Source of the DNA: a virus
Length of the DNA stretch: 40,509 bases
IMG/VR virus record: IMGVR_UViG_3300006131_000033
Reading direction: 5' to 3' (one strand)
Position numbers and translations under genes: made by a program. Positions 1 through 40,509 of this stretch are shown here, one piece after another. Under the pieces are notes generated by a model, which saw nothing but the letters and a program-made list of their open reading frames with translations, searched no databases and had not been told where the DNA came from. Every line of letters begins with the position of its first letter. Positions within the stretch are counted from its first letter, which is position 1.

Positions 1-77
1 CTCCGGCTCCAGCCCGGTGTCCTCGTAGGCGGCGAGGCGGCAATACACTTTTGGCACAATACATCCTTTTGTGCAGC
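1..77. repeat. Terminal direct repeat, copy 1 (circularisation overlap)
   Basis: CTCCGGCTCCAGCCCGG...TTTTGTGCAGC is identical to 40433-40509. Confidence 0.95.
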
Positions 78-174
78 CTCCCAGTTCGTGACAACCTCGT
101 TTGCAATAGTGATCCTGCCCACACATCTCCCACGGGTCAAAATTTCTCCAACATTCGTTAGTCAACCTCTCCAT
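1..174 (-). CDS. N-terminal part of a junction-spanning Cys-rich hypothetical protein (continues at 40432 down to 40103)
   Basis: ATG at 174 lies one nt after the TGA (176-178) of the preceding gene. Translation MERLTNECWRNFDPWEMCGQDHYCKRGCHELGGCTKGCIVPKVYC joins in frame with ORF 40103..40489. 97 + 407 nt = 504 nt = 168 codons. Confidence 0.6.
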   Translation of the reverse strand, partial: MERLTNECWRNFDPWEMCGQDHYCKRGCHELGGCTKGCIVPKVYCRLAAYEDTGLEPE

Positions 175-175
175 G

Positions 176-559
176 TCAATCCTCCTTCGGCGGGCGGCGG
201 TAGGCGAGCCACACTGTCCCATAGTCGTGACAGGTAAAATCACCCCTGGTGTATAGTGCCTTATCTTCCAGGCTTACCCCGTCTACAATAACCCAACGCC
301 CGCTAATCTCCTGGTCAACTCCAGGGGTTTCTACCCACACAGGAAGCCCCACCATCTCCCCAAATTCCTCCAGCATCAGCGGCTCGTTTGGCTGGGTGTC
401 CGGGTGGGTGCGGAGCAGGTCAATAGCCTCCACCAGATACTCCTTGCGCACAAAGGTGCCAAATGGCCCCCTGTGGGGGGAATCCCCCAGGTTCACCGCC
501 TCTTGCAATTTCTCAATAATTTCTTCAACGCCCATATGTTCCGGCTTAAAAAGGCTCAT
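176..559 (-). CDS. Hypothetical early protein
   Basis: 127-aa ORF with ATG at 559 preceded by GGAGGAGAAGAA. It is co-directional with the early operon. No family recognised. Confidence 0.6.
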   Translation of the reverse strand: MSLFKPEHMGVEEIIEKLQEAVNLGDSPHRGPFGTFVRKEYLVEAIDLLRTHPDTQPNEPLMLEEFGEMVGLPVWVETPGVDQEISGRWVIVDGVSLEDKALYTRGDFTCHDYGTVWLAYRRPPKED

Positions 560-599
560 TTCTTCTCCTCCAATCTAAACTTTTCTAAACCTGTTTTCA

Positions 600-980
600 C
601 TATCCCATCGGGATGATCTCAACCTCAACCCGGGGATTTTTCTTGTCCACGAAGAAGCAGTCAGAGAAGGCTTCAATCTCCCCCCAGCCGTCATTCTGAA
701 GCACGCCCGCCCTCACAAGAACATCCTGTATGCACTTCCGCCCAAACGAGGAGATATTATCCTTGTCCCGGCGGCGGTTTGGCTCATACCAGGTGTACCG
801 CATAACCACCGGGCCATCGAAGGACACACCCCGAAGCTGGGTTTTGGCGCAAAGCATGATGATCCGCTCGGTCTGCTTCTTCATCTGGGCTGCCTTCTGC
901 CGGTGCTGCCGCTCTGCGGATATGTAGTCGTTCAGGTTTGGCAAGATCCCCGGGATAATCAGTTTAACGGCCCCCATCAT
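600..980 (-). CDS. rusA: RusA-family Holliday junction resolvase
   Basis: Motif PNRRRDKDNISSFGRKCIQDVLVRAGVLQNDGW parallels E. coli RusA [28 protein letters not shown]. Size is 126 aa. ATGATGA overlap with the upstream gene. Confidence 0.8.
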   Translation of the reverse strand: MMGAVKLIIPGILPNLNDYISAERQHRQKAAQMKKQTERIIMLCAKTQLRGVSFDGPVVMRYTWYEPNRRRDKDNISSFGRKCIQDVLVRAGVLQNDGWGEIEAFSDCFFVDKKNPRVEVEIIPMG

Positions 981-1390
981 GCCACATCCTTCCTTGGCCT
1001 GCCTCTCTTCGCATTGGGGGGCAGATTATTATTTTTACGCCATTCCCAAACGGTTCCGGCGTTCACGCCAAGCCTATCGGCTATCTGGTGATCGTTAATA
1101 CCCGCACCGTAAAGCTGTCCGGCAAGGTAGTCGTCCATCTTCTTGGGACACCCACGCAGTTCCCCGGTGTTGTCTCCGCCGTAGACCGTATAAGTACCAG
1201 CGTCCAGGTCCTCCACAACAACGCAATAGGCCTTGTTTTTGCCGCTCTTGACCTTCGACACCATTGACTGGAAACTGTTGACAGTACACCCCATGAATGC
1301 AGCGCACTCCCGAGCATTACCAATGACAATGAGCTGATCCAGATAAGCGGCATAGACGGTGTACCAAGTTGAACTCTCACGCCGTCCCAT
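977..1390 (-). CDS. Hypothetical DNA-binding protein with C-terminal HTH
   Basis: Start moved to ATG 1390 (GAGGAGG 9 nt upstream). C-terminal segment INDHQIADRLGVNAGTVWEWRKNNNL looks like a helix-turn-helix. Confidence 0.6.
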   Translation of the reverse strand: MGRRESSTWYTVYAAYLDQLIVIGNARECAAFMGCTVNSFQSMVSKVKSGKNKAYCVVVEDLDAGTYTVYGGDNTGELRGCPKKMDDYLAGQLYGAGINDHQIADRLGVNAGTVWEWRKNNNLPPNAKRGRPRKDVA

Positions 1391-1868
1391 CGGCCACAGC
1401 CTCCTCACGCCAAACACTATCCGGGTAGTTCAGCCCAGCAGTTTCCAAAGCGTTCCACCATTTCCCAGAGGTCATACCAGCGGCCTTTGCCTCTTCCGCC
1501 GTGGCAGGAAGTCCGGCAGCTCTGCGGAGCGGAATCAGGCGGTCACGTTCCGCCTTCATCCGGGCGAAGAGATGGTCTTGGGCTTCTTTGGCCCGCAAGT
1601 CAGCGCCACCCCTCGGCTGCGGCTTTGTAGCTCCCGCAACACTACGGCCTGGCAGTTCTGCTTTGATTTCGGACAGATCTGGCCAATATCGACATTTCCC
1701 AGCATGGCTTTCTACGGCCTTTATAACCTGCTCAACACTGTAACCGCTCAATTCATTTACCCACACTTTTGCAATGCGCCCGCTTAGCCTTGGCCGTTTT
1801 TCTTCCGGGGTGTTCGGGTGCAACGCCTTGATGTGTTTCCAAATCTCTTGTATGTCAGAAATTTCCAT
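1377..1868 (-). CDS. G39P-like replicative helicase loader (putative)
   Basis: N-terminal pattern IWKHIKALHPN...IAKVWVNELSGYSVEQVIKAVESHAGKCRYWPDLSEI resembles the SPP1 G39P loader family. It lies adjacent to the iterons. Confidence 0.5.
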   Translation of the reverse strand: MEISDIQEIWKHIKALHPNTPEEKRPRLSGRIAKVWVNELSGYSVEQVIKAVESHAGKCRYWPDLSEIKAELPGRSVAGATKPQPRGGADLRAKEAQDHLFARMKAERDRLIPLRRAAGLPATAEEAKAAGMTSGKWWNALETAGLNYPDSVWREEAVADGTA

Positions 1869-1992
1869 GCCGTTCCCCTTCCGTCTATGGTAACTCTTCC
1901 GTTAAAGTGCGCCCCCGAAAGAAGTAGAGTGTATAGTTTTGTACTCTGTAACGATAGGTAAGGTTATGTTATGTATGGTAAGGTCTGGTAGG

Positions 1993-2072
1993 AGCGTTAC
2001 ACAGCGTATCACCAGCGTTACAAGAGCGTTACCTGTAACCGTTACATAAGCGTTACACAGCGTATCACCAGC
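1993..2072. repeat. Iteron array / candidate replication origin
   Basis: Perfect 24-bp direct repeat AGCGTTACACAGCGTATCACCAGC at 1993-2016 and 2049-2072. CGTTAC cores start at 1995, 2016, 2027, 2040 and 2051 (spacing 21/11/13/11). An AT-rich stretch with GGTAAGGT at 1957 and 1977 lies beside it. Confidence 0.55.
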
Positions 2073-2074
2073 AG

Positions 2075-2470
2075 TCAGGCTTCGGGGTTGTTTTTCCGCT
2101 CCCGGTATTTGCGTACCCTCTCCCTGGTTTTCTCCTTCTTGTTATCCTCGGCATCCATCAGAAGGACGGCGTACTCCTCCCAGTCGTGGAGTTTCATATC
2201 CTCGTCCAGCCAGCCAGCCGCCCGGAGGCCCATTATCAGGGCCTCCGGCTTCTTCTTCCAGCGGCAGGCGTCAGCGATAAGCCGGGGGCTGCACCTGGAC
2301 AGGTCGCCATCATAGGCGTTTTGGATGGCCCAGGTCCACAGGGACACAAGGATACCCACGGCGACGATATTGGGAGATACCGCAGAACTGGATAGACCCA
2401 GCTCGTCCACCAGCCTGTCCGTTTTGGGGTGCATAGGGAGGTTGCTATATACCTGTATCCACGGGATCAT
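2075..2470 (-). CDS. Replisome-organizer / replication-initiation-like protein (putative)
   Basis: 131 aa. The pattern W..VYSNL..HPKT..L...LG....VG.LVSLWTWA...DGDL....IA..C.W is typical of phage replication organizer N-domains. Basic C-tail. Its stop abuts the iterons. Confidence 0.4.
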   Translation of the reverse strand: MIPWIQVYSNLPMHPKTDRLVDELGLSSSAVSPNIVAVGILVSLWTWAIQNAYDGDLSRCSPRLIADACRWKKKPEALIMGLRAAGWLDEDMKLHDWEEYAVLLMDAEDNKKEKTRERVRKYRERKNNPEA

Positions 2471-2474
2471 ATCC

Positions 2475-3167
2475 TCACTCCTTCATCGTAAAGGTGCGGC
2501 CCAAGCGGCTCTCATAGGCTTTCTTCACCTTGGCATACACCACGGGAAGGGCGGCGTCTGAGATGGCCTCGATACTTTCCACCCCGGGATAGCCCCGGCT
2601 ATCCGCCCTTGTGATAGATAGATAGGCCAGTTTGATCTTGTCCTTATCACCGCCGTAAAGCTCGTCCATCATCTGGGGGATGGCCATACGGTAGTAAGCC
2701 GCATTCTCCCGGGACGCTTGGGTGCCCCTCTGGGCCTTCTCCCCGCCCTGCCCCCGCCGGTCATTGTCCGGATCATCCTTTTTCGTGGGAACGTGAAAGA
2801 ACTTCAGGAGAAAATACTTTTCGGCGTAGGTGAGGGCCTTTCCCACGCCCTTCTCTCCGGCCAGATCCACCCCCTGGGCGTACCAGGGAACCTCCAAACG
2901 CTCCCCGCTCTCAATGTCGTGCCAGACCATTGTCAAGGAAAGCTCGGTGAGATAGCGGGAAGTACCGCTTTTTGTGGTACCCTCATGAATCTGGGCGGAG
3001 GTCACAATGGGGATCAGCAGTAGCTTATACTCGTCCATCAGCGGGCGGAAACGGTCCAGCACGTTCTCATCGGAGGCGAAGTCGTACTTGTCGGAGAGAT
3101 TCTTTCCGTCCTTAATCACGGCGTCTACCGCCTTCTGCATTTCCAGCAGTTTCTCATATAGATTCAT
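2475..3167 (-). CDS. erf: ERF-family single-strand annealing recombinase
   Basis: MNLYEKLLEMQKAV...KYDFASDENVLDRFRPLMDEYKLLL and KALTYAEKYFLLKFF match ERF family hallmarks. SD is TAGGAGG. Confidence 0.8.
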   Translation of the reverse strand: MNLYEKLLEMQKAVDAVIKDGKNLSDKYDFASDENVLDRFRPLMDEYKLLLIPIVTSAQIHEGTTKSGTSRYLTELSLTMVWHDIESGERLEVPWYAQGVDLAGEKGVGKALTYAEKYFLLKFFHVPTKKDDPDNDRRGQGGEKAQRGTQASRENAAYYRMAIPQMMDELYGGDKDKIKLAYLSITRADSRGYPGVESIEAISDAALPVVYAKVKKAYESRLGRTFTMKE

Positions 3168-3179
3168 GGTATTGTCCTC

Positions 3180-3785
3180 CTATCCAATGTGTCCACGGGG
3201 GTGCTTTTGCTTTTTGATCTCATAGAGAGACTTGCATACCGTCCAAGCCACGCTCGACTGGACACCGTCTACCGGGTAAAGACGGTAAGTCCCGTCGGAC
3301 AGAAACTGGATAGCAAACAGGCTCTCCGGGTAAATTCCATTGAACTCACAGAGGGATTTGTAGCCCTCCAACTGTGCGCCGACACGGGGCTTGCAGATCT
3401 GGGAAACGAACTTATAGTCCAGAACAGACAATGACCCGTCGAACTCACACACCAGGTCAGGTGTCCCCGCATAGCCGTCCCCGGCCAAGGACGCCTCAAC
3501 GAGCATGGGAGTGATACTATGCTCGGACAGGAAAAGTTCCACGGCGTCTGCGTAGGGCAGATACTGGCTCGGCAGCTCAAAGTCCTCCATGGCGCCGCCG
3601 CCCAGGCGATATGCTATGTATGCGTGCATTGTAACTCCACGGTCTGCAGCGGCCTCTACGGTCAGCTCCATCTCGGCATCCATGTCATCAAAGTCGTCCC
3701 CCAGCGGAGCCACAAGCTGGGTCACACTGGGTACTGTCACGCCGTCAATACAATACTGGTGCGCAGATTCGTCAAAAGTGAGCAT
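3180..3785 (-). CDS. PD-(D/E)XK (RecB/Cas4-like) exonuclease
   Basis: Start moved to ATG 3785 (TAGGAGGGG upstream). N-terminal H.Y...G...PSVTQL and the core GTPDLV....LSVLDYKF give a D..(D/E)xK arrangement. It is the partner of the adjacent ERF gene. Confidence 0.65.
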   Translation of the reverse strand: MLTFDESAHQYCIDGVTVPSVTQLVAPLGDDFDDMDAEMELTVEAAADRGVTMHAYIAYRLGGGAMEDFELPSQYLPYADAVELFLSEHSITPMLVEASLAGDGYAGTPDLVCEFDGSLSVLDYKFVSQICKPRVGAQLEGYKSLCEFNGIYPESLFAIQFLSDGTYRLYPVDGVQSSVAWTVCKSLYEIKKQKHPRGHIG

Positions 3786-3795
3786 AAGACCCCTC

Positions 3796-4026
3796 CTATA
3801 TGGTTTCCATCTGTGCACCCACCAGGAGCGCCAGAATGTCTGGGCTGGTGTCCAGCAGTTCCAGAAGCCGGGCCTTGAAGCAATCTTTGCACAAGGTCTT
3901 GCCGTCCATCAGAAAGATATTCTCCCCGCCATAGAGTTCGCCTTGGCAGTCAGAACAGAAATCTATCGGCTGGGTCTGCTGTGGATCAGCAATACCGTAA
4001 GTGGGCCCTTCATCATAAAGGCTCAT
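3796..4026 (-). CDS. Small zinc-finger-like hypothetical protein
   Basis: 76 aa with the CSDC...CKDC pair. SD is GAAGGAGG. Confidence 0.6.
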   Translation of the reverse strand: MSLYDEGPTYGIADPQQTQPIDFCSDCQGELYGGENIFLMDGKTLCKDCFKARLLELLDTSPDILALLVGAQMETI

Positions 4027-4148
4027 ACTGATTTACCTCCTTCAACGGGATCATCTTACCAATAAAAAACGGCAATGGACGGCAATCTTTTTCATTCTAC
4101 TTCCCCCAATACTCGAAAAAATGAGTATATGCGCTGGTACGGCCAATC

Positions 4149-4439
4149 TCAATCACCCTGCACCAACTTCTCCAGCCGCTCCAGTTTAGTGATCTCCTGC
4201 TCAATGGGGTCGCCAAAGATCAGTTGGAGCTGGTTCAGCATGATGGACACATCGGCCATTTCCTCCAGCAGACCGGCGGGGTTACACTTCCCCCGCAGCC
4301 ACTTCGTCAGTTCCTTCTGAAGTTCTGCCAGTTCCTCAATAGCCACAATGACCTGGGGACGGTAGCCGAACTTCTTAATAGCACCCTCCAGGATGGAAGC
4401 CTCCCGCTCCTGGGTCATTTCGTTTTTCTGCTCGTTCAT
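4149..4439 (-). CDS. MazG-like nucleotide pyrophosphohydrolase
   Basis: 96 aa, all-alpha. AIEELAELQKELTKW...LLEEMADVSIMLNQL matches the EExxE...ExxD MazG-type motifs. Confidence 0.7.
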   Translation of the reverse strand: MNEQKNEMTQEREASILEGAIKKFGYRPQVIVAIEELAELQKELTKWLRGKCNPAGLLEEMADVSIMLNQLQLIFGDPIEQEITKLERLEKLVQGD

Positions 4440-5267
4440 CTAATTTTCCTCCTCATTCTGGGCCTCTTCCATCAGATCAAAGAGGCTTATGGTCTCTTCT
4501 GTCTCAAAAAGAGTCTCTATCATTTCCTTTTGCGCTCGCATATAAAAAGATTTGTCAACCTCGAACCCATAAGATGGACGCCCTAATTCATACGCTGCCC
4601 GAAGTGTACTACCGCTTCCGGCGCACGGATCAATCACCACATCGCCCGGGTCAGTAAATAGCTTAATTAGACGTTTCAGCAGCTTCACAGGCTTTTGGGT
4701 CGGGTGAATTTTGGGGATCTCTTTCCCGTCCTTCTGCCACTCAAACCAGTTGAAAATCATTTTCCTGTCCCCGTAGACGTCCGTATTGCGAAATTTGGGA
4801 AGTTTGTCCCGGTAGAGAACAACGGCAAATTCCGTAGCCCCTACGATTTTCATGTTGGATTTGAGTACTTGGGCGGAGTAGTTCTTGCAGAAAAACAACG
4901 GATAGGATTTCATAAATCCATACCGCTTCCCATACTCAATCACCGTCTGCATCTGCTCGAAAGCACAGAACACGATCATGGCCGGAGCCTGCCCAGGCTC
5001 TTTTGGCTCCTTCCGCAAAAGCCGATTGCAAAAGTGCATATACTCCGCAATCTTAAAAGAGCCGTCTGTGTGAAAAAATGACGCCTTCGCCAGCTTACTT
5101 TCGCCCTGCTTGTTGTCCCCGCCGTTGTACCACAGGGGATTGCTCGCATAGGCGTCCGCCCCAATGTTGTATGGAATATCCGCAATCACCAGTTGGGCCT
5201 TTGGGATGTAGTAGCGCTTGAAATTCTGGAAGTTATCGTGGTAGAGTTCACACTTTACCTTTTCCAT
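4440..5267 (-). CDS. DNA methyltransferase, N6-adenine/N4-cytosine type (beta class)
   Basis: Motif IV-like ADIPYN is N-terminal. HPTQKP and FTDPGDVVIDPCAGSGST (motif I) are C-terminal. Confidence 0.9.
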   Translation of the reverse strand: MEKVKCELYHDNFQNFKRYYIPKAQLVIADIPYNIGADAYASNPLWYNGGDNKQGESKLAKASFFHTDGSFKIAEYMHFCNRLLRKEPKEPGQAPAMIVFCAFEQMQTVIEYGKRYGFMKSYPLFFCKNYSAQVLKSNMKIVGATEFAVVLYRDKLPKFRNTDVYGDRKMIFNWFEWQKDGKEIPKIHPTQKPVKLLKRLIKLFTDPGDVVIDPCAGSGSTLRAAYELGRPSYGFEVDKSFYMRAQKEMIETLFETEETISLFDLMEEAQNEEEN

Positions 5268-5385
5268 GCTGCTCCTCCTTCTCCTTGGGCACCTTTCGGA
5301 AAGTGCAGCCGTTGGTCTTTTTGTTCCCGTGGAAGTAGGTTCGGAAGGCCCCGCCGGCGGGGGTCTTGTATGCTTTCTTTTTCAT
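5248..5385 (-). CDS. Possible small basic protein (45 aa)
   Basis: ATGA overlap with the stop of the C5 methyltransferase gene. Translation is MKKKAYKTPAGGAFRTYFHGNKKTNGCTFRKVPKEKEEQHGKGKV. It overlaps the start of the next gene by 20 nt and is below the ORF-track cutoff. Confidence 0.3.
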   Translation of the reverse strand: MKKKAYKTPAGGAFRTYFHGNKKTNGCTFRKVPKEKEEQHGKGKV

Positions 5386-7217
5386 ACTGCCACCGCCTCC
5401 TCCAGCTCCGCCATTGTTGTGATCTCACGGTCACACCACTCGGGCAGGTTTGCCCGGACCAGAGCCGTGGCAAAGGGCGGCGGCACAGCGTTTCCACATC
5501 TCGCCACTTGCTTAGATTTCCCGTACTCGTTGCCCATGTAATCCCGGTCAATGATGTAATCCACGGGGAATCCCATAGCGTTGTAAAGCTCCCGAGGGGT
5601 CAACATACGCAGGAGAAGGTCCCGGATGTAGTAGAACACCCCGCCGATCACCAGCAGGATGATCTCATCCTCAGCCATGTGGTAGCCACAATGCTGGTTG
5701 AGCAGCGCCAGAACCTCTGGCCAGTGCCCCAGGTCCGCTCCTGGCTCAACTTTGGAGATCACCGCCTGACAAATGGCGAACTCTCCACCCCCAGCCGTAA
5801 TCGTCTGAATAGGATGATCCGCTGGATGGCCCAAGTCTTGACCTTTGAACTTGACAATATGGGCCGCTGTCAGGGCCTCCCGGTCGTGGGAGGTGACCGT
5901 GTGCATGGGTTCCGCCAGGTCAAGGGGCCGCCCGGTGCTAAAATACTCCACCAGATTGGCGCTTACCAGACTGTAACGGTTGGCGGCGTCCACCGTCTGG
6001 AGGGGTGCATGGAGGCCCTGTCCCCTCACAGCTTCGGTCTGCTCGGTGTGGTATTGAGCAAGGTGGGCGGCGCTCAAAATCTGCCCCCCGGCGGTTCGTA
6101 CCGTCCCCACCGGCTGATCTGCTTGCTGTCCTACGGAGCCGCCGGTGTTGCTGAATGTAATAGGGGCGATAACCGGGGCGCATACCCCCTGCGTATGCTT
6201 TGCAGTAATGGTTCCAAGTGGCTTTCCCACCTCGGCAATGTGGCCGTCGCCGGAGTGGTTGCACTCTGCCAAGAATGGGGCCAGTTCCGGGACACACAGA
6301 TTTTGCTTTACCGTGGAGACCACAGTGGAAAGCGGGGCTTCAATGTCATGTACTCTCGGAGCTTGCCCTTTCCGTTCACCGTACCCAGTCGGGACAATAA
6401 AGGGCTTTCCACTGCGGATGGTAAACTTATCCGTTCCTCGGATCACCCGGCGCATGGTGTTATCAGCCAGGGGCCGCACCACCGTGGCGCCGTATTTTTC
6501 CTTGATCTCCGCCTTACTCGCAAAGACAGAGTACATGGGAAGGCTCCAGTCAATGATCTCCGAAGCCGCCCGCCAGGGCTTGCACTTGCCGCTCTTGACC
6601 TCCTCGCTGTCGGGGTGGGCGTGGGTGTGATCCGGCCAGACGATAGGCTTACCGTCACAGCGGGCGATCAGGAAAAACCGCTTACGGATGGTGGGGGCAC
6701 CATAATCCGCTGCCACCAGTTCCCGGTGTTCAATGTCATAGCCGAGATCCAAAAGCTGTTTTTTCCATTTCCTGAAGGTCTGGCCCGCCTTCTTCTTCAC
6801 AGGCTTGCCTTTCCGTACTGGCCCCCATGTCTGGAACTCCTCGACATTCTCCAAGATGATGACCCGAGGACGAACCTTGGCCGCCCAGCGAAGAACAATC
6901 CATGCAAGGCCTCGGATTTTGCGGTCTACTAAGGCCGCTCCTTTTGCCTTGCTGAAATGCTTACAGTCTGGGGAAAACCACGCAAGGCCGACAGGACGGC
7001 CAGCACATACCTCCACCGGGTCTACATCCCAAACGCTTGCTTGATAATGCGTAGTGTGATGGTGGTTGGTTTTGTGCATCAAAATGGCATCTGGGTCATG
7101 GTTGACCGCTATTTCTACCACCCGCCCGGTTGCCAACTCGATCCCAGTGGATGCACCGCCACCGCCAGCGAAGTTGTCCACGATGATTTCATCGTAAAGA
7201 TTGATCTGTGCTTTCAT
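5382..7217 (-). CDS. dcm: DNA (cytosine-5) methyltransferase with an unusually long variable region
   Basis: Motif I is DNFAGGGG, motif IV is FSPDCKHFS, motif VI is ILENVEEF, motif VIII is TIRKRFFLIA, and motif X is CGNAVPPP near the C-terminus. 611 aa. Confidence 0.9.
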   Translation of the reverse strand: MKAQINLYDEIIVDNFAGGGGASTGIELATGRVVEIAVNHDPDAILMHKTNHHHTTHYQASVWDVDPVEVCAGRPVGLAWFSPDCKHFSKAKGAALVDRKIRGLAWIVLRWAAKVRPRVIILENVEEFQTWGPVRKGKPVKKKAGQTFRKWKKQLLDLGYDIEHRELVAADYGAPTIRKRFFLIARCDGKPIVWPDHTHAHPDSEEVKSGKCKPWRAASEIIDWSLPMYSVFASKAEIKEKYGATVVRPLADNTMRRVIRGTDKFTIRSGKPFIVPTGYGERKGQAPRVHDIEAPLSTVVSTVKQNLCVPELAPFLAECNHSGDGHIAEVGKPLGTITAKHTQGVCAPVIAPITFSNTGGSVGQQADQPVGTVRTAGGQILSAAHLAQYHTEQTEAVRGQGLHAPLQTVDAANRYSLVSANLVEYFSTGRPLDLAEPMHTVTSHDREALTAAHIVKFKGQDLGHPADHPIQTITAGGGEFAICQAVISKVEPGADLGHWPEVLALLNQHCGYHMAEDEIILLVIGGVFYYIRDLLLRMLTPRELYNAMGFPVDYIIDRDYMGNEYGKSKQVARCGNAVPPPFATALVRANLPEWCDREITTMAELEEAVAV

Positions 7218-7221
7218 GCCT

Positions 7222-7386
7222 TCACCTCACCAAGCCGCAGGGGGATGGCATCATCAATGACACTGGCCCAGTCCCGGCCCAGCCCCCCGCCTTGAAGATA
7301 GCAACATCGGCATCTTCCGCTGTGACGGTCTGGGTGGGAAAATCAGGGTGGATTACCCTGAAGGTGTAAATTTTTTGCTTTGACAT
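7222..7386 (-). CDS. Small hypothetical protein (54 aa)
   Basis: ATG 7386 is preceded by GGAGAAATCAAG. The TGA lies 4 nt before the dcm ATG. Translation is MSKQKIYTFRVIHPDFPTQTVTAEDADVAIFKAGGW... It is below the ORF-track cutoff. Confidence 0.5.
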   Translation of the reverse strand: MSKQKIYTFRVIHPDFPTQTVTAEDADVAIFKAGGWAGTGPVSLMMPSPCGLVR

Positions 7387-7439
7387 CTTGATTTCTCCAT
7401 ATCTACCGCTTATAATAGCGGTGTGGTTTAGGCTTTAGC

Positions 7440-7751
7440 CTACTTGCCGCCTTCGGTGTTCGCAGCACTGGGGGCGGCTCTTTTTTGCTCGTTGATGGCC
7501 CAGACAGCCACCATTTTCCCGCTACGGCGGCTCCGCCGCTTGCCGATGGTGCAGAGGGCGCCAGCCTGGGTCAGTTCGGTCAACCGAGGGCGAACCCTGT
7601 TGGGGTCATGGTAGCCCAGAACCACCATCAGCTCGTCCACCGTCATGGGGCCGTGTTCAATGATGGCCTCCATAATCTGCTGGTATCTAGCGTTCTTTGC
7701 GGGCTTGATGTCCTCATGGGCCGCTCGGCGGGTCTCGGTAGTGACCTTCAT
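7440..7751 (-). CDS. Winged-helix DNA-binding protein
   Basis: Start moved to ATG 7751 (AAAGGAGGGAAAAGGA upstream). YQQIMEAIIEHGPMTVDELMVVLGYHDPNRVRPRLTELTQAGAL is wHTH-like. Confidence 0.65.
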   Translation of the reverse strand: MKVTTETRRAAHEDIKPAKNARYQQIMEAIIEHGPMTVDELMVVLGYHDPNRVRPRLTELTQAGALCTIGKRRSRRSGKMVAVWAINEQKRAAPSAANTEGGK

Positions 7752-7783
7752 TCCTTTTCCCTCCTTTCGCATGTGGAAATCTA

Positions 7784-7812
7784 TTGAATCTCCATTTTCT
7801 ATGTGGTACACT
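7784..7812 (+). promoter_or_regulatory. Candidate plus-strand promoter pointing against the early operon
   Basis: TTGAAT (7784-7789), 17-nt spacer, TGg-TACACT (extended -10, 7804-7812). Confidence 0.4.
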
Positions 7813-7819
7813 TAATTCG

Positions 7820-7985
7820 ACAGATCACGCCGAGCCAAGCCCCTTTTGGGGAAGGTGTAACGACTGGACACGGAGCATCCATTTTGGACGAAGGCACAGT
7901 CTGAACTCATGGGCGACCATGAGAGAACGGCAGAGATGACCGTTCCACGCCGAAAGGCGGAGCAACAATTTGGAATGGCTTAGGT
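7820..7985 (+). ncRNA. Candidate structured RNA (function unknown)
   Basis: No ORF of 60 aa or more on either strand. Consecutive hairpins: CTCATGG-GCGA-CCATGAG (7906-7923), GAACGG-9nt-CCGTTC (7925-7945), CGCC-GAAA-GGCG (7948-7959) and CCCC-TTTT-GGGG (7840-7851). The GNRA loops exist only on the plus strand. Confidence 0.3.
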
Positions 7986-7988
7986 TAC

Positions 7989-8213
7989 ATGGTTTCCAGG
8001 ATGTATGATGATAAGATGGTTAGTAAATGTGCTGATTGTGATAGGATTACAAAGTCCGACCATACAGCAGCTTCAACCGCAACACTTGTTCCCACAAACG
8101 CTCCAGAGAAAGTATTCCGTGCCCTTAACGATCTTGACAACACAATCGACACAATGCACGAAGAGGTGAGTCATCGCCCTTCCATCTGGCAACAGATGGT
8201 TTGCACTCCGTAA
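7989..8213 (+). CDS. Doubtful small ORF (74 aa) inside the plus-strand unit
   Basis: Open frame with no convincing SD. Third-position GC looks lower than in the phage genes. An equally long antisense ORF (8073..8282) exists. Confidence 0.2.
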   Translation: MVSRMYDDKMVSKCADCDRITKSDHTAASTATLVPTNAPEKVFRALNDLDNTIDTMHEEVSHRPSIWQQMVCTP

Positions 8214-8233
8214 ATTCGGCGAAAATCTGTCTG

Positions 8234-8277
8234 CCGCTCTTTCATGGTCGCACATGGAAGAGCGGTATTTTATATTT
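8234..8277 (+). terminator. Intrinsic terminator hairpin (better U-tract on the plus strand; may act bidirectionally)
   Basis: CCGCTCTTTCATG / CATGGAAGAGCGG, a 13-bp stem with one mismatch and a 6-nt loop, followed by TATTTTATATTT. Confidence 0.5.
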
Positions 8278-8908
8278 GCCATTCCTCCGCTGCAGTCAGA
8301 ACCATATAGGCATAGGTACGGTCACCTGTGTCATACCCGGCGTTGTAGGCCGTCAGAGCCGCCCCCAGATCGCCGTCATACCGTTCCAACTGATAGGCCA
8401 GATACTCAATACCAGTGCGGATGTTGTCAGCCGGGGATAGGCCCGTAGGGAAATACTGGGGGTTAAGCTGACAGTAGCCGTAACAACCACTTCTCTCGTT
8501 CAGAGCGTCCGCCCGAAAACTGCTTTCCACCTGGATCAACCCCAGCCCAATAGCGGGGCTGATATGACCAGCTTCGCAGGTCTCCAGCAGGGCGGTCATC
8601 TCCTTGTCGGTCAACGGTGCATCCCAACCCCCGCCGGTAACTTGCTCCTCCCGGCCGGTCTCCACCGTTTCCAACAGGGAAAGGACTGCGGCAGAAGGAA
8701 TGTCTAACTTGCTTGACTGGGGTTCAGTAGCAGGGGCATCCTTTGCCAAGACCCTAATAGCGATGCCTTCCAAAAGCCCAAGCACAATGGCAACGGTGAT
8801 AGCTCCCATAAAAAAGCTGTGCAGGTCAAACTCACGCTTTGCTTTTGCTTCGGTTATTTCGACCAAAGTCTTGGGGTTGTGAAGGGTCACAACTCTTTCG
8901 TATATCAT
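8270..8908 (-). CDS. Membrane-anchored lytic transglycosylase (SLT domain)
   Basis: TM segment FFMGAITVAIVLGLLEGIAI. SLT motifs are GLIQVESSF, GYCQL and ALTAYNAG. Confidence 0.75.
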   Translation of the reverse strand: MIYERVVTLHNPKTLVEITEAKAKREFDLHSFFMGAITVAIVLGLLEGIAIRVLAKDAPATEPQSSKLDIPSAAVLSLLETVETGREEQVTGGGWDAPLTDKEMTALLETCEAGHISPAIGLGLIQVESSFRADALNERSGCYGYCQLNPQYFPTGLSPADNIRTGIEYLAYQLERYDGDLGAALTAYNAGYDTGDRTYAYMVLTAAEEWQI

Positions 8909-9180
8909 GCTTTCTCTCCTTCCGGGGAATATGGCACCCCGACAATTTCACAAATCTCTTTACCAGTGAGGTGGAGCTGTCGTGCAAGTTTGGAAGCCCG
9001 GTCAAATCCAAAACCACGGTAAAGGTCTTTCTTTCGTTTGGCATAGGTACTCTGTCCCATCCCCATGGTCTTGGCCACATCTTGGTCACGGGGAAGATCC
9101 ATATCAACTCTTGCCCTCGCAATGGCTCTTTGAAGGGCTTTCTCCCGTTGCTGCTGGTCAGTCAGGCGCGGGCGGGGCAT
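8905..9180 (-). CDS. Hypothetical protein, possible HTH
   Basis: Start moved to ATG 9180 (GGGGGGAGG upstream). ATGA overlap with the next gene. Confidence 0.55.
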   Translation of the reverse strand: MPRPRLTDQQQREKALQRAIARARVDMDLPRDQDVAKTMGMGQSTYAKRKKDLYRGFGFDRASKLARQLHLTGKEICEIVGVPYSPEGEKA

Positions 9181-9383
9181 ACGCCTCCCCCCTTCCGGGC
9201 AACTCCTGTTTGGTGCCATCCGTCAGACAGCCGGGCCATAGCGATCTTGGCCCCACGCTCGGTCCGGTAGTTCTTGGTATGAATCAGGCGGCCGTTTCTT
9301 CCCCTGACGGTCAAACAGACACCGCCGCTCTTGGCCGTGCGGATAGTAGCCACGCAGCCATAGAAGTCGTGGTAAATCTTCAT
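9162..9383 (-). CDS. Small hypothetical protein
   Basis: Start moved to ATG 9383 (AAGGAGAAG upstream). Translation is MKIYHDFYGCVATIRTAKSGGVCLTVRG... Confidence 0.55.
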   Translation of the reverse strand: MKIYHDFYGCVATIRTAKSGGVCLTVRGRNGRLIHTKNYRTERGAKIAMARLSDGWHQTGVARKGGGVCPARA

Positions 9384-9420
9384 AGGATACTTCTCCTTTC
9401 CGTCCTTTTTATTGGACAGG

Positions 9421-9636
9421 TCATGTGGTACGCTGGGACTGATCCAGTTCAATAATGCGGGCGATAGGGACACTGAACGCCTCCGCAAGCCCAGCGGCTA
9501 CGGTGACATCCATCTTCTTCTGACGGTCACCATTCTCGATAGCGCAGTAGTAGCTTTCGGAAATGTGAAGTCTATCACCCATTTCCTTCATAGTGTAGCC
9601 CTTCTCAATGCGCAAAATTTTTAGCCATTCTCTCAT
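9421..9636 (-). CDS. Cro-like XRE-family HTH regulator
   Basis: LRIEKGYTMKEMGDRLHISESYYCAIENG is an XRE HTH. First gene of the minus-strand early operon, divergent from the repressor. Confidence 0.8.
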   Translation of the reverse strand: MREWLKILRIEKGYTMKEMGDRLHISESYYCAIENGDRQKKMDVTVAAGLAEAFSVPIARIIELDQSQRTT

Positions 9637-9790
9637 TTTTTCACCCCCCTAAACTTCTCAAATTGTGAAGTTCAAGAGTATAATAAACCTATCTTCTCAA
9701 AATGTCAAGTTTTTTCTTGTCAATTTGAAAAGTTCTATTTACTTTTCATTTTGTGAAGTGTAGAATGGGAGCAGAAAGGGAGGGAGCGAT
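9637..9790. promoter_or_regulatory. Divergent lysis-lysogeny switch with four 17-bp operators and two promoters
   Basis: Operators are CTTnTCAwwwTGnnAAG at 9654-9670, 9693-9709, 9716-9732 and 9742-9758. Minus-strand promoter: TTGACA (9703-9708), 17 nt, TATTAT (9680-9685). Plus-strand promoter: TTTACT (9738-9743), 17 nt, TAGAAT (9761-9766). Confidence 0.7.
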
Positions 9791-10135
9791 GTGCAAAACC
9801 GTATTCGTGAAATCAGAAAGGCTCTTGGCCTCACAATGAAAGAATTGGGTGAGAGGGTTGACGCCGCTGAGAGTACAATATCCCAATATGAGACAGGGAA
9901 ACGGCAACCAGACAATGAAACCTTATTAAAACTGGGAGAGGCTTTAGATGTATCTGTCGGTTATCTGCTCGGCGTTGAGCCGAGAGAGGGTGACCGAGTT
10001 GTTACTATGGATGACTTCACCTATGCCCTACAGAACGAGGCCAAGACGCTCACTGATATGGACAAGCAGATATTGCTATCAATGGCGAAACAGTTGAATG
10101 AAGCGAGGCAGAAGAAAGATGAGGGAACTGACTGA
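9791..10135 (+). CDS. CI-like XRE-family repressor
   Basis: IREIRKALGLTMKELGERVDAAESTISQYETGKRQP is an XRE HTH. GTG start after GGGAGGGAG. Confidence 0.85.
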   Translation: MQNRIREIRKALGLTMKELGERVDAAESTISQYETGKRQPDNETLLKLGEALDVSVGYLLGVEPREGDRVVTMDDFTYALQNEAKTLTDMDKQILLSMAKQLNEARQKKDEGTD

Positions 10136-10583
10136 TATTTACAAGTGGTTTGAGGATAGGGATATTCTACTGTTTGACCGTCAACTGCCGTTCAGTAATG
10201 AGCAGTCGAAGGCCATAACGATCCGGTTGCGGGGCAACGATGTCACCGGGGTATTCCTTGACTTGGGCCGCATTGATACCTCCGCAGAAGAAGCCGTCAC
10301 CCTTCTCCATGAAGGTGGGCATTGTGCTACTGGAACCACCCACGCCATCGTTAGCCCCTTTGACCTGATAGCAAAGCACGAATACAAAGCAGATAAATGG
10401 GCTGTTCAGGGGGCCGTCACCAAAGAAGAGTTGGAAAATGCCCGAAAAAACGGATATAGAGAGATTTATGAGCTGGCCGATTTCTTCAATCTCACCGAGT
10501 CCTTTATGAAAAAAGTGGTTTGCTGGTACGACCATGGAAATCTCGATGTAGACCTCTACTATCCAAATATTGAAACAGCATAG
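10119..10583 (+). CDS. ImmA/IrrE-family zinc metallopeptidase (anti-repressor protease)
   Basis: HEGGH (HExxH) motif. It overlaps the end of the repressor gene, the ImmR/ImmA-type pairing. Confidence 0.75.
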   Translation: MRELTDIYKWFEDRDILLFDRQLPFSNEQSKAITIRLRGNDVTGVFLDLGRIDTSAEEAVTLLHEGGHCATGTTHAIVSPFDLIAKHEYKADKWAVQGAVTKEELENARKNGYREIYELADFFNLTESFMKKVVCWYDHGNLDVDLYYPNIETA

Positions 10584-10599
10584 AGGGAAGGGTAAGAAA

Positions 10600-11907
10600 A
10601 TGAAGAAACCGCCAAAATCTCGCATGACTTTTAATGATTTTTTTACGTTTTCTGGGTTAATCCTCGGATGTACATTTCTGCTTGTCCTCAAAAACGGGTG
10701 GTCATCTGATAGCGTTTGGGAAAAATTACTTATTTCCTTAATGGCAATTGGGTCGTTCTCCATATCCTTCAGCCGAAGGGCGAGGTATATTGTGGGTGCA
10801 ATCTTTTTTGGAATTGAAGCCGTCTTTATGTTATACCTGTCTGTCATAAATTGGGAGTGGAATATTGACTATATATTATTTACTGTTCTTGTTTGCTGCG
10901 TCTTTTTAATCCCTTGCGCTTTTCTGCTTGCAAAAGGATTAGACGGTAAAAGAAGCGTTTCGATTTCCAATGTCGATGTTATGACTGGCCCGCAATTTGA
11001 GGCTTTTTGTGGAGAATTGCTAAAACAGAACGGATTCCAGAATGTCCAAGTAATGGGTGGTTCTGGAGACCAGGGCGTGGACATCATTGCAAAAAAGGAA
11101 GGTCTTCGGTACGCTATACAGTGTAAGCGGTATTCAAGCAAATTGGGAAATACCCCAGTTCAAGAGGTTTTTTCGGGAAGAGTCCATTACGGATGCGATA
11201 TAGCCGTGGTAATGACAAATAACTATTTTACGGCAGGAGCGGCGGAGCTTGCCAGGTCAACCGGAGTTTTTCTTTGGGATAGAGACTGGATAAGTAATCA
11301 TATGCCCAGAAAGCAGAAAACGAGGAAGGCAAAATATTTAACATTTCGTTGGAGAAAACAAAAAGCGAAAAAAGAAAATTCTCTTGTGGATGCCCTATTA
11401 GAATACCTACCAAACATAAGCGACCAGTGGCATTTTACATTTCTGTGTGCCGATATATTGGAAAGCTACGGATTTCACTATGTGCAAATAAAGGACAACC
11501 GAGATATAATTGGGGCAAATTTGTGTGGAATGTTCGATGATAAATGGTATGTGATAAGTTGTGTTTTTACCGAAGGAATTGTGAATGCGGAAATTGTAAA
11601 TGCGATTTTGCGAGATAGGGATTCTTACAAAGTGGATTATGCCGCAATTATGACAACGGGTCATTTTGATGACATCCCCTCTGTTCCTGGCCTCTTTTTG
11701 TGGGATTACGAGTGGATAGTGAGCCACCCGCCAAAGCAGACATCAAGTCTTGAACAGTATCAATTATGGATTCAAGATCACGAGAGCATGGATAAGAATT
11801 TTGAGGAACAAGAAAGTATTAACCTATCTGATTTTGAGATAATGCAAATTTTAGGCCAGGAGAGGATATGGCGCAATAGACAAGCGGCGGGTCTCGACAA
11901 CGATTGA
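10600..11907 (+). CDS. Membrane protein with four TM helices and tandem Mrr_cat-like (PD-(D/E)XK) domains, the second degenerate
   Basis: TM segments are FFTFSGLILGCTFLLVL, LLISLMAIGSFSISF, IVGAIFFGIEAVFMLYLSVI and ILFTVLVCCVFLIPCAFLLA. Domain 1 reads FEAFCGELLKQNGF..GDQGVDIIA..YAIQCKRY..FLWDRDWI. Domain 2 reads FTFLCADILESYGF..RDIIGA..WYVISCVF..FLWDYEWI. The region is AT-richer than its flanks. Confidence 0.75.
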   Translation: MKKPPKSRMTFNDFFTFSGLILGCTFLLVLKNGWSSDSVWEKLLISLMAIGSFSISFSRRARYIVGAIFFGIEAVFMLYLSVINWEWNIDYILFTVLVCCVFLIPCAFLLAKGLDGKRSVSISNVDVMTGPQFEAFCGELLKQNGFQNVQVMGGSGDQGVDIIAKKEGLRYAIQCKRYSSKLGNTPVQEVFSGRVHYGCDIAVVMTNNYFTAGAAELARSTGVFLWDRDWISNHMPRKQKTRKAKYLTFRWRKQKAKKENSLVDALLEYLPNISDQWHFTFLCADILESYGFHYVQIKDNRDIIGANLCGMFDDKWYVISCVFTEGIVNAEIVNAILRDRDSYKVDYAAIMTTGHFDDIPSVPGLFLWDYEWIVSHPPKQTSSLEQYQLWIQDHESMDKNFEEQESINLSDFEIMQILGQERIWRNRQAAGLDND

Positions 11908-12012
11908 CCAAAGCAGAAGCCGGTAGCTACTCCAATGAAAGAACCCGTCCACTCTCGTGAACGGCGAAAGTGAAGGACCATTTTGTTAGCGTCAACAAAA
12001 AGGAGTATCCGA

Positions 12013-12867
12013 ATGGAAAAGGAATTGATCGCCAGACTGAAGCTGACCTTTGATGACATCGCCCACCAGACAGAGGACGGAGTGGAGTACTGGCTTGCCC
12101 GGGAGCTGCAGGATGTGCTGGGATATGCCAAATGGGATAAATTTCAAAATGTTCTTGAAAAGGCCATTATATCCTGTGAGAACAGCGGCAATAAAAGTTT
12201 AGACCATTTTCTCCAAGTGGGGAAAATGGTTCCCATCGGTTCAGGTGCAGAGAGGGAAATTGAAGACTTTATGCTCACCCGCTACGCCTGCTATCTGATT
12301 GCCATGAACGGCGACAGTTCTAAGAATGAAATTGCCTTTGCGCAGAGCTACTTTGCCGTCCAAACACGGAAGCAAGAGATTATTGAGGAGCGGCTTGAAC
12401 TGATCCACAGGCTTCAACTTCGGGAACAACTGCGTGATGCAGAAAAGAGACTATCTCAAAACATATACGATCGTGGCGTAGATGACAGCGGATTTGCCCG
12501 TATCCGTTCAAAGGGCGATAAGGCCCTCTTTGGTGGGCTTACCACCCAGCAGATGAAGGATCGTTATGGAGTCAAGAGCGGCGCCCTGGCTGACAAGCTC
12601 CCGGCGGTTACTATTGCGGCTAAAACCCTTGCAACAGAGATGACTAATTTGAATATTGAGCAAAAAGATATTCAGGGAGAGCAGCCTATCACAGACGAGC
12701 ATGTCCAGAACAATAGAAGTATCCGGAAGATGTTGACTGACCGTGGCATTCGCCCGGAAACACTTCCACCTGAGGAGGATATCAAAAAGCTGGAACGCAG
12801 AGTGAAGAAGGAAGAAAAGCAGCTCGCCGACAAGGAAAAAATAAATCCTCCAGAAACAGAGCAATAA
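12013..12867 (+). CDS. dinD: DinD-like (DNA-damage-inducible protein D family) protein
   Basis: Collinear with E. coli DinD as I recall it: W.ARELQ..LGY, CENSG, LTRYACYL, FAVQTRKQE, LFGG. ATG 12013 after AAAAGGAG. Confidence 0.75.
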   Translation: MEKELIARLKLTFDDIAHQTEDGVEYWLARELQDVLGYAKWDKFQNVLEKAIISCENSGNKSLDHFLQVGKMVPIGSGAEREIEDFMLTRYACYLIAMNGDSSKNEIAFAQSYFAVQTRKQEIIEERLELIHRLQLREQLRDAEKRLSQNIYDRGVDDSGFARIRSKGDKALFGGLTTQQMKDRYGVKSGALADKLPAVTIAAKTLATEMTNLNIEQKDIQGEQPITDEHVQNNRSIRKMLTDRGIRPETLPPEEDIKKLERRVKKEEKQLADKEKINPPETEQ

Positions 12868-12997
12868 AAAACCGCCCCCGATGCGCCAACACCGAGAGCG
12901 GAAGATGCAAAGACCCGACCAACCACGATCAAGGCCCTACTGCCCACTTATTCTACAACAAAAAGGGCGGGGCCGCAAGCGAAAGGAGAAATTTTGC

Positions 12998-14056
12998 TTG
13001 AAAGTACCAAAGGCCCGCAAGCTGCCATCGGGGGTGTGGTTCATCCAACTGCGTTTAGGCGGGGAAAGTATTCCCGTCTCGGCACGGACGGAAAAAGAAT
13101 GTATCAGGCAGGCTCAGCTTATCAAGGCCGAGCATCTGACCGGGAAACGCAGAAAAAGCGAAAAGATACAGGATAAAGACGCCACACTTGGAGAGGCAAT
13201 AGACGCTTATATCGCTTCAAGGTCAAATGTCATATCCCCTTCCACGCTGACCGGATACGATAAAATCAGGCGGACAAGGTTTCAAGATGAGATGGGGCGG
13301 GAGTTGTCATTGATCCTACCGAGAGAATGGGTGTCCATCGTAAACAAAGAGGCATCACTCGTTGGAGCAAAAACACTAAAAAATGCCTGGGCGCTCGTTC
13401 GGTCATCGGTCAAATATTATACCGGTGAGCAGCTTCCAGAAGTACCTCTTCCCCAGTCTGTACCAAATGAGAGACCATTTCTCGACCCGGAGCAAATAAA
13501 GATATTTATGGGCGCAATTCACGGGGGAAAATACGAGATTCCCTTACTTTTGGCCTTGTCCAGTTTGCGGCAATCGGAAATATTGGGATTGCAATGGGGA
13601 CAGGTGGACCTAAAAAGACGGGTAATACACGTCAAAGGATCTGTTGTTTACTCAAAGGGCGGGATGGTGGCGAAGCCAGAAAATAAAAACAGAAGCTCAA
13701 CGAGAACCGTTCCCATATTGATGGATGAATTATATAATGCACTCAAAAGCGAGCAAAAAACGACAGGACCGGTGGCATATTATGCGCCAACAACAATGAG
13801 GCGATATATCCTATCTATCTGTGAGGAAAATGGATTGCCATCGGTCTCTATACATTGCTTGCGCCACTCATTTGCATCGCTGGCCTACCATCTGGGAGTG
13901 CCAGAAAAGGTTACAATGGAAATCGGTGGGTGGTCCGATGACCACACCATGAAGAAAATATATACTCATATAGCGCGGTCAGATATAGACCGTTACACAG
14001 CAGCCTTCGGTGATTTTTTCTCAAAAAACGCTAACGAGAATGCTAATCAAGAATAA
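12998..14056 (+). CDS. int: Tyrosine recombinase / phage integrase
   Basis: LRQSEILGL (Arg box), HCLRHSF (HxxR) and KIYTHI (catalytic Tyr). Start set at TTG 12998 after GGAG. The open frame extends to 12881, but that extension is low-complexity basic. Confidence 0.85.
   Translation: MKVPKARKLPSGVWFIQLRLGGESIPVSARTEKECIRQAQLIKAEHLTGKRRKSEKIQDKDATLGEAIDAYIASRSNVISPSTLTGYDKIRRTRFQDEMGRELSLILPREWVSIVNKEASLVGAKTLKNAWALVRSSVKYYTGEQLPEVPLPQSVPNERPFLDPEQIKIFMGAIHGGKYEIPLLLALSSLRQSEILGLQWGQVDLKRRVIHVKGSVVYSKGGMVAKPENKNRSSTRTVPILMDELYNALKSEQKTTGPVAYYAPTTMRRYILSICEENGLPSVSIHCLRHSFASLAYHLGVPEKVTMEIGGWSDDHTMKKIYTHIARSDIDRYTAAFGDFFSKNANENANQE
14023..14053 (+). repeat. att-flanking direct repeat, left copy (inside the int 3' end)
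   Basis: AAAAAACGCTAACGAGAATGCTAATCAAGAA matches 14253-14283 at 25 of 31 positions. Confidence 0.55.
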
Positions 14057-14090
14057 GATACATTGCAGAGCAAGCGGTTTAAGGTTTCTA

Positions 14091-14120
14091 TTCGGGGTTC
14101 GACTCCCCCCGCCTCCACCA
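14091..14120 (+). other. attP core candidate: 3' end of a tRNA/tmRNA-like gene (T-arm, acceptor 3' strand, ACCA)
   Basis: TTCGGGGTTCGACTCCCCCCGCCTCCACCA lies immediately after int. No complete cloverleaf is found upstream. The 3' strand CGCCTCC with discriminator A is compatible with a tmRNA/Ala-type GGGGGCG acceptor or with GGAGGCG. Confidence 0.55.
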
Positions 14121-14130
14121 GAATGAAAAA

Positions 14131-14162
14131 CCCTGTATCTGAAATAGATACAGGGTTTTTCT
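14131..14162 (+). terminator. Intrinsic terminator after int and the tRNA-like end
   Basis: CCCTGTATCT-GAAAT-AGATACAGGG followed by TTTTTCT. Confidence 0.75.
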
Positions 14163-14252
14163 TACTCTTCCAAGGGCATTTGCGGGTTTTTATTTTATTC
14201 CGAAGAGGAAAAATTTTTCCCGTTTTTGGGTCAAAAAACACCTTCCTGAAAG

Positions 14253-14283
14253 AAAAAATGCTAATGAAAATGCTAATGAAAAG
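14253..14283 (+). repeat. att-flanking direct repeat, right copy (contains tandem TGCTAATGAAAA x2)
   Basis: AAAAAATGCTAATGAAAATGCTAATGAAAAG. See 14023-14053. Confidence 0.55.
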
Positions 14284-14312
14284 ACTCCCAGTGGTTAGCC
14301 ACTGGGAGTCTT
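14281..14312. terminator. Bidirectional terminator hairpin ending the late (lysis) operon
   Basis: AAGACTCCCAGTGG-TTAG-CCACTGGGAGTCTT, a 14-bp perfect stem with T-rich tracts on both sides, 3 nt after the holin stop. Confidence 0.75.
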
Positions 14313-14315
14313 TTC

Positions 14316-14783
14316 TTACATATCTGTATTATCTTTTTTGTCCGCCGCCTTATCCACCGTATCACGCAGCGCCGCAATAGCCTTCACCATCCAGCCGGCC
14401 ACAGGCGCCCCCATCTTGCCGGCGTTCTCGATGATGCTCCCCGCCTCAGTAAGTATGTACCAGGCGATCATCAGCGGGCACAAAAGCACAGTATAGCGGA
14501 TCGGCAGAGCTTGTCCCATATTATCCAGCAAAAGACTCATCACAAGGTCCAGCAAGCCCGCCACCGACACGGCAGCAATACACCCCGCTTTGTGCCACAA
14601 CCCATCACGGGCTACAGCACTGGACCATTTGCCGGTTTTCAGGGCGGCCCCCATGCCTGTGAGGACATCCATCCCCATGGACACCGCCCAGGCCACTACC
14701 AACCACCCAAACCAGCCCCAGAGGGCCGTCAGGAGGCCCAGAGCAGCACTTACCGCCGCCTTAAAATGATTAACCTGCTCCAT
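14316..14783 (-). CDS. Holin (Phage_holin_4_1-like)
   Basis: Multiple TM segments. MDVLTGMGAALKTGKWSS and YILTEAGSIIENAGKMGAP match holin family 4 motifs. Adjacent to the endolysin. Confidence 0.8.
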   Translation of the reverse strand: MEQVNHFKAAVSAALGLLTALWGWFGWLVVAWAVSMGMDVLTGMGAALKTGKWSSAVARDGLWHKAGCIAAVSVAGLLDLVMSLLLDNMGQALPIRYTVLLCPLMIAWYILTEAGSIIENAGKMGAPVAGWMVKAIAALRDTVDKAADKKDNTDM

Positions 14784-14787
14784 GGTT

Positions 14788-15525
14788 TTACCTCCCCTCG
14801 ATGGCGGGCTTGTCGAACAGCCCGGCCCTATTCATCAAAATGATGGTCTGAATGTTCGGTTCCCACAAGCCCATAGAGCCATCTTCAGCGAGATTAATAT
14901 AACCGTTCTGGATGGCCTTTGTGACGGCCTCCTGACCATACGGCAGTTCATTGACATACTTATACAATTTCATGTTGTCCTCCTCTGTATTATCCGCCAT
15001 ACTGGCGTAGTCCGGGCAGCAGTAGCCCCGGATATACCGGCCGTTGATTTGGATGGTCCGGTCTCCCACCACGCTGGAGCTTCCCATATTTCCCTCTGTG
15101 ATGGTCATGGTGTTCCCCCGTACCTTTGTTACAAACCCCACATGGTTGGGGGCGTTCCTCTGGTCGGTGGTGGCGTAGTCCTTACCATCGCCCCAGTAGT
15201 ACATGATGATGTCTCCAATTTTCGGCACATAGGCATCATCTTCCACCCACCGTCCTTTTGCTTTGTAGAGCGCAATCATGGCGGTACAGCTGCACTCCAC
15301 CGGCATGATTTCCGTCAGGTCAAGGGCGATGCCCACGGCGCTCACAAAGGTAGCACACCAGTTATCGGTATAGGTGACATTGTAGGGCCGCCCATTTCGC
15401 AGGGGACGGTCCGGGTAGGCGTTGTATGTATCCACAATAGCCCGGTGGACAGTTCCGCCCTTCTTTGCTCCCATGAAGGTACGGGCCTTATCTACAACGG
15501 TCTGCCTGATTTTCTGTTCTGTCAT
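14788..15525 (-). CDS. Endolysin, CHAP / NlpC-P60-like peptidase domain
   Basis: Start moved to ATG 15525 (AAGGAG 8 nt upstream). NWCATFVSAVG provides the catalytic Cys and NHVGFV the His. Sits in the lysis position. Confidence 0.7.
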   Translation of the reverse strand: MTEQKIRQTVVDKARTFMGAKKGGTVHRAIVDTYNAYPDRPLRNGRPYNVTYTDNWCATFVSAVGIALDLTEIMPVECSCTAMIALYKAKGRWVEDDAYVPKIGDIIMYYWGDGKDYATTDQRNAPNHVGFVTKVRGNTMTITEGNMGSSSVVGDRTIQINGRYIRGYCCPDYASMADNTEEDNMKLYKYVNELPYGQEAVTKAIQNGYINLAEDGSMGLWEPNIQTIILMNRAGLFDKPAIEGR

Positions 15526-15544
15526 GAGAATCACTCCTTTTTGT

Positions 15545-15639
15545 CTGATTCCGCCACCAAGGGCTACATAGATACCGCCGTCAGCGGCTTCTCCGGCCTT
15601 CTGACTGGTGGCAGCATAAGGAAAATCTGGGCGGGGGCG
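15545..15639. repeat. Inverted repeat IR-L (95 bp) of the tail-fibre inversion architecture
   Basis: It is the reverse complement of 16340-16434 with 4 transitions (91/95). It encodes ATKGYIDTAVSGFSGLLTGGSIRKIWAGA on the plus strand. Confidence 0.9.
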
Positions 15640-15992
15640 GTAACTGGTGGTCCTAATATCTATGAGGCCATTCCAACAGACGCCTTGATTTTGGGTGATA
15701 CAACCGCATTTTTTATGCAAAAAATTTAGGTGGTACTTCAGGGCGGAAGCCTGTTTTTTTGGCTGCTAATAACAGCATAGATCTCGGCGAATCTACTATC
15801 TGTGCATTTTATCCAGATGGACTAGTTAGCGGCAATGTCCTTTTCCGGTCCGGTTTAGCTTCCAATGAATACCAACACGTAGATGGCGTTTCCTATGTCA
15901 GATATGTTGTATCAAGAAACTATGTTATTCCCTCAAATGTTCTCGCTATTGTTATGATATATTGCACCAAAGGCTTTGTCTACGCCGACTAA
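15545..15992 (+). pseudogene. Promoterless, start-less alternative tail-fibre C-terminal cassette (silent; needs a -1 shift near 15699-15729)
   Basis: The plus frame continues from IR-L (..IRKIWAGAVTGGPNIYEAIPTDALILGDTTAFFMQKI*) and stops at 15727-15729. The -1 frame is open from 15699 to 15992 and ends ..TKGFVYAD*, the same C-terminal motif as the expressed fibre (..PVGFVYAD*). Confidence 0.6.
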
Positions 15993-16009
15993 TCTGCGTA
16001 GACAAAGCC
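15972..16009. repeat. Central 14-bp inverted repeat where the two fibre C-termini converge
   Basis: GGCTTTGTCTACGC (15972-15985) and GCGTAGACAAAGCC (15996-16009). Both arms encode GFVYA. Confidence 0.85.
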
Positions 16010-16747
16010 AACGGGGGAATAAACAATTATAAAGCCGAAGCTGAAATAGCGGGCTACTATATTATAATTACCCGCCGTGTATATCGGATATTTTACTCCA
16101 TCTACCGTTTGTGATCCAGCATCATACCATCCACAAGTAAAATTTACTGAGTCTGAACTTACGCCCGAATCTCGAATCAGCATCATCTCTCCGCTCGAAT
16201 TTCTGGACGGGAGGAGGACGCAAGGAGTATAGTCATAAGAACTTGAAGTACTCCCACTTGGCGGTATTATTACAAGTGCAAGATTTTCTCCAAATATGAG
16301 AGCTGAACTTACCACGGCCTTAGCACTTGAGCTAACAGACGCCCCCGCCCAGATTTTCCTTATGCTGCCGCCAGTCAGAAGGCCGGAGAAGCCGCTGACG
16401 GCGGTATCTACATAGCCTTTGGTGGCGGAATCAGCGGCGCCGGTGGGGGTGGCGAGGTTGGTGATTTTCTTTTTACCCATGTTAATGGCACCGGTCATGG
16501 TACCGCCGGACTTTGGCAGGAGCCGGGAAACTGCGGTGTCAAGAGAGTCTTGGGTGGCAAACCCCGCCGTCTCCAGGTAATCCCGAAGCTGATTGATGGC
16601 CTTCTGTGCATCGTTAATGTATTGGTTAAGAGCATTATAGCCGTGCTGAGCCGTTAGGCCGACAGAGACCCCGTCCGGGCTGACGATTTGGCCGTTTGTC
16701 CAGTCTTGCGGAAGGTCTGCGGGAAGATTGAAATTGGGTATGGGCAT
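15989..16747 (-). CDS. Tail fibre protein (expressed variant)
   Basis: LPKSGGTMTGAINMGKKKITNLATPTGAADSATKGYVD is the classic fibre collar motif. It follows the baseplate genes. Confidence 0.8.
   Translation of the reverse strand: MPIPNFNLPADLPQDWTNGQIVSPDGVSVGLTAQHGYNALNQYINDAQKAINQLRDYLETAGFATQDSLDTAVSRLLPKSGGTMTGAINMGKKKITNLATPTGAADSATKGYVDTAVSGFSGLLTGGSIRKIWAGASVSSSAKAVVSSALIFGENLALVIIPPSGSTSSSYDYTPCVLLPSRNSSGEMMLIRDSGVSSDSVNFTCGWYDAGSQTVDGVKYPIYTAGNYNIVARYFSFGFIIVYSPVGFVYAD
16340..16434. repeat. Inverted repeat IR-R (95 bp) inside the expressed tail-fibre gene
   Basis: Reverse complement of 15545-15639. Confidence 0.9.
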
Positions 16748-16748
16748 T

Positions 16749-17645
16749 TTAATTCCCCTCCTTTACAGGTATCGTGTGCTTCAGTTGCACACCATCATTT
16801 GCTACGGCAACATAGATTGTGGAGGATGTAAGAGCATTTCCGGCAGCGTCCAGCAGCTCAATCTTGGTCACTTCGGTTACCTGACTCTGTGTAAGACCAT
16901 AGGACACGGTCAATGTGTTGCCGTTGACCTCTTTTGTGATGTCCTCGATAACGATGGACCCGTTGATACGAACAGATGCTATGTCGGAGGATACGAACCC
17001 GGCCACTCCGTTCAGCAGTTCGGGCTGAACAGACGGCATATTTGCCATTTTTATGACCCCCTCGTTAGTGATAGTTTGGAACGGCTGCGAGAACAGCGCC
17101 CACGCTCCGAGTCTGTAATTCCACTTTCTCTCTGCGCTGGAAATGGTCTCGGTCAGTTCCAAAGAGTAGTTGATAAATGGAACGCTGATATAGACTATAT
17201 GGGCAGGCTTGATTTTTCCGATGGTGACGGAAATTTCATTTGCGTACTGAAAATCTTCTGCGCTGGCCTCAATGTACATAGTGTAATGCTCATAATCCAT
17301 GCGGACCTCCCAGTTTCCCGGGCCGAGCATCCGATCCAGTTGTTGGCGCAAAAATTCCATCGTATAGGGAGGGCGGGAAGATAGGCGGTTGAGGATACGG
17401 GAGCGTCTGAACTCCAGCGTTTCCGTGTATATGTTCGGGATGATGCCGAAGATATTTTCCCAGTCCGCTATTGCGGTCTCCCCCATCGTCTGGATATAAA
17501 AATTGTCGCCAACGGCGACAATCTCATTGGCCAGAGCATCGATCTCTTCCTGCTCGGTCTTACATATCTCCTGATAATCCAGTATCTCCCGATACCATGG
17601 TGGAAGCAGGGATAGAAGGTCAATATTGAGATCCGGATTAGACAC
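16749..17645 (-). CDS. XkdU / YmfQ-like (DUF2313) baseplate/tail protein
   Basis: LLPPWYREILDYQEI...ETAIADWENIFGI...RRSRILNRL matches the DUF2313 pattern. Position is after baseplate J. Confidence 0.75.
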   Translation of the reverse strand: MSNPDLNIDLLSLLPPWYREILDYQEICKTEQEEIDALANEIVAVGDNFYIQTMGETAIADWENIFGIIPNIYTETLEFRRSRILNRLSSRPPYTMEFLRQQLDRMLGPGNWEVRMDYEHYTMYIEASAEDFQYANEISVTIGKIKPAHIVYISVPFINYSLELTETISSAERKWNYRLGAWALFSQPFQTITNEGVIKMANMPSVQPELLNGVAGFVSSDIASVRINGSIVIEDITKEVNGNTLTVSYGLTQSQVTEVTKIELLDAAGNALTSSTIYVAVANDGVQLKHTIPVKEGN

Positions 17646-18756
17646 TCAATGTCACCCCTCCCATAATGGCCACCTGCTGCAGCTCACCGCTCTGGATCAT
17701 GGACAGGTCGGCTGCTGTTCCATTCAGCGTCACACCGGTGGCATTCAGTACCCCGGCAACGCTAAGAATGGCAGCGGTGACTCGGGCGAGGAAGATATCG
17801 GCGTTATACTCTACGCTTGCGCTGCTGAGAGGCGTAGCCCAGTTCTTTCTGGTATCGAGAAAATAAGACTGGATGGCCGCTTCCACAAGGGGCTTTACCT
17901 GCTCCACGGTGGATCCGGGTGTCAGCGTCAGCGTTGCGGTAATGTCCACTGCCACCGTTTCGGGAGCGGTCACTGTCACCGTTGCACCGATGGGGGCAAG
18001 GCCCAACCCTAAACCCTGATTGGGCGGCGGGTCGATTGCGCTTTGTACCGTCTCCACCAACACAGAAGACGCCGGGAGAAAGTCGGCACCCAGAAGAGAC
18101 AGCTTGACCGTCCCGCCGCCGTTCCATGTAGGCCATACCTGTACCGCCCCAACACCGGAGATATCAGTGGCCCATTCCCGGTAATTGGCGATGTTGCCGC
18201 CGTAGGGCCGCTCATTGAGAGCGGAGATGATGCGCTGGCGCAGAACGTTATCGCTTTCGGTGTCCTCGCCGGGTACCAGAATGTCACTGATTTGGGCGGA
18301 GGTAAGGCCTGGGATAGTGGAGATGGGTAGAATGGGTCCCACATAGTCATTGCCGATGCTCCCCGCCGTCTCCGCCGTCAGCTGATACTGATTTGCTCCG
18401 GTATCAGATGCGGCGGTCACAATAAAGTTAATGCTGTCCGCCCCGTTGACGGTGGAGAACCGGGAGCCAATGGGGACGGCAATATTGAAAATACCGAGCC
18501 GGACCGCCGGGGACGCCTGTGAACGGGCCACCCCCGCCAGAATAGAAAGCATATCCAGATTGTCGCCTGTGGCGGTCTGGATATATCCTTGCTGCTGCAC
18601 TTGGGAAAGGACCAGATAGAACCCCTCCAACGCCCACGCAGCGGGACCCAACGCCGTGGGAATAGGGGAAGTATCCCGTTTGTCGTAGGTGTTGGGTACC
18701 CGGTCAAGCATCTGTTGGAGAATGGCTTGATAGGTTTTATTTGTAAAGTCGTTCAT
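17638..18756 (-). CDS. Baseplate J-like protein (XkdT-like)
   Basis: 372 aa. The N-terminal YQAILQQMLDRVPNTYDKRDTSPI pattern and the synteny fit. Confidence 0.8.
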   Translation of the reverse strand: MNDFTNKTYQAILQQMLDRVPNTYDKRDTSPIPTALGPAAWALEGFYLVLSQVQQQGYIQTATGDNLDMLSILAGVARSQASPAVRLGIFNIAVPIGSRFSTVNGADSINFIVTAASDTGANQYQLTAETAGSIGNDYVGPILPISTIPGLTSAQISDILVPGEDTESDNVLRQRIISALNERPYGGNIANYREWATDISGVGAVQVWPTWNGGGTVKLSLLGADFLPASSVLVETVQSAIDPPPNQGLGLGLAPIGATVTVTAPETVAVDITATLTLTPGSTVEQVKPLVEAAIQSYFLDTRKNWATPLSSASVEYNADIFLARVTAAILSVAGVLNATGVTLNGTAADLSMIQSGELQQVAIMGGVTLSV

Positions 18757-18757
18757 G

Positions 18758-19180
18758 TTATCCCTCCCGCCGGGATTGGAATGTGAAGTTTATGGATTCG
18801 GTCTCTCCATAAACAGTCAGGACCCGAAAGGACACGGTCATTGTATCGCCGTCCACAGTGACAGCATAATCGCTTATTCCGGAAATCCGGTTGTCCATGG
18901 ACAGAGCCTCCCGGATTCTCCTTTGCAGTTCAGCGGCCACAAAATCGCTTTCCAGTCCCAGAAGGTCGTCCAGCCGGACACCGGAAAACGCCCTGTAAAT
19001 TTGCCATTCAAATCGCTCCGTGTTGATGATGATCTCAGCTGCCTGTGCAACGGCTGTGAGGCGGTCCGCATAGCCTTCTATCCGGTTTGTCTCTTTGTTG
19101 ATGCTCCATGTCAAAGATGGGAGCTGCCTATATTCCACGCCGGCAGAAATAACGCCGTTCCCCTCTGGTAGTGTCGCCAT
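18758..19180 (-). CDS. XkdS-like / gp25-W-like baseplate wedge protein
   Basis: 140 aa, directly upstream of baseplate J. LPSLTWSIN..RIEGY pattern. Confidence 0.65.
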   Translation of the reverse strand: MATLPEGNGVISAGVEYRQLPSLTWSINKETNRIEGYADRLTAVAQAAEIIINTERFEWQIYRAFSGVRLDDLLGLESDFVAAELQRRIREALSMDNRISGISDYAVTVDGDTMTVSFRVLTVYGETESINFTFQSRREG

Positions 19181-19192
19181 CCGCTCACCCCT

Positions 19193-19699
19193 TTACTGGT
19201 ATATCCTTGACAGTACAATAAACTTTTGGCCGTGAAGCACCCGCAGCAGGAGGACTTTATCGCCAACAGACAGCCCCCGGTTAAGAATGATATACCCGCT
19301 CTCTACCGGAAGGGGCTTTCCATGCTCTACCGCTTGAATATTCTCCAGGGCCGCAGAAGACGGAAAACTGCTCCCGGCCATCTCCTCGCTGGTCTGATAG
19401 CTGCCGGAAAGGCTGGAGGATGTTGCGGCCCCGTTCAGCGTGTGGGAGTGGTCCAACCCTGTCACTGTGTGCTTGTGCTTCAGACCGCTTACGTCATGCC
19501 GGTGGGCAAGGATAGGGATCTTTTTCTCTACCACACTTTCGGTAAGGTACAGCACCTCTTCACGCAGGTCCTCCATAGCGGTGCTGATCGAGATACGCAA
19601 AGGGGCCACAGCGGTTACTGTACCTGTAATAAGGTCGGTAAGCTGCATGGCCTCGCTATTCGCCTGCATCATGGAGAAAAGCTGTTCGGCCAGTGTCAC
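19193..19699 (-). CDS. XkdR-like (DUF2577) baseplate protein
   Basis: Start moved to GTG 19699 (GAAGGAGGGG upstream), which removes the overlap with the antirepressor gene. His-rich central segment. Synteny fits. Confidence 0.6.
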   Translation of the reverse strand: MTLAEQLFSMMQANSEAMQLTDLITGTVTAVAPLRISISTAMEDLREEVLYLTESVVEKKIPILAHRHDVSGLKHKHTVTGLDHSHTLNGAATSSSLSGSYQTSEEMAGSSFPSSAALENIQAVEHGKPLPVESGYIILNRGLSVGDKVLLLRVLHGQKFIVLSRIYQ

Positions 19700-19714
19700 G
19701 GTGTTCCCCTCCTT

Positions 19715-19757
19715 CAAAATGCGACCACCGCCGCCCCGGACGGGGGTGACGGTGGTC
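19715..19757 (-). terminator. Terminator of the antirepressor moron
   Basis: On the minus strand: GACCACCG-TCA-CCCC GTCC GGGG-CGG-CGGTGGTC followed by GCATTTTG. Confidence 0.55.
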
Positions 19758-19767
19758 CTTGATTCTC

Positions 19768-20499
19768 TTATTCTGCCCCAATCAGGAGCAAGCGGAAAGT
19801 CTCTCTCCCTTTCGGAGTGATGAGCGTCTGTGTCCCACTCCACTGTGTCTTTTCGTTAATGCACTCCTTGACTTCAAACAGGCCGTTGTTTCTGTCCTCA
19901 TAAGGAAGGAGCTTCCCCTTTTTATCCCGGTAGATATACTTCCGATCCAAAAGGAAGCTGACAAACCTCCTGGGTGGAACTTTGAGCTGCTTTGCCGTTT
20001 CCCGGAAACCCGTCAGGAGGTTGCGGTCCACCAGCTCATCGAAATACTCCGCTTTAGGCCGGGCGATCTCCAAATCCACCCTTGCGGCGGAAAGCTGGGC
20101 TTTCTGGTTCTCAATGGTCCGCTGGGCCACGATAAGGGCCTGCGCCATCAACTCCTCCGGGTTCATCTGATTCTGCCCGTGAATGTAGCCGCCGTTGCGT
20201 CGGATGGAGGGAATGACCTCATGGGTGATCCACCGCTTAAAGGCTTTCGCCTCCTTCTTGCGGCTTCCGAGAATCAGAGAGTAAAGACCAGGTTCGTTGA
20301 CGGTGGTCATCTCCTGCTCCCCGCCAAGGGTGTGCGTTGAACACACACCCTTTTCATCATCGTCCAAGCGGCGTACTTGCGTCCTGCTTATTTCCAGTGC
20401 CTGGCACACATCCGCCGCCACAAACCACGGTTCCCCGTTGACTTCCACCGTTCTGATCTCCCCAAACTCGGGGTTGTTGAAAATCATAAGTTCATTCAT
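19768..20499 (-). CDS. Phage antirepressor (Bro-N domain plus KilA-C/ANT-like C-terminal domain)
   Basis: IFNNPEFGEIRTVEVNGEPWFVAADVCQALEI...EPGLYSLILGSRKKEAKAFKRWITHEVIPSIR is a Bro-N domain. Confidence 0.8.
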   Translation of the reverse strand: MNELMIFNNPEFGEIRTVEVNGEPWFVAADVCQALEISRTQVRRLDDDEKGVCSTHTLGGEQEMTTVNEPGLYSLILGSRKKEAKAFKRWITHEVIPSIRRNGGYIHGQNQMNPEELMAQALIVAQRTIENQKAQLSAARVDLEIARPKAEYFDELVDRNLLTGFRETAKQLKVPPRRFVSFLLDRKYIYRDKKGKLLPYEDRNNGLFEVKECINEKTQWSGTQTLITPKGRETFRLLLIGAE

Positions 20500-20717
20500 A
20501 CAGCAGCCTCCTTTCTGGCCTCTGCAAAGGCCTGGTCGATAAGCTCCCGCATCATATCACTGTCTTCTTTCAGATGGTTCAATGCAAACAGCAGGGCGTT
20601 CACAAACTCTGCCGGTTCAAACGGGCCTTCGTCCATGGCCGTATGTATGGCGGTTATGGCGTCAATGCCACAGGAAATCTGGAACTGAACGCTATCCATT
20701 TTTGCTAAGTTGCTCAT
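20496..20717 (-). CDS. Small hypothetical protein (73 aa) co-transcribed with the antirepressor
   Basis: ATG 20717 after CAAGGAGGTTTTTCAAT. ATGA overlap with the antirepressor start. The longer 173-aa track ORF is an artefactual extension. Confidence 0.55.
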   Translation of the reverse strand: MSNLAKMDSVQFQISCGIDAITAIHTAMDEGPFEPAEFVNALLFALNHLKEDSDMMRELIDQAFAEARKEAAV

Positions 20718-20739
20718 ATTGAAAAACCTCCTTGAAATT

Positions 20740-20781
20740 CCAAGGAAGGTTTGATAGAATAAATTTATCAAACCTCCTTGG
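20740..20781. repeat. Inverted repeat / RNA hairpin carrying an SD-like AAGGAGG arm
   Basis: CCAAGGAAGGTTTGATA (20740-20756) and TATCAAACCTCCTTGG (20766-20781), 16 bp plus one bulge. Confidence 0.7.
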
Positions 20782-20835
20782 TTTGGTGGAATAACGGATT
20801 CGCTCAACTTTCGACGGGAGGGCGTTTCCGTTATT

Positions 20836-21009
20836 TTATTTGCCGAGTTCTTCGTCGAGTTTTCTCCTGAACCATTCGGTTCTACCCTCTCCTCTTTGGG
20901 CAAGTTTTTTGTCGAGGGCTTCGGCCTTCTCCTTATCAACCATAAATACAAGTTGTTTTTTTGCCTTTCGGAGTTCTCGGAAGTATTCGGCACGACTTTT
21001 TTCAGCCAC
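20836..21009 (-). CDS. Arc/Mnt-like ribbon-helix-helix regulator (57 aa)
   Basis: GTG 21009 after AAGGAGGTGAAACA. Translation VAEKSRAEYFRELRKAKKQLVFMVDKEKAEALDKKLAQRGEGRTEWFRRKLDEELGK has a strand-helix-helix pattern. It is in a different frame from the track ORF 20496..21017. Confidence 0.6.
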   Translation of the reverse strand: MAEKSRAEYFRELRKAKKQLVFMVDKEKAEALDKKLAQRGEGRTEWFRRKLDEELGK

Positions 21010-21020
21010 TGTTTCACCTC

Positions 21021-21064
21021 CTTGTTGCTAACAACAATATATCATGTTGTTAGCAACAAGTCAA
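21021..21064 (-). promoter_or_regulatory. Near-consensus promoter overlapped by a 16-bp perfect palindromic operator
   Basis: Minus strand: TTGACT (21059-21064), 17 nt, TATATT (21036-21041). The inverted repeat is CTTGTTGCTAACAACA (21021-21036) and TGTTGTTAGCAACAAG (21045-21060). Confidence 0.7.
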
Positions 21065-21183
21065 GAGGTTTTTCAAAATTTTTTTAAATTCTTTGAGTTC
21101 CATGTTACAGGAAACTCCCAGCTGTTCCCCCACCTCATTTTTCTTATTTCCGCTACCTCCCACATATTTTTTTACTCGATGTA

Positions 21184-21213
21184 TTGACTATTTCTGTTTG
21201 TTCATGTCATAAT
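21184..21213 (+). promoter_or_regulatory. Promoter of the toxin-antitoxin cassette
   Basis: TTGACT (21184-21189), 18 nt, TGt-CATAAT (21205-21213). Confidence 0.6.
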
Positions 21214-21235
21214 ATTGATACAAGGAGGTGTAAGT

Positions 21236-21772
21236 ATGGCCAATGTATTTGATGTCGCTGAGTTCTTCATCCGTATTGCAAACCAGAGTGAAGACGACCA
21301 AATGACTAACATGAAGTTAAACAAGCTATTGTACTACGCCCAAGGAGCCTTTCTCGCCCGGACAGGTAAGCCACTGTTTGAGAATCAAATTGAGGCCTGG
21401 CCTTTGGGGCCGGTAGTCACTGATATTTATCACAAATACAAAGTTTGTGGTAAAAACCCCATCAGTTCTGACGAGGATGTAAATCACGCAGCGTTTACGG
21501 AAGAGGAATTTGAAACCCTACTTGATGTGATGCGGGAATATGGCAAGTACACCGGTTCCACTCTCGTCTCTCTCTCCCACCTCCCCGGCACCCCGTGGCG
21601 CAACACTCAAGAGAAGGGGGAAAAAGTGCTGGATCGTGATGAAATAGCGGCTTATTTCATTGCCCATCCCGTCCCCCACTTAAAGGAAAAAATTACCACT
21701 CCGCAGGTCGCCGCCCTCCCGGCTGACTGGTATGACCCGGAAGAGGATGCCGAGTGGGAGGCGTATCTATGA
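21236..21772 (+). CDS. DUF4065 (SocA / Panacea-domain) antitoxin-like protein
   Basis: MANVFDVAEFFI...MTNMKLNKLLYYAQGAFLARTGKPLFENQIEAWPLGPVV..IY is the DUF4065 signature. ATG 21236 after AAGGAGG. Confidence 0.8.
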   Translation: MANVFDVAEFFIRIANQSEDDQMTNMKLNKLLYYAQGAFLARTGKPLFENQIEAWPLGPVVTDIYHKYKVCGKNPISSDEDVNHAAFTEEEFETLLDVMREYGKYTGSTLVSLSHLPGTPWRNTQEKGEKVLDRDEIAAYFIAHPVPHLKEKITTPQVAALPADWYDPEEDAEWEAYL

Positions 21773-22065
21773 GCAAATGGGATGTCTATCTTGCAAATGT
21801 CCCATTTGAGGACACCGCAGAATCAAAAATCAGACCTATCGTCATTTTAGATGATTCTGCCGTTGTGATCGACTGCTTGAAGATGACATCAAAACCGCCT
21901 CGCCTTGGGGAATATGTATTGCAGAAGTGGAGCGAGGCGGGTCTCAAAAAAGAAACAGCGGTTCGCATCTCTAAGCGGCTTTCCCTCAATTCTGCTACTC
22001 TTATAAAAAAGCTGGGTTCCTTACAGGCCATAGACATTATTGAGATTCAAAAGAGAATTACTTGA
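21769..22065 (+). CDS. MazF/PemK-like toxin
   Basis: ATGA overlap with the antitoxin gene. WDVYLANVPFEDTAESKIRPIVIL...CLKMTSK matches the MazF/PemK N-terminal pattern. 98 aa. Confidence 0.7.
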   Translation: MSKWDVYLANVPFEDTAESKIRPIVILDDSAVVIDCLKMTSKPPRLGEYVLQKWSEAGLKKETAVRISKRLSLNSATLIKKLGSLQAIDIIEIQKRIT

Positions 22066-22090
22066 TTTATCGACCAATACATAGGGCTGA

Positions 22091-22120
22091 GCCGGGGAGT
22101 AATCCCCGGCCTTTCCTTTG
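22091..22120 (+). terminator. Terminator of the toxin-antitoxin cassette
   Basis: GCCGGGGA-GTAA-TCCCCGGC followed by CTTTCCTTTG. Confidence 0.65.
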
Positions 22121-22121
22121 C

Positions 22122-23096
22122 TCAAAATCCCCTCAGTTCTACGCTCATTTCATGATCATAGTCTGCTTCGGTGTCGCTGTACTGGTAGGTATGTGTCACC
22201 TGCTCCACCAAAACATACTGATCCAGATTCATATCGCCCATTCCGGGTATCCGCATCAGGACCATCTGGCCGGCACGCAGCGGAACACCCAAACTCTCCA
22301 CCTTCAGTGTCCGCAGCCGCCTGTTGTAATAGGACAGGCTTTCCATCGCTCGGGCCTGCACCTGAGCATCGTTCAGACTTTCGTCCACCTGCTGATAGAG
22401 CTGTAAAAGGCCCCATTCCGCAATCGTTGCGCTGTCCTGGGCGATAAACGCATCCATGCGCCCGGTGTCCTGATTGGGTCGGACCAGCTTAATGGAGTTG
22501 TAGGTCTGCTCGTCAATGTCGGTCTTATAGGTGTAATCCAGCAGCAGAGACTTCTCCCCGATAACATAAGGCGCGATCATGTCCGCTGCCCTTGTGAGGG
22601 ATATCCCCTCCCCGTTGTCGTACATAACGAAAAGTTCCCCGGTATTCAGCAGTGTCCGCTGCACCGCTTCGCCGGCGATGTCGAGGCAGCTCTTGTTCTG
22701 CTGAATAAACGATGGGAACCTGTAGCCGGTGTCGGTGATCTCCCCCGTGGTGATCTGAAGGTCAGCTGCCATTTGGGAAATCATCTCCCCGGCTGTCATG
22801 CCATAGAAGGCATAGGAGGCGTTTGCCTTAAAATATCGCAGCCGGTCATAGCAGGTCACATTGATAACCTTCCAGCGGTCTGTGGTTTTAGTAAATACCC
22901 AACCGGAAAAGCGCAGCTCACCATCAACCGAAAGCCGCACCTCGTCCCCCTCAGAGAAAGAGAGGTCGCCGGCTTTGTTTAACGCAAATTTAAATGTGCC
23001 CGGCGCGCCGGTGCGGGTAGTGGTATGGGTGATACTCTGAGGAAATACCCGCCACGCCTTCCCGCTGGACCGGTTGTAAATGATTAAATCTATCAT
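22122..23096 (-). CDS. XkdQ / gpD-like baseplate hub protein
   Basis: Start moved to ATG 23096 (ATGA overlap). 324 aa, positioned after the tape measure and XkdP-like genes. Confidence 0.7.
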   Translation of the reverse strand: MIDLIIYNRSSGKAWRVFPQSITHTTTRTGAPGTFKFALNKAGDLSFSEGDEVRLSVDGELRFSGWVFTKTTDRWKVINVTCYDRLRYFKANASYAFYGMTAGEMISQMAADLQITTGEITDTGYRFPSFIQQNKSCLDIAGEAVQRTLLNTGELFVMYDNGEGISLTRAADMIAPYVIGEKSLLLDYTYKTDIDEQTYNSIKLVRPNQDTGRMDAFIAQDSATIAEWGLLQLYQQVDESLNDAQVQARAMESLSYYNRRLRTLKVESLGVPLRAGQMVLMRIPGMGDMNLDQYVLVEQVTHTYQYSDTEADYDHEMSVELRGF

Positions 23097-23842
23097 CCCG
23101 TCACCTGCAAACAATCCGCAGAAGTCCACCCCAGTGCCCCGCCACTCTCGGTGGTAACATGGTATGGGTCAGCCCGGGATAGGTCTACGATACGGGACAC
23201 TTTCACCGTGCGGCCGTTACCGTTTCCGTAGCTCCCGCCGCCGTAACTGTCAGCGTAATAGCGGCCGTTTATGATGCAGAGGGAGCCGACAACGATTTGC
23301 CCCGGGGGAATGGTCCTTGTAGGCTCCACCGATGCCGCAAGGGGTACTTGCTCACTGTCCTCCTCCACCGGCTGAAACACCAGCTGCTGCGGAGCGTAAT
23401 CCCGATACTCCACGATTTCAAGTGTAAAGTAAAAATCGCCAGTCTCCCCGCCTCGCTCTTCAGTGTCAAATTGAGTAACCAGACATTGAAAACCCTTATC
23501 ATCTCCCCCGGAAAATGCTTCTCCGTTTTCATAGTAACGGATGGGGTGATAGACGATGATTTCCCGGTTCTTCATCGCCCCCTCGAAAAAGTCGATAAAT
23601 TCAGAGGGCGGGACAAAACCCCTTTGCCCTACAAGCATCCCAGAAAAGGGACGCCCGGGAAAGAACGAGGAAATAGACACTTTTCGCTGGTTAGGGATAC
23701 GGGGAATCATGATAGGACCTATCCCCATGACATTGTACTCCCCATTGCTCACCGACCGGGCAACCGGCAGCGTCTCGGGATTGACCGGGAGAAGATAGGA
23801 CGCCGCCCCCTCTTTTTGAAAGTAGATACCAAATCTTCCCAC
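23093..23842 (-). CDS. XkdP-position tail protein
   Basis: 249 aa, immediately after the tape measure gene. GTG start after GGAGGG. The C-terminus looks SH3-like rather than LysM. Confidence 0.55.
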   Translation of the reverse strand: MGRFGIYFQKEGAASYLLPVNPETLPVARSVSNGEYNVMGIGPIMIPRIPNQRKVSISSFFPGRPFSGMLVGQRGFVPPSEFIDFFEGAMKNREIIVYHPIRYYENGEAFSGGDDKGFQCLVTQFDTEERGGETGDFYFTLEIVEYRDYAPQQLVFQPVEEDSEQVPLAASVEPTRTIPPGQIVVGSLCIINGRYYADSYGGGSYGNGNGRTVKVSRIVDLSRADPYHVTTESGGALGWTSADCLQVTG

Positions 23843-23855
23843 GGTCGTCCCTCCT

Positions 23856-25652
23856 TTAAGGCATTGCGGTGGCCACAGTGGCTCCGCTGGATGTTTGCTC
23901 GATCAGGATCTCTGTGATGGCGTCCACAAGGGTCTGGAGATCTTCTTTGAAGTTCCCTGTGTTCTGTCCGTTCACCGTAATGACAGGCTGCTGTGTGGTC
24001 AGGTTGATCCGGTTGATATACTGCCTTTCAGCTATATCAACCAGTGACTTCAAATCCTCTTTGGTGCTGTCCACGGATTTTTTGATGGAGCTTGTGTCGC
24101 TTTTGATGGCCTTCAGCTGTACCGCTGTCAGACTGTCCAGCCCACCATTGGCCAGCTTGTTCCCCAGACTTCCGGCCGCACTTCCCCAAGATTCCATCGT
24201 AGTAGAGTAATCAATGTGGGCCATACGATCAAGAGTAATCTTTTTCTCTCCATAATTTTCATCGGCCCACGACTGTATTTTATTTCTGAGTGACGATAAA
24301 TTTCCAGCTATGTCGGTCTTGAATATAGCGTCAATGCCTTTTCCTATGGTCTCAAATATCCCAATCGCAAAATCAGCCATATCAGTAAGCAGATGGACAA
24401 TGGAACCAACAGGATCATTGAGGAAGTTAGCGAAAAACTCCGCAAAAGAAGCAAGGAGATTATAGGTATCGGCTACAAGGTTATAACCAAGAGCATAGAG
24501 CCACCCAGCACCTTTCCCTATGAAGGTGAAGATTTCTTCAGAGGTCACTCCCGCTTTCATAAGGCCTGTCACAAAGGCCGAAATCAGGCCTATTGTAACC
24601 ACAAGAGGGGCTGCCGCTAAAAGTTCCGCCCCGTGGACGACTATCATTTGTGCCGCAAAAAAGGCAGCGGCGGCGGCAGCAACGGTAAATACCTCGACGG
24701 CGTGATTGCCAAGAAAATCAATCAGCTTTGCTCCACCCTCCAACAATGCACCGATGGCCATACCAGCCAATTTGGCGGCGGTATCAAGTCCCCGAAAAAA
24801 ACGCTGCCCCGAGGACGAGTTCATAGCGGCATTGAGCTTCTCAACCCCACCCTGCATCCCAGCCATGGCATTGACCACTACCCGGGAGAAGGTGTCGTTC
24901 ACAGTTGTTCCCATTCCGGAAAACGCTCCGCCGATTTTGTCCGGTGCTCGTTCGATTGCGTCTGTGATATAGCGCAGAACACGGCGTACAGAAAACAGGG
25001 TAATGACCGTCCGAGTCAGGCGGTTGCTCAGCTTTTCCACCGGATTTGAGGTCTTATTGAATCCCATAAAGGCGGAAACCGCTCGTTTGGCCCAGCTCTC
25101 GGTTTTCTTGGTGCTCTGCGCAAGTCGTTCTTGCTCTTTTGCTGCTTTCTGCGCAGCTCTGGCTATTTTGTCTTGCTCTCTCTGCGCCGCAGCGGCGGCC
25201 TTGTTCCGTGCATTTATCTCTTTTTGCGCCGCATTAGCCGCCGTCTGGGCTGCTTTCATCTCGGCCGCAAGACGTTGTTCCGCCGCCCGTGCCTGCCGCT
25301 CGACGTCTTTTGCAAGATGGTCTCCAAACTTGCTCCTACCCAACGCATTTGCGGATATATCCCCGTTTTTTGCGAGGTCGGCGAGGGAGCTACGGGCCAG
25401 AAGGTCGAATCGTTCCGCCTCTGCCGTTGCGCTTGTGAACACCAGGCCGATACGGTCCATTTGCCTTGCGAGGCTATCCAGCGCCCTATCTCTTTGGGAG
25501 TCAGTAAACGCCTCTTTGGCTGTTTCGGCATAGACATCCAGTTTTCCGATAAGCCAGTCAGTGGCCGTAGCCGATTGCTCCATCTTTTTGACGTATCGGT
25601 CTACGCTGCTGTCATGGACCTGGACATTAATTTCCTGATTGATTGCCGGCAT
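23856..25652 (-). CDS. Tail tape measure protein
   Basis: 598 aa with a coiled-coil Ala/Gln/Lys-rich N-half and hydrophobic Gly/Ala-rich central segments. It follows the chaperone frameshift pair. Confidence 0.85.
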   Translation of the reverse strand: MPAINQEINVQVHDSSVDRYVKKMEQSATATDWLIGKLDVYAETAKEAFTDSQRDRALDSLARQMDRIGLVFTSATAEAERFDLLARSSLADLAKNGDISANALGRSKFGDHLAKDVERQARAAEQRLAAEMKAAQTAANAAQKEINARNKAAAAAQREQDKIARAAQKAAKEQERLAQSTKKTESWAKRAVSAFMGFNKTSNPVEKLSNRLTRTVITLFSVRRVLRYITDAIERAPDKIGGAFSGMGTTVNDTFSRVVVNAMAGMQGGVEKLNAAMNSSSGQRFFRGLDTAAKLAGMAIGALLEGGAKLIDFLGNHAVEVFTVAAAAAAFFAAQMIVVHGAELLAAAPLVVTIGLISAFVTGLMKAGVTSEEIFTFIGKGAGWLYALGYNLVADTYNLLASFAEFFANFLNDPVGSIVHLLTDMADFAIGIFETIGKGIDAIFKTDIAGNLSSLRNKIQSWADENYGEKKITLDRMAHIDYSTTMESWGSAAGSLGNKLANGGLDSLTAVQLKAIKSDTSSIKKSVDSTKEDLKSLVDIAERQYINRINLTTQQPVITVNGQNTGNFKEDLQTLVDAITEILIEQTSSGATVATAMP

Positions 25653-25656
25653 AATC

Positions 25657-25833
25657 TCACCCCTTTTGTGCCGTTTCCCGGGACTTTATCTCTTTGTGGA
25701 TCATCTCCGCCACCAGAATCTTTTCCCGCTCTGGTAATGCGTCATACTGTGAGGGGGACCAGCCCAGATTTACAAAGCAATAGTACGCAGCTATTGCGTC
25801 ACCGTCCGGGTCTGGCCCCGATATTAGTTTTTT
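25657..25833 (-). CDS. -1 frameshift extension of the tail assembly chaperone (gpT-like part)
   Basis: Slippery heptamer A_AAA_AAC (complement of 25827-25833) sits immediately before the chaperone stop. The -1 frame is open for 58 codons (..AAYYCFVNLGWSPSQYDALPEREKILVAEMIHKEIK..) and ends 5 nt before the tape measure ATG. Confidence 0.65.
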   Translation of the reverse strand, partial: KKLISGPDPDGDAIAAYYCFVNLGWSPSQYDALPEREKILVAEMIHKEIKSRETAQKG

Positions 25834-26234
25834 GCTTCTTGCTGGACGCCCTGGTCATCCATACCAGAAAGACGGCCGATAGCATCAGAAAGCGCCGCAT
25901 ACTCTCCGGCAAGAAGCATCTTACCGATAACCTGGTCCCCGGTCAAAACCCCATACGCTTCACAGAGGTCCGTAGCGGCAAAATCGGGCTGCACCGTGCC
26001 GGCAATGATAAGAGACTTGGTGAACGCATCAGCATCGAAATCGGTCACCGTATCCCCGGCCCGATTCCGATATGTCTTTGTGGCCTTCCTTTTGAGGGCA
26101 GCGGACTCTTCCTGCGAAACAGCCCGGATGATAAATGGGACAACGTTCCCCTCTTCGTCCTTGAAGCGCTGAGAGATAACGACCTCCTGATTTTCAGGGG
26201 TTTCGGGGTGAAGAAATGCGTGAAGTGTGGACAT
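25824..26234 (-). CDS. XkdN-like tail assembly chaperone
   Basis: 136 aa between the tube and tape measure genes. Pattern FIIRAVSQEE...AFTKSLIIAGTVQPDF. Confidence 0.75.
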   Translation of the reverse strand: MSTLHAFLHPETPENQEVVISQRFKDEEGNVVPFIIRAVSQEESAALKRKATKTYRNRAGDTVTDFDADAFTKSLIIAGTVQPDFAATDLCEAYGVLTGDQVIGKMLLAGEYAALSDAIGRLSGMDDQGVQQEAKN

Positions 26235-26255
26235 ATTCTACCTTCCTTTCTGTTA

Positions 26256-26735
26256 TCAGCCGTTCCCCAACTGAGCAGGGGGAGTAAAGCTGTCAATTCT
26301 CGCCACACGGGTCCAGGCAAAGTTGAAATCGTAGTTCAGCATTGCCTCCTCATCATTGAGGATGGAGATGGGGATCTCGCCTGTCAGGTGGCAGCCATAG
26401 TAGGCAGTAACCTCCTGTCCCAAGCTGGTGGCAGGGTCGTTGTTGGTGATTTGGATATCAAACTCAGGCATTACGCCGGTGTTGATATACTCCAGCACCA
26501 TATCACGGAAAATATCATCGCCGTAATAGATGTTGCCGGTGCCAGTCTGAGTTGCGCCGTTGTTCTTACTCTGGACCCGCCGGGTGCCCACCACCCGCAT
26601 ATCCTGCGACTGGATATTGGCAACGGTGCGGATATTCCGCATCCCGGCAATGACCACATTCCGGCCGCCCATAGTAATAACAACGCTTCCCTCTGCGCCG
26701 TTTACGGTATCTCTTGCGAGCAAATGTTCAGCCAT
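26256..26735 (-). CDS. Tail tube protein (XkdM-like)
   Basis: 159 aa following the sheath gene. Pattern GSVVITMGGRN...VTAYYGCHLTGEIP...FNFAW. Confidence 0.8.
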   Translation of the reverse strand: MAEHLLARDTVNGAEGSVVITMGGRNVVIAGMRNIRTVANIQSQDMRVVGTRRVQSKNNGATQTGTGNIYYGDDIFRDMVLEYINTGVMPEFDIQITNNDPATSLGQEVTAYYGCHLTGEIPISILNDEEAMLNYDFNFAWTRVARIDSFTPPAQLGNG

Positions 26736-26749
26736 TTATGTACCCTCCT

Positions 26750-28087
26750 TTACGAAACCTCAATGGTCATATAGATCTTCTCTGTGGCGTCCACTGCCTG
26801 GATGGCGATGGTAATGACGATAGCGTCAATATCCTCTCCTGGCTGGATGTCCACATCAGCAACATCAAAATTCTGGATGCCCTGATTGGCCTGAATGTCC
26901 AGCAGGTATCCCACAATGACGGCTTTAAACCGGCTGCGGCCCTGCTCGTTGTTGTTTATAACGCCAATGAAGCCCTGGGCGAACTGCTGATACAGGTCAT
27001 TGGCAATGGTATTGCAGAGCCGAATCACCCGGTTTTTCCGGTAGACCTTCCCGATGTCCTCGGTGTAGGTCACAAGGCTATTGATGTCCTGCTCCACCTT
27101 TACGGTACCGTTTTCGGCAAAAAGCACGAACTGCCCTTTATTCAGGGCGTCAATCGTGTCACTGTTGGTCAGAACAGGGGACACCGCCACCGCACCGGGA
27201 TAGGTCGCATAGGTCAGACTCTGGTTGTATGTAGCACCGGCCAGAGCACCGGCGGCCCACCACACCGTCTGAGATGCTGTCAGCTGTGTACCGTCGCCCA
27301 GGGTAACGCCGCTTTCCACATCCACAATAAAGCGACTGTCAGGCCCCGTTGCAAAGCCGGAGGCCACCAACTGGGTGTATGCCCCGCTCTCATCCGCAAT
27401 GCGCTTAACAAATGCGGACATGGCATCCAGAACAGTCGCATCACTGCCGTCATAGGCCAGCACATCAAATTTATAAGGCTCGATGGCCGAGAGAAAGGTG
27501 GAATAAGCGGCTGTAGACACCGTTCCGTCTGCACCACCGGTCAGGGCTACGCCGGTGTTTGCGGTAATATCGCCGGTACCGCTCCAGGTAACCCAGTTAT
27601 TTTCCCGAAGGTCGGAAATGGCCGTAATGCCGATTTGGGTGTCTACGATTTCACCGTCCACCGCTGTGGAAACGGTAAACGTGTTGTCGACCTCCTCGGT
27701 CACGATGACCGTGATATCGTTCCCCCGGGCACCGGGATATTTTGCGGAAAAGTTCAGGTCACCGATGGCGCCGGCCGCCTGTTCAGCTCCAGCACCAGAA
27801 GGACGATAGAAGAGGATCTTCACCGGTCCGTTGGTCCGGTTGGTCCCCTTGAACATCTCATTCAACCACCGATTTTTCTCACTGGTGATGTCGTAGCCGG
27901 TAATGGGCGTGACATCCTGCCCCGCCTCAATCTCGGTAACAACACCGACCGGTCCCCAGCTGATGGCTTTTGCGAAGGCCACCACGCCACGGGCCCCCAC
28001 ATTCAGACCGGACGCTTTGGCGGTCTTGAAGCGGATATACACACCGGGGCGGACTTTATTCTGACTGGTCCAGGTTCCACCTGCCAT
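26750..28087 (-). CDS. Tail sheath protein (XkdK-like)
   Basis: 445 aa. The MAGGTWTSQNKVRPGVYIRF N-terminus is typical of sheath proteins. Confidence 0.88.
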   Translation of the reverse strand: MAGGTWTSQNKVRPGVYIRFKTAKASGLNVGARGVVAFAKAISWGPVGVVTEIEAGQDVTPITGYDITSEKNRWLNEMFKGTNRTNGPVKILFYRPSGAGAEQAAGAIGDLNFSAKYPGARGNDITVIVTEEVDNTFTVSTAVDGEIVDTQIGITAISDLRENNWVTWSGTGDITANTGVALTGGADGTVSTAAYSTFLSAIEPYKFDVLAYDGSDATVLDAMSAFVKRIADESGAYTQLVASGFATGPDSRFIVDVESGVTLGDGTQLTASQTVWWAAGALAGATYNQSLTYATYPGAVAVSPVLTNSDTIDALNKGQFVLFAENGTVKVEQDINSLVTYTEDIGKVYRKNRVIRLCNTIANDLYQQFAQGFIGVINNNEQGRSRFKAVIVGYLLDIQANQGIQNFDVADVDIQPGEDIDAIVITIAIQAVDATEKIYMTIEVS

Positions 28088-28093
28088 GATAGA

Positions 28094-28294
28094 TCACTCC
28101 TTTTTGATGAAGTCGGCAATAACTTTGTCGGCCTCCAAAATTGTGTATTTCGGTTTTTTGAGAATCGTCCGAAGGAAGTCTTTCTGGACATGGGCGTATC
28201 GCCCACTCCGGATAAGCGCCTCGGGGGTGAATCTCTTTTTCTGTTTCGGCGTGATAACCTCTGCGGTCTCCACAGCCGATTTCGATTTAGCCAT
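28094..28294 (-). CDS. Small hypothetical structural-module protein
   Basis: 66-aa ORF tightly packed between tail completion genes. Confidence 0.5.
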   Translation of the reverse strand: MAKSKSAVETAEVITPKQKKRFTPEALIRSGRYAHVQKDFLRTILKKPKYTILEADKVIADFIKKE

Positions 28295-28754
28295 TCTGTT
28301 CAGCCTCCTTTACCTCGATCGTGAGGTTTGCACGCTTCATAAGTACAGCAGCTTCCTCCGGCGTTACCCGCACCCGGACCTCAAACTTATAATGCAGTGC
28401 GTCAAGGTCTATCGTCCAGCTACGGTCAAATGCCCGTATGACTTCTGTGCTGTCTCTCTTTTCGTCTGTATAGGGAAATGTCTCCATGACCAGATCCAGC
28501 GCCTCACCGGCACGCTGGTATTTCTGCTGAAGGTCTGTCAGGTTGTAATCCTCCAGATAGGTCAAATCAAGGCCCAACGTCCGAAGATAGTAGCCGTCCA
28601 ACTGCTTTTTAATGTTGCCATACCGCTGCTGGAGAAACATAGCCGGGGTTTCAGTGCCCTGCTGGTTTGGGTCCTCGTACATGGTCACGCCCGGCATAAC
28701 CGGCTCCAGGTAATCCGCAAGGGACCGGGCGAGCGTTGTAAGTGTAAAAATCAT
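28287..28754 (-). CDS. Putative tail completion/terminator protein
   Basis: 155 aa. The call rests on position between the HK97 gp10-like gene and the sheath gene. Confidence 0.5.
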   Translation of the reverse strand: MIFTLTTLARSLADYLEPVMPGVTMYEDPNQQGTETPAMFLQQRYGNIKKQLDGYYLRTLGLDLTYLEDYNLTDLQQKYQRAGEALDLVMETFPYTDEKRDSTEVIRAFDRSWTIDLDALHYKFEVRVRVTPEEAAVLMKRANLTIEVKEAEQNG

Positions 28755-29275
28755 TTCTCAAACAACTCCTTTACCCGCACCCCCAACTCGTCCTCCAGAG
28801 TCTCTGTGAATGCTTTAACGCCTTTGTCTACCATGAACTCACCCTTGACATAGGGTGTTTTCGTGCCCACCACGATACCCACATCGGCGTTGGGGTCATA
28901 GGACAACAATCCGCTTTCTGCGTCAATGTAGAGGCCGGGAACAAAGTGCCTGTCCATTCTGTGTCCGTCATTGACGTAGGAGGCGTACTGCAAATCACTT
29001 CTTAGGGCAGTATGGAAAATCTTCCCGCCAGATAACTCTACCCGGGTAGGTTCCACCACACTGTCACTGGCCCAGCTTTGCTTCAGTTTGCTGGTTATGG
29101 TATTCGGCCCGATGTATGGACCTCGGCCGGTTCCGTCTTTGGGTGGTGTCGCCTCAGTAGTGACTTCTACGGCTCGTATCGTAGCTTTTTTTACCGCTGC
29201 CGCCATAACCTCCGGGAAATCCTTCCGGGCTTTTTGCAGCTTTGTAAGATAGGGCCTAAAAGCGTTCGCCGCCAT
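28751..29275 (-). CDS. HK97 gp10-like head-tail/tail-completion protein
   Basis: 174 aa. LQYASYVNDGH is similar to the gp10-family motif. Confidence 0.6.
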   Translation of the reverse strand: MAANAFRPYLTKLQKARKDFPEVMAAAVKKATIRAVEVTTEATPPKDGTGRGPYIGPNTITSKLKQSWASDSVVEPTRVELSGGKIFHTALRSDLQYASYVNDGHRMDRHFVPGLYIDAESGLLSYDPNADVGIVVGTKTPYVKGEFMVDKGVKAFTETLEDELGVRVKELFEK

Positions 29276-29658
29276 TATTTCACCCTCTCCTCCTGCAATA
29301 GCGTTACTTCCTGATGGGCAAGCCCGGGGATAACCGCCCCGAAAGGTTCATAGTAGTAATTGGGTTCCCCGGCAAAGGCTCTAATGACTTCACGGGACTT
29401 TCCCAACACACCGCCGCGGGTAATCAACAGCTCGTCCCCCGCTTTGATATCGACATCGTTATCCGCCGCAAGTTTTTGGGTCTGATCTACCTTTGCTGCT
29501 GTGCGCTGCATAGAGATTCCGTGGTCATTCTCCCGGTAGATCCTGCAAGGAATATCTGCGGCAATCTCTGTCCGCTTCTGCGTAGTCAGATTGCCCTTTT
29601 TTACGGGTGTGACCCGGAAAATGGTGACGGTGTCTGTGTACCAATCAGCATAGTTCAC
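29275..29658 (-). CDS. Putative head-tail joining protein
   Basis: Start moved to GTG 29658 (GAGGGGG upstream). The call rests on position only. Confidence 0.45.
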   Translation of the reverse strand: MNYADWYTDTVTIFRVTPVKKGNLTTQKRTEIAADIPCRIYRENDHGISMQRTAAKVDQTQKLAADNDVDIKAGDELLITRGGVLGKSREVIRAFAGEPNYYYEPFGAVIPGLAHQEVTLLQEERVK

Positions 29659-29672
29659 ACTACCGCCCCCTC

Positions 29673-30191
29673 TCAGATAATTCCCATGCCGCCCATACCC
29701 ACAAGCCGGGCACGGGTGGCGAACTGCTGGCCGTAAGATGTGGCGTTGAAATCGCCCCACTCTTTCAGGGCTTCAGAAACAGCCCCAGTATCGTAGGAGA
29801 CCGAAGAATCCCCGAGTGTAGCACTCTTCACAACGCCAGAGACCGAACCGGTCGCCGCCGCCTGTGCGGGTGTCTGCGGATTTTCAGTGTAGTTCCGCAG
29901 ATACAGAGTCACATAGTGGGCCACATAAAGGCCGGCGGCATAACGCCATCCGTCCAGCCACCTGTTGGGCTGGACGGATGCGTTTGCCTGATTGATGATC
30001 TCATCGAGGACTGTCTGCGGCAGGAAGGGCGTGACGGTCGCCTCCCCGTCATCGTCAGTCACGGTTTTGAAAAATTGCGGGAAGTCTGCCTGGAACATGG
30101 AAGCTGTATAGTTCCCTTTCCCTCCGGCAATGTTCGCCGCTCTTTCCACAACTCCGTAAAATTGATTTTGTCCGTAGAAGTAAGGCATCAC
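29673..30191 (-). CDS. DUF4054-like head-tail connector protein
   Basis: FQADFPQF...WLDGWRYAAGLYVAHYVTLYL is a DUF4054-like pattern. Confidence 0.55.
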   Translation of the reverse strand: MMPYFYGQNQFYGVVERAANIAGGKGNYTASMFQADFPQFFKTVTDDDGEATVTPFLPQTVLDEIINQANASVQPNRWLDGWRYAAGLYVAHYVTLYLRNYTENPQTPAQAAATGSVSGVVKSATLGDSSVSYDTGAVSEALKEWGDFNATSYGQQFATRARLVGMGGMGII

Positions 30192-30206
30192 GCCATCCCT
30201 CCCTTC

Positions 30207-30458
30207 TTAATCCTTTTTAGCCCGGGTTCTCTTAACGGTCTTTTCCAGCTTCTCGCCGCTTTCCTCGTCAGCCGCAATGACCTCTTTATCCTTCTTCCCG
30301 GCGGGGATGGCGATCTTGCCGTCCTTCACCAGAGCGTTAAAATAAGGGGTATCGCAAAACCGCTCCGGAACCTCAACGAGAGAGCCGGCTTTGACCAGCA
30401 GAGAGGCATCGCCGTCCCTGCTGGTCAGAATGATATTCCGATGAGAGAGAATGAACAT
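30207..30458 (-). CDS. Small hypothetical head-module protein
   Basis: 83 aa. SD is GGGAGGGA. Confidence 0.55.
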   Translation of the reverse strand: MFILSHRNIILTSRDGDASLLVKAGSLVEVPERFCDTPYFNALVKDGKIAIPAGKKDKEVIAADEESGEKLEKTVKRTRAKKD

Positions 30459-30473
30459 TGTCAGTCCCTCCCC

Positions 30474-31505
30474 TTACACACCGTCCACATACAGAACGGT
30501 CTGGGGGTAGAACAGCTGCACCTGGGAGATGTTGGCCATATAGGCGGTGTCATAGCAAACCTCCGCAGCATTGGGAGAGGTCATGACCCGGGCCAGAGGC
30601 ACCAGCTCGTCCACCTTCACATAGCGGCGGTCGTTGATGTACACCACCATACGGTCAGTACCGCCCGTGCCGGCACCCTTCAGCCACCGGGTGGCGCCGA
30701 TGTAGAGAGAACCGCCGTTCTTTGCGGCGATGTTGTTCTTCAGCACATAGTCCATGATGCTCTCGGTCGCAAGGTCGGACACGGGGGTGTTGAGGATGTA
30801 TCCATACAGCTCATAAGGCAGCAGGATATGGTTGGGCATGGCGCTCATGTCATACTCCGCAGCAGCCCAGGCAGCGCCCAGAGCACTGTTGATGTCCTGG
30901 AGGATCTGGGCGGGGGTCTTGTCGGCCCATTTGGTGGAGGGGGCGGCGGCGCCGTTGCTGGCGGCCATGGTCTCCACCGCATCGGGGTCATTGATAAGGC
31001 CGGTGGTGCCGTACTCCTCCATACCCACATAGGCATTGGCGTCCATATGCTTATCGTAGGCCAGCCGGACACCCTGGGTCAGAAGCTGGTCCAGAGAGCG
31101 ACCAATAAAGTTACTCTTGGCCATGTCCACAAACATGACCCGCAAAGCGGCCGCAAACACATGAGCCTTGAACATGCCCTTATCCAGATTGGCCTGAACC
31201 ACGGGGATGTTATTGGCACCGCCGGCCGTCACGGGGCCATTCTGGGCGCCGTTGGTGAGGCCATAGGCCACAGACATGGCAGAGACATAGTCCACCCAGC
31301 CACCGCCCACATCCACGGGAATGTCCCGGGGATAGGTCACGCTGGTCAGGGGTTCCCGGATAAGGGTGTCCCGCTTCTCCAGCTCACTGGTGAGGAAGGC
31401 ACCGCCGGAAGCAATGCCGGCAGCGTCCAGCGTCATAGGACCTCCGGCTACGCCGGGGGTAGAAAAGACACCGCCGTTGGTGGTTCCCATATTCTTGAAA
31501 GCCAT
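30474..31505 (-). CDS. Major capsid protein (DUF2184-type)
   Basis: 343 aa with a strong SD (AAGGAGGTAAAAAACA). It follows the scaffold/protease and decoration-like genes. Confidence 0.8.
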   Translation of the reverse strand: MAFKNMGTTNGGVFSTPGVAGGPMTLDAAGIASGGAFLTSELEKRDTLIREPLTSVTYPRDIPVDVGGGWVDYVSAMSVAYGLTNGAQNGPVTAGGANNIPVVQANLDKGMFKAHVFAAALRVMFVDMAKSNFIGRSLDQLLTQGVRLAYDKHMDANAYVGMEEYGTTGLINDPDAVETMAASNGAAAPSTKWADKTPAQILQDINSALGAAWAAAEYDMSAMPNHILLPYELYGYILNTPVSDLATESIMDYVLKNNIAAKNGGSLYIGATRWLKGAGTGGTDRMVVYINDRRYVKVDELVPLARVMTSPNAAEVCYDTAYMANISQVQLFYPQTVLYVDGV

Positions 31506-31519
31506 TGTTTTTTACCTCC

Positions 31520-32041
31520 TTACGCTTTCTGTAGGGTCAGGATGCGGACGCAGGCAATGCCATTGGCGTCGGCGGGACCCTCGAACACACAGCCGGGCAG
31601 TTCGACCGTGTTGGCACCGTCAGCTTCTGCCTCGATACCACCAACGACAGCCGTAGGCATCGCATCGTTGACCGTCACCCGGACATAGACCTTCCCGCCC
31701 AAAGCAGGGGTTCCCTTCTGCACCTTCACATTGATGGCGCCCCGCATGAAGACGCTGGCCGCATCGTTGGGGGCGTACTGGCCGACGCCCTGCTCCAGAT
31801 AGTTGACGGAACTCTTGATTTCACGGGAAGCGAAGCCGACAAAATCGTCACCGGTGTCACCGGCGCCCATTGCGACTACATTCCCGTTGGTCCCGGCCTC
31901 GTATTTGACCGGGGTGCCGAAAACCAGAATGGCAGAACCGCCCACGGGGCGGGTCTTGACGATCATGTCCGGCTGGTAAGCGTAGGACCCCGCAAAGCCG
32001 TGGGGGAAATCCTTGCCGATGGTTTGGGTATAAAATCCCAT
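31520..32041 (-). CDS. Head decoration / cement-like protein (DUF2190-like)
   Basis: 173 aa, immediately upstream of the capsid gene. Confidence 0.45.
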   Translation of the reverse strand: MGFYTQTIGKDFPHGFAGSYAYQPDMIVKTRPVGGSAILVFGTPVKYEAGTNGNVVAMGAGDTGDDFVGFASREIKSSVNYLEQGVGQYAPNDAASVFMRGAINVKVQKGTPALGGKVYVRVTVNDAMPTAVVGGIEAEADGANTVELPGCVFEGPADANGIACVRILTLQKA

Positions 32042-32044
32042 GGT

Positions 32045-33247
32045 TTAGCCCTCCTTCTTCATGTGAGGGTTCCGGGCGTCATAGGCGCTCTGGGCACCCT
32101 CACAAATCTTATCGAAATTGGTCTTGGCCGCAGCATCTGCGGCCTTCCGAGCGGTCTCCTTTGTGGCCTTCTGGATATCGGACACGGGAGAAGCGCCACC
32201 ACGGACAGCCTCAATCAGAGCGTCCGTCACATGGCTCTTCACATCCTTGTCCTCGATCTGCGCCACGATGGGCCGCATCAGCCGAAGGATAGCGGCGGAA
32301 AGCTCCTTGTCAGGGTGTTCCTCCACCTTCTCCTCGATCACCTCAGAGGCGCCATCCTCGTCCTCACAGCCAGCATCTCCGCCGGTCAGCTTGGTCAGCT
32401 CCTCGTCAATGGCGGTCTCATCACTGGACTTCTTGGGGCCACCATGGCCATTGATGCGCTTCTCAATGATCTCGATACGCTCCAGAATCTTGTCCAGCTT
32501 GGTACCCATGTCGTCCCCTTTGGGGATACCCTCGTCATTGACCTCACCGCCCTTGGTGGGTTCCGCCTCCGGCGCCTTTACGGCGGGGTCAGCGTCCAGC
32601 ACCTTGGCAGTGCTCTCGGTCAGTTTTTCGAGTTCTTCGGGGGTGGCGTCCTTTGCCGCAATCCCAAAAAACTCCAGCAGTGCCTTAGTTGCGCTCATTT
32701 TGTGCGCTCCTTTCTGTGCCTCTGGGGCACTGTCTTTTATTGCGATCTCATGGCCGGCTCTGCCTCTCGGCACAACCGCTATGTGATTGCCTCTGATATT
32801 GGTCTGCTTGTAGCCGCCGTTCCCGTCCTGCACATAGTCGCAAATATAGCCACAAGAGACTTCACGCTTCACCCTGTTCTGCACTTCAGACGCAAGAACA
32901 GGGTCTTTAATCACCATATCGGCCACCAGCGTGTCACCCTCCCGGCGCACATTCTGCACATGACCTTTGGAGTAGGTGGCGAAGTTGGAGGCGTCAACGC
33001 CCTCCGTGGGATGGCCATCCGTCACATCCTTCCCCTCAAAGGAAGCCATGGCGACAGGAGAAAAGACATCCTCTTCCAGCCGCTCCACTTTGATTTGTGT
33101 CTCGGGATCTCCGTCCGTAATGCCCAACTCCCGGGCAAGGTAAATTTGCTTCCCAGTTCGGGCGATGGGCACATTTCGGCAGATAAGATAACCCTCCGGG
33201 GTTTCGCTGATGTTATCGCTGAGTTTAGAGCCAAAATAATAAATCAT
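32045..33247 (-). CDS. DUF2213-like prohead protease/scaffolding protein
   Basis: Start moved to ATG 33247 (AAGGAGG upstream). The N-half has a DUF2213-like pattern (SCGY, GNHIAVVPRGRAG). The C-half is acidic, helical and scaffold-like. Confidence 0.55.
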   Translation of the reverse strand: MIYYFGSKLSDNISETPEGYLICRNVPIARTGKQIYLARELGITDGDPETQIKVERLEEDVFSPVAMASFEGKDVTDGHPTEGVDASNFATYSKGHVQNVRREGDTLVADMVIKDPVLASEVQNRVKREVSCGYICDYVQDGNGGYKQTNIRGNHIAVVPRGRAGHEIAIKDSAPEAQKGAHKMSATKALLEFFGIAAKDATPEELEKLTESTAKVLDADPAVKAPEAEPTKGGEVNDEGIPKGDDMGTKLDKILERIEIIEKRINGHGGPKKSSDETAIDEELTKLTGGDAGCEDEDGASEVIEEKVEEHPDKELSAAILRLMRPIVAQIEDKDVKSHVTDALIEAVRGGASPVSDIQKATKETARKAADAAAKTNFDKICEGAQSAYDARNPHMKKEG

Positions 33248-33252
33248 GCCGG

Positions 33253-34368
33253 TCAAGCCTCCTTGTAGGCGTCAAGCCATTTGTGATAGACCGCATCATC
33301 GGCCAGCTTATGCCGCTCGAAGGTCTGGAAGGTTTTGGGGACAATGTCAGGAATTGCAATCCGCATATCCTCCCACTCCCGATACCGTTCCAGCCAATGC
33401 CGCCGGCCGGCTTCTTTTTTGCGGTATGCCTCAATGGCCTTTTTGCTCCTCGGGTCCACCGTGTAAGGGTTTTGTACCGGGGAAGAAAACCGCTCAATCT
33501 TCTCAATTTCCTCCCGGCTTCGTCCTGCGGCCGTCCATGGTATAATCACACAACGGCAGTTGGGATGAATGTTCAGCCAGGTATTGGTCAGCTCATTGGG
33601 TCCGTTTTTATCCACCTTCCCAAAGGCGTCAGCCAGCGGCGGAAATTTTGGGTCCTTTCCGCTTTTGGAATAGACCCGGTTTTGATAAGGGGCGCATAGA
33701 CCACATGGGTCTGATGCGCCCTTGATGGTGTAAAGGTCATGGTCCGGGTCCTGTGTCAGAACCGCCAAAACCTCTGCCTGCCGGATGGTGGTGCGGGTGA
33801 CCATGGAAGCGTATGTATGCAGCCGCCACCGCCGGCCGGCCTTATCCACAAAGGCGGTCAGGCCCTCCCGCTGAAGGTCGGCTACAAAAGAATTGATATT
33901 TCTCCTCGACCCGGTGCCGGCGGCTCTGACTTTAGTGGCATGGGTCAGGCCGATTTCCCGCCAAACATCGGGCTTGTCCCGGCCGACAATGTAATCCGCC
34001 AGAGATTGATAGGCCGTATCCGCCGCTTCGTCTAACTCCGCCATAAGGGAGATGAGCAGCCGGTCAACGATCTGATGCTGTACCCCGGTCAAAGCCCCGG
34101 CCGCCATATATGCCCGCAAAGCGGCCCTGGCCGTTGTCGGCATGGTCCGGGCCTCCGGGTGATAGGCGTAAAACTCATATTCGATGGCCTTCGGGGACCA
34201 CTCCCACGCCTCGGTCTTCATGCTGTTCAGTATCTGGCGTACCCGCTTCAGAGCGGCCACGACATGATAATCGGCAAACCCCAGAGAGCGAAGCCGGGCT
34301 ATCTCGTTGATGATGTCGCTTTCGGTCTTCAGGTACAGCTTGATCAGCTTATCGCGGTACTCGTTCAT
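33253..34368 (-). CDS. Minor head protein, SPP1 gp7 / Mu F-like
   Basis: DKAGRRWRLHTYASMVTRTT and NIHPNCRCV motifs. Confidence 0.8.
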   Translation of the reverse strand: MNEYRDKLIKLYLKTESDIINEIARLRSLGFADYHVVAALKRVRQILNSMKTEAWEWSPKAIEYEFYAYHPEARTMPTTARAALRAYMAAGALTGVQHQIVDRLLISLMAELDEAADTAYQSLADYIVGRDKPDVWREIGLTHATKVRAAGTGSRRNINSFVADLQREGLTAFVDKAGRRWRLHTYASMVTRTTIRQAEVLAVLTQDPDHDLYTIKGASDPCGLCAPYQNRVYSKSGKDPKFPPLADAFGKVDKNGPNELTNTWLNIHPNCRCVIIPWTAAGRSREEIEKIERFSSPVQNPYTVDPRSKKAIEAYRKKEAGRRHWLERYREWEDMRIAIPDIVPKTFQTFERHKLADDAVYHKWLDAYKEA

Positions 34369-34390
34369 ATTTCACCACCCGAAAATGGGT

Positions 34391-34424
34391 ATAAGAAAAG
34401 CACAGGCTTTTAAGCTCTGTGCTT
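34391..34424 (-). terminator. Terminator-like hairpin after the YjcQ-like gene, inside the late operon
   Basis: Minus strand: AAGCACAG-11nt-CTGTGCTT followed by TTCTTAT. Confidence 0.45.
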
Positions 34425-34434
34425 CACTTTAGGA

Positions 34435-34788
34435 TTATAAATGCTCTATAACGGTTTCCACTATCTCGGAAGCGCTCCCCAGATGCTCTCCCACTTTTCG
34501 CATAAGGGAGTTTTCCTCAAGATAGGCAATTCCGGCTGGGGTGATTTTAAGCCCGGTCGTCTCTTTCAGGGTTTCACGTCTCCCTATCTGTTTTTGAATG
34601 GCTAACCCGGATATCAGTCCATCTTTTAACGCATTGGACAGGAGGAAAAAGAAGTAATCCTCGCCCACCGGAAAATCCTTACTCCTTGGGGCTAAAATAT
34701 TAAAATCCGGCTTTCGGTCCTCTTTCAAGCATCGGTAGAGGTATTTCAGCAGCTTATAGAGCATGGGGAAATAGTCGTCTTTCGCCAT
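34435..34788 (-). CDS. YjcQ-family (winged-helix) protein
   Basis: YKLLKYLYRCLKEDRKPDF...FLLSNALKDGLISGL...ITPAGIAYLEENS resembles the YjcQ family. The region is AT-richer than its flanks. Confidence 0.55.
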   Translation of the reverse strand: MAKDDYFPMLYKLLKYLYRCLKEDRKPDFNILAPRSKDFPVGEDYFFFLLSNALKDGLISGLAIQKQIGRRETLKETTGLKITPAGIAYLEENSLMRKVGEHLGSASEIVETVIEHL

Positions 34789-34800
34789 TCCTAATACACC

Positions 34801-35058
34801 TCAATCGTCTTCATCATCCATCAAAAGTTCTTCCTGGGTAATACCGTATAATCCAGGTTTAAGTAACTTTAACAGCTCCCAAAATGGAGCCTCCGGGTGT
34901 GCAGTCCCGTAATCGATAATTTCCTGTGCAGATCCATCGATACACGCCCCATACACAAGCATCTCTACATCTTCCTCAAGAACCTTATCTTTTTTTAACT
35001 CTCCTTGACCGATATACCGCTTAAGAAATTCTCTTAACTTCTTCTCCAACACTAACAT
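34801..35058 (-). CDS. Small acidic hypothetical protein
   Basis: 85 aa ending in MDDEDD. AT-rich insert between the portal and minor head genes. The exact start (ATG 35058 or GTG 35052) is uncertain. Confidence 0.5.
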   Translation of the reverse strand: MLVLEKKLREFLKRYIGQGELKKDKVLEEDVEMLVYGACIDGSAQEIIDYGTAHPEAPFWELLKLLKPGLYGITQEELLMDDEDD

Positions 35059-35067
35059 TCCTTCCCG

Positions 35068-36786
35068 TTATTTTATCTTCGTTACCCATACTGTTTTAAA
35101 GCCGCCATATCCGTCAGCTTCTACTGTATATTGAGCGTGCGTGGTTCTTATTGTTCGTACTTCTCCCGCCTGAATACCCGGATACCGGGTATTCAATAGC
35201 CCTGTCAGTCTGGCGTAAGTCTTCGGCTTTAGCTGGATACCTGACTTATCCCGCTGCGGCGACGGGGCATATTTGGTTTTTCCTATTTTACCACTTATTC
35301 CAGTGGATGTCCAGCGTCCCCCTTCATCTCTTGGCTGACCAGGATCGTAGTCGATGGTCAGCCCGTCTTCAAAAGGGACCGCTCCCTCTCCCCATATTCC
35401 CGCAGTCGGGTCCTTCAGTGCCGTATCGTCCTTCCATGTCACGCCGGCAGCGGCATTGATGTCATCATCGGATATGCTTCCAAACATTCCGGTTTCATCG
35501 GACAGCTGTTTAAGCTCGTACATGGCGGTCTTCTTATCCAGCAAGCCGGACTGATATGCGCCAATGATGGTGTCCGCCTTTTTGTTAGCGATATTGGCAA
35601 GCTCATCCGCCGTAGGCGTCCATAACGGCGGGAACTGGATATCGTATGTATCCGGAACATACCCGATGGCGGACATAAAGATAACGGGCATCAGCTGCTC
35701 CAGAATAGGGCGAAGGTCGCTTTCCCGTTTCGTGTCCACATAATCGTAGTAGTTCTTCAGGTCACTCTCCCCTGTGGCATTCATGCCGGCAGGAGATCGC
35801 CCGAAAAGTTTCGTCACCGGGATACGGGTTGCACCCGAAAGGTCGAGACACATACTGTCATAGACATCTTTCAGCCCTGTGAAGGTGTACTGATTGTTCT
35901 GGAATTTATCATCCCTGTTCATCAGCTGAAGGCCAAAATTGGACTTGACCACGCTGATGGCCTGCATGGTTTCCCAGAATCGTCTCAGCTGCTCTTTGCC
36001 TCCTACGCTGATAAGCTGTTCCAGATTCTCAACGCTCATGATGTCCGTGTTCGCCCGGAATGTAAGATTGGCCATGTTGGCAGACACATTATCGTGTTTC
36101 TTGATATCTTCAAAGATGGCCTCGATCTCGCTCTCGCCCCAGTACATCTCTGCCACCTGCTCCAAAAACGGCAGCTCCCGGCCGGTAAACCGGATGATGC
36201 GGGAATGGTGGACGTGAGCCACGGTCTCCCCTCTGGCGTTCGTGATGTCATACCACATCGGCAGATTGAAATCACGGTCACCGGGGTCGTTTACGATTTC
36301 CATTCCCGGGGTAATTCCGCTCCATCTGTCCAGAATATAAAGCCCCTGAAACGAACCCGGCAGGACCGCAGAAAGGTCCAGCGGCTCCGACAGATCATCC
36401 TGTCCTTTGACTAGAATAAGCCCGGCAGCACCGCCATAAAGCCTCCCCCAGCAAAGTCCCCTGTTCAGTTTGTCCCTCAGCTGTGTATTGCGAAATACCC
36501 GGCTGATCTCGTCCATACTGTCGGGGGCAATGTCTCCCGTCAGATTGAACCACTCCCGAAGCATATCGTCCGGGATGATCTCAACGACATTCTGCACCAC
36601 CCAATTCCCCCGATAGAGAGAGTTGAGCAGTGCGTAGTTGTCTGTCATTCTGGTCAGCGGATACTCGGTCGCCTCAATAGGCGCCTGACTTCCCAGCCCA
36701 AGCCGGAAGAGAGCGTTGGAAAATGCGTCCAGCGTCATAACCTGCCCGGTGTCGGCTTTTTCGGATTCTTTATGTCTTCGGCTCAC
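35068..36786 (-). CDS. Portal protein
   Basis: 572 aa directly after the large terminase gene (4-nt overlap). The N-terminal region resembles DUF1073-type portals. Confidence 0.8.
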   Translation of the reverse strand: MSRRHKESEKADTGQVMTLDAFSNALFRLGLGSQAPIEATEYPLTRMTDNYALLNSLYRGNWVVQNVVEIIPDDMLREWFNLTGDIAPDSMDEISRVFRNTQLRDKLNRGLCWGRLYGGAAGLILVKGQDDLSEPLDLSAVLPGSFQGLYILDRWSGITPGMEIVNDPGDRDFNLPMWYDITNARGETVAHVHHSRIIRFTGRELPFLEQVAEMYWGESEIEAIFEDIKKHDNVSANMANLTFRANTDIMSVENLEQLISVGGKEQLRRFWETMQAISVVKSNFGLQLMNRDDKFQNNQYTFTGLKDVYDSMCLDLSGATRIPVTKLFGRSPAGMNATGESDLKNYYDYVDTKRESDLRPILEQLMPVIFMSAIGYVPDTYDIQFPPLWTPTADELANIANKKADTIIGAYQSGLLDKKTAMYELKQLSDETGMFGSISDDDINAAAGVTWKDDTALKDPTAGIWGEGAVPFEDGLTIDYDPGQPRDEGGRWTSTGISGKIGKTKYAPSPQRDKSGIQLKPKTYARLTGLLNTRYPGIQAGEVRTIRTTHAQYTVEADGYGGFKTVWVTKIK

Positions 36787-38018
36787 AGCTCAAACCTCCA
36801 TTCCGGGAGAGAATTGACTTTGTACCGCAAGGCATCCGCACTATGGTCGGATTCCTTCACCGGCTTCTCCACCCCGTGGAGGGCGGCTTTTTCGTCCCAA
36901 AGATAAGTTCCCATCTCGTCAATGAGACAGGAACAGGAATTGTGTATCTTGATTCGTCTTTTGGCCAGCAGGTTGGAAACTTTGCGAATGCCTTCCAGAA
37001 CCTCATTGTTTGCCGGTCTCACATAGAAGCCCCGGCGCCGGCACTCCGCAATGAACGATGCCGCAGACGGGTCTATAATAAGCTCGCAGGGGTTGGATGT
37101 CCCCATGAACTTCTCCAGATCATCCGCATATTCAGTGTCCGTTTTCTGCCTGTACTCTTTCCGGCTGTCCCAGTTATACTCCCGGTCCACATACAGCGTT
37201 CCATCATAATCGTAAATGTCCAAAAAGCGGGTCGGGTTGGTTGTGCCGTAGTCGATGGCGATAGTTCGCTGGCCGGTCCATTCCAGGTCAACAGGCCTCT
37301 GCCCATCAGTGTAGACATTTTCGTCCTCGTTGAACATATCGTAAATCACGCCCTCAGAAATACACCACTCGCCCAGAACAAACCGCTTATAAAACACACC
37401 GCTGAACATTGAGCGGTAGCGCTCTTTTGTGGCCTCGTCCAAAGACGGGTTATCATCCATCAGGAAGTGAAGATGCATCGCCTTGTGTTTCTCCAGCTCC
37501 AGTATCCACTCCTGCCGGAACCAGTGCCGGGGATTTTCCGGGTTGCAGTTGAACCACAGCTTTGAACCGGTCACCGAGCACCGGGCAAGAGCCTGTTCCA
37601 CAAATGACCGGGGCATAAGAGCCACCTCGTCCAAAAGTACGCCGGCCAGAGTAACGCCCTGGATAAGAGATGCGCTGCTTTCATCCTTGCCGCCGAAGAG
37701 ATAAAAAATGTTCTCTTTGTCTCCCTGCTTCACAGAAAGAGCGTGTGCGCTGCGGCTGTACTGCAATTCAAACTGCTCCCGCAGATACCCAACACCCAGA
37801 AGCGGGTTGATGATATTTCTCTCTACGGCGCCCACAGACTTCCCGCAGAACGCAAAAGAACGGTGATTGAAACACCGCATAGCCCAAAGGATGAAAGAGA
37901 CAGACATGATAGATGTCTTTCCGCTTCTGACCGCCCCATCGCAGATAAGGGCATCATAGTTCAGAAATGGAAACAGGAGGATTTGTGCCTGCTTGTCCGA
38001 TAGTGGCTTAATTCCCAT
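36783..38018 (-). CDS. terL: Terminase large subunit
   Basis: Walker A is DGAVRSGKTS. 411 aa. It overlaps both the small subunit and portal genes. Confidence 0.9.
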   Translation of the reverse strand: MGIKPLSDKQAQILLFPFLNYDALICDGAVRSGKTSIMSVSFILWAMRCFNHRSFAFCGKSVGAVERNIINPLLGVGYLREQFELQYSRSAHALSVKQGDKENIFYLFGGKDESSASLIQGVTLAGVLLDEVALMPRSFVEQALARCSVTGSKLWFNCNPENPRHWFRQEWILELEKHKAMHLHFLMDDNPSLDEATKERYRSMFSGVFYKRFVLGEWCISEGVIYDMFNEDENVYTDGQRPVDLEWTGQRTIAIDYGTTNPTRFLDIYDYDGTLYVDREYNWDSRKEYRQKTDTEYADDLEKFMGTSNPCELIIDPSAASFIAECRRRGFYVRPANNEVLEGIRKVSNLLAKRRIKIHNSCSCLIDEMGTYLWDEKAALHGVEKPVKESDHSADALRYKVNSLPEWRFEL

Positions 38019-38421
38019 GCTGCTTTATCCACTCCTTTAGGGAGGCCGTAAGTGGGTCGTCTTCTCTATCCTGATGGCCAGATCCGGATTTCGGCTCAAA
38101 TACTCCGAGGTGCTTGCCCAGCAATTCCAACACACGGATTTTGTTGGAAAACTTCAGAGGGCTGTCCGTGTAATCTGCGGCGGTCATTTCGGCAATCTCT
38201 TTGAGCTTATCGACCACATAGTCACCATCAAGCTGGGTCCGTTCCTGCCTTTTCTGAAATTCCTTTGTTATCACTTCCTGGATCTCCGGCATTTGAAGCA
38301 GTTTGTACCCCTGCTGTGCGGCCGTTTTCTTACTGTATCCGGCTCTCACAGCGGCGGCCGTGGCGTTGAAGTCCACCGTGTACTCGGCAACAAACCGCTG
38401 TTGTTTCGGCGTCAACGCCAC
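38008..38421 (-). CDS. terS: Terminase small subunit (Terminase_2-like)
   Basis: LTPKQQRFVAEYTVDFNATAAAVRAGYSKKTAAQQGYKLL is the family signature. Confidence 0.88.
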   Translation of the reverse strand: MALTPKQQRFVAEYTVDFNATAAAVRAGYSKKTAAQQGYKLLQMPEIQEVITKEFQKRQERTQLDGDYVVDKLKEIAEMTAADYTDSPLKFSNKIRVLELLGKHLGVFEPKSGSGHQDREDDPLTASLKEWIKQHGN

Positions 38422-38451
38422 GCATACTCACCACCTCACACGTTCAGATGT

Positions 38452-38528
38452 TGGTGCTGCCACCCGGATTTGAACCGGGAACCTATGAACCAACCCATCC
38501 ACCGCTCTACCTGTTGAGCTATGGCAGC
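38452..38528 (-). tRNA. tRNA-like gene with a non-canonical anticodon arm (isotype not assignable)
   Basis: Minus-strand sequence is GCTGCCA-TA-GCTC-AACAGGTA-GAGC-G-GTGGA-TGGGTTGG-TTCAT-AGGTT-CCCGG-TTCAAAT-CCGGG-TGGCAGC-A-CCA. The acceptor, D and T arms are perfect and CCA is encoded. The only foldable anticodon stem has two G-U pairs and an 8-nt loop without U33. Confidence 0.6.
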
Positions 38529-38559
38529 ATAAAGGCGGCAGGTCTGCATACCCGCCGCC
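38529..38559 (-). terminator. Terminator-like hairpin directly upstream of the tRNA-like gene
   Basis: Minus strand: GGCGGCGGGT-ATGCAG-ACCTGCCGCC (10 bp including one G-U pair) followed by TTTAT. Confidence 0.45.
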
Positions 38560-38656
38560 CACGGAAGGAGAAGGCCCGATATTCATACCGCCTCGGAGCA
38601 GGGCGGCGAAGAAAAGTCGATGGTGCAGCCCCTCTTCGGTGCTACACCACGATAGC

Positions 38657-38665
38657 ATTATAGCA
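38657..38665 (-). promoter_or_regulatory. Candidate late promoter (extended -10, weak -35)
   Basis: Minus strand TGCTATAAT, about 40 nt downstream of the late-regulator stop. Confidence 0.45.
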
Positions 38666-38702
38666 CAGAAAAACGGTGAAAATCTGCCATCTTTTTCCCA
38701 GC

Positions 38703-39197
38703 TTATTCCAGTAGGCCCCGGTGAAGTGCCACCAACAGAATGAAATCCCGGTGCCACCTCCACGCCGTCCTCTCGCTGATATTGACCTTTTCTCCAGCCT
38801 CATACAGTCTCAATCCCTGGTTCGGCTGCCTAGGCCAGTAGACAAGGCCAATGAGCCGCAGCCGCTCCCTCCCGTCCTTCCGCCGCATGGTGGCCCGGAT
38901 AGCCGCCTCCACAGCGTCAAGGCTCCGCTGTTCGGTCTGGGTCAGTTCCCGGGTGGCAACATCCTCAGTAGCACGGGAGGGAGTGCCGCTACCCGGCACT
39001 CCCGTATAGTTCGCTGTCATATTCGATTCATGCAGCGCCCAGTAACGGGCCAGATACGCTGGATACATCCGCACGATATTCCGGCAGAACCCCCACCACG
39101 GCTCCCTTGTTGTATTCACACAAACCGCCTCCCATGTCAAAGCCGCATGTTGTTTCGCCGTGCCACTTTCTGCAGTAAATCGGAACGGCATAATCAT
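38703..39197 (-). CDS. Late-gene transcriptional regulator (RinA/ArpU-like, sigma region-4-like HTH)
   Basis: IVRMYPAYLARYWAL..MTANYTGVPGSG..ATEDVA..RERLRLIGLVYW...ISERTAWRWHRDFILLVALHRGLL. Last gene before the packaging module. Start is uncertain (ATG 39197, or GTG 39119 after GGGAGG). Confidence 0.5.
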   Translation of the reverse strand: MIMPFRFTAESGTAKQHAALTWEAVCVNTTREPWWGFCRNIVRMYPAYLARYWALHESNMTANYTGVPGSGTPSRATEDVATRELTQTEQRSLDAVEAAIRATMRRKDGRERLRLIGLVYWPRQPNQGLRLYEAGEKVNISERTAWRWHRDFILLVALHRGLLE

Positions 39198-39396
39198 AAT
39201 AAAATTTTGTCGATGGACCCCTCAAACCACATGTGTAAATCAATTTGCCATCCGACCCCCGTTCTACAAGCTCACAATGCGCACAGGTTTTACAGTTATG
39301 CTCTGTTTTGCATCTCTTCCGAAGCCAATAGGCCGAACTGCCGCCGATAAAGGCGACGGCGGTCAAGCCCTGGATCAAAGCATACATATCTACCAT
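39028..39396 (-). CDS. Small membrane-anchored Cys-rich hypothetical protein
   Basis: N-terminal TM segment LIQGLTAVAFIGGSSAYWL followed by CKTCAHC...YTCG...YCRKW. The 3' end overlaps the next ORF. Confidence 0.5.
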   Translation of the reverse strand: MVDMYALIQGLTAVAFIGGSSAYWLRKRCKTEHNCKTCAHCELVERGSDGKLIYTCGLRGPSTKFYYDYAVPIYCRKWHGETTCGFDMGGGLCEYNKGAVVGVLPEYRADVSSVSGPLLGAA

Positions 39397-39412
39397 TTTC
39401 TTTTCTCCTTTC

Positions 39413-39547
39413 TCACCCCCTGAACCGGGACATGTCCCTCATATACCGGTCAAAGGCCTTCCACTTCTGCCGGGTGTTTTTCCATGTTCGGTTCTCATAC
39501 AGCCACCGAAGAGCCCTTATGTACCACTCAATTTTATAAATCCACAT
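39413..39547 (-). CDS. Possible small Trp/Arg-rich protein (44 aa)
   Basis: ATG 39547 after GGAGGTAACCGCCT. Translation is MWIYKIEWYIRALRWLYENRTWKNTRQKWKAFDRYMRDMSRFRG. It is below the ORF-track cutoff. Confidence 0.4.
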   Translation of the reverse strand: MWIYKIEWYIRALRWLYENRTWKNTRQKWKAFDRYMRDMSRFRG

Positions 39548-39553
39548 AGGCGG

Positions 39554-39859
39554 TTACCTCCACAAATCAGGCAAAACGGCCTTCATGGCCGCAAACGGCA
39601 GAGGGATATTGGTAAAATCCTCGTCGTCGACACCAGCAATGATAATATCCCCGCAGAAGTCGACCCCGCAAATGGTGCAGTTATGCGGCAGCCCCAGCCG
39701 CCGGCCTTCTTCGTTGCAGATGACCACCAGATCATCCGCCAGAGTAACAGTCTCGATATTGCCGCCCACATATGCCTGCAAGTTCTCCAGTGTGGGCGTA
39801 ACCCACACAGACGCCGGCTTACCGCCGGGCCTCTTGGTAATGACCTGAATCTTGTCCAT
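39554..39859 (-). CDS. DUF3846-domain protein
   Basis: Start moved to ATG 39859 (ATGA overlap). LENLQAYVGGNIETVTL..DLVVICNEEGRRLGLPHN matches the DUF3846 pattern. Confidence 0.65.
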   Translation of the reverse strand: MDKIQVITKRPGGKPASVWVTPTLENLQAYVGGNIETVTLADDLVVICNEEGRRLGLPHNCTICGVDFCGDIIIAGVDDEDFTNIPLPFAAMKAVLPDLWR

Positions 39860-40110
39860 CACTTCGCCTCCTCGTCCATCTTCGCCCCGCAGTTGGGGCA
39901 ATAGTTGTATTTGCAAGCGTTCTGCCATCCACAGCAGGAGCAACGCTTAATCATTCTGTTTTTGCGACTTGGGTCATCGTATGGGTTGGTTGGCTCAAGC
40001 AGCCATCTCCCATGCCGCAAGGTTCTCATTGCTTGTGATTGATACCCTGTCCCACACATCGCAAAAAGCATTTCTTCCAATGCCGCATCCCGGTCAATAT
40101 ATTCAGGCAT
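39859..40110 (-). CDS. Small protein with a C-terminal zinc ribbon
   Basis: CSCCG...YCPNCGAKM. 83 aa. Confidence 0.6.
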   Translation of the reverse strand: MPEYIDRDAALEEMLFAMCGTGYQSQAMRTLRHGRWLLEPTNPYDDPSRKNRMIKRCSCCGWQNACKYNYCPNCGAKMDEEAK

Positions 40111-40509
40111 TTTCCGCCGCCTCCCTCAGTGCCGTCTCTGCCTCCGCCTTGGTTTGATACACATCCTCACTTGGGAATACCATAAGGGTTGTGTCGTAGC
40201 CTTCTACTGTTTCCTGCATATGATAACTCAAAGTTTTTTCTGCCTCCGTCATGCCATTGATATAGGCAGAAGCAATAATAAACCCCAGCACCTCTGCCAA
40301 AAACATAGAGCCTGCCACATCAAGGGCTTCACCATACTCATCCCGCTCTATCGCCCAAACACAGTCACCGTGGTTGAAACGAGATACCACCAGCCGCCCG
40401 TCCTTCTCGGCCTGGGCAAGCTCGGCTACCCGCTCCGGCTCCAGCCCGGTGTCCTCGTAGGCGGCGAGGCGGCAATACACTTTTGGCACAATACATCCTT
40501 TTGTGCAGC
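40103..40509 (-). CDS. C-terminal part of the junction-spanning hypothetical protein (see 1..174)
   Basis: The frame is open to the window end. The GTG at 40489 in the ORF track is an internal codon of the 167-aa protein that starts at position 174 of the circle. Confidence 0.6.
   Translation of the reverse strand, partial: CTKGCIVPKVYCRLAAYEDTGLEPERVAELAQAEKDGRLVVSRFNHGDCVWAIERDEYGEALDVAGSMFLAEVLGFIIASAYINGMTEAEKTLSYHMQETVEGYDTTLMVFPSEDVYQTKAEAETALREAAENA
40433..40509. repeat. Terminal direct repeat, copy 2 (circularisation overlap)
   Basis: Identical to nt 1-77. Confidence 0.95.

Follow-up and report, generated by a model that had tools for sequence, protein, structure and literature searches.

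Prophage superinfection-exclusion proteins such as lactococcal Sie2009 and the Ltp type occupy the slot between repressor and integrase, are expressed from the lysogeny module and block incoming phage DNA; they are small, non-enzymatic membrane proteins or lipoproteins that block injection. Epona, from a Vibrio cholerae chromosomal integron, is a cassette validated as a single-gene anti-phage system, with activity seen in E. coli; it joins a holin-type domain of two TM segments to a single Mrr_cat domain (bioRxiv 10.1101/2024.07.02.601686). SNIPE from E. coli, made up of one TM segment, a DUF4041 domain that binds DNA and a nuclease of the GIY-YIG type, is bound to the membrane constitutively, has its nuclease on the cytoplasmic side and cleaves lambda DNA as this is injected. 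SNIPE is toxic without its TM segment, has hypervariable N-terminal regions, and defends directly and not through abortive infection (bioRxiv 10.1101/2025.11.03.685801).

Here we describe a gene at 10600-11907 (plus strand) of a phage of 40,509 nucleotides (the whole stretch of DNA analysed, hereafter the window), encoding a 435-aa protein with a predicted membrane module, an active Mrr_cat domain and a second, catalytically dead Mrr_cat copy. The initial annotation did not recognise the TM plus active-plus-pseudo Mrr architecture as a named defence family; a fusion of TM segments with Mrr_cat does, however, have a name, Epona. Both the proposed mechanism and the TM-plus-Mrr architecture are already known in kind, and the rare feature here, among the proteins sampled, is the active-plus-dead Mrr_cat tandem.

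The tandem Mrr_cat gene and its lysogeny operon

The window is a JGI metagenome contig (3300006099, Ga0080690_1000221), and the phage is a temperate gut myovirus of ~40.5 kb, with portal, large terminase, major capsid, tail sheath, holin and CHAP lysin genes on the minus strand and a plus-strand lysogeny block at 9791-14056. The genes of the block share one orientation, in the order repressor, ImmA, nuclease, DinD-like, int. The unit opens with an Xre/CI-type repressor (9791..10135; Pfam HTH_3, 5.6e-16, and Phage_CI_repr, 1.4e-4), followed by an ImmA-like metalloprotease (10098..10583; phrog_87 metallo-protease, 4.9e-17, with Pfam Peptidase_M78 at just 0.049) and the membrane-anchored tandem Mrr_cat gene (10600..11907; ORF, Pfam, hydropathy and AlphaFold2). 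A second cargo gene, DinD-like with a Bro-N domain (11983..12867; NF008573, 9e-110; PADLOC PDC-S13, 1e-118; Pfam Bro-N, 5.9e-11; start at about 12013 according to gene callers), precedes the tyrosine integrase that ends the unit (12881..14056; Pfam Phage_integrase, 6.1e-15). The nuclease gene had been placed between ImmA and int; it does follow ImmA, but the DinD-like gene, which is missing from relatives L001-L008, separates it from int. Repressor and ImmA overlap by 38 nt, and the later gaps are 16, 75 and 13 nt.

A cro-like gene (9421..9636, minus strand) flanks a divergent switch region opposite the repressor. Promoter-like sites, all of them consensus matches only, lie in this region (9655..9766): TTCTCA-18-TATAAT at 9655-9684 and TTTACT-17-TAGAAT at 9738-9766 on the plus strand, and TTGACA-17-TATTAT at 9708-9680 on the minus strand. 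Operator-like words are repeated in the same region. Just past int is a terminator-like hairpin with a 17-bp stem (14125..14161, plus strand; consensus match only), the sole plus-strand terminator-like hairpin in 9300-14400. From the co-orientation, the short gaps, the promoter-like sites and this lone hairpin, we infer that the tandem Mrr_cat gene is co-transcribed with the repressor and made in lysogens. The phage also encodes C5 and N6/N4 DNA methyltransferases; a restriction-modification pairing of the nuclease with these two enzymes was rejected, as both are encoded in the early region on the opposite strand, and relatives lack them.

Counted from a TTG codon the open reading frame spans 10570..11907 (plus strand), with an internal ATG at 10600 directly preceded by GGGAAGGG. 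The homologues P0001 and P0002 begin MKKP/MKKA, which supports the 435-aa reading from the ATG. The GC content is 0.39-0.43 over 10600-11800 versus 0.52-0.57 in the adjoining phage DNA, and this low GC points to acquired cargo. ORF, start and GC profile thus agree with the initial annotation of a 435-aa protein on the repressor strand in an AT-richer stretch. The identical protein was found on 19 contigs, 13 of which measure 20-50 kb. An NCBIfam profile search with the protein gave no match, and a megablast search of GenBank phages with 25 kb of the window returned only a 65-nt match.

The protein begins with a four-helix TM module (aa 11-114; 10630..10941, plus strand), whose helices at residues 11-32, 39-57, 59-83 and 89-114 were identified both by Kyte-Doolittle hydropathy and by AlphaFold2 (pLDDT about 80-89). 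Lysine and arginine are distributed as +4 at the N-terminus, SRRAR past TM2 and KGLDGKR past TM4. Based on this positive-inside charge distribution, both termini of the module are predicted to be inside and the nuclease to lie on the cytoplasmic side.

The active Mrr_cat PD-(D/E)XK domain follows (aa 120-236; 10957..11307, plus strand). Pfam Mrr_cat (PF04471) matches the protein in two stretches at 3.8e-34 and 117.7 bits (cutoff 21). The residues E134, D157, D161, Q174 and K176 (the last two within Q174-C-K176) are invariant across 41 homologues, so the catalytic set is intact in copy 1, and the domain is modelled with pLDDT above 90. Foldseek matches are all PD-(D/E)XK nucleases (1y88, MspJI, EndoMS, Hjc and AspBHI); 1y88 is the top structural match (E=1.1e-4) and the sole match of a PDB sequence search (E=0.0021). 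NA-iREase1 (PF22722, inactive REase) matches aa 133-220 of this active copy at 28.9 bits, beneath the far stronger Mrr_cat match; membership of that family was rejected, since the matched domain keeps its catalytic residues.

A basic, disordered linker (aa 237-259, RKQKTRKAKYLTFRWRKQKAKKE; 11308..11376, plus strand; pLDDT below 50) leads to the catalytically dead Mrr_cat copy (aa 263-377; 11386..11730, plus strand). Here T280, I303, N307, S320 and V322 stand where E134, D157, D161, Q174 and K176 align, so that all five catalytic positions are replaced. Identity between the two copies is 27% in their alignment (E=4e-14). Copy 2 is also detected, at residues 278-375 and E about 1e-7, by an HMM of the core that we constructed, and AlphaFold2 gives it the same fold as the active copy at pLDDT 70-88. 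The protein ends in a net acidic tail (11740..11886, plus strand) of two AlphaFold2 helices (381-403 and 411-429), which closes with GQERIWRNRQ (11854-11883), a degenerate form of the GEELKWRRxQ of relatives. The reading of the initial annotation, in which four hydrophobic helices precede a Mrr_cat core with intact motif, a basic linker, a duplicate lacking the QCK lysine and an acidic tail, was borne out by these analyses. AlphaFold2 models of the full protein and of aa 116-435 both have a pTM of 0.43, with no confident packing between the two Mrr domains, and the run on the soluble part (aa 116-435) gave four poor models. In PHROGs the protein matched only families of unknown function, and these weakly; neither the TM module nor the region of dead domain and tail had any match.

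Relatives and the wider Clostridial family

Full-length relatives are few: P0001 (91% identity), P0002 (83%) and P0004 (46%). All sit between a repressor and a same-strand integrase, the repressor type being HTH_3 with an ImmA-like protein in one and S24 in the other (P0004). In P0005 a TM module 82% identical to that of the window protein occurs in the same slot, with an FtsK_gamma winged helix instead of the dead domain. P0019 has a different, 2-TM anchor and is also an active-plus-dead tandem, downstream of an HTH-S24 repressor. The same lysogeny slot is occupied in P0002, P0004, P0005, P0089, P0019 and Roseburia phage Jekyll.

The tandem form was found in just two lineages, the window clade and P0019, among 273 distinct family proteins sampled. 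An exhaustive HMMER search of 1.84 billion cluster representatives, with the dead domain plus tail as query, gave one strong cluster (50%-identity), the remaining matches being weak and to active Mrr_cat domains. The Mrr_cat duplication is therefore lineage-specific and rare in the sequences sampled, and the single strong cluster speaks against the dead Mrr_cat as a widespread module. Between the window protein and P0004 the dead copy is 47% identical and the linker 15%, so that the dead copy is maintained despite its lost catalysis.

Comparison of the window gene with P0002 gives amino-acid identities of 56% for the TM module, 93% for Mrr1 and 98% for Mrr2, with dS of 1.76, 0.41 and 0.04 and dN/dS of 0.18, 0.07 and 0.24, respectively. 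Positive selection on the TM module was rejected: dN/dS is 0.24 or less and dS differs by region, as in recombination mosaicism, and the pattern is one of modules shuffled by recombination under purifying selection. An HMM of the 4-TM module matches 18 of the 273 family proteins. Of these 18, 17 also have the GEELKWRRxQ-type motif, which the remaining 255 all lack; the stretch that separates module from motif is variable. The pairing may be the signature of one clade, or it may reflect a functional link.

The family core gave 1175 word-index matches, with the active core about 60% identical. At least 585 core stretches are in species-representative genomes, chiefly of Oscillospiraceae, Lachnospiraceae and Ruminococcus, and 295 are in IMG/VR viral contigs. 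At least one TM segment precedes the core in 105 of the 120 best matches. BLAST clustering places the core in one cluster and the N-terminal regions in 57 clusters. A C-terminal extension of at least 60 aa is present in 79 of 273 proteins, 54 of the 79 falling in one BLAST cluster, and FtsK_gamma (PF09397) is a frequent precomputed Pfam match among homologues. Beside the last TM segment, lysine and arginine average 3.3 on the nuclease side versus 0.85 on the other side, with 68 versus 16 of 87 distinct anchors in excess on the respective sides; on this basis the nuclease is predicted to be cytoplasmic family-wide. By these sequence criteria this is a large family of gut Clostridia that places one nuclease core on at least 57 membrane modules. 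A literature search found no description of the Clostridial TM-Mrr_cat family, of its lysogeny-slot habit or of the tandem form.

Proposed function and alternative explanations

We propose, at about even confidence, that the 435-aa protein is made in lysogens as a DNase tethered to the membrane and that it acts to exclude incoming DNA; its DNase activity, its target and all the mechanistic steps that follow are what we infer from sequence. The gene would be made in lysogens as accessory cargo of the temperate myovirus, and the four TM helices would hold the active Mrr_cat DNase at the membrane, facing the cytoplasm. The tether would keep a non-specific nuclease off the nucleoid and would also put it at the point of foreign-DNA entry, so that superinfecting phage DNA would be cut at or just after entry. 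The outcome would be nuclease-based superinfection exclusion, for which SNIPE is a precedent. Against this reading, the protein has no recognisable sensor or discriminator of self from non-self. The suggestion in the initial annotation that a membrane-held nuclease could attack incoming DNA is in keeping with the topology predicted here and with the mechanism known for SNIPE, although for the latter reason the mechanism is not a new one.

Within this scheme the most likely role of the dead Mrr_cat copy is either to bind DNA or to pair with the single active site as a pseudo-dimer partner; its position is taken in sister proteins by an acidic linker or by a winged helix of the FtsK_gamma type. 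A regulatory contact may form between the 4-TM module and the GEELKWRR-type helix, which are inherited together.

Another hypothesis, which we consider unlikely, is that the protein is an abortive-infection effector: either the nuclease, idle at the membrane until released or activated by infection, would degrade host and phage DNA alike, or the TM module would form a holin-like pore, and the infected lysogen would die while the clonal population is spared. Although the TM part of Epona is described as a holin domain, and the homologue P0100 combines the family core with Pfam PF07332 Phage_holin_3_6, residues 1-120 of the window protein match no holin family in Pfam or PHROGs. Mrr_cat does serve as an effector in the abortive systems Lamassu and Avs, and an autoinhibitory latch could be formed by the 4-TM module together with the C-terminal helix inherited with it. 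However, no sensor domain is recognisable in the 435-aa protein, and SNIPE, the best-studied membrane nuclease, defends directly.

More doubtful is a role unrelated to phage, in which the protein would be a membrane DNA-processing enzyme borrowed from the cell, for example one that clears or cuts septum or forespore DNA together with FtsK/SpoIIIE, or one that limits transformation or conjugation. The genomic context of family members bears on both this explanation and the exclusion reading. A same-strand downstream recombinase was found at 45 of 80 loci in viral contigs (within 3.5 kb) and at 12 of 78 loci in species genomes (within 2.5 kb); the corresponding counts are 48/80 and 17/78 for any recombinase in the locus, 47/80 and 15/78 for an Xre/CI-type HTH gene upstream within 1.5 kb, and 12/80 and 5/78 for an upstream ImmA-like gene. 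Together with the cargo slot held in every relative examined, the 45 viral loci bear out the lysogeny-module position given in the initial annotation, and this strong link to the repressor-integrase slot in viral contigs argues against a purely cellular role.

In favor of a cellular role, 61 of the 78 species-genome loci (about 78%) have no recombinase within 8 kb and lie amid housekeeping genes: their neighbors are ordinary (126 Pfam families across 150 proteins), with isolated RM or helicase PADLOC matches. FtsK/SpoIIIE genes adjoin 3 of ~38 such recombinase-free loci, FtsK_gamma is fused in many homologues, and in six Acetatifactor loci the nuclease gene directly follows two genes with a Gate domain (Pfam PF07670). 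Yet no neighborhood is conserved family-wide, with the 533 neighbors falling into 450 clusters and no conserved partner gene among them; family members are patchily distributed, of mosaic make-up and exchanged through recombination; and FtsK_gamma may be a mere winged-helix DNA binder. The survey of homologue neighborhoods advised in the initial annotation thus revealed the expected integrase linkage in viral contigs but no defence-island enrichment near chromosomal homologues, about three quarters of the chromosomal loci lying among ordinary genes.

It is very improbable that the protein is a modification-dependent (Type IV) restriction enzyme that resembles E. coli Mrr, sits in the membrane and attacks foreign DNA that is methylated, since, although Mrr_cat is the catalytic domain of Mrr and there are weak mREase_IV matches (4.8e-5) and Foldseek matches to the modification-dependent MspJI and AspBHI, the mREase_IV matches are restricted to the catalytic region and those of Foldseek to the common nuclease fold, Pfam finds no Mrr_N, SRA, YTH or equivalent modification-recognition domain in the 435-aa protein, and the C5 and N6/N4 methyltransferases of the phage would endanger its own DNA.

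Returning to the membrane-tethered exclusion nuclease, a generalization to the whole family is possible, if on the unlikely side. The Clostridial TM-Mrr_cat family could be a Gram-positive PD-(D/E)XK counterpart of SNIPE, an injection-site nuclease spread by prophages, in which the interchangeable N-terminal modules would serve as adapters to different phage entry routes, the accessory domain (dead Mrr, FtsK_gamma or none) would grip the DNA as it enters, and, in the clade of the window protein, a gate formed by the 4-TM module and C-terminal helix would license cutting only at an active entry channel. If the 435-aa protein works in the way proposed above, location-based discrimination of self from non-self by a membrane-tethered nuclease would be a convergent strategy, not peculiar to E. 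coli SNIPE, that arose two or more times from nuclease folds with no relationship to each other and that temperate phages spread widely across the dominant Clostridia of the human and animal gut. Consequences would follow for phage resistance conferred by gut prophages, for host range in phage therapy and for the genetic tractability of gut Clostridia, as such a nuclease would act against DNA brought into the cell. A natural experiment on the role of the accessory domain is provided by the active-plus-dead tandem and the FtsK_gamma swap.

Comparison with described systems

We compared the 435-aa protein with PADLOC-DB 2.0.0, which is older than Epona. Matches were at domain level only (ZorD C-terminus, 8.8e-20; PDC-S02; LmuA; and the mREase_IV match given above), and no full-length model in this database matches the protein. 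Each of these profiles was matched at its Mrr end alone, ZorD for instance over positions 937-1064 of 1071. Assignment to Zorya ZorD, Lamassu LmuA or PDC-S02 was rejected, there being no full-length match and no ZorABC with SNF2 helicase or LmuB SMC alongside. The PADLOC and Foldseek checks called for in the initial annotation have therefore confirmed the nuclease domain but not produced a full-length defence model.

The protein shares the catalytic fold and the D...QxK motif of E. coli Mrr, the Type IV enzymes and archaeal AF1548 (PDB 1y88). Those enzymes are soluble, with a modification- or DNA-reading N-terminal domain and without a membrane anchor or dead duplicate. Compared by description with the Sie2009 and Ltp type, the window protein has the same slot and membrane association, and it alone of these has a nuclease.

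Like Epona, the window protein is one polypeptide with a TM module and Mrr_cat, lacks a conserved partner gene and resides on a mobile platform, and it presumably acts alone; this likeness is by description and Pfam domain. Unlike Epona, it has four TM segments without a holin match, a dead second Mrr_cat and a conserved tail, and it is found in a Clostridial prophage, within the lysogeny operon.

With SNIPE the window protein shares an N-terminal anchor and a cytoplasmic nuclease (predicted here), a conserved core and variable N-terminal regions. The extra non-catalytic domain of SNIPE binds DNA, and the same role is proposed here for the dead Mrr or FtsK_gamma. It differs from SNIPE in its four TM segments, in its PD-(D/E)XK nuclease and in the order TM, nuclease, accessory domain versus the TM, DNA-binder, nuclease of SNIPE. 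The two have no sequence relationship, the likeness being one of analogy only, and Pfam shows Mrr_cat-type families only, with no DUF4041 or GIY-YIG, which excludes membership of SNIPE.

The same core is found in Roseburia phage Jekyll, a cultivated temperate phage whose VUE37434.1 (LR596902.1), annotated as 'putative restriction endonuclease', has a core 54% identical to that of the window protein and a TM2-domain anchor. The gene order in Jekyll is Xre, ImmA-like, nuclease, HslV-like, serine integrase. Unlike the window protein, VUE37434.1 has 280 aa, a zinc-ribbon plus 2-TM anchor and a single Mrr_cat, and lacks the tail motif; Jekyll offers a cultivable system that carries this nuclease core.

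Joint inheritance of the 4-TM module and a C-terminal helix

The 4-TM module of the nuclease (window 10630-10941) and the C-terminal helix motif GEELKWRRxQ (window 11854-11883) co-occur in 17 of 18 proteins, exemplified by homologues P0004-P0016, and this pairing was found in none of 255 other proteins. The intervening stretch of 200-330 residues is variable and consists of a dead Mrr domain, FtsK_gamma or an acidic linker. Joint inheritance of the module and the helix may reflect an intramolecular contact or a common binding partner.

Domain partners and chromosomal neighbours of the nuclease core

We observed that the association of the nuclease core with FtsK recurs, both as fusions and as gene neighbours. 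The FtsK_gamma winged helix is fused to the core in many homologues (P0005, P0012, P0017, P0035), and full FtsK/SpoIIIE genes adjoin 3 of the approximately 38 chromosomal nuclease loci examined (drawn from genome loci L016-L095, e.g., L026, L029 and L045). Minimal versions of 147-174 aa, comprising one TM helix and the core, are encoded in Acetatifactor metagenome-assembled genomes (loci L067, L071, L072, L075, L086 and L087). In these six related genomes the nuclease gene lies immediately 3' of two Gate-domain genes (Pfam PF07670), a pair that represents the sole conserved chromosomal neighbourhood seen.

Accompanying genes of the phage

A DinD-like gene (DNA damage-inducible protein D, with a Bro-N domain; window 11983-12867, + strand; NCBIfam NF008573, 9e-110) is placed between the nuclease gene and int, as a second cargo gene of the operon. 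Its product scores 1e-118 against PDC-S13, a family that PADLOC lists as candidate defence, and the gene is missing from the lysogeny modules of the closest relatives (L001-L008). The early region carries two DNA methyltransferase genes on the - strand: one (4440-5267) encodes an N6/N4-type enzyme of 275 aa, and the other (5382-7217) a protein of 611 aa that has a C5-cytosine methylase domain at its N-terminus; in relatives, neither is linked to the nuclease gene. Within the late region, close to the terminase gene, lies a tRNA gene (window 38452-38528, - strand; Rfam, 57.5 bits). Its anticodon loop may be unusual, because ARAGORN gives a four-base anticodon (ggtt) and an undetermined identity.

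The switch region, and a match to the repressor and ImmA-like pair in Roseburia phage Jekyll

Operator-like repeated words, namely TTCTCAAAATTGTGAAGTT, TTCTCAAAATGTCAAGTT and TTTTGTGAAGTG, occur within the divergent switch region (window 9640-9790), where they overlap promoter-like hexamers. The repressor and ImmA-like pair that lies 5' of the nuclease gene in the window is matched by two genes at the corresponding locus of the cultivated temperate phage Jekyll (LR596902.1, 3498-7881). The database record calls one of these 'anti-toxin, Xre-like' and the other 'toxin component of TA system'. The Jekyll pair may be an immunity switch rather than a toxin-antitoxin pair.

Follow-up and report, generated by a model that had tools for sequence, protein, structure and literature searches.

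A candidate invertase-free tail-fibre switch in an uncultured temperate PBSX-like phage of probable gut Clostridia

Inversion switches in tail-fibre genes are the textbook form of programmed host-range variation. In the Mu G, P1 C, e14 P, and p15B Min segments, inversion joins a constant fibre N terminus to one of two alternative C termini. The repeats at which these segments invert lie within coding sequence at the junction of the constant and variable parts (34 nt long in Mu), and the silent cassette has neither a promoter nor a start codon. To our knowledge, all characterised tail-fibre switches have a dedicated invertase, such as Gin, Cin, Pin, and Min in Proteobacteria and Rin in a bifidophage. 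Another parallel is provided by the sap S-layer genes of Campylobacter fetus, in which nested inversion is RecA dependent and the alternative cassettes share a long coding stretch that acts as the inverted repeat. There, on a bacterial chromosome, inversion brings a promoter to one or another of several cassettes, and the conserved regions span hundreds of base pairs at the 5' end.

The bifidophage loci described by Mavrich et al. 2018 (PMC6109161) are close in setting to the locus that we report here, as they too belong to temperate phages of Gram-positive gut bacteria and vary the C terminus of a receptor-binding protein by inversion. One of them, the Rin shufflon, is served by a neighbouring tyrosine invertase of its own and comprises several cassettes and 11-bp rix sites, none of which applies here. 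The second inverts at an 8-bp repeat without a recombinase beside it, and its authors proposed that an invertase works on it in trans (PMC6109161); our locus likewise has no flanking recombinase, but it has homogenised coding repeats of 95 to 116 nt, two cassettes, and unrelated proteins. Exchange between genomes is the subject of De Paepe et al. 2014 (PMC3945230), who describe tail-fibre mosaicism that arises through relaxed homologous recombination by Rad52-like recombinases of phages. There, short conserved tail-fibre stretches act as exchange points, and the cassettes described below are similarly bounded by conserved sequence on both sides, although the process considered here is the reversible inversion of two resident cassettes.

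We analysed a 40,509-nucleotide stretch of viral DNA (IMG/VR record IMGVR_UViG_3300006131_000033), which we call the window. It is a complete circular assembly of 40.4 kb with a 77-nt terminal direct repeat. The phage is a temperate PBSX-like myovirus, and its host is probably a member of the gut Clostridia. Its baseplate J protein shares less than 40% identity with its counterpart in any cultured phage, megablast of positions 14000-19000 against 50,697 deposited phages returned no match, and tblastn with the fibre gave matches limited to a collar motif, in unrelated phages. The fibre gene immediately follows those for Baseplate_J and a Mu-Gp48-like protein, and the locus around its variable end is made up as follows.

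14316-14783: holin gene, following the endolysin gene.
14788-15525, minus strand: CHAP-domain endolysin gene, flanking the silent side, downstream of the segment and on the same strand as the fibre gene.
15545-15639, plus strand: IR-L, the silent arm of the repeat, located 19 nt upstream of the start codon of the endolysin gene and on the opposite strand.
15640-15992, plus strand: silent cassette D, without promoter or start codon, and frameshifted.
15709-15729, plus strand: frameshift site, consisting of T6 (15709-15714), ATG, C, A6 (15719-15724), and TTTAG.
15972-16009, no strand: tail-to-tail junction, whose perfect 14-nt arms (15972-15985 and 15996-16009) are the GFVYAD codons of both cassettes.
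15989-16339, minus strand: expressed cassette A, a 116-aa variable C-terminal domain that ends in GFVYAD and the stop codon TAG.
16340-16369, with IR-L equivalent 15610-15639: innermost 30 nt of the repeat, positions 66-95, GCAGCATAAGGAAAATCTGGGCGGGGGCG.
16340-16434, minus strand: IR-R, the arm within the expressed gene, encoding aa 106-136 (31 aa).
16435-16747, minus strand: constant 5' part of the fibre gene, aa 1-105, including the collar-like motif PKSGGTMTGAINMGKKKITNLATP.

A first-pass annotation made from the sequence had described this region as a Mu G-like invertible cassette, and most of its structural description stood up. The inverted repeats at 15545-15639 and 16340-16434 are 95 nt long, identical at 91 of 95 positions, and 700 nt apart. 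IR-R does lie within the expressed 252-aa gene (15989-16747, minus strand) and encodes DSATKGYVDTAVSGFSGLLTGGSIRKIWAGA, and IR-L encodes the same peptide on the plus strand with one V-to-I change. The interior is AT-richer than its surroundings, with a GC content of 0.39-0.45 inside the segment versus 0.50-0.58 in the flanks, and the two cassettes converge tail to tail at a 14-bp inverted repeat, both ending in GFVYAD. The likeness to Mu G, P1 C, and p15B Min is thus a likeness of architecture, a constant N terminus with two opposed C-terminal cassettes between inverted repeats. As in those switches, inversion would join the constant part to one of two C termini, the repeats fall in coding sequence at the constant/variable junction, and the silent cassette lacks promoter and start codon. 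Both orientations are seen across samples in assembled contigs.

The differences from the Mu-type switches are equally clear. No gene for Gin, Cin, Pin, or Min lies beside the segment or elsewhere in the genome; the 700-nt segment holds two ends of about 117 codons with no further open reading frame and no chaperone gene, unlike U/U' in Mu; and the predicted host is Gram positive (Bacillota), with a PBSX-like tail. The degenerate Din crossover consensus agrees with the Mu gixL and gixR sequences. We found no match in the window, at up to three mismatches, to the 26-bp gix/cix/hix-type site (TTNTCNNAAACC-NN-GGTTTNNGANAA; core AAACC-NN-GGTTT).

The fibre N terminus is identical whether it is followed by cassette A, by the related cassettes B, B', and C found in other phages (see below), or by truncated D. 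PHROG tail-fibre families match aa 63-128, while searches of Pfam and PHROGs with the variable domains returned no match. An AlphaFold2 model of the fibre from an 8-sequence alignment was unusable, with a mean pLDDT of 34.9. At the tail-to-tail junction, the 14-nt arms are nested in 40-nt arms that are 73% complementary, forming a quasi-palindrome, and the predicted hairpin is strong (-34.2 kcal/mol in a 101-nt context, z = -4.5, with 0/200 shuffles as stable). Inversion leaves this hairpin unchanged. Given its shared strand and downstream position, the endolysin gene may be co-transcribed through the invertible segment.

Recombination genes elsewhere in the genome were examined as potential drivers of inversion, and the relevant features are as follows.

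2475-3167, minus strand: Erf-family single-strand annealing protein (Pfam ERF, 2.3e-18; PHROG 155 Erf-like, 1.5e-32).
12998-14056, plus strand: tyrosine integrase, a candidate invertase, matching PHROG 1 over 341 of 352 aa.
About 14075-14120: putative attP beside the integrase, resembling a tRNA 3' end, with the tRNA-matching sequence GGGGTTCGACTCCCCCCGCCTCCACCA.

The reported lack of a serine recombinase was confirmed, as a Pfam search of the 59 open reading frames found Phage_integrase as the sole site-specific recombinase family and no PF00239, and tblastn of Mu Gin against all six frames of the window gave a best E value of 0.08. The accompanying claim that the tyrosine integrase is the only recombinase holds for site-specific enzymes but not in general, since the Erf annealing protein is encoded as well. 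One open reading frame in the region 176-14056 also has a RusA-family match. During phage replication, the Erf protein might catalyse a homology-driven inversion.

That the segment exists in both orientations was borne out across public assemblies, both for the window phage and for its sisters. Two ENA contigs align over their full length with the window carrying its segment inverted in silico, L195 (703 nt) at 99.86% and L196 (1085 nt) at 99.72% identity. The corresponding proteins P0046 and P0048 (165 aa) consist of the constant part, the repeat peptide, 29 aa of D, and a stop. Two strain backgrounds, distinguished by TMTGAINMG and TMTGVINMG, were each found with A and with D; therefore, at least two inversion events have occurred. 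The window arms mismatch at repeat positions 17, 23, 24, and 65, which leaves perfect-identity blocks of 40 and 30 nt, and these four arm-specific markers make the position of a crossover mappable. In contigs L195 and L196 and in the sister contig L018, all markers of the constant flank are retained, TGGCGG at position 65 among them, before the sequence passes into the other cassette. All three mappable crossovers thus lie inside the innermost 30 nt, and none lies in the 40-nt perfect block.

These flipped forms are restricted to short, low-coverage contigs (k-mer coverage of 0.9-4.6x), and the A-expressed orientation is the only one in the 16/16 long contigs of the window phage. The reciprocal junction, joining the endolysin flank to A, was not found in the window lineage, where a look-up with the endolysin gave native-orientation contigs only. 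An assembly chimera would require both true junctions to have gone uncovered, for which we estimate rough odds of ~1e-6 for L196 and ~1e-3 for L195. Logan contigs that end within the repeat (L010-L016) were discounted as evidence of inversion, as assembly at k=31 breaks at the repeat. The start of L196 coincides with the exact breakpoint of a 2.85-kb baseplate deletion in the same cohort, and the flipped copies may therefore sit in defective prophages. Judged from the assembled contigs, the inversion is real.

The expected outcome of the flip was less well borne out. The first-pass annotation took IR-L to be fused to an alternative C-terminal domain, so that inversion would swap the receptor-binding end in frame. 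Frame is indeed kept at the repeat junction, but codons 1-29 of D, in the frame of IR-L, end in ...AFFMQKI and a TAG at 15727-15729. The remainder of D, through GFVYAD to its TAA at 15990-15992, is read in the -1 frame. On account of this frameshift in the spare cassette, the flip yields a truncated fibre of 165 aa and not a working tip. One added T in T6 or A in A6 would restore a D domain of 117 aa, and this restored domain is homologous to the 116-aa A domain (global alignment z = 8.3). Of the four domain types, D diverges most. A search of 5.8 billion proteins turned up no intact D. The identical frameshift is present in independent JGI, NCBI, and ENA assemblies and in the flipped contigs, and it is therefore not a sequencing error. 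We also considered programmed -1 ribosomal frameshifting on CAA_AAA_A as a rescue of D and found no support for it, as there is no downstream RNA structure (z = +1.25). In the window phage, the switch is effectively one between A-on and a defective state with a tipless 165-aa fibre.

The first-pass annotation had suggested looking in homologous phages for the same repeats and a linked invertase, and had allowed that the IR-L cassette might there prove to be a decaying duplicate. Sister phages keep the repeats, with no Gin-like match in L001-L023, and carry an intact B/C pair. In L007, L009, and L023, B is expressed and an intact, in-frame C is silent; in L020, B' is expressed and C is silent. 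Cassettes occur in different pairings, among them (A,D), (B,C), and (B',C), with (A,C) as a possible further one, and the same architecture is found next to two unrelated endolysin genes. Flipped B/C-type junctions occur in four sister contigs and include both reciprocal types. L017 follows inverted L007 over 919 nt at 98.5% identity, and L018 does so over 1005 nt at 99.2%. In L019 the endolysin flank runs into B, and P0010 joins the second-endolysin flank to a B' domain identical to that expressed in L020. As the sister arms are identical, the orientation assembled depends on how the assembler resolved the repeat. For the C cassette, pN/pS was ~0.85, a value from very few differences that gives no proof of selection on the silent cassettes, and the B comparison was invalidated by an indel.

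Within genomes, the arms are identical in L007 (93 nt) and in L023 (~116 nt), and they differ between these two phages. A variant with five substitutions, GGAAGTATTCGG, is present in both arms of L023 and in neither arm of L007. This homogenisation of arms within genomes, as read from the aligned repeats, is concerted evolution. The outer boundary of the repeat shifts by 21 nt between lineages with different endolysins. Marker mosaics in L019, L023, and L007 hint at exchange on both sides of position 65, L019 giving a putative second crossover interval.

Scans of metagenome, viral, and genome collections with the constant N terminus recovered only distant fibres, which have in common the widespread motif GGTMTG...ITNL...DAATKxYVD. 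None of the 170 loci from the constant-N-terminus scans had repeat-flanked cassettes or a Gin-like gene, and an exact search of IMG/VR with the repeat core gave no matches.

We propose that the locus is a genuine two-cassette fibre-tip switch flipped by RecA or Erf homologous recombination with no dedicated invertase, a reading to which we give an even chance. The fibre consists of a constant N terminus (aa 1-105), a 31-aa junction encoded by the 95-nt repeat, and a variable tip of ~116 aa, with a second, promoterless tip cassette lying tail to tail behind the first and closed off by the repeat in inverted orientation. Recombination between these copies, by host RecA or by phage Erf during replication over the long coding repeat, would invert the 700-nt segment and join the other tip to the constant part. 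The tip modules would be bounded by conserved coding sequence, the ~95-nt repeat on the 5' side and the GFVYAD hairpin on the 3' side, and the same homology could let related phages exchange tips. The wider proposal, that this is an invertase-free host-range switch in which an Erf/RusA system or RecA both flips the pair and exchanges tips between phages, is more tentative, and we hold it at somewhat under an even chance. The resemblance to C. fetus sap lies in the long conserved coding repeat; homologous recombination is here a proposal only.

We favour homology-driven inversion because the arms are homogenised within genomes, the outer boundary of the repeat varies, and crossover positions appear to vary. 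The arms, at 95-116 nt, are also far above the length of known invertase sites. The minimal efficient pairing segment is ~23-27 bp for Erf-type proteins versus 31-34 bp for RecA, and Erf-type proteins recombine short, diverged homologies (PMC3945230). With blocks of 40 and 30 nt in the window and of 93-116 nt in the sisters, the repeats reach this length of 23-34 bp. Against homology-driven inversion, all three mapped crossovers fall in the inner 30 nt, for which uniform exchange gives a probability of roughly 0.03-0.1, and this clustering is as a fixed crossover site would give.

Such a site could belong to a site-specific invertase supplied in trans, from the host chromosome or a co-resident prophage, and recognising a short sequence in the inner ~30 nt. 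The rest of the repeat would then be kept for coding the junction peptide and by occasional gene conversion. Consistent with this, the crossovers map to repeat positions 66-95, and the last 18 nt of the repeat, GGAAAATCTGGGCGGGGG, are invariant across all arms and lineages. There is precedent as well, in the bifidophage tail locus with its 8-bp site and proposed trans invertase and in global invertases such as Bacteroides Mpi, which work in trans (PMC6109161); recombinase genes are enriched beside programmed inversions but are not universal there (PMC9881135). However, the Din crossover consensus has no match at up to three mismatches, inspection shows no dyad symmetry in the inner 30 nt, and the repeat boundary varies by lineage. 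With crossover confined to the inner end, translation would never reach the silent arm's outer 65 nt, yet in L007 and L023 these are 100% identical to their counterparts in the expressed arm. We regard an invertase in trans as rather unlikely, though it is the main rival. The phage's own tyrosine integrase, 1.5 kb from IR-L, might instead double as the invertase through secondary att-like sites. It is the sole site-specific recombinase of a complete genome and lies in the switch region, past the lysis genes, and tyrosine invertases that drive shufflons of phage receptor-binding proteins are known, Rin among them (PMC6109161). The enzyme is nevertheless of a standard type (PHROG 1) adjoining an attP that mimics a tRNA 3' end, and the repeat resembles the attP region no more than expected by chance (83/300 shuffles score as high). 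The same repeats and cassettes occur in the second-endolysin lineage and in L007. The latter departs from the window immediately past its holin gene into unrelated sequence with no integrase there, so that no attL/attR comparison is possible. The setting also differs from that of the Rin and R64 Rci shufflons, which have a dedicated tyrosine invertase without an arm-binding domain beside several cassettes, each preceded by a repeat of 8-19 bp; the window has two cassettes, a crossover interval of at most 30 nt, and a full-length integrase set 1.5 kb away beside attP. Inversion by the integrase is, in our judgment, very improbable.

It may also be that there is no programmed switching at all, the left cassette being a decaying duplicate and the flipped contigs rare accidental rearrangements, products from defective prophages, or assembly artefacts. 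The state of D fits such decay, as it is frameshifted, the most divergent domain, and never found intact, and the window arms are diverging (4/95 positions) where those of the sisters are identical. Every long assembly is A-expressed, the flipped contigs are of low coverage, and L196 begins at a deletion breakpoint. On the other hand, the flip is present in two strain backgrounds, the odds of a chimera for L196 are very low, and the architecture has been kept beside two unrelated endolysin genes. The sisters, moreover, hold two intact in-frame cassettes, perfectly homogenised arms, and both reciprocal junctions. We therefore consider the absence of a programmed switch improbable, and homologous recombination between the coding repeats remains the mechanism that we prefer.

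Taken together, these observations place the same switch logic in uncultured temperate phages of gut-type Bacillota, with minimal cassettes, long coding repeats, and no invertase gene. The suggestion in the first-pass annotation that this may be an uncharacterised way of host-range switching needs tempering, as invertase-less tail inversion in a Gram-positive gut prophage has already been reported (PMC6109161), so that the idea is not wholly uncharacterised. The frameshifted spare tip is a natural example of a switch in decay, beside sisters with two intact tips. If general or phage-encoded homologous recombination drives the flip, annotation pipelines keyed to an invertase or to short inverted repeats would miss such switches. 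The host range of gut phages could then vary without a marker gene, and one homology-based mechanism would account for both reversible switching and the exchange of cassettes between phages.

The inverted-repeat feature is real, and its arms lie at the exact coordinates that the first-pass annotation had assigned to them. The locus consists of the following parts.

15545-15639: left arm of the 95-nt inverted repeat (IR-L)
16340-16434: right arm (IR-R), identical to IR-L at 91 of 95 positions and spaced 700 nt from it
15989-16747, minus strand: expressed fibre ORF (252 aa), containing IR-R

IR-R encodes DSATKGYVDTAVSGFSGLLTGGSIRKIWAGA and, as had been read from the sequence alone, the plus strand of IR-L encodes the same peptide; the analysis adds that one residue is changed from V to I. 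Also as described there, the DNA between the arms is AT-richer (GC 0.39-0.45, versus 0.50-0.58 outside) and two cassettes converge on GFVYAD ends; their tail-to-tail meeting point is a quasi-palindrome in which the GFVYAD codons of the two cassettes supply the perfect 14-nt arms (15972-15985 and 15996-16009). As RNA, this palindrome forms a strong hairpin (-34 kcal/mol, z = -4.5). Its stem (window 15972-16009), a perfect 14 bp at the fibre stop codon, is left unchanged by inversion, and no U-tract follows it. The stem could act as an RNA 3' end, as an attenuator before the lysis genes, or as a recombination or fragile site.

The proposal that IR-L is fused to a different C-terminal domain did not hold. 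The IR-L frame continues for 29 codons beyond the repeat and stops at TAG 15727-15729 (after AFFMQKI), and the GFVYAD-ending domain of the left cassette, termed D, sits in the -1 frame. One additional base in T6 (15709-15714) or A6 (15719-15724) would restore a 117-aa D domain that is clearly homologous to the expressed 116-aa tip, A (global alignment z = 8.3). Because the frameshift is the same in independent JGI, NCBI, and ENA assemblies, it is real. No intact D was found among 5.8 billion proteins, none of the other three tip types is as divergent as D, and the arms, which differ at 4 of 95 positions in the window, are identical in the sister phages. With D frameshifted, the flipped state would give a fibre without a tip. 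Thus, of the Mu G-like switch that had been suggested, the architecture stands and the in-frame swap fails for the window genome. We read the window copy as a decaying switch, or as a toggle between A and a defective state, in a lineage with an otherwise intact two-tip switch. Ribosomal frameshifting was considered as a means of rescuing D and found no support; a homopolymer +1 slip restoring D is possible, and it was never observed. A 315-aa ORF (14782-15729, plus strand) that crosses the entire endolysin gene in antisense and extends into IR-L is almost certainly a side effect of GC-rich coding sequence, and it accounts for some gene callers' ORFs that pass from the endolysin flank into the silent cassette, such as protein P0042.

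The key evidence for inversion came from exact protein sequence look-ups. In the window lineage, two 165-aa proteins in the 90%-identity cluster of the window fibre (P0046 and P0048) consist of the constant N terminus, the repeat peptide, the first 29 residues of D, and a stop, which is exactly the product predicted from a flipped window. The contigs that encode them, L195 (703 nt) and L196 (1085 nt), from samples ERZ13410438 and ERZ13410478, are collinear over their full length with a window whose segment was inverted in silico (99.86% and 99.72%, respectively); against the native window, their alignments break at the repeat. The strain backgrounds TMTGAINMG and TMTGVINMG are each found with A and with D, which argues for at least two events.

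A 2849-bp deletion variant (window 17074-19922) also occurs in two ENA samples, with its junction present in contigs L005 and L198. In this variant, DUF2577, the sheath initiator, and baseplate J are lost, and the antirepressor (ANT) gene abuts the remaining 3' third of the Gp48-like gene across a microhomology of only 2-3 nt. L196 starts at 17073, exactly at this breakpoint, so some copies in the cohort may be defective prophages.

Sister phages share the constant part and the repeats with the window and differ in their tips. L007, L009, and L023 express tip B and carry tip C silent, intact, and in frame; L020 expresses B', with C silent beside an unrelated endolysin gene. The inverse arrangement, with C expressed, is found in P0003 (contig L017) and P0036 (L018), and L018 continues from C into the inverted end of B. 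L017 and L018 each align collinearly with an in-silico-inverted L007 (over 919 nt at 98.5% and over 1005 nt at 99.2%, respectively). On the other side, P0042 (L019) joins the CHAP-endolysin flank to B, and in P0010 the second-endolysin flank runs into a B' domain that exactly matches the one expressed by L020, so junctions of both reciprocal types are present. Separately, contig L197 (584 nt, ERZ13410478) places the end of the A cassette tail-to-tail with that of C and not D. This is either a fourth natural pairing or a low-coverage chimera over the ~40-nt conserved junction; a natural pairing would imply that cassettes were exchanged at the conserved GFVYAD junction.

The window begins and ends with the same 77 nt in direct orientation (1-77 and 40433-40509, an exact match), which indicates a complete circular assembly closed by k-mer overlap, with a true genome of ~40,432 bp; the same 40.5-kb genome was assembled from many JGI samples and one NCBI metagenome. 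Pfam identifies a PBSX/Xkd-type contractile-tail phage with sheath, tube, XkdN-like chaperone, YqbQ-like, Baseplate_J, and Mu Gp48-like genes, followed by fibre, CHAP endolysin, holin, and a lysogeny module in which a tyrosine integrase adjoins sequence like a tRNA 3' end. The baseplate protein shares <40% identity with its counterpart in any cultured phage, and the phages nearest to it by this protein all have Bacillota hosts; among named sequences, the closest relative of the terminase (68% identity) is from a Lachnospiraceae MAG. Other genes include the following, the restriction and methyltransferase assignments being partly inferred.

2475-3167: Erf-family annealing protein, the phage's own homologous-recombination gene, which the first-pass annotation overlooked
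4440-5267 and 5382-7217, minus strand: DNA methyltransferases (one N6/N4, one C5) of the early region
10570-11907, plus strand: Mrr-type restriction endonuclease domain protein (445 aa) of the lysogeny module

One ORF of the 176-14056 region has a RusA-family match. The Mrr-type protein and methyltransferases are possibly defence or counter-defence cargo. Directly after the integrase stop (~14070-14120) lies a lookalike of a tRNA T-arm and acceptor 3' end, GGGGTTCGACTCCCCCCGCCTCCACCA, which is likely to be the attP core; in L007, a different tRNA-like 3' end follows the holin gene. ARAGORN called a tRNA-like gene at 38452-38528 (minus strand), in or beside the small-terminase region, with an undetermined four-base anticodon (ggtt), and this may be a false positive. 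A module of ~3 kb (window ~19770-22070: PemK-like toxin, SocA/Panacea antitoxin, two small ORFs, Bro-N/ANT antirepressor) lies between the YqbQ-like and DUF2577 baseplate genes in the window lineage. It is absent from the relatives L007, L009, L011, L012, and L014 and therefore resembles a moron-type insertion within the tail operon.

That the phage has no invertase, as first suggested, holds for the complete genome: a Pfam search of the 59 window ORFs gave no Resolvase-family match, a six-frame search with Gin from the Mu record found nothing (best E = 0.08), and the window has no gix-type site even with 3 mismatches allowed. We favour homology-driven inversion, and give about even credence to a mechanism in which homologous recombination across the long repeats would invert the segment. 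This reading draws on repeats that are 95-116 nt long across the window and sister phages; on arms perfectly homogenised within L007 and likewise within L023, two genomes that differ from each other (among other differences, by a five-substitution block on both L023 arms); on an outer repeat boundary that varies by 21 nt between lineages; on marker mosaics that suggest exchange on both sides of repeat position 65 (counted from the outer end); and on the Erf gene. Erf-type proteins recombine short, diverged homologies, needing ~23-27 bp versus 31-34 bp for RecA (PMC3945230). It is possible, if doubtful, that a site-specific invertase is instead supplied in trans. All three informative contigs (L195, L196, and L018) keep every constant-side marker, including position 65, which places the crossover inside the innermost 30 nt of the repeat; the last 18 nt are invariant in every arm; and there is precedent in bifidophages, where a tail locus lacking any flanking recombinase inverts at an 8-bp site and was proposed to rely on a trans invertase (Mavrich et al., PMC6109161). 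However, if crossover were fixed at an inner site, expression would never reach the outer 65 nt of the silent arm, which should then have decayed; no decay is seen.

The tyrosine integrase is very unlikely to be the invertase. The sole point in its favour is that the gene is present, whereas it is an ordinary integrase beside its attP, the repeat is unlike the attP region (83 of 300 shuffles reach the same score), and the same switch occurs in L007, whose post-holin sequence is unrelated. We also consider it unlikely that the window phage has no programmed switching. Two caveats on inversion are that A is expressed in 16 of 16 long assemblies of this phage and that every flipped contig is short and of low coverage. 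The window's arms have four mismatches and the exchange falls within 30 nt of identity, so a de Bruijn chimera could form only if neither true junction were covered; by rough estimate, the odds of this are ~1e-6 for L196 and ~1e-3 for L195.

The switch is a Gram-positive, PBSX-like, minimal two-tip system in which the repeats are long and coding and no invertase is encoded in cis. Although it functions in the manner of the Mu G segment, it falls outside the Din family, whose invertase, crossover site, and chaperone genes were each tested for and are absent. Unlike Rin- or Rci-type shufflons, it has only two cassettes, no short sites, and no dedicated tyrosine invertase. The sap inversion of Campylobacter fetus is RecA-dependent and would be the nearest mechanistic analogue if the window switch is homology-driven. 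In outline, the nearest published analogue is the recombinase-less second bifidophage locus (PMC6109161). Programmed inversions are known to be enriched in tail fibres (PMC9881135; PMC5903667), and metagenome surveys of viral invertons are only beginning (PMC13501310). The significance of the locus would be higher if it is a reversible host-range switch driven by homologous recombination, whether general or phage-encoded.
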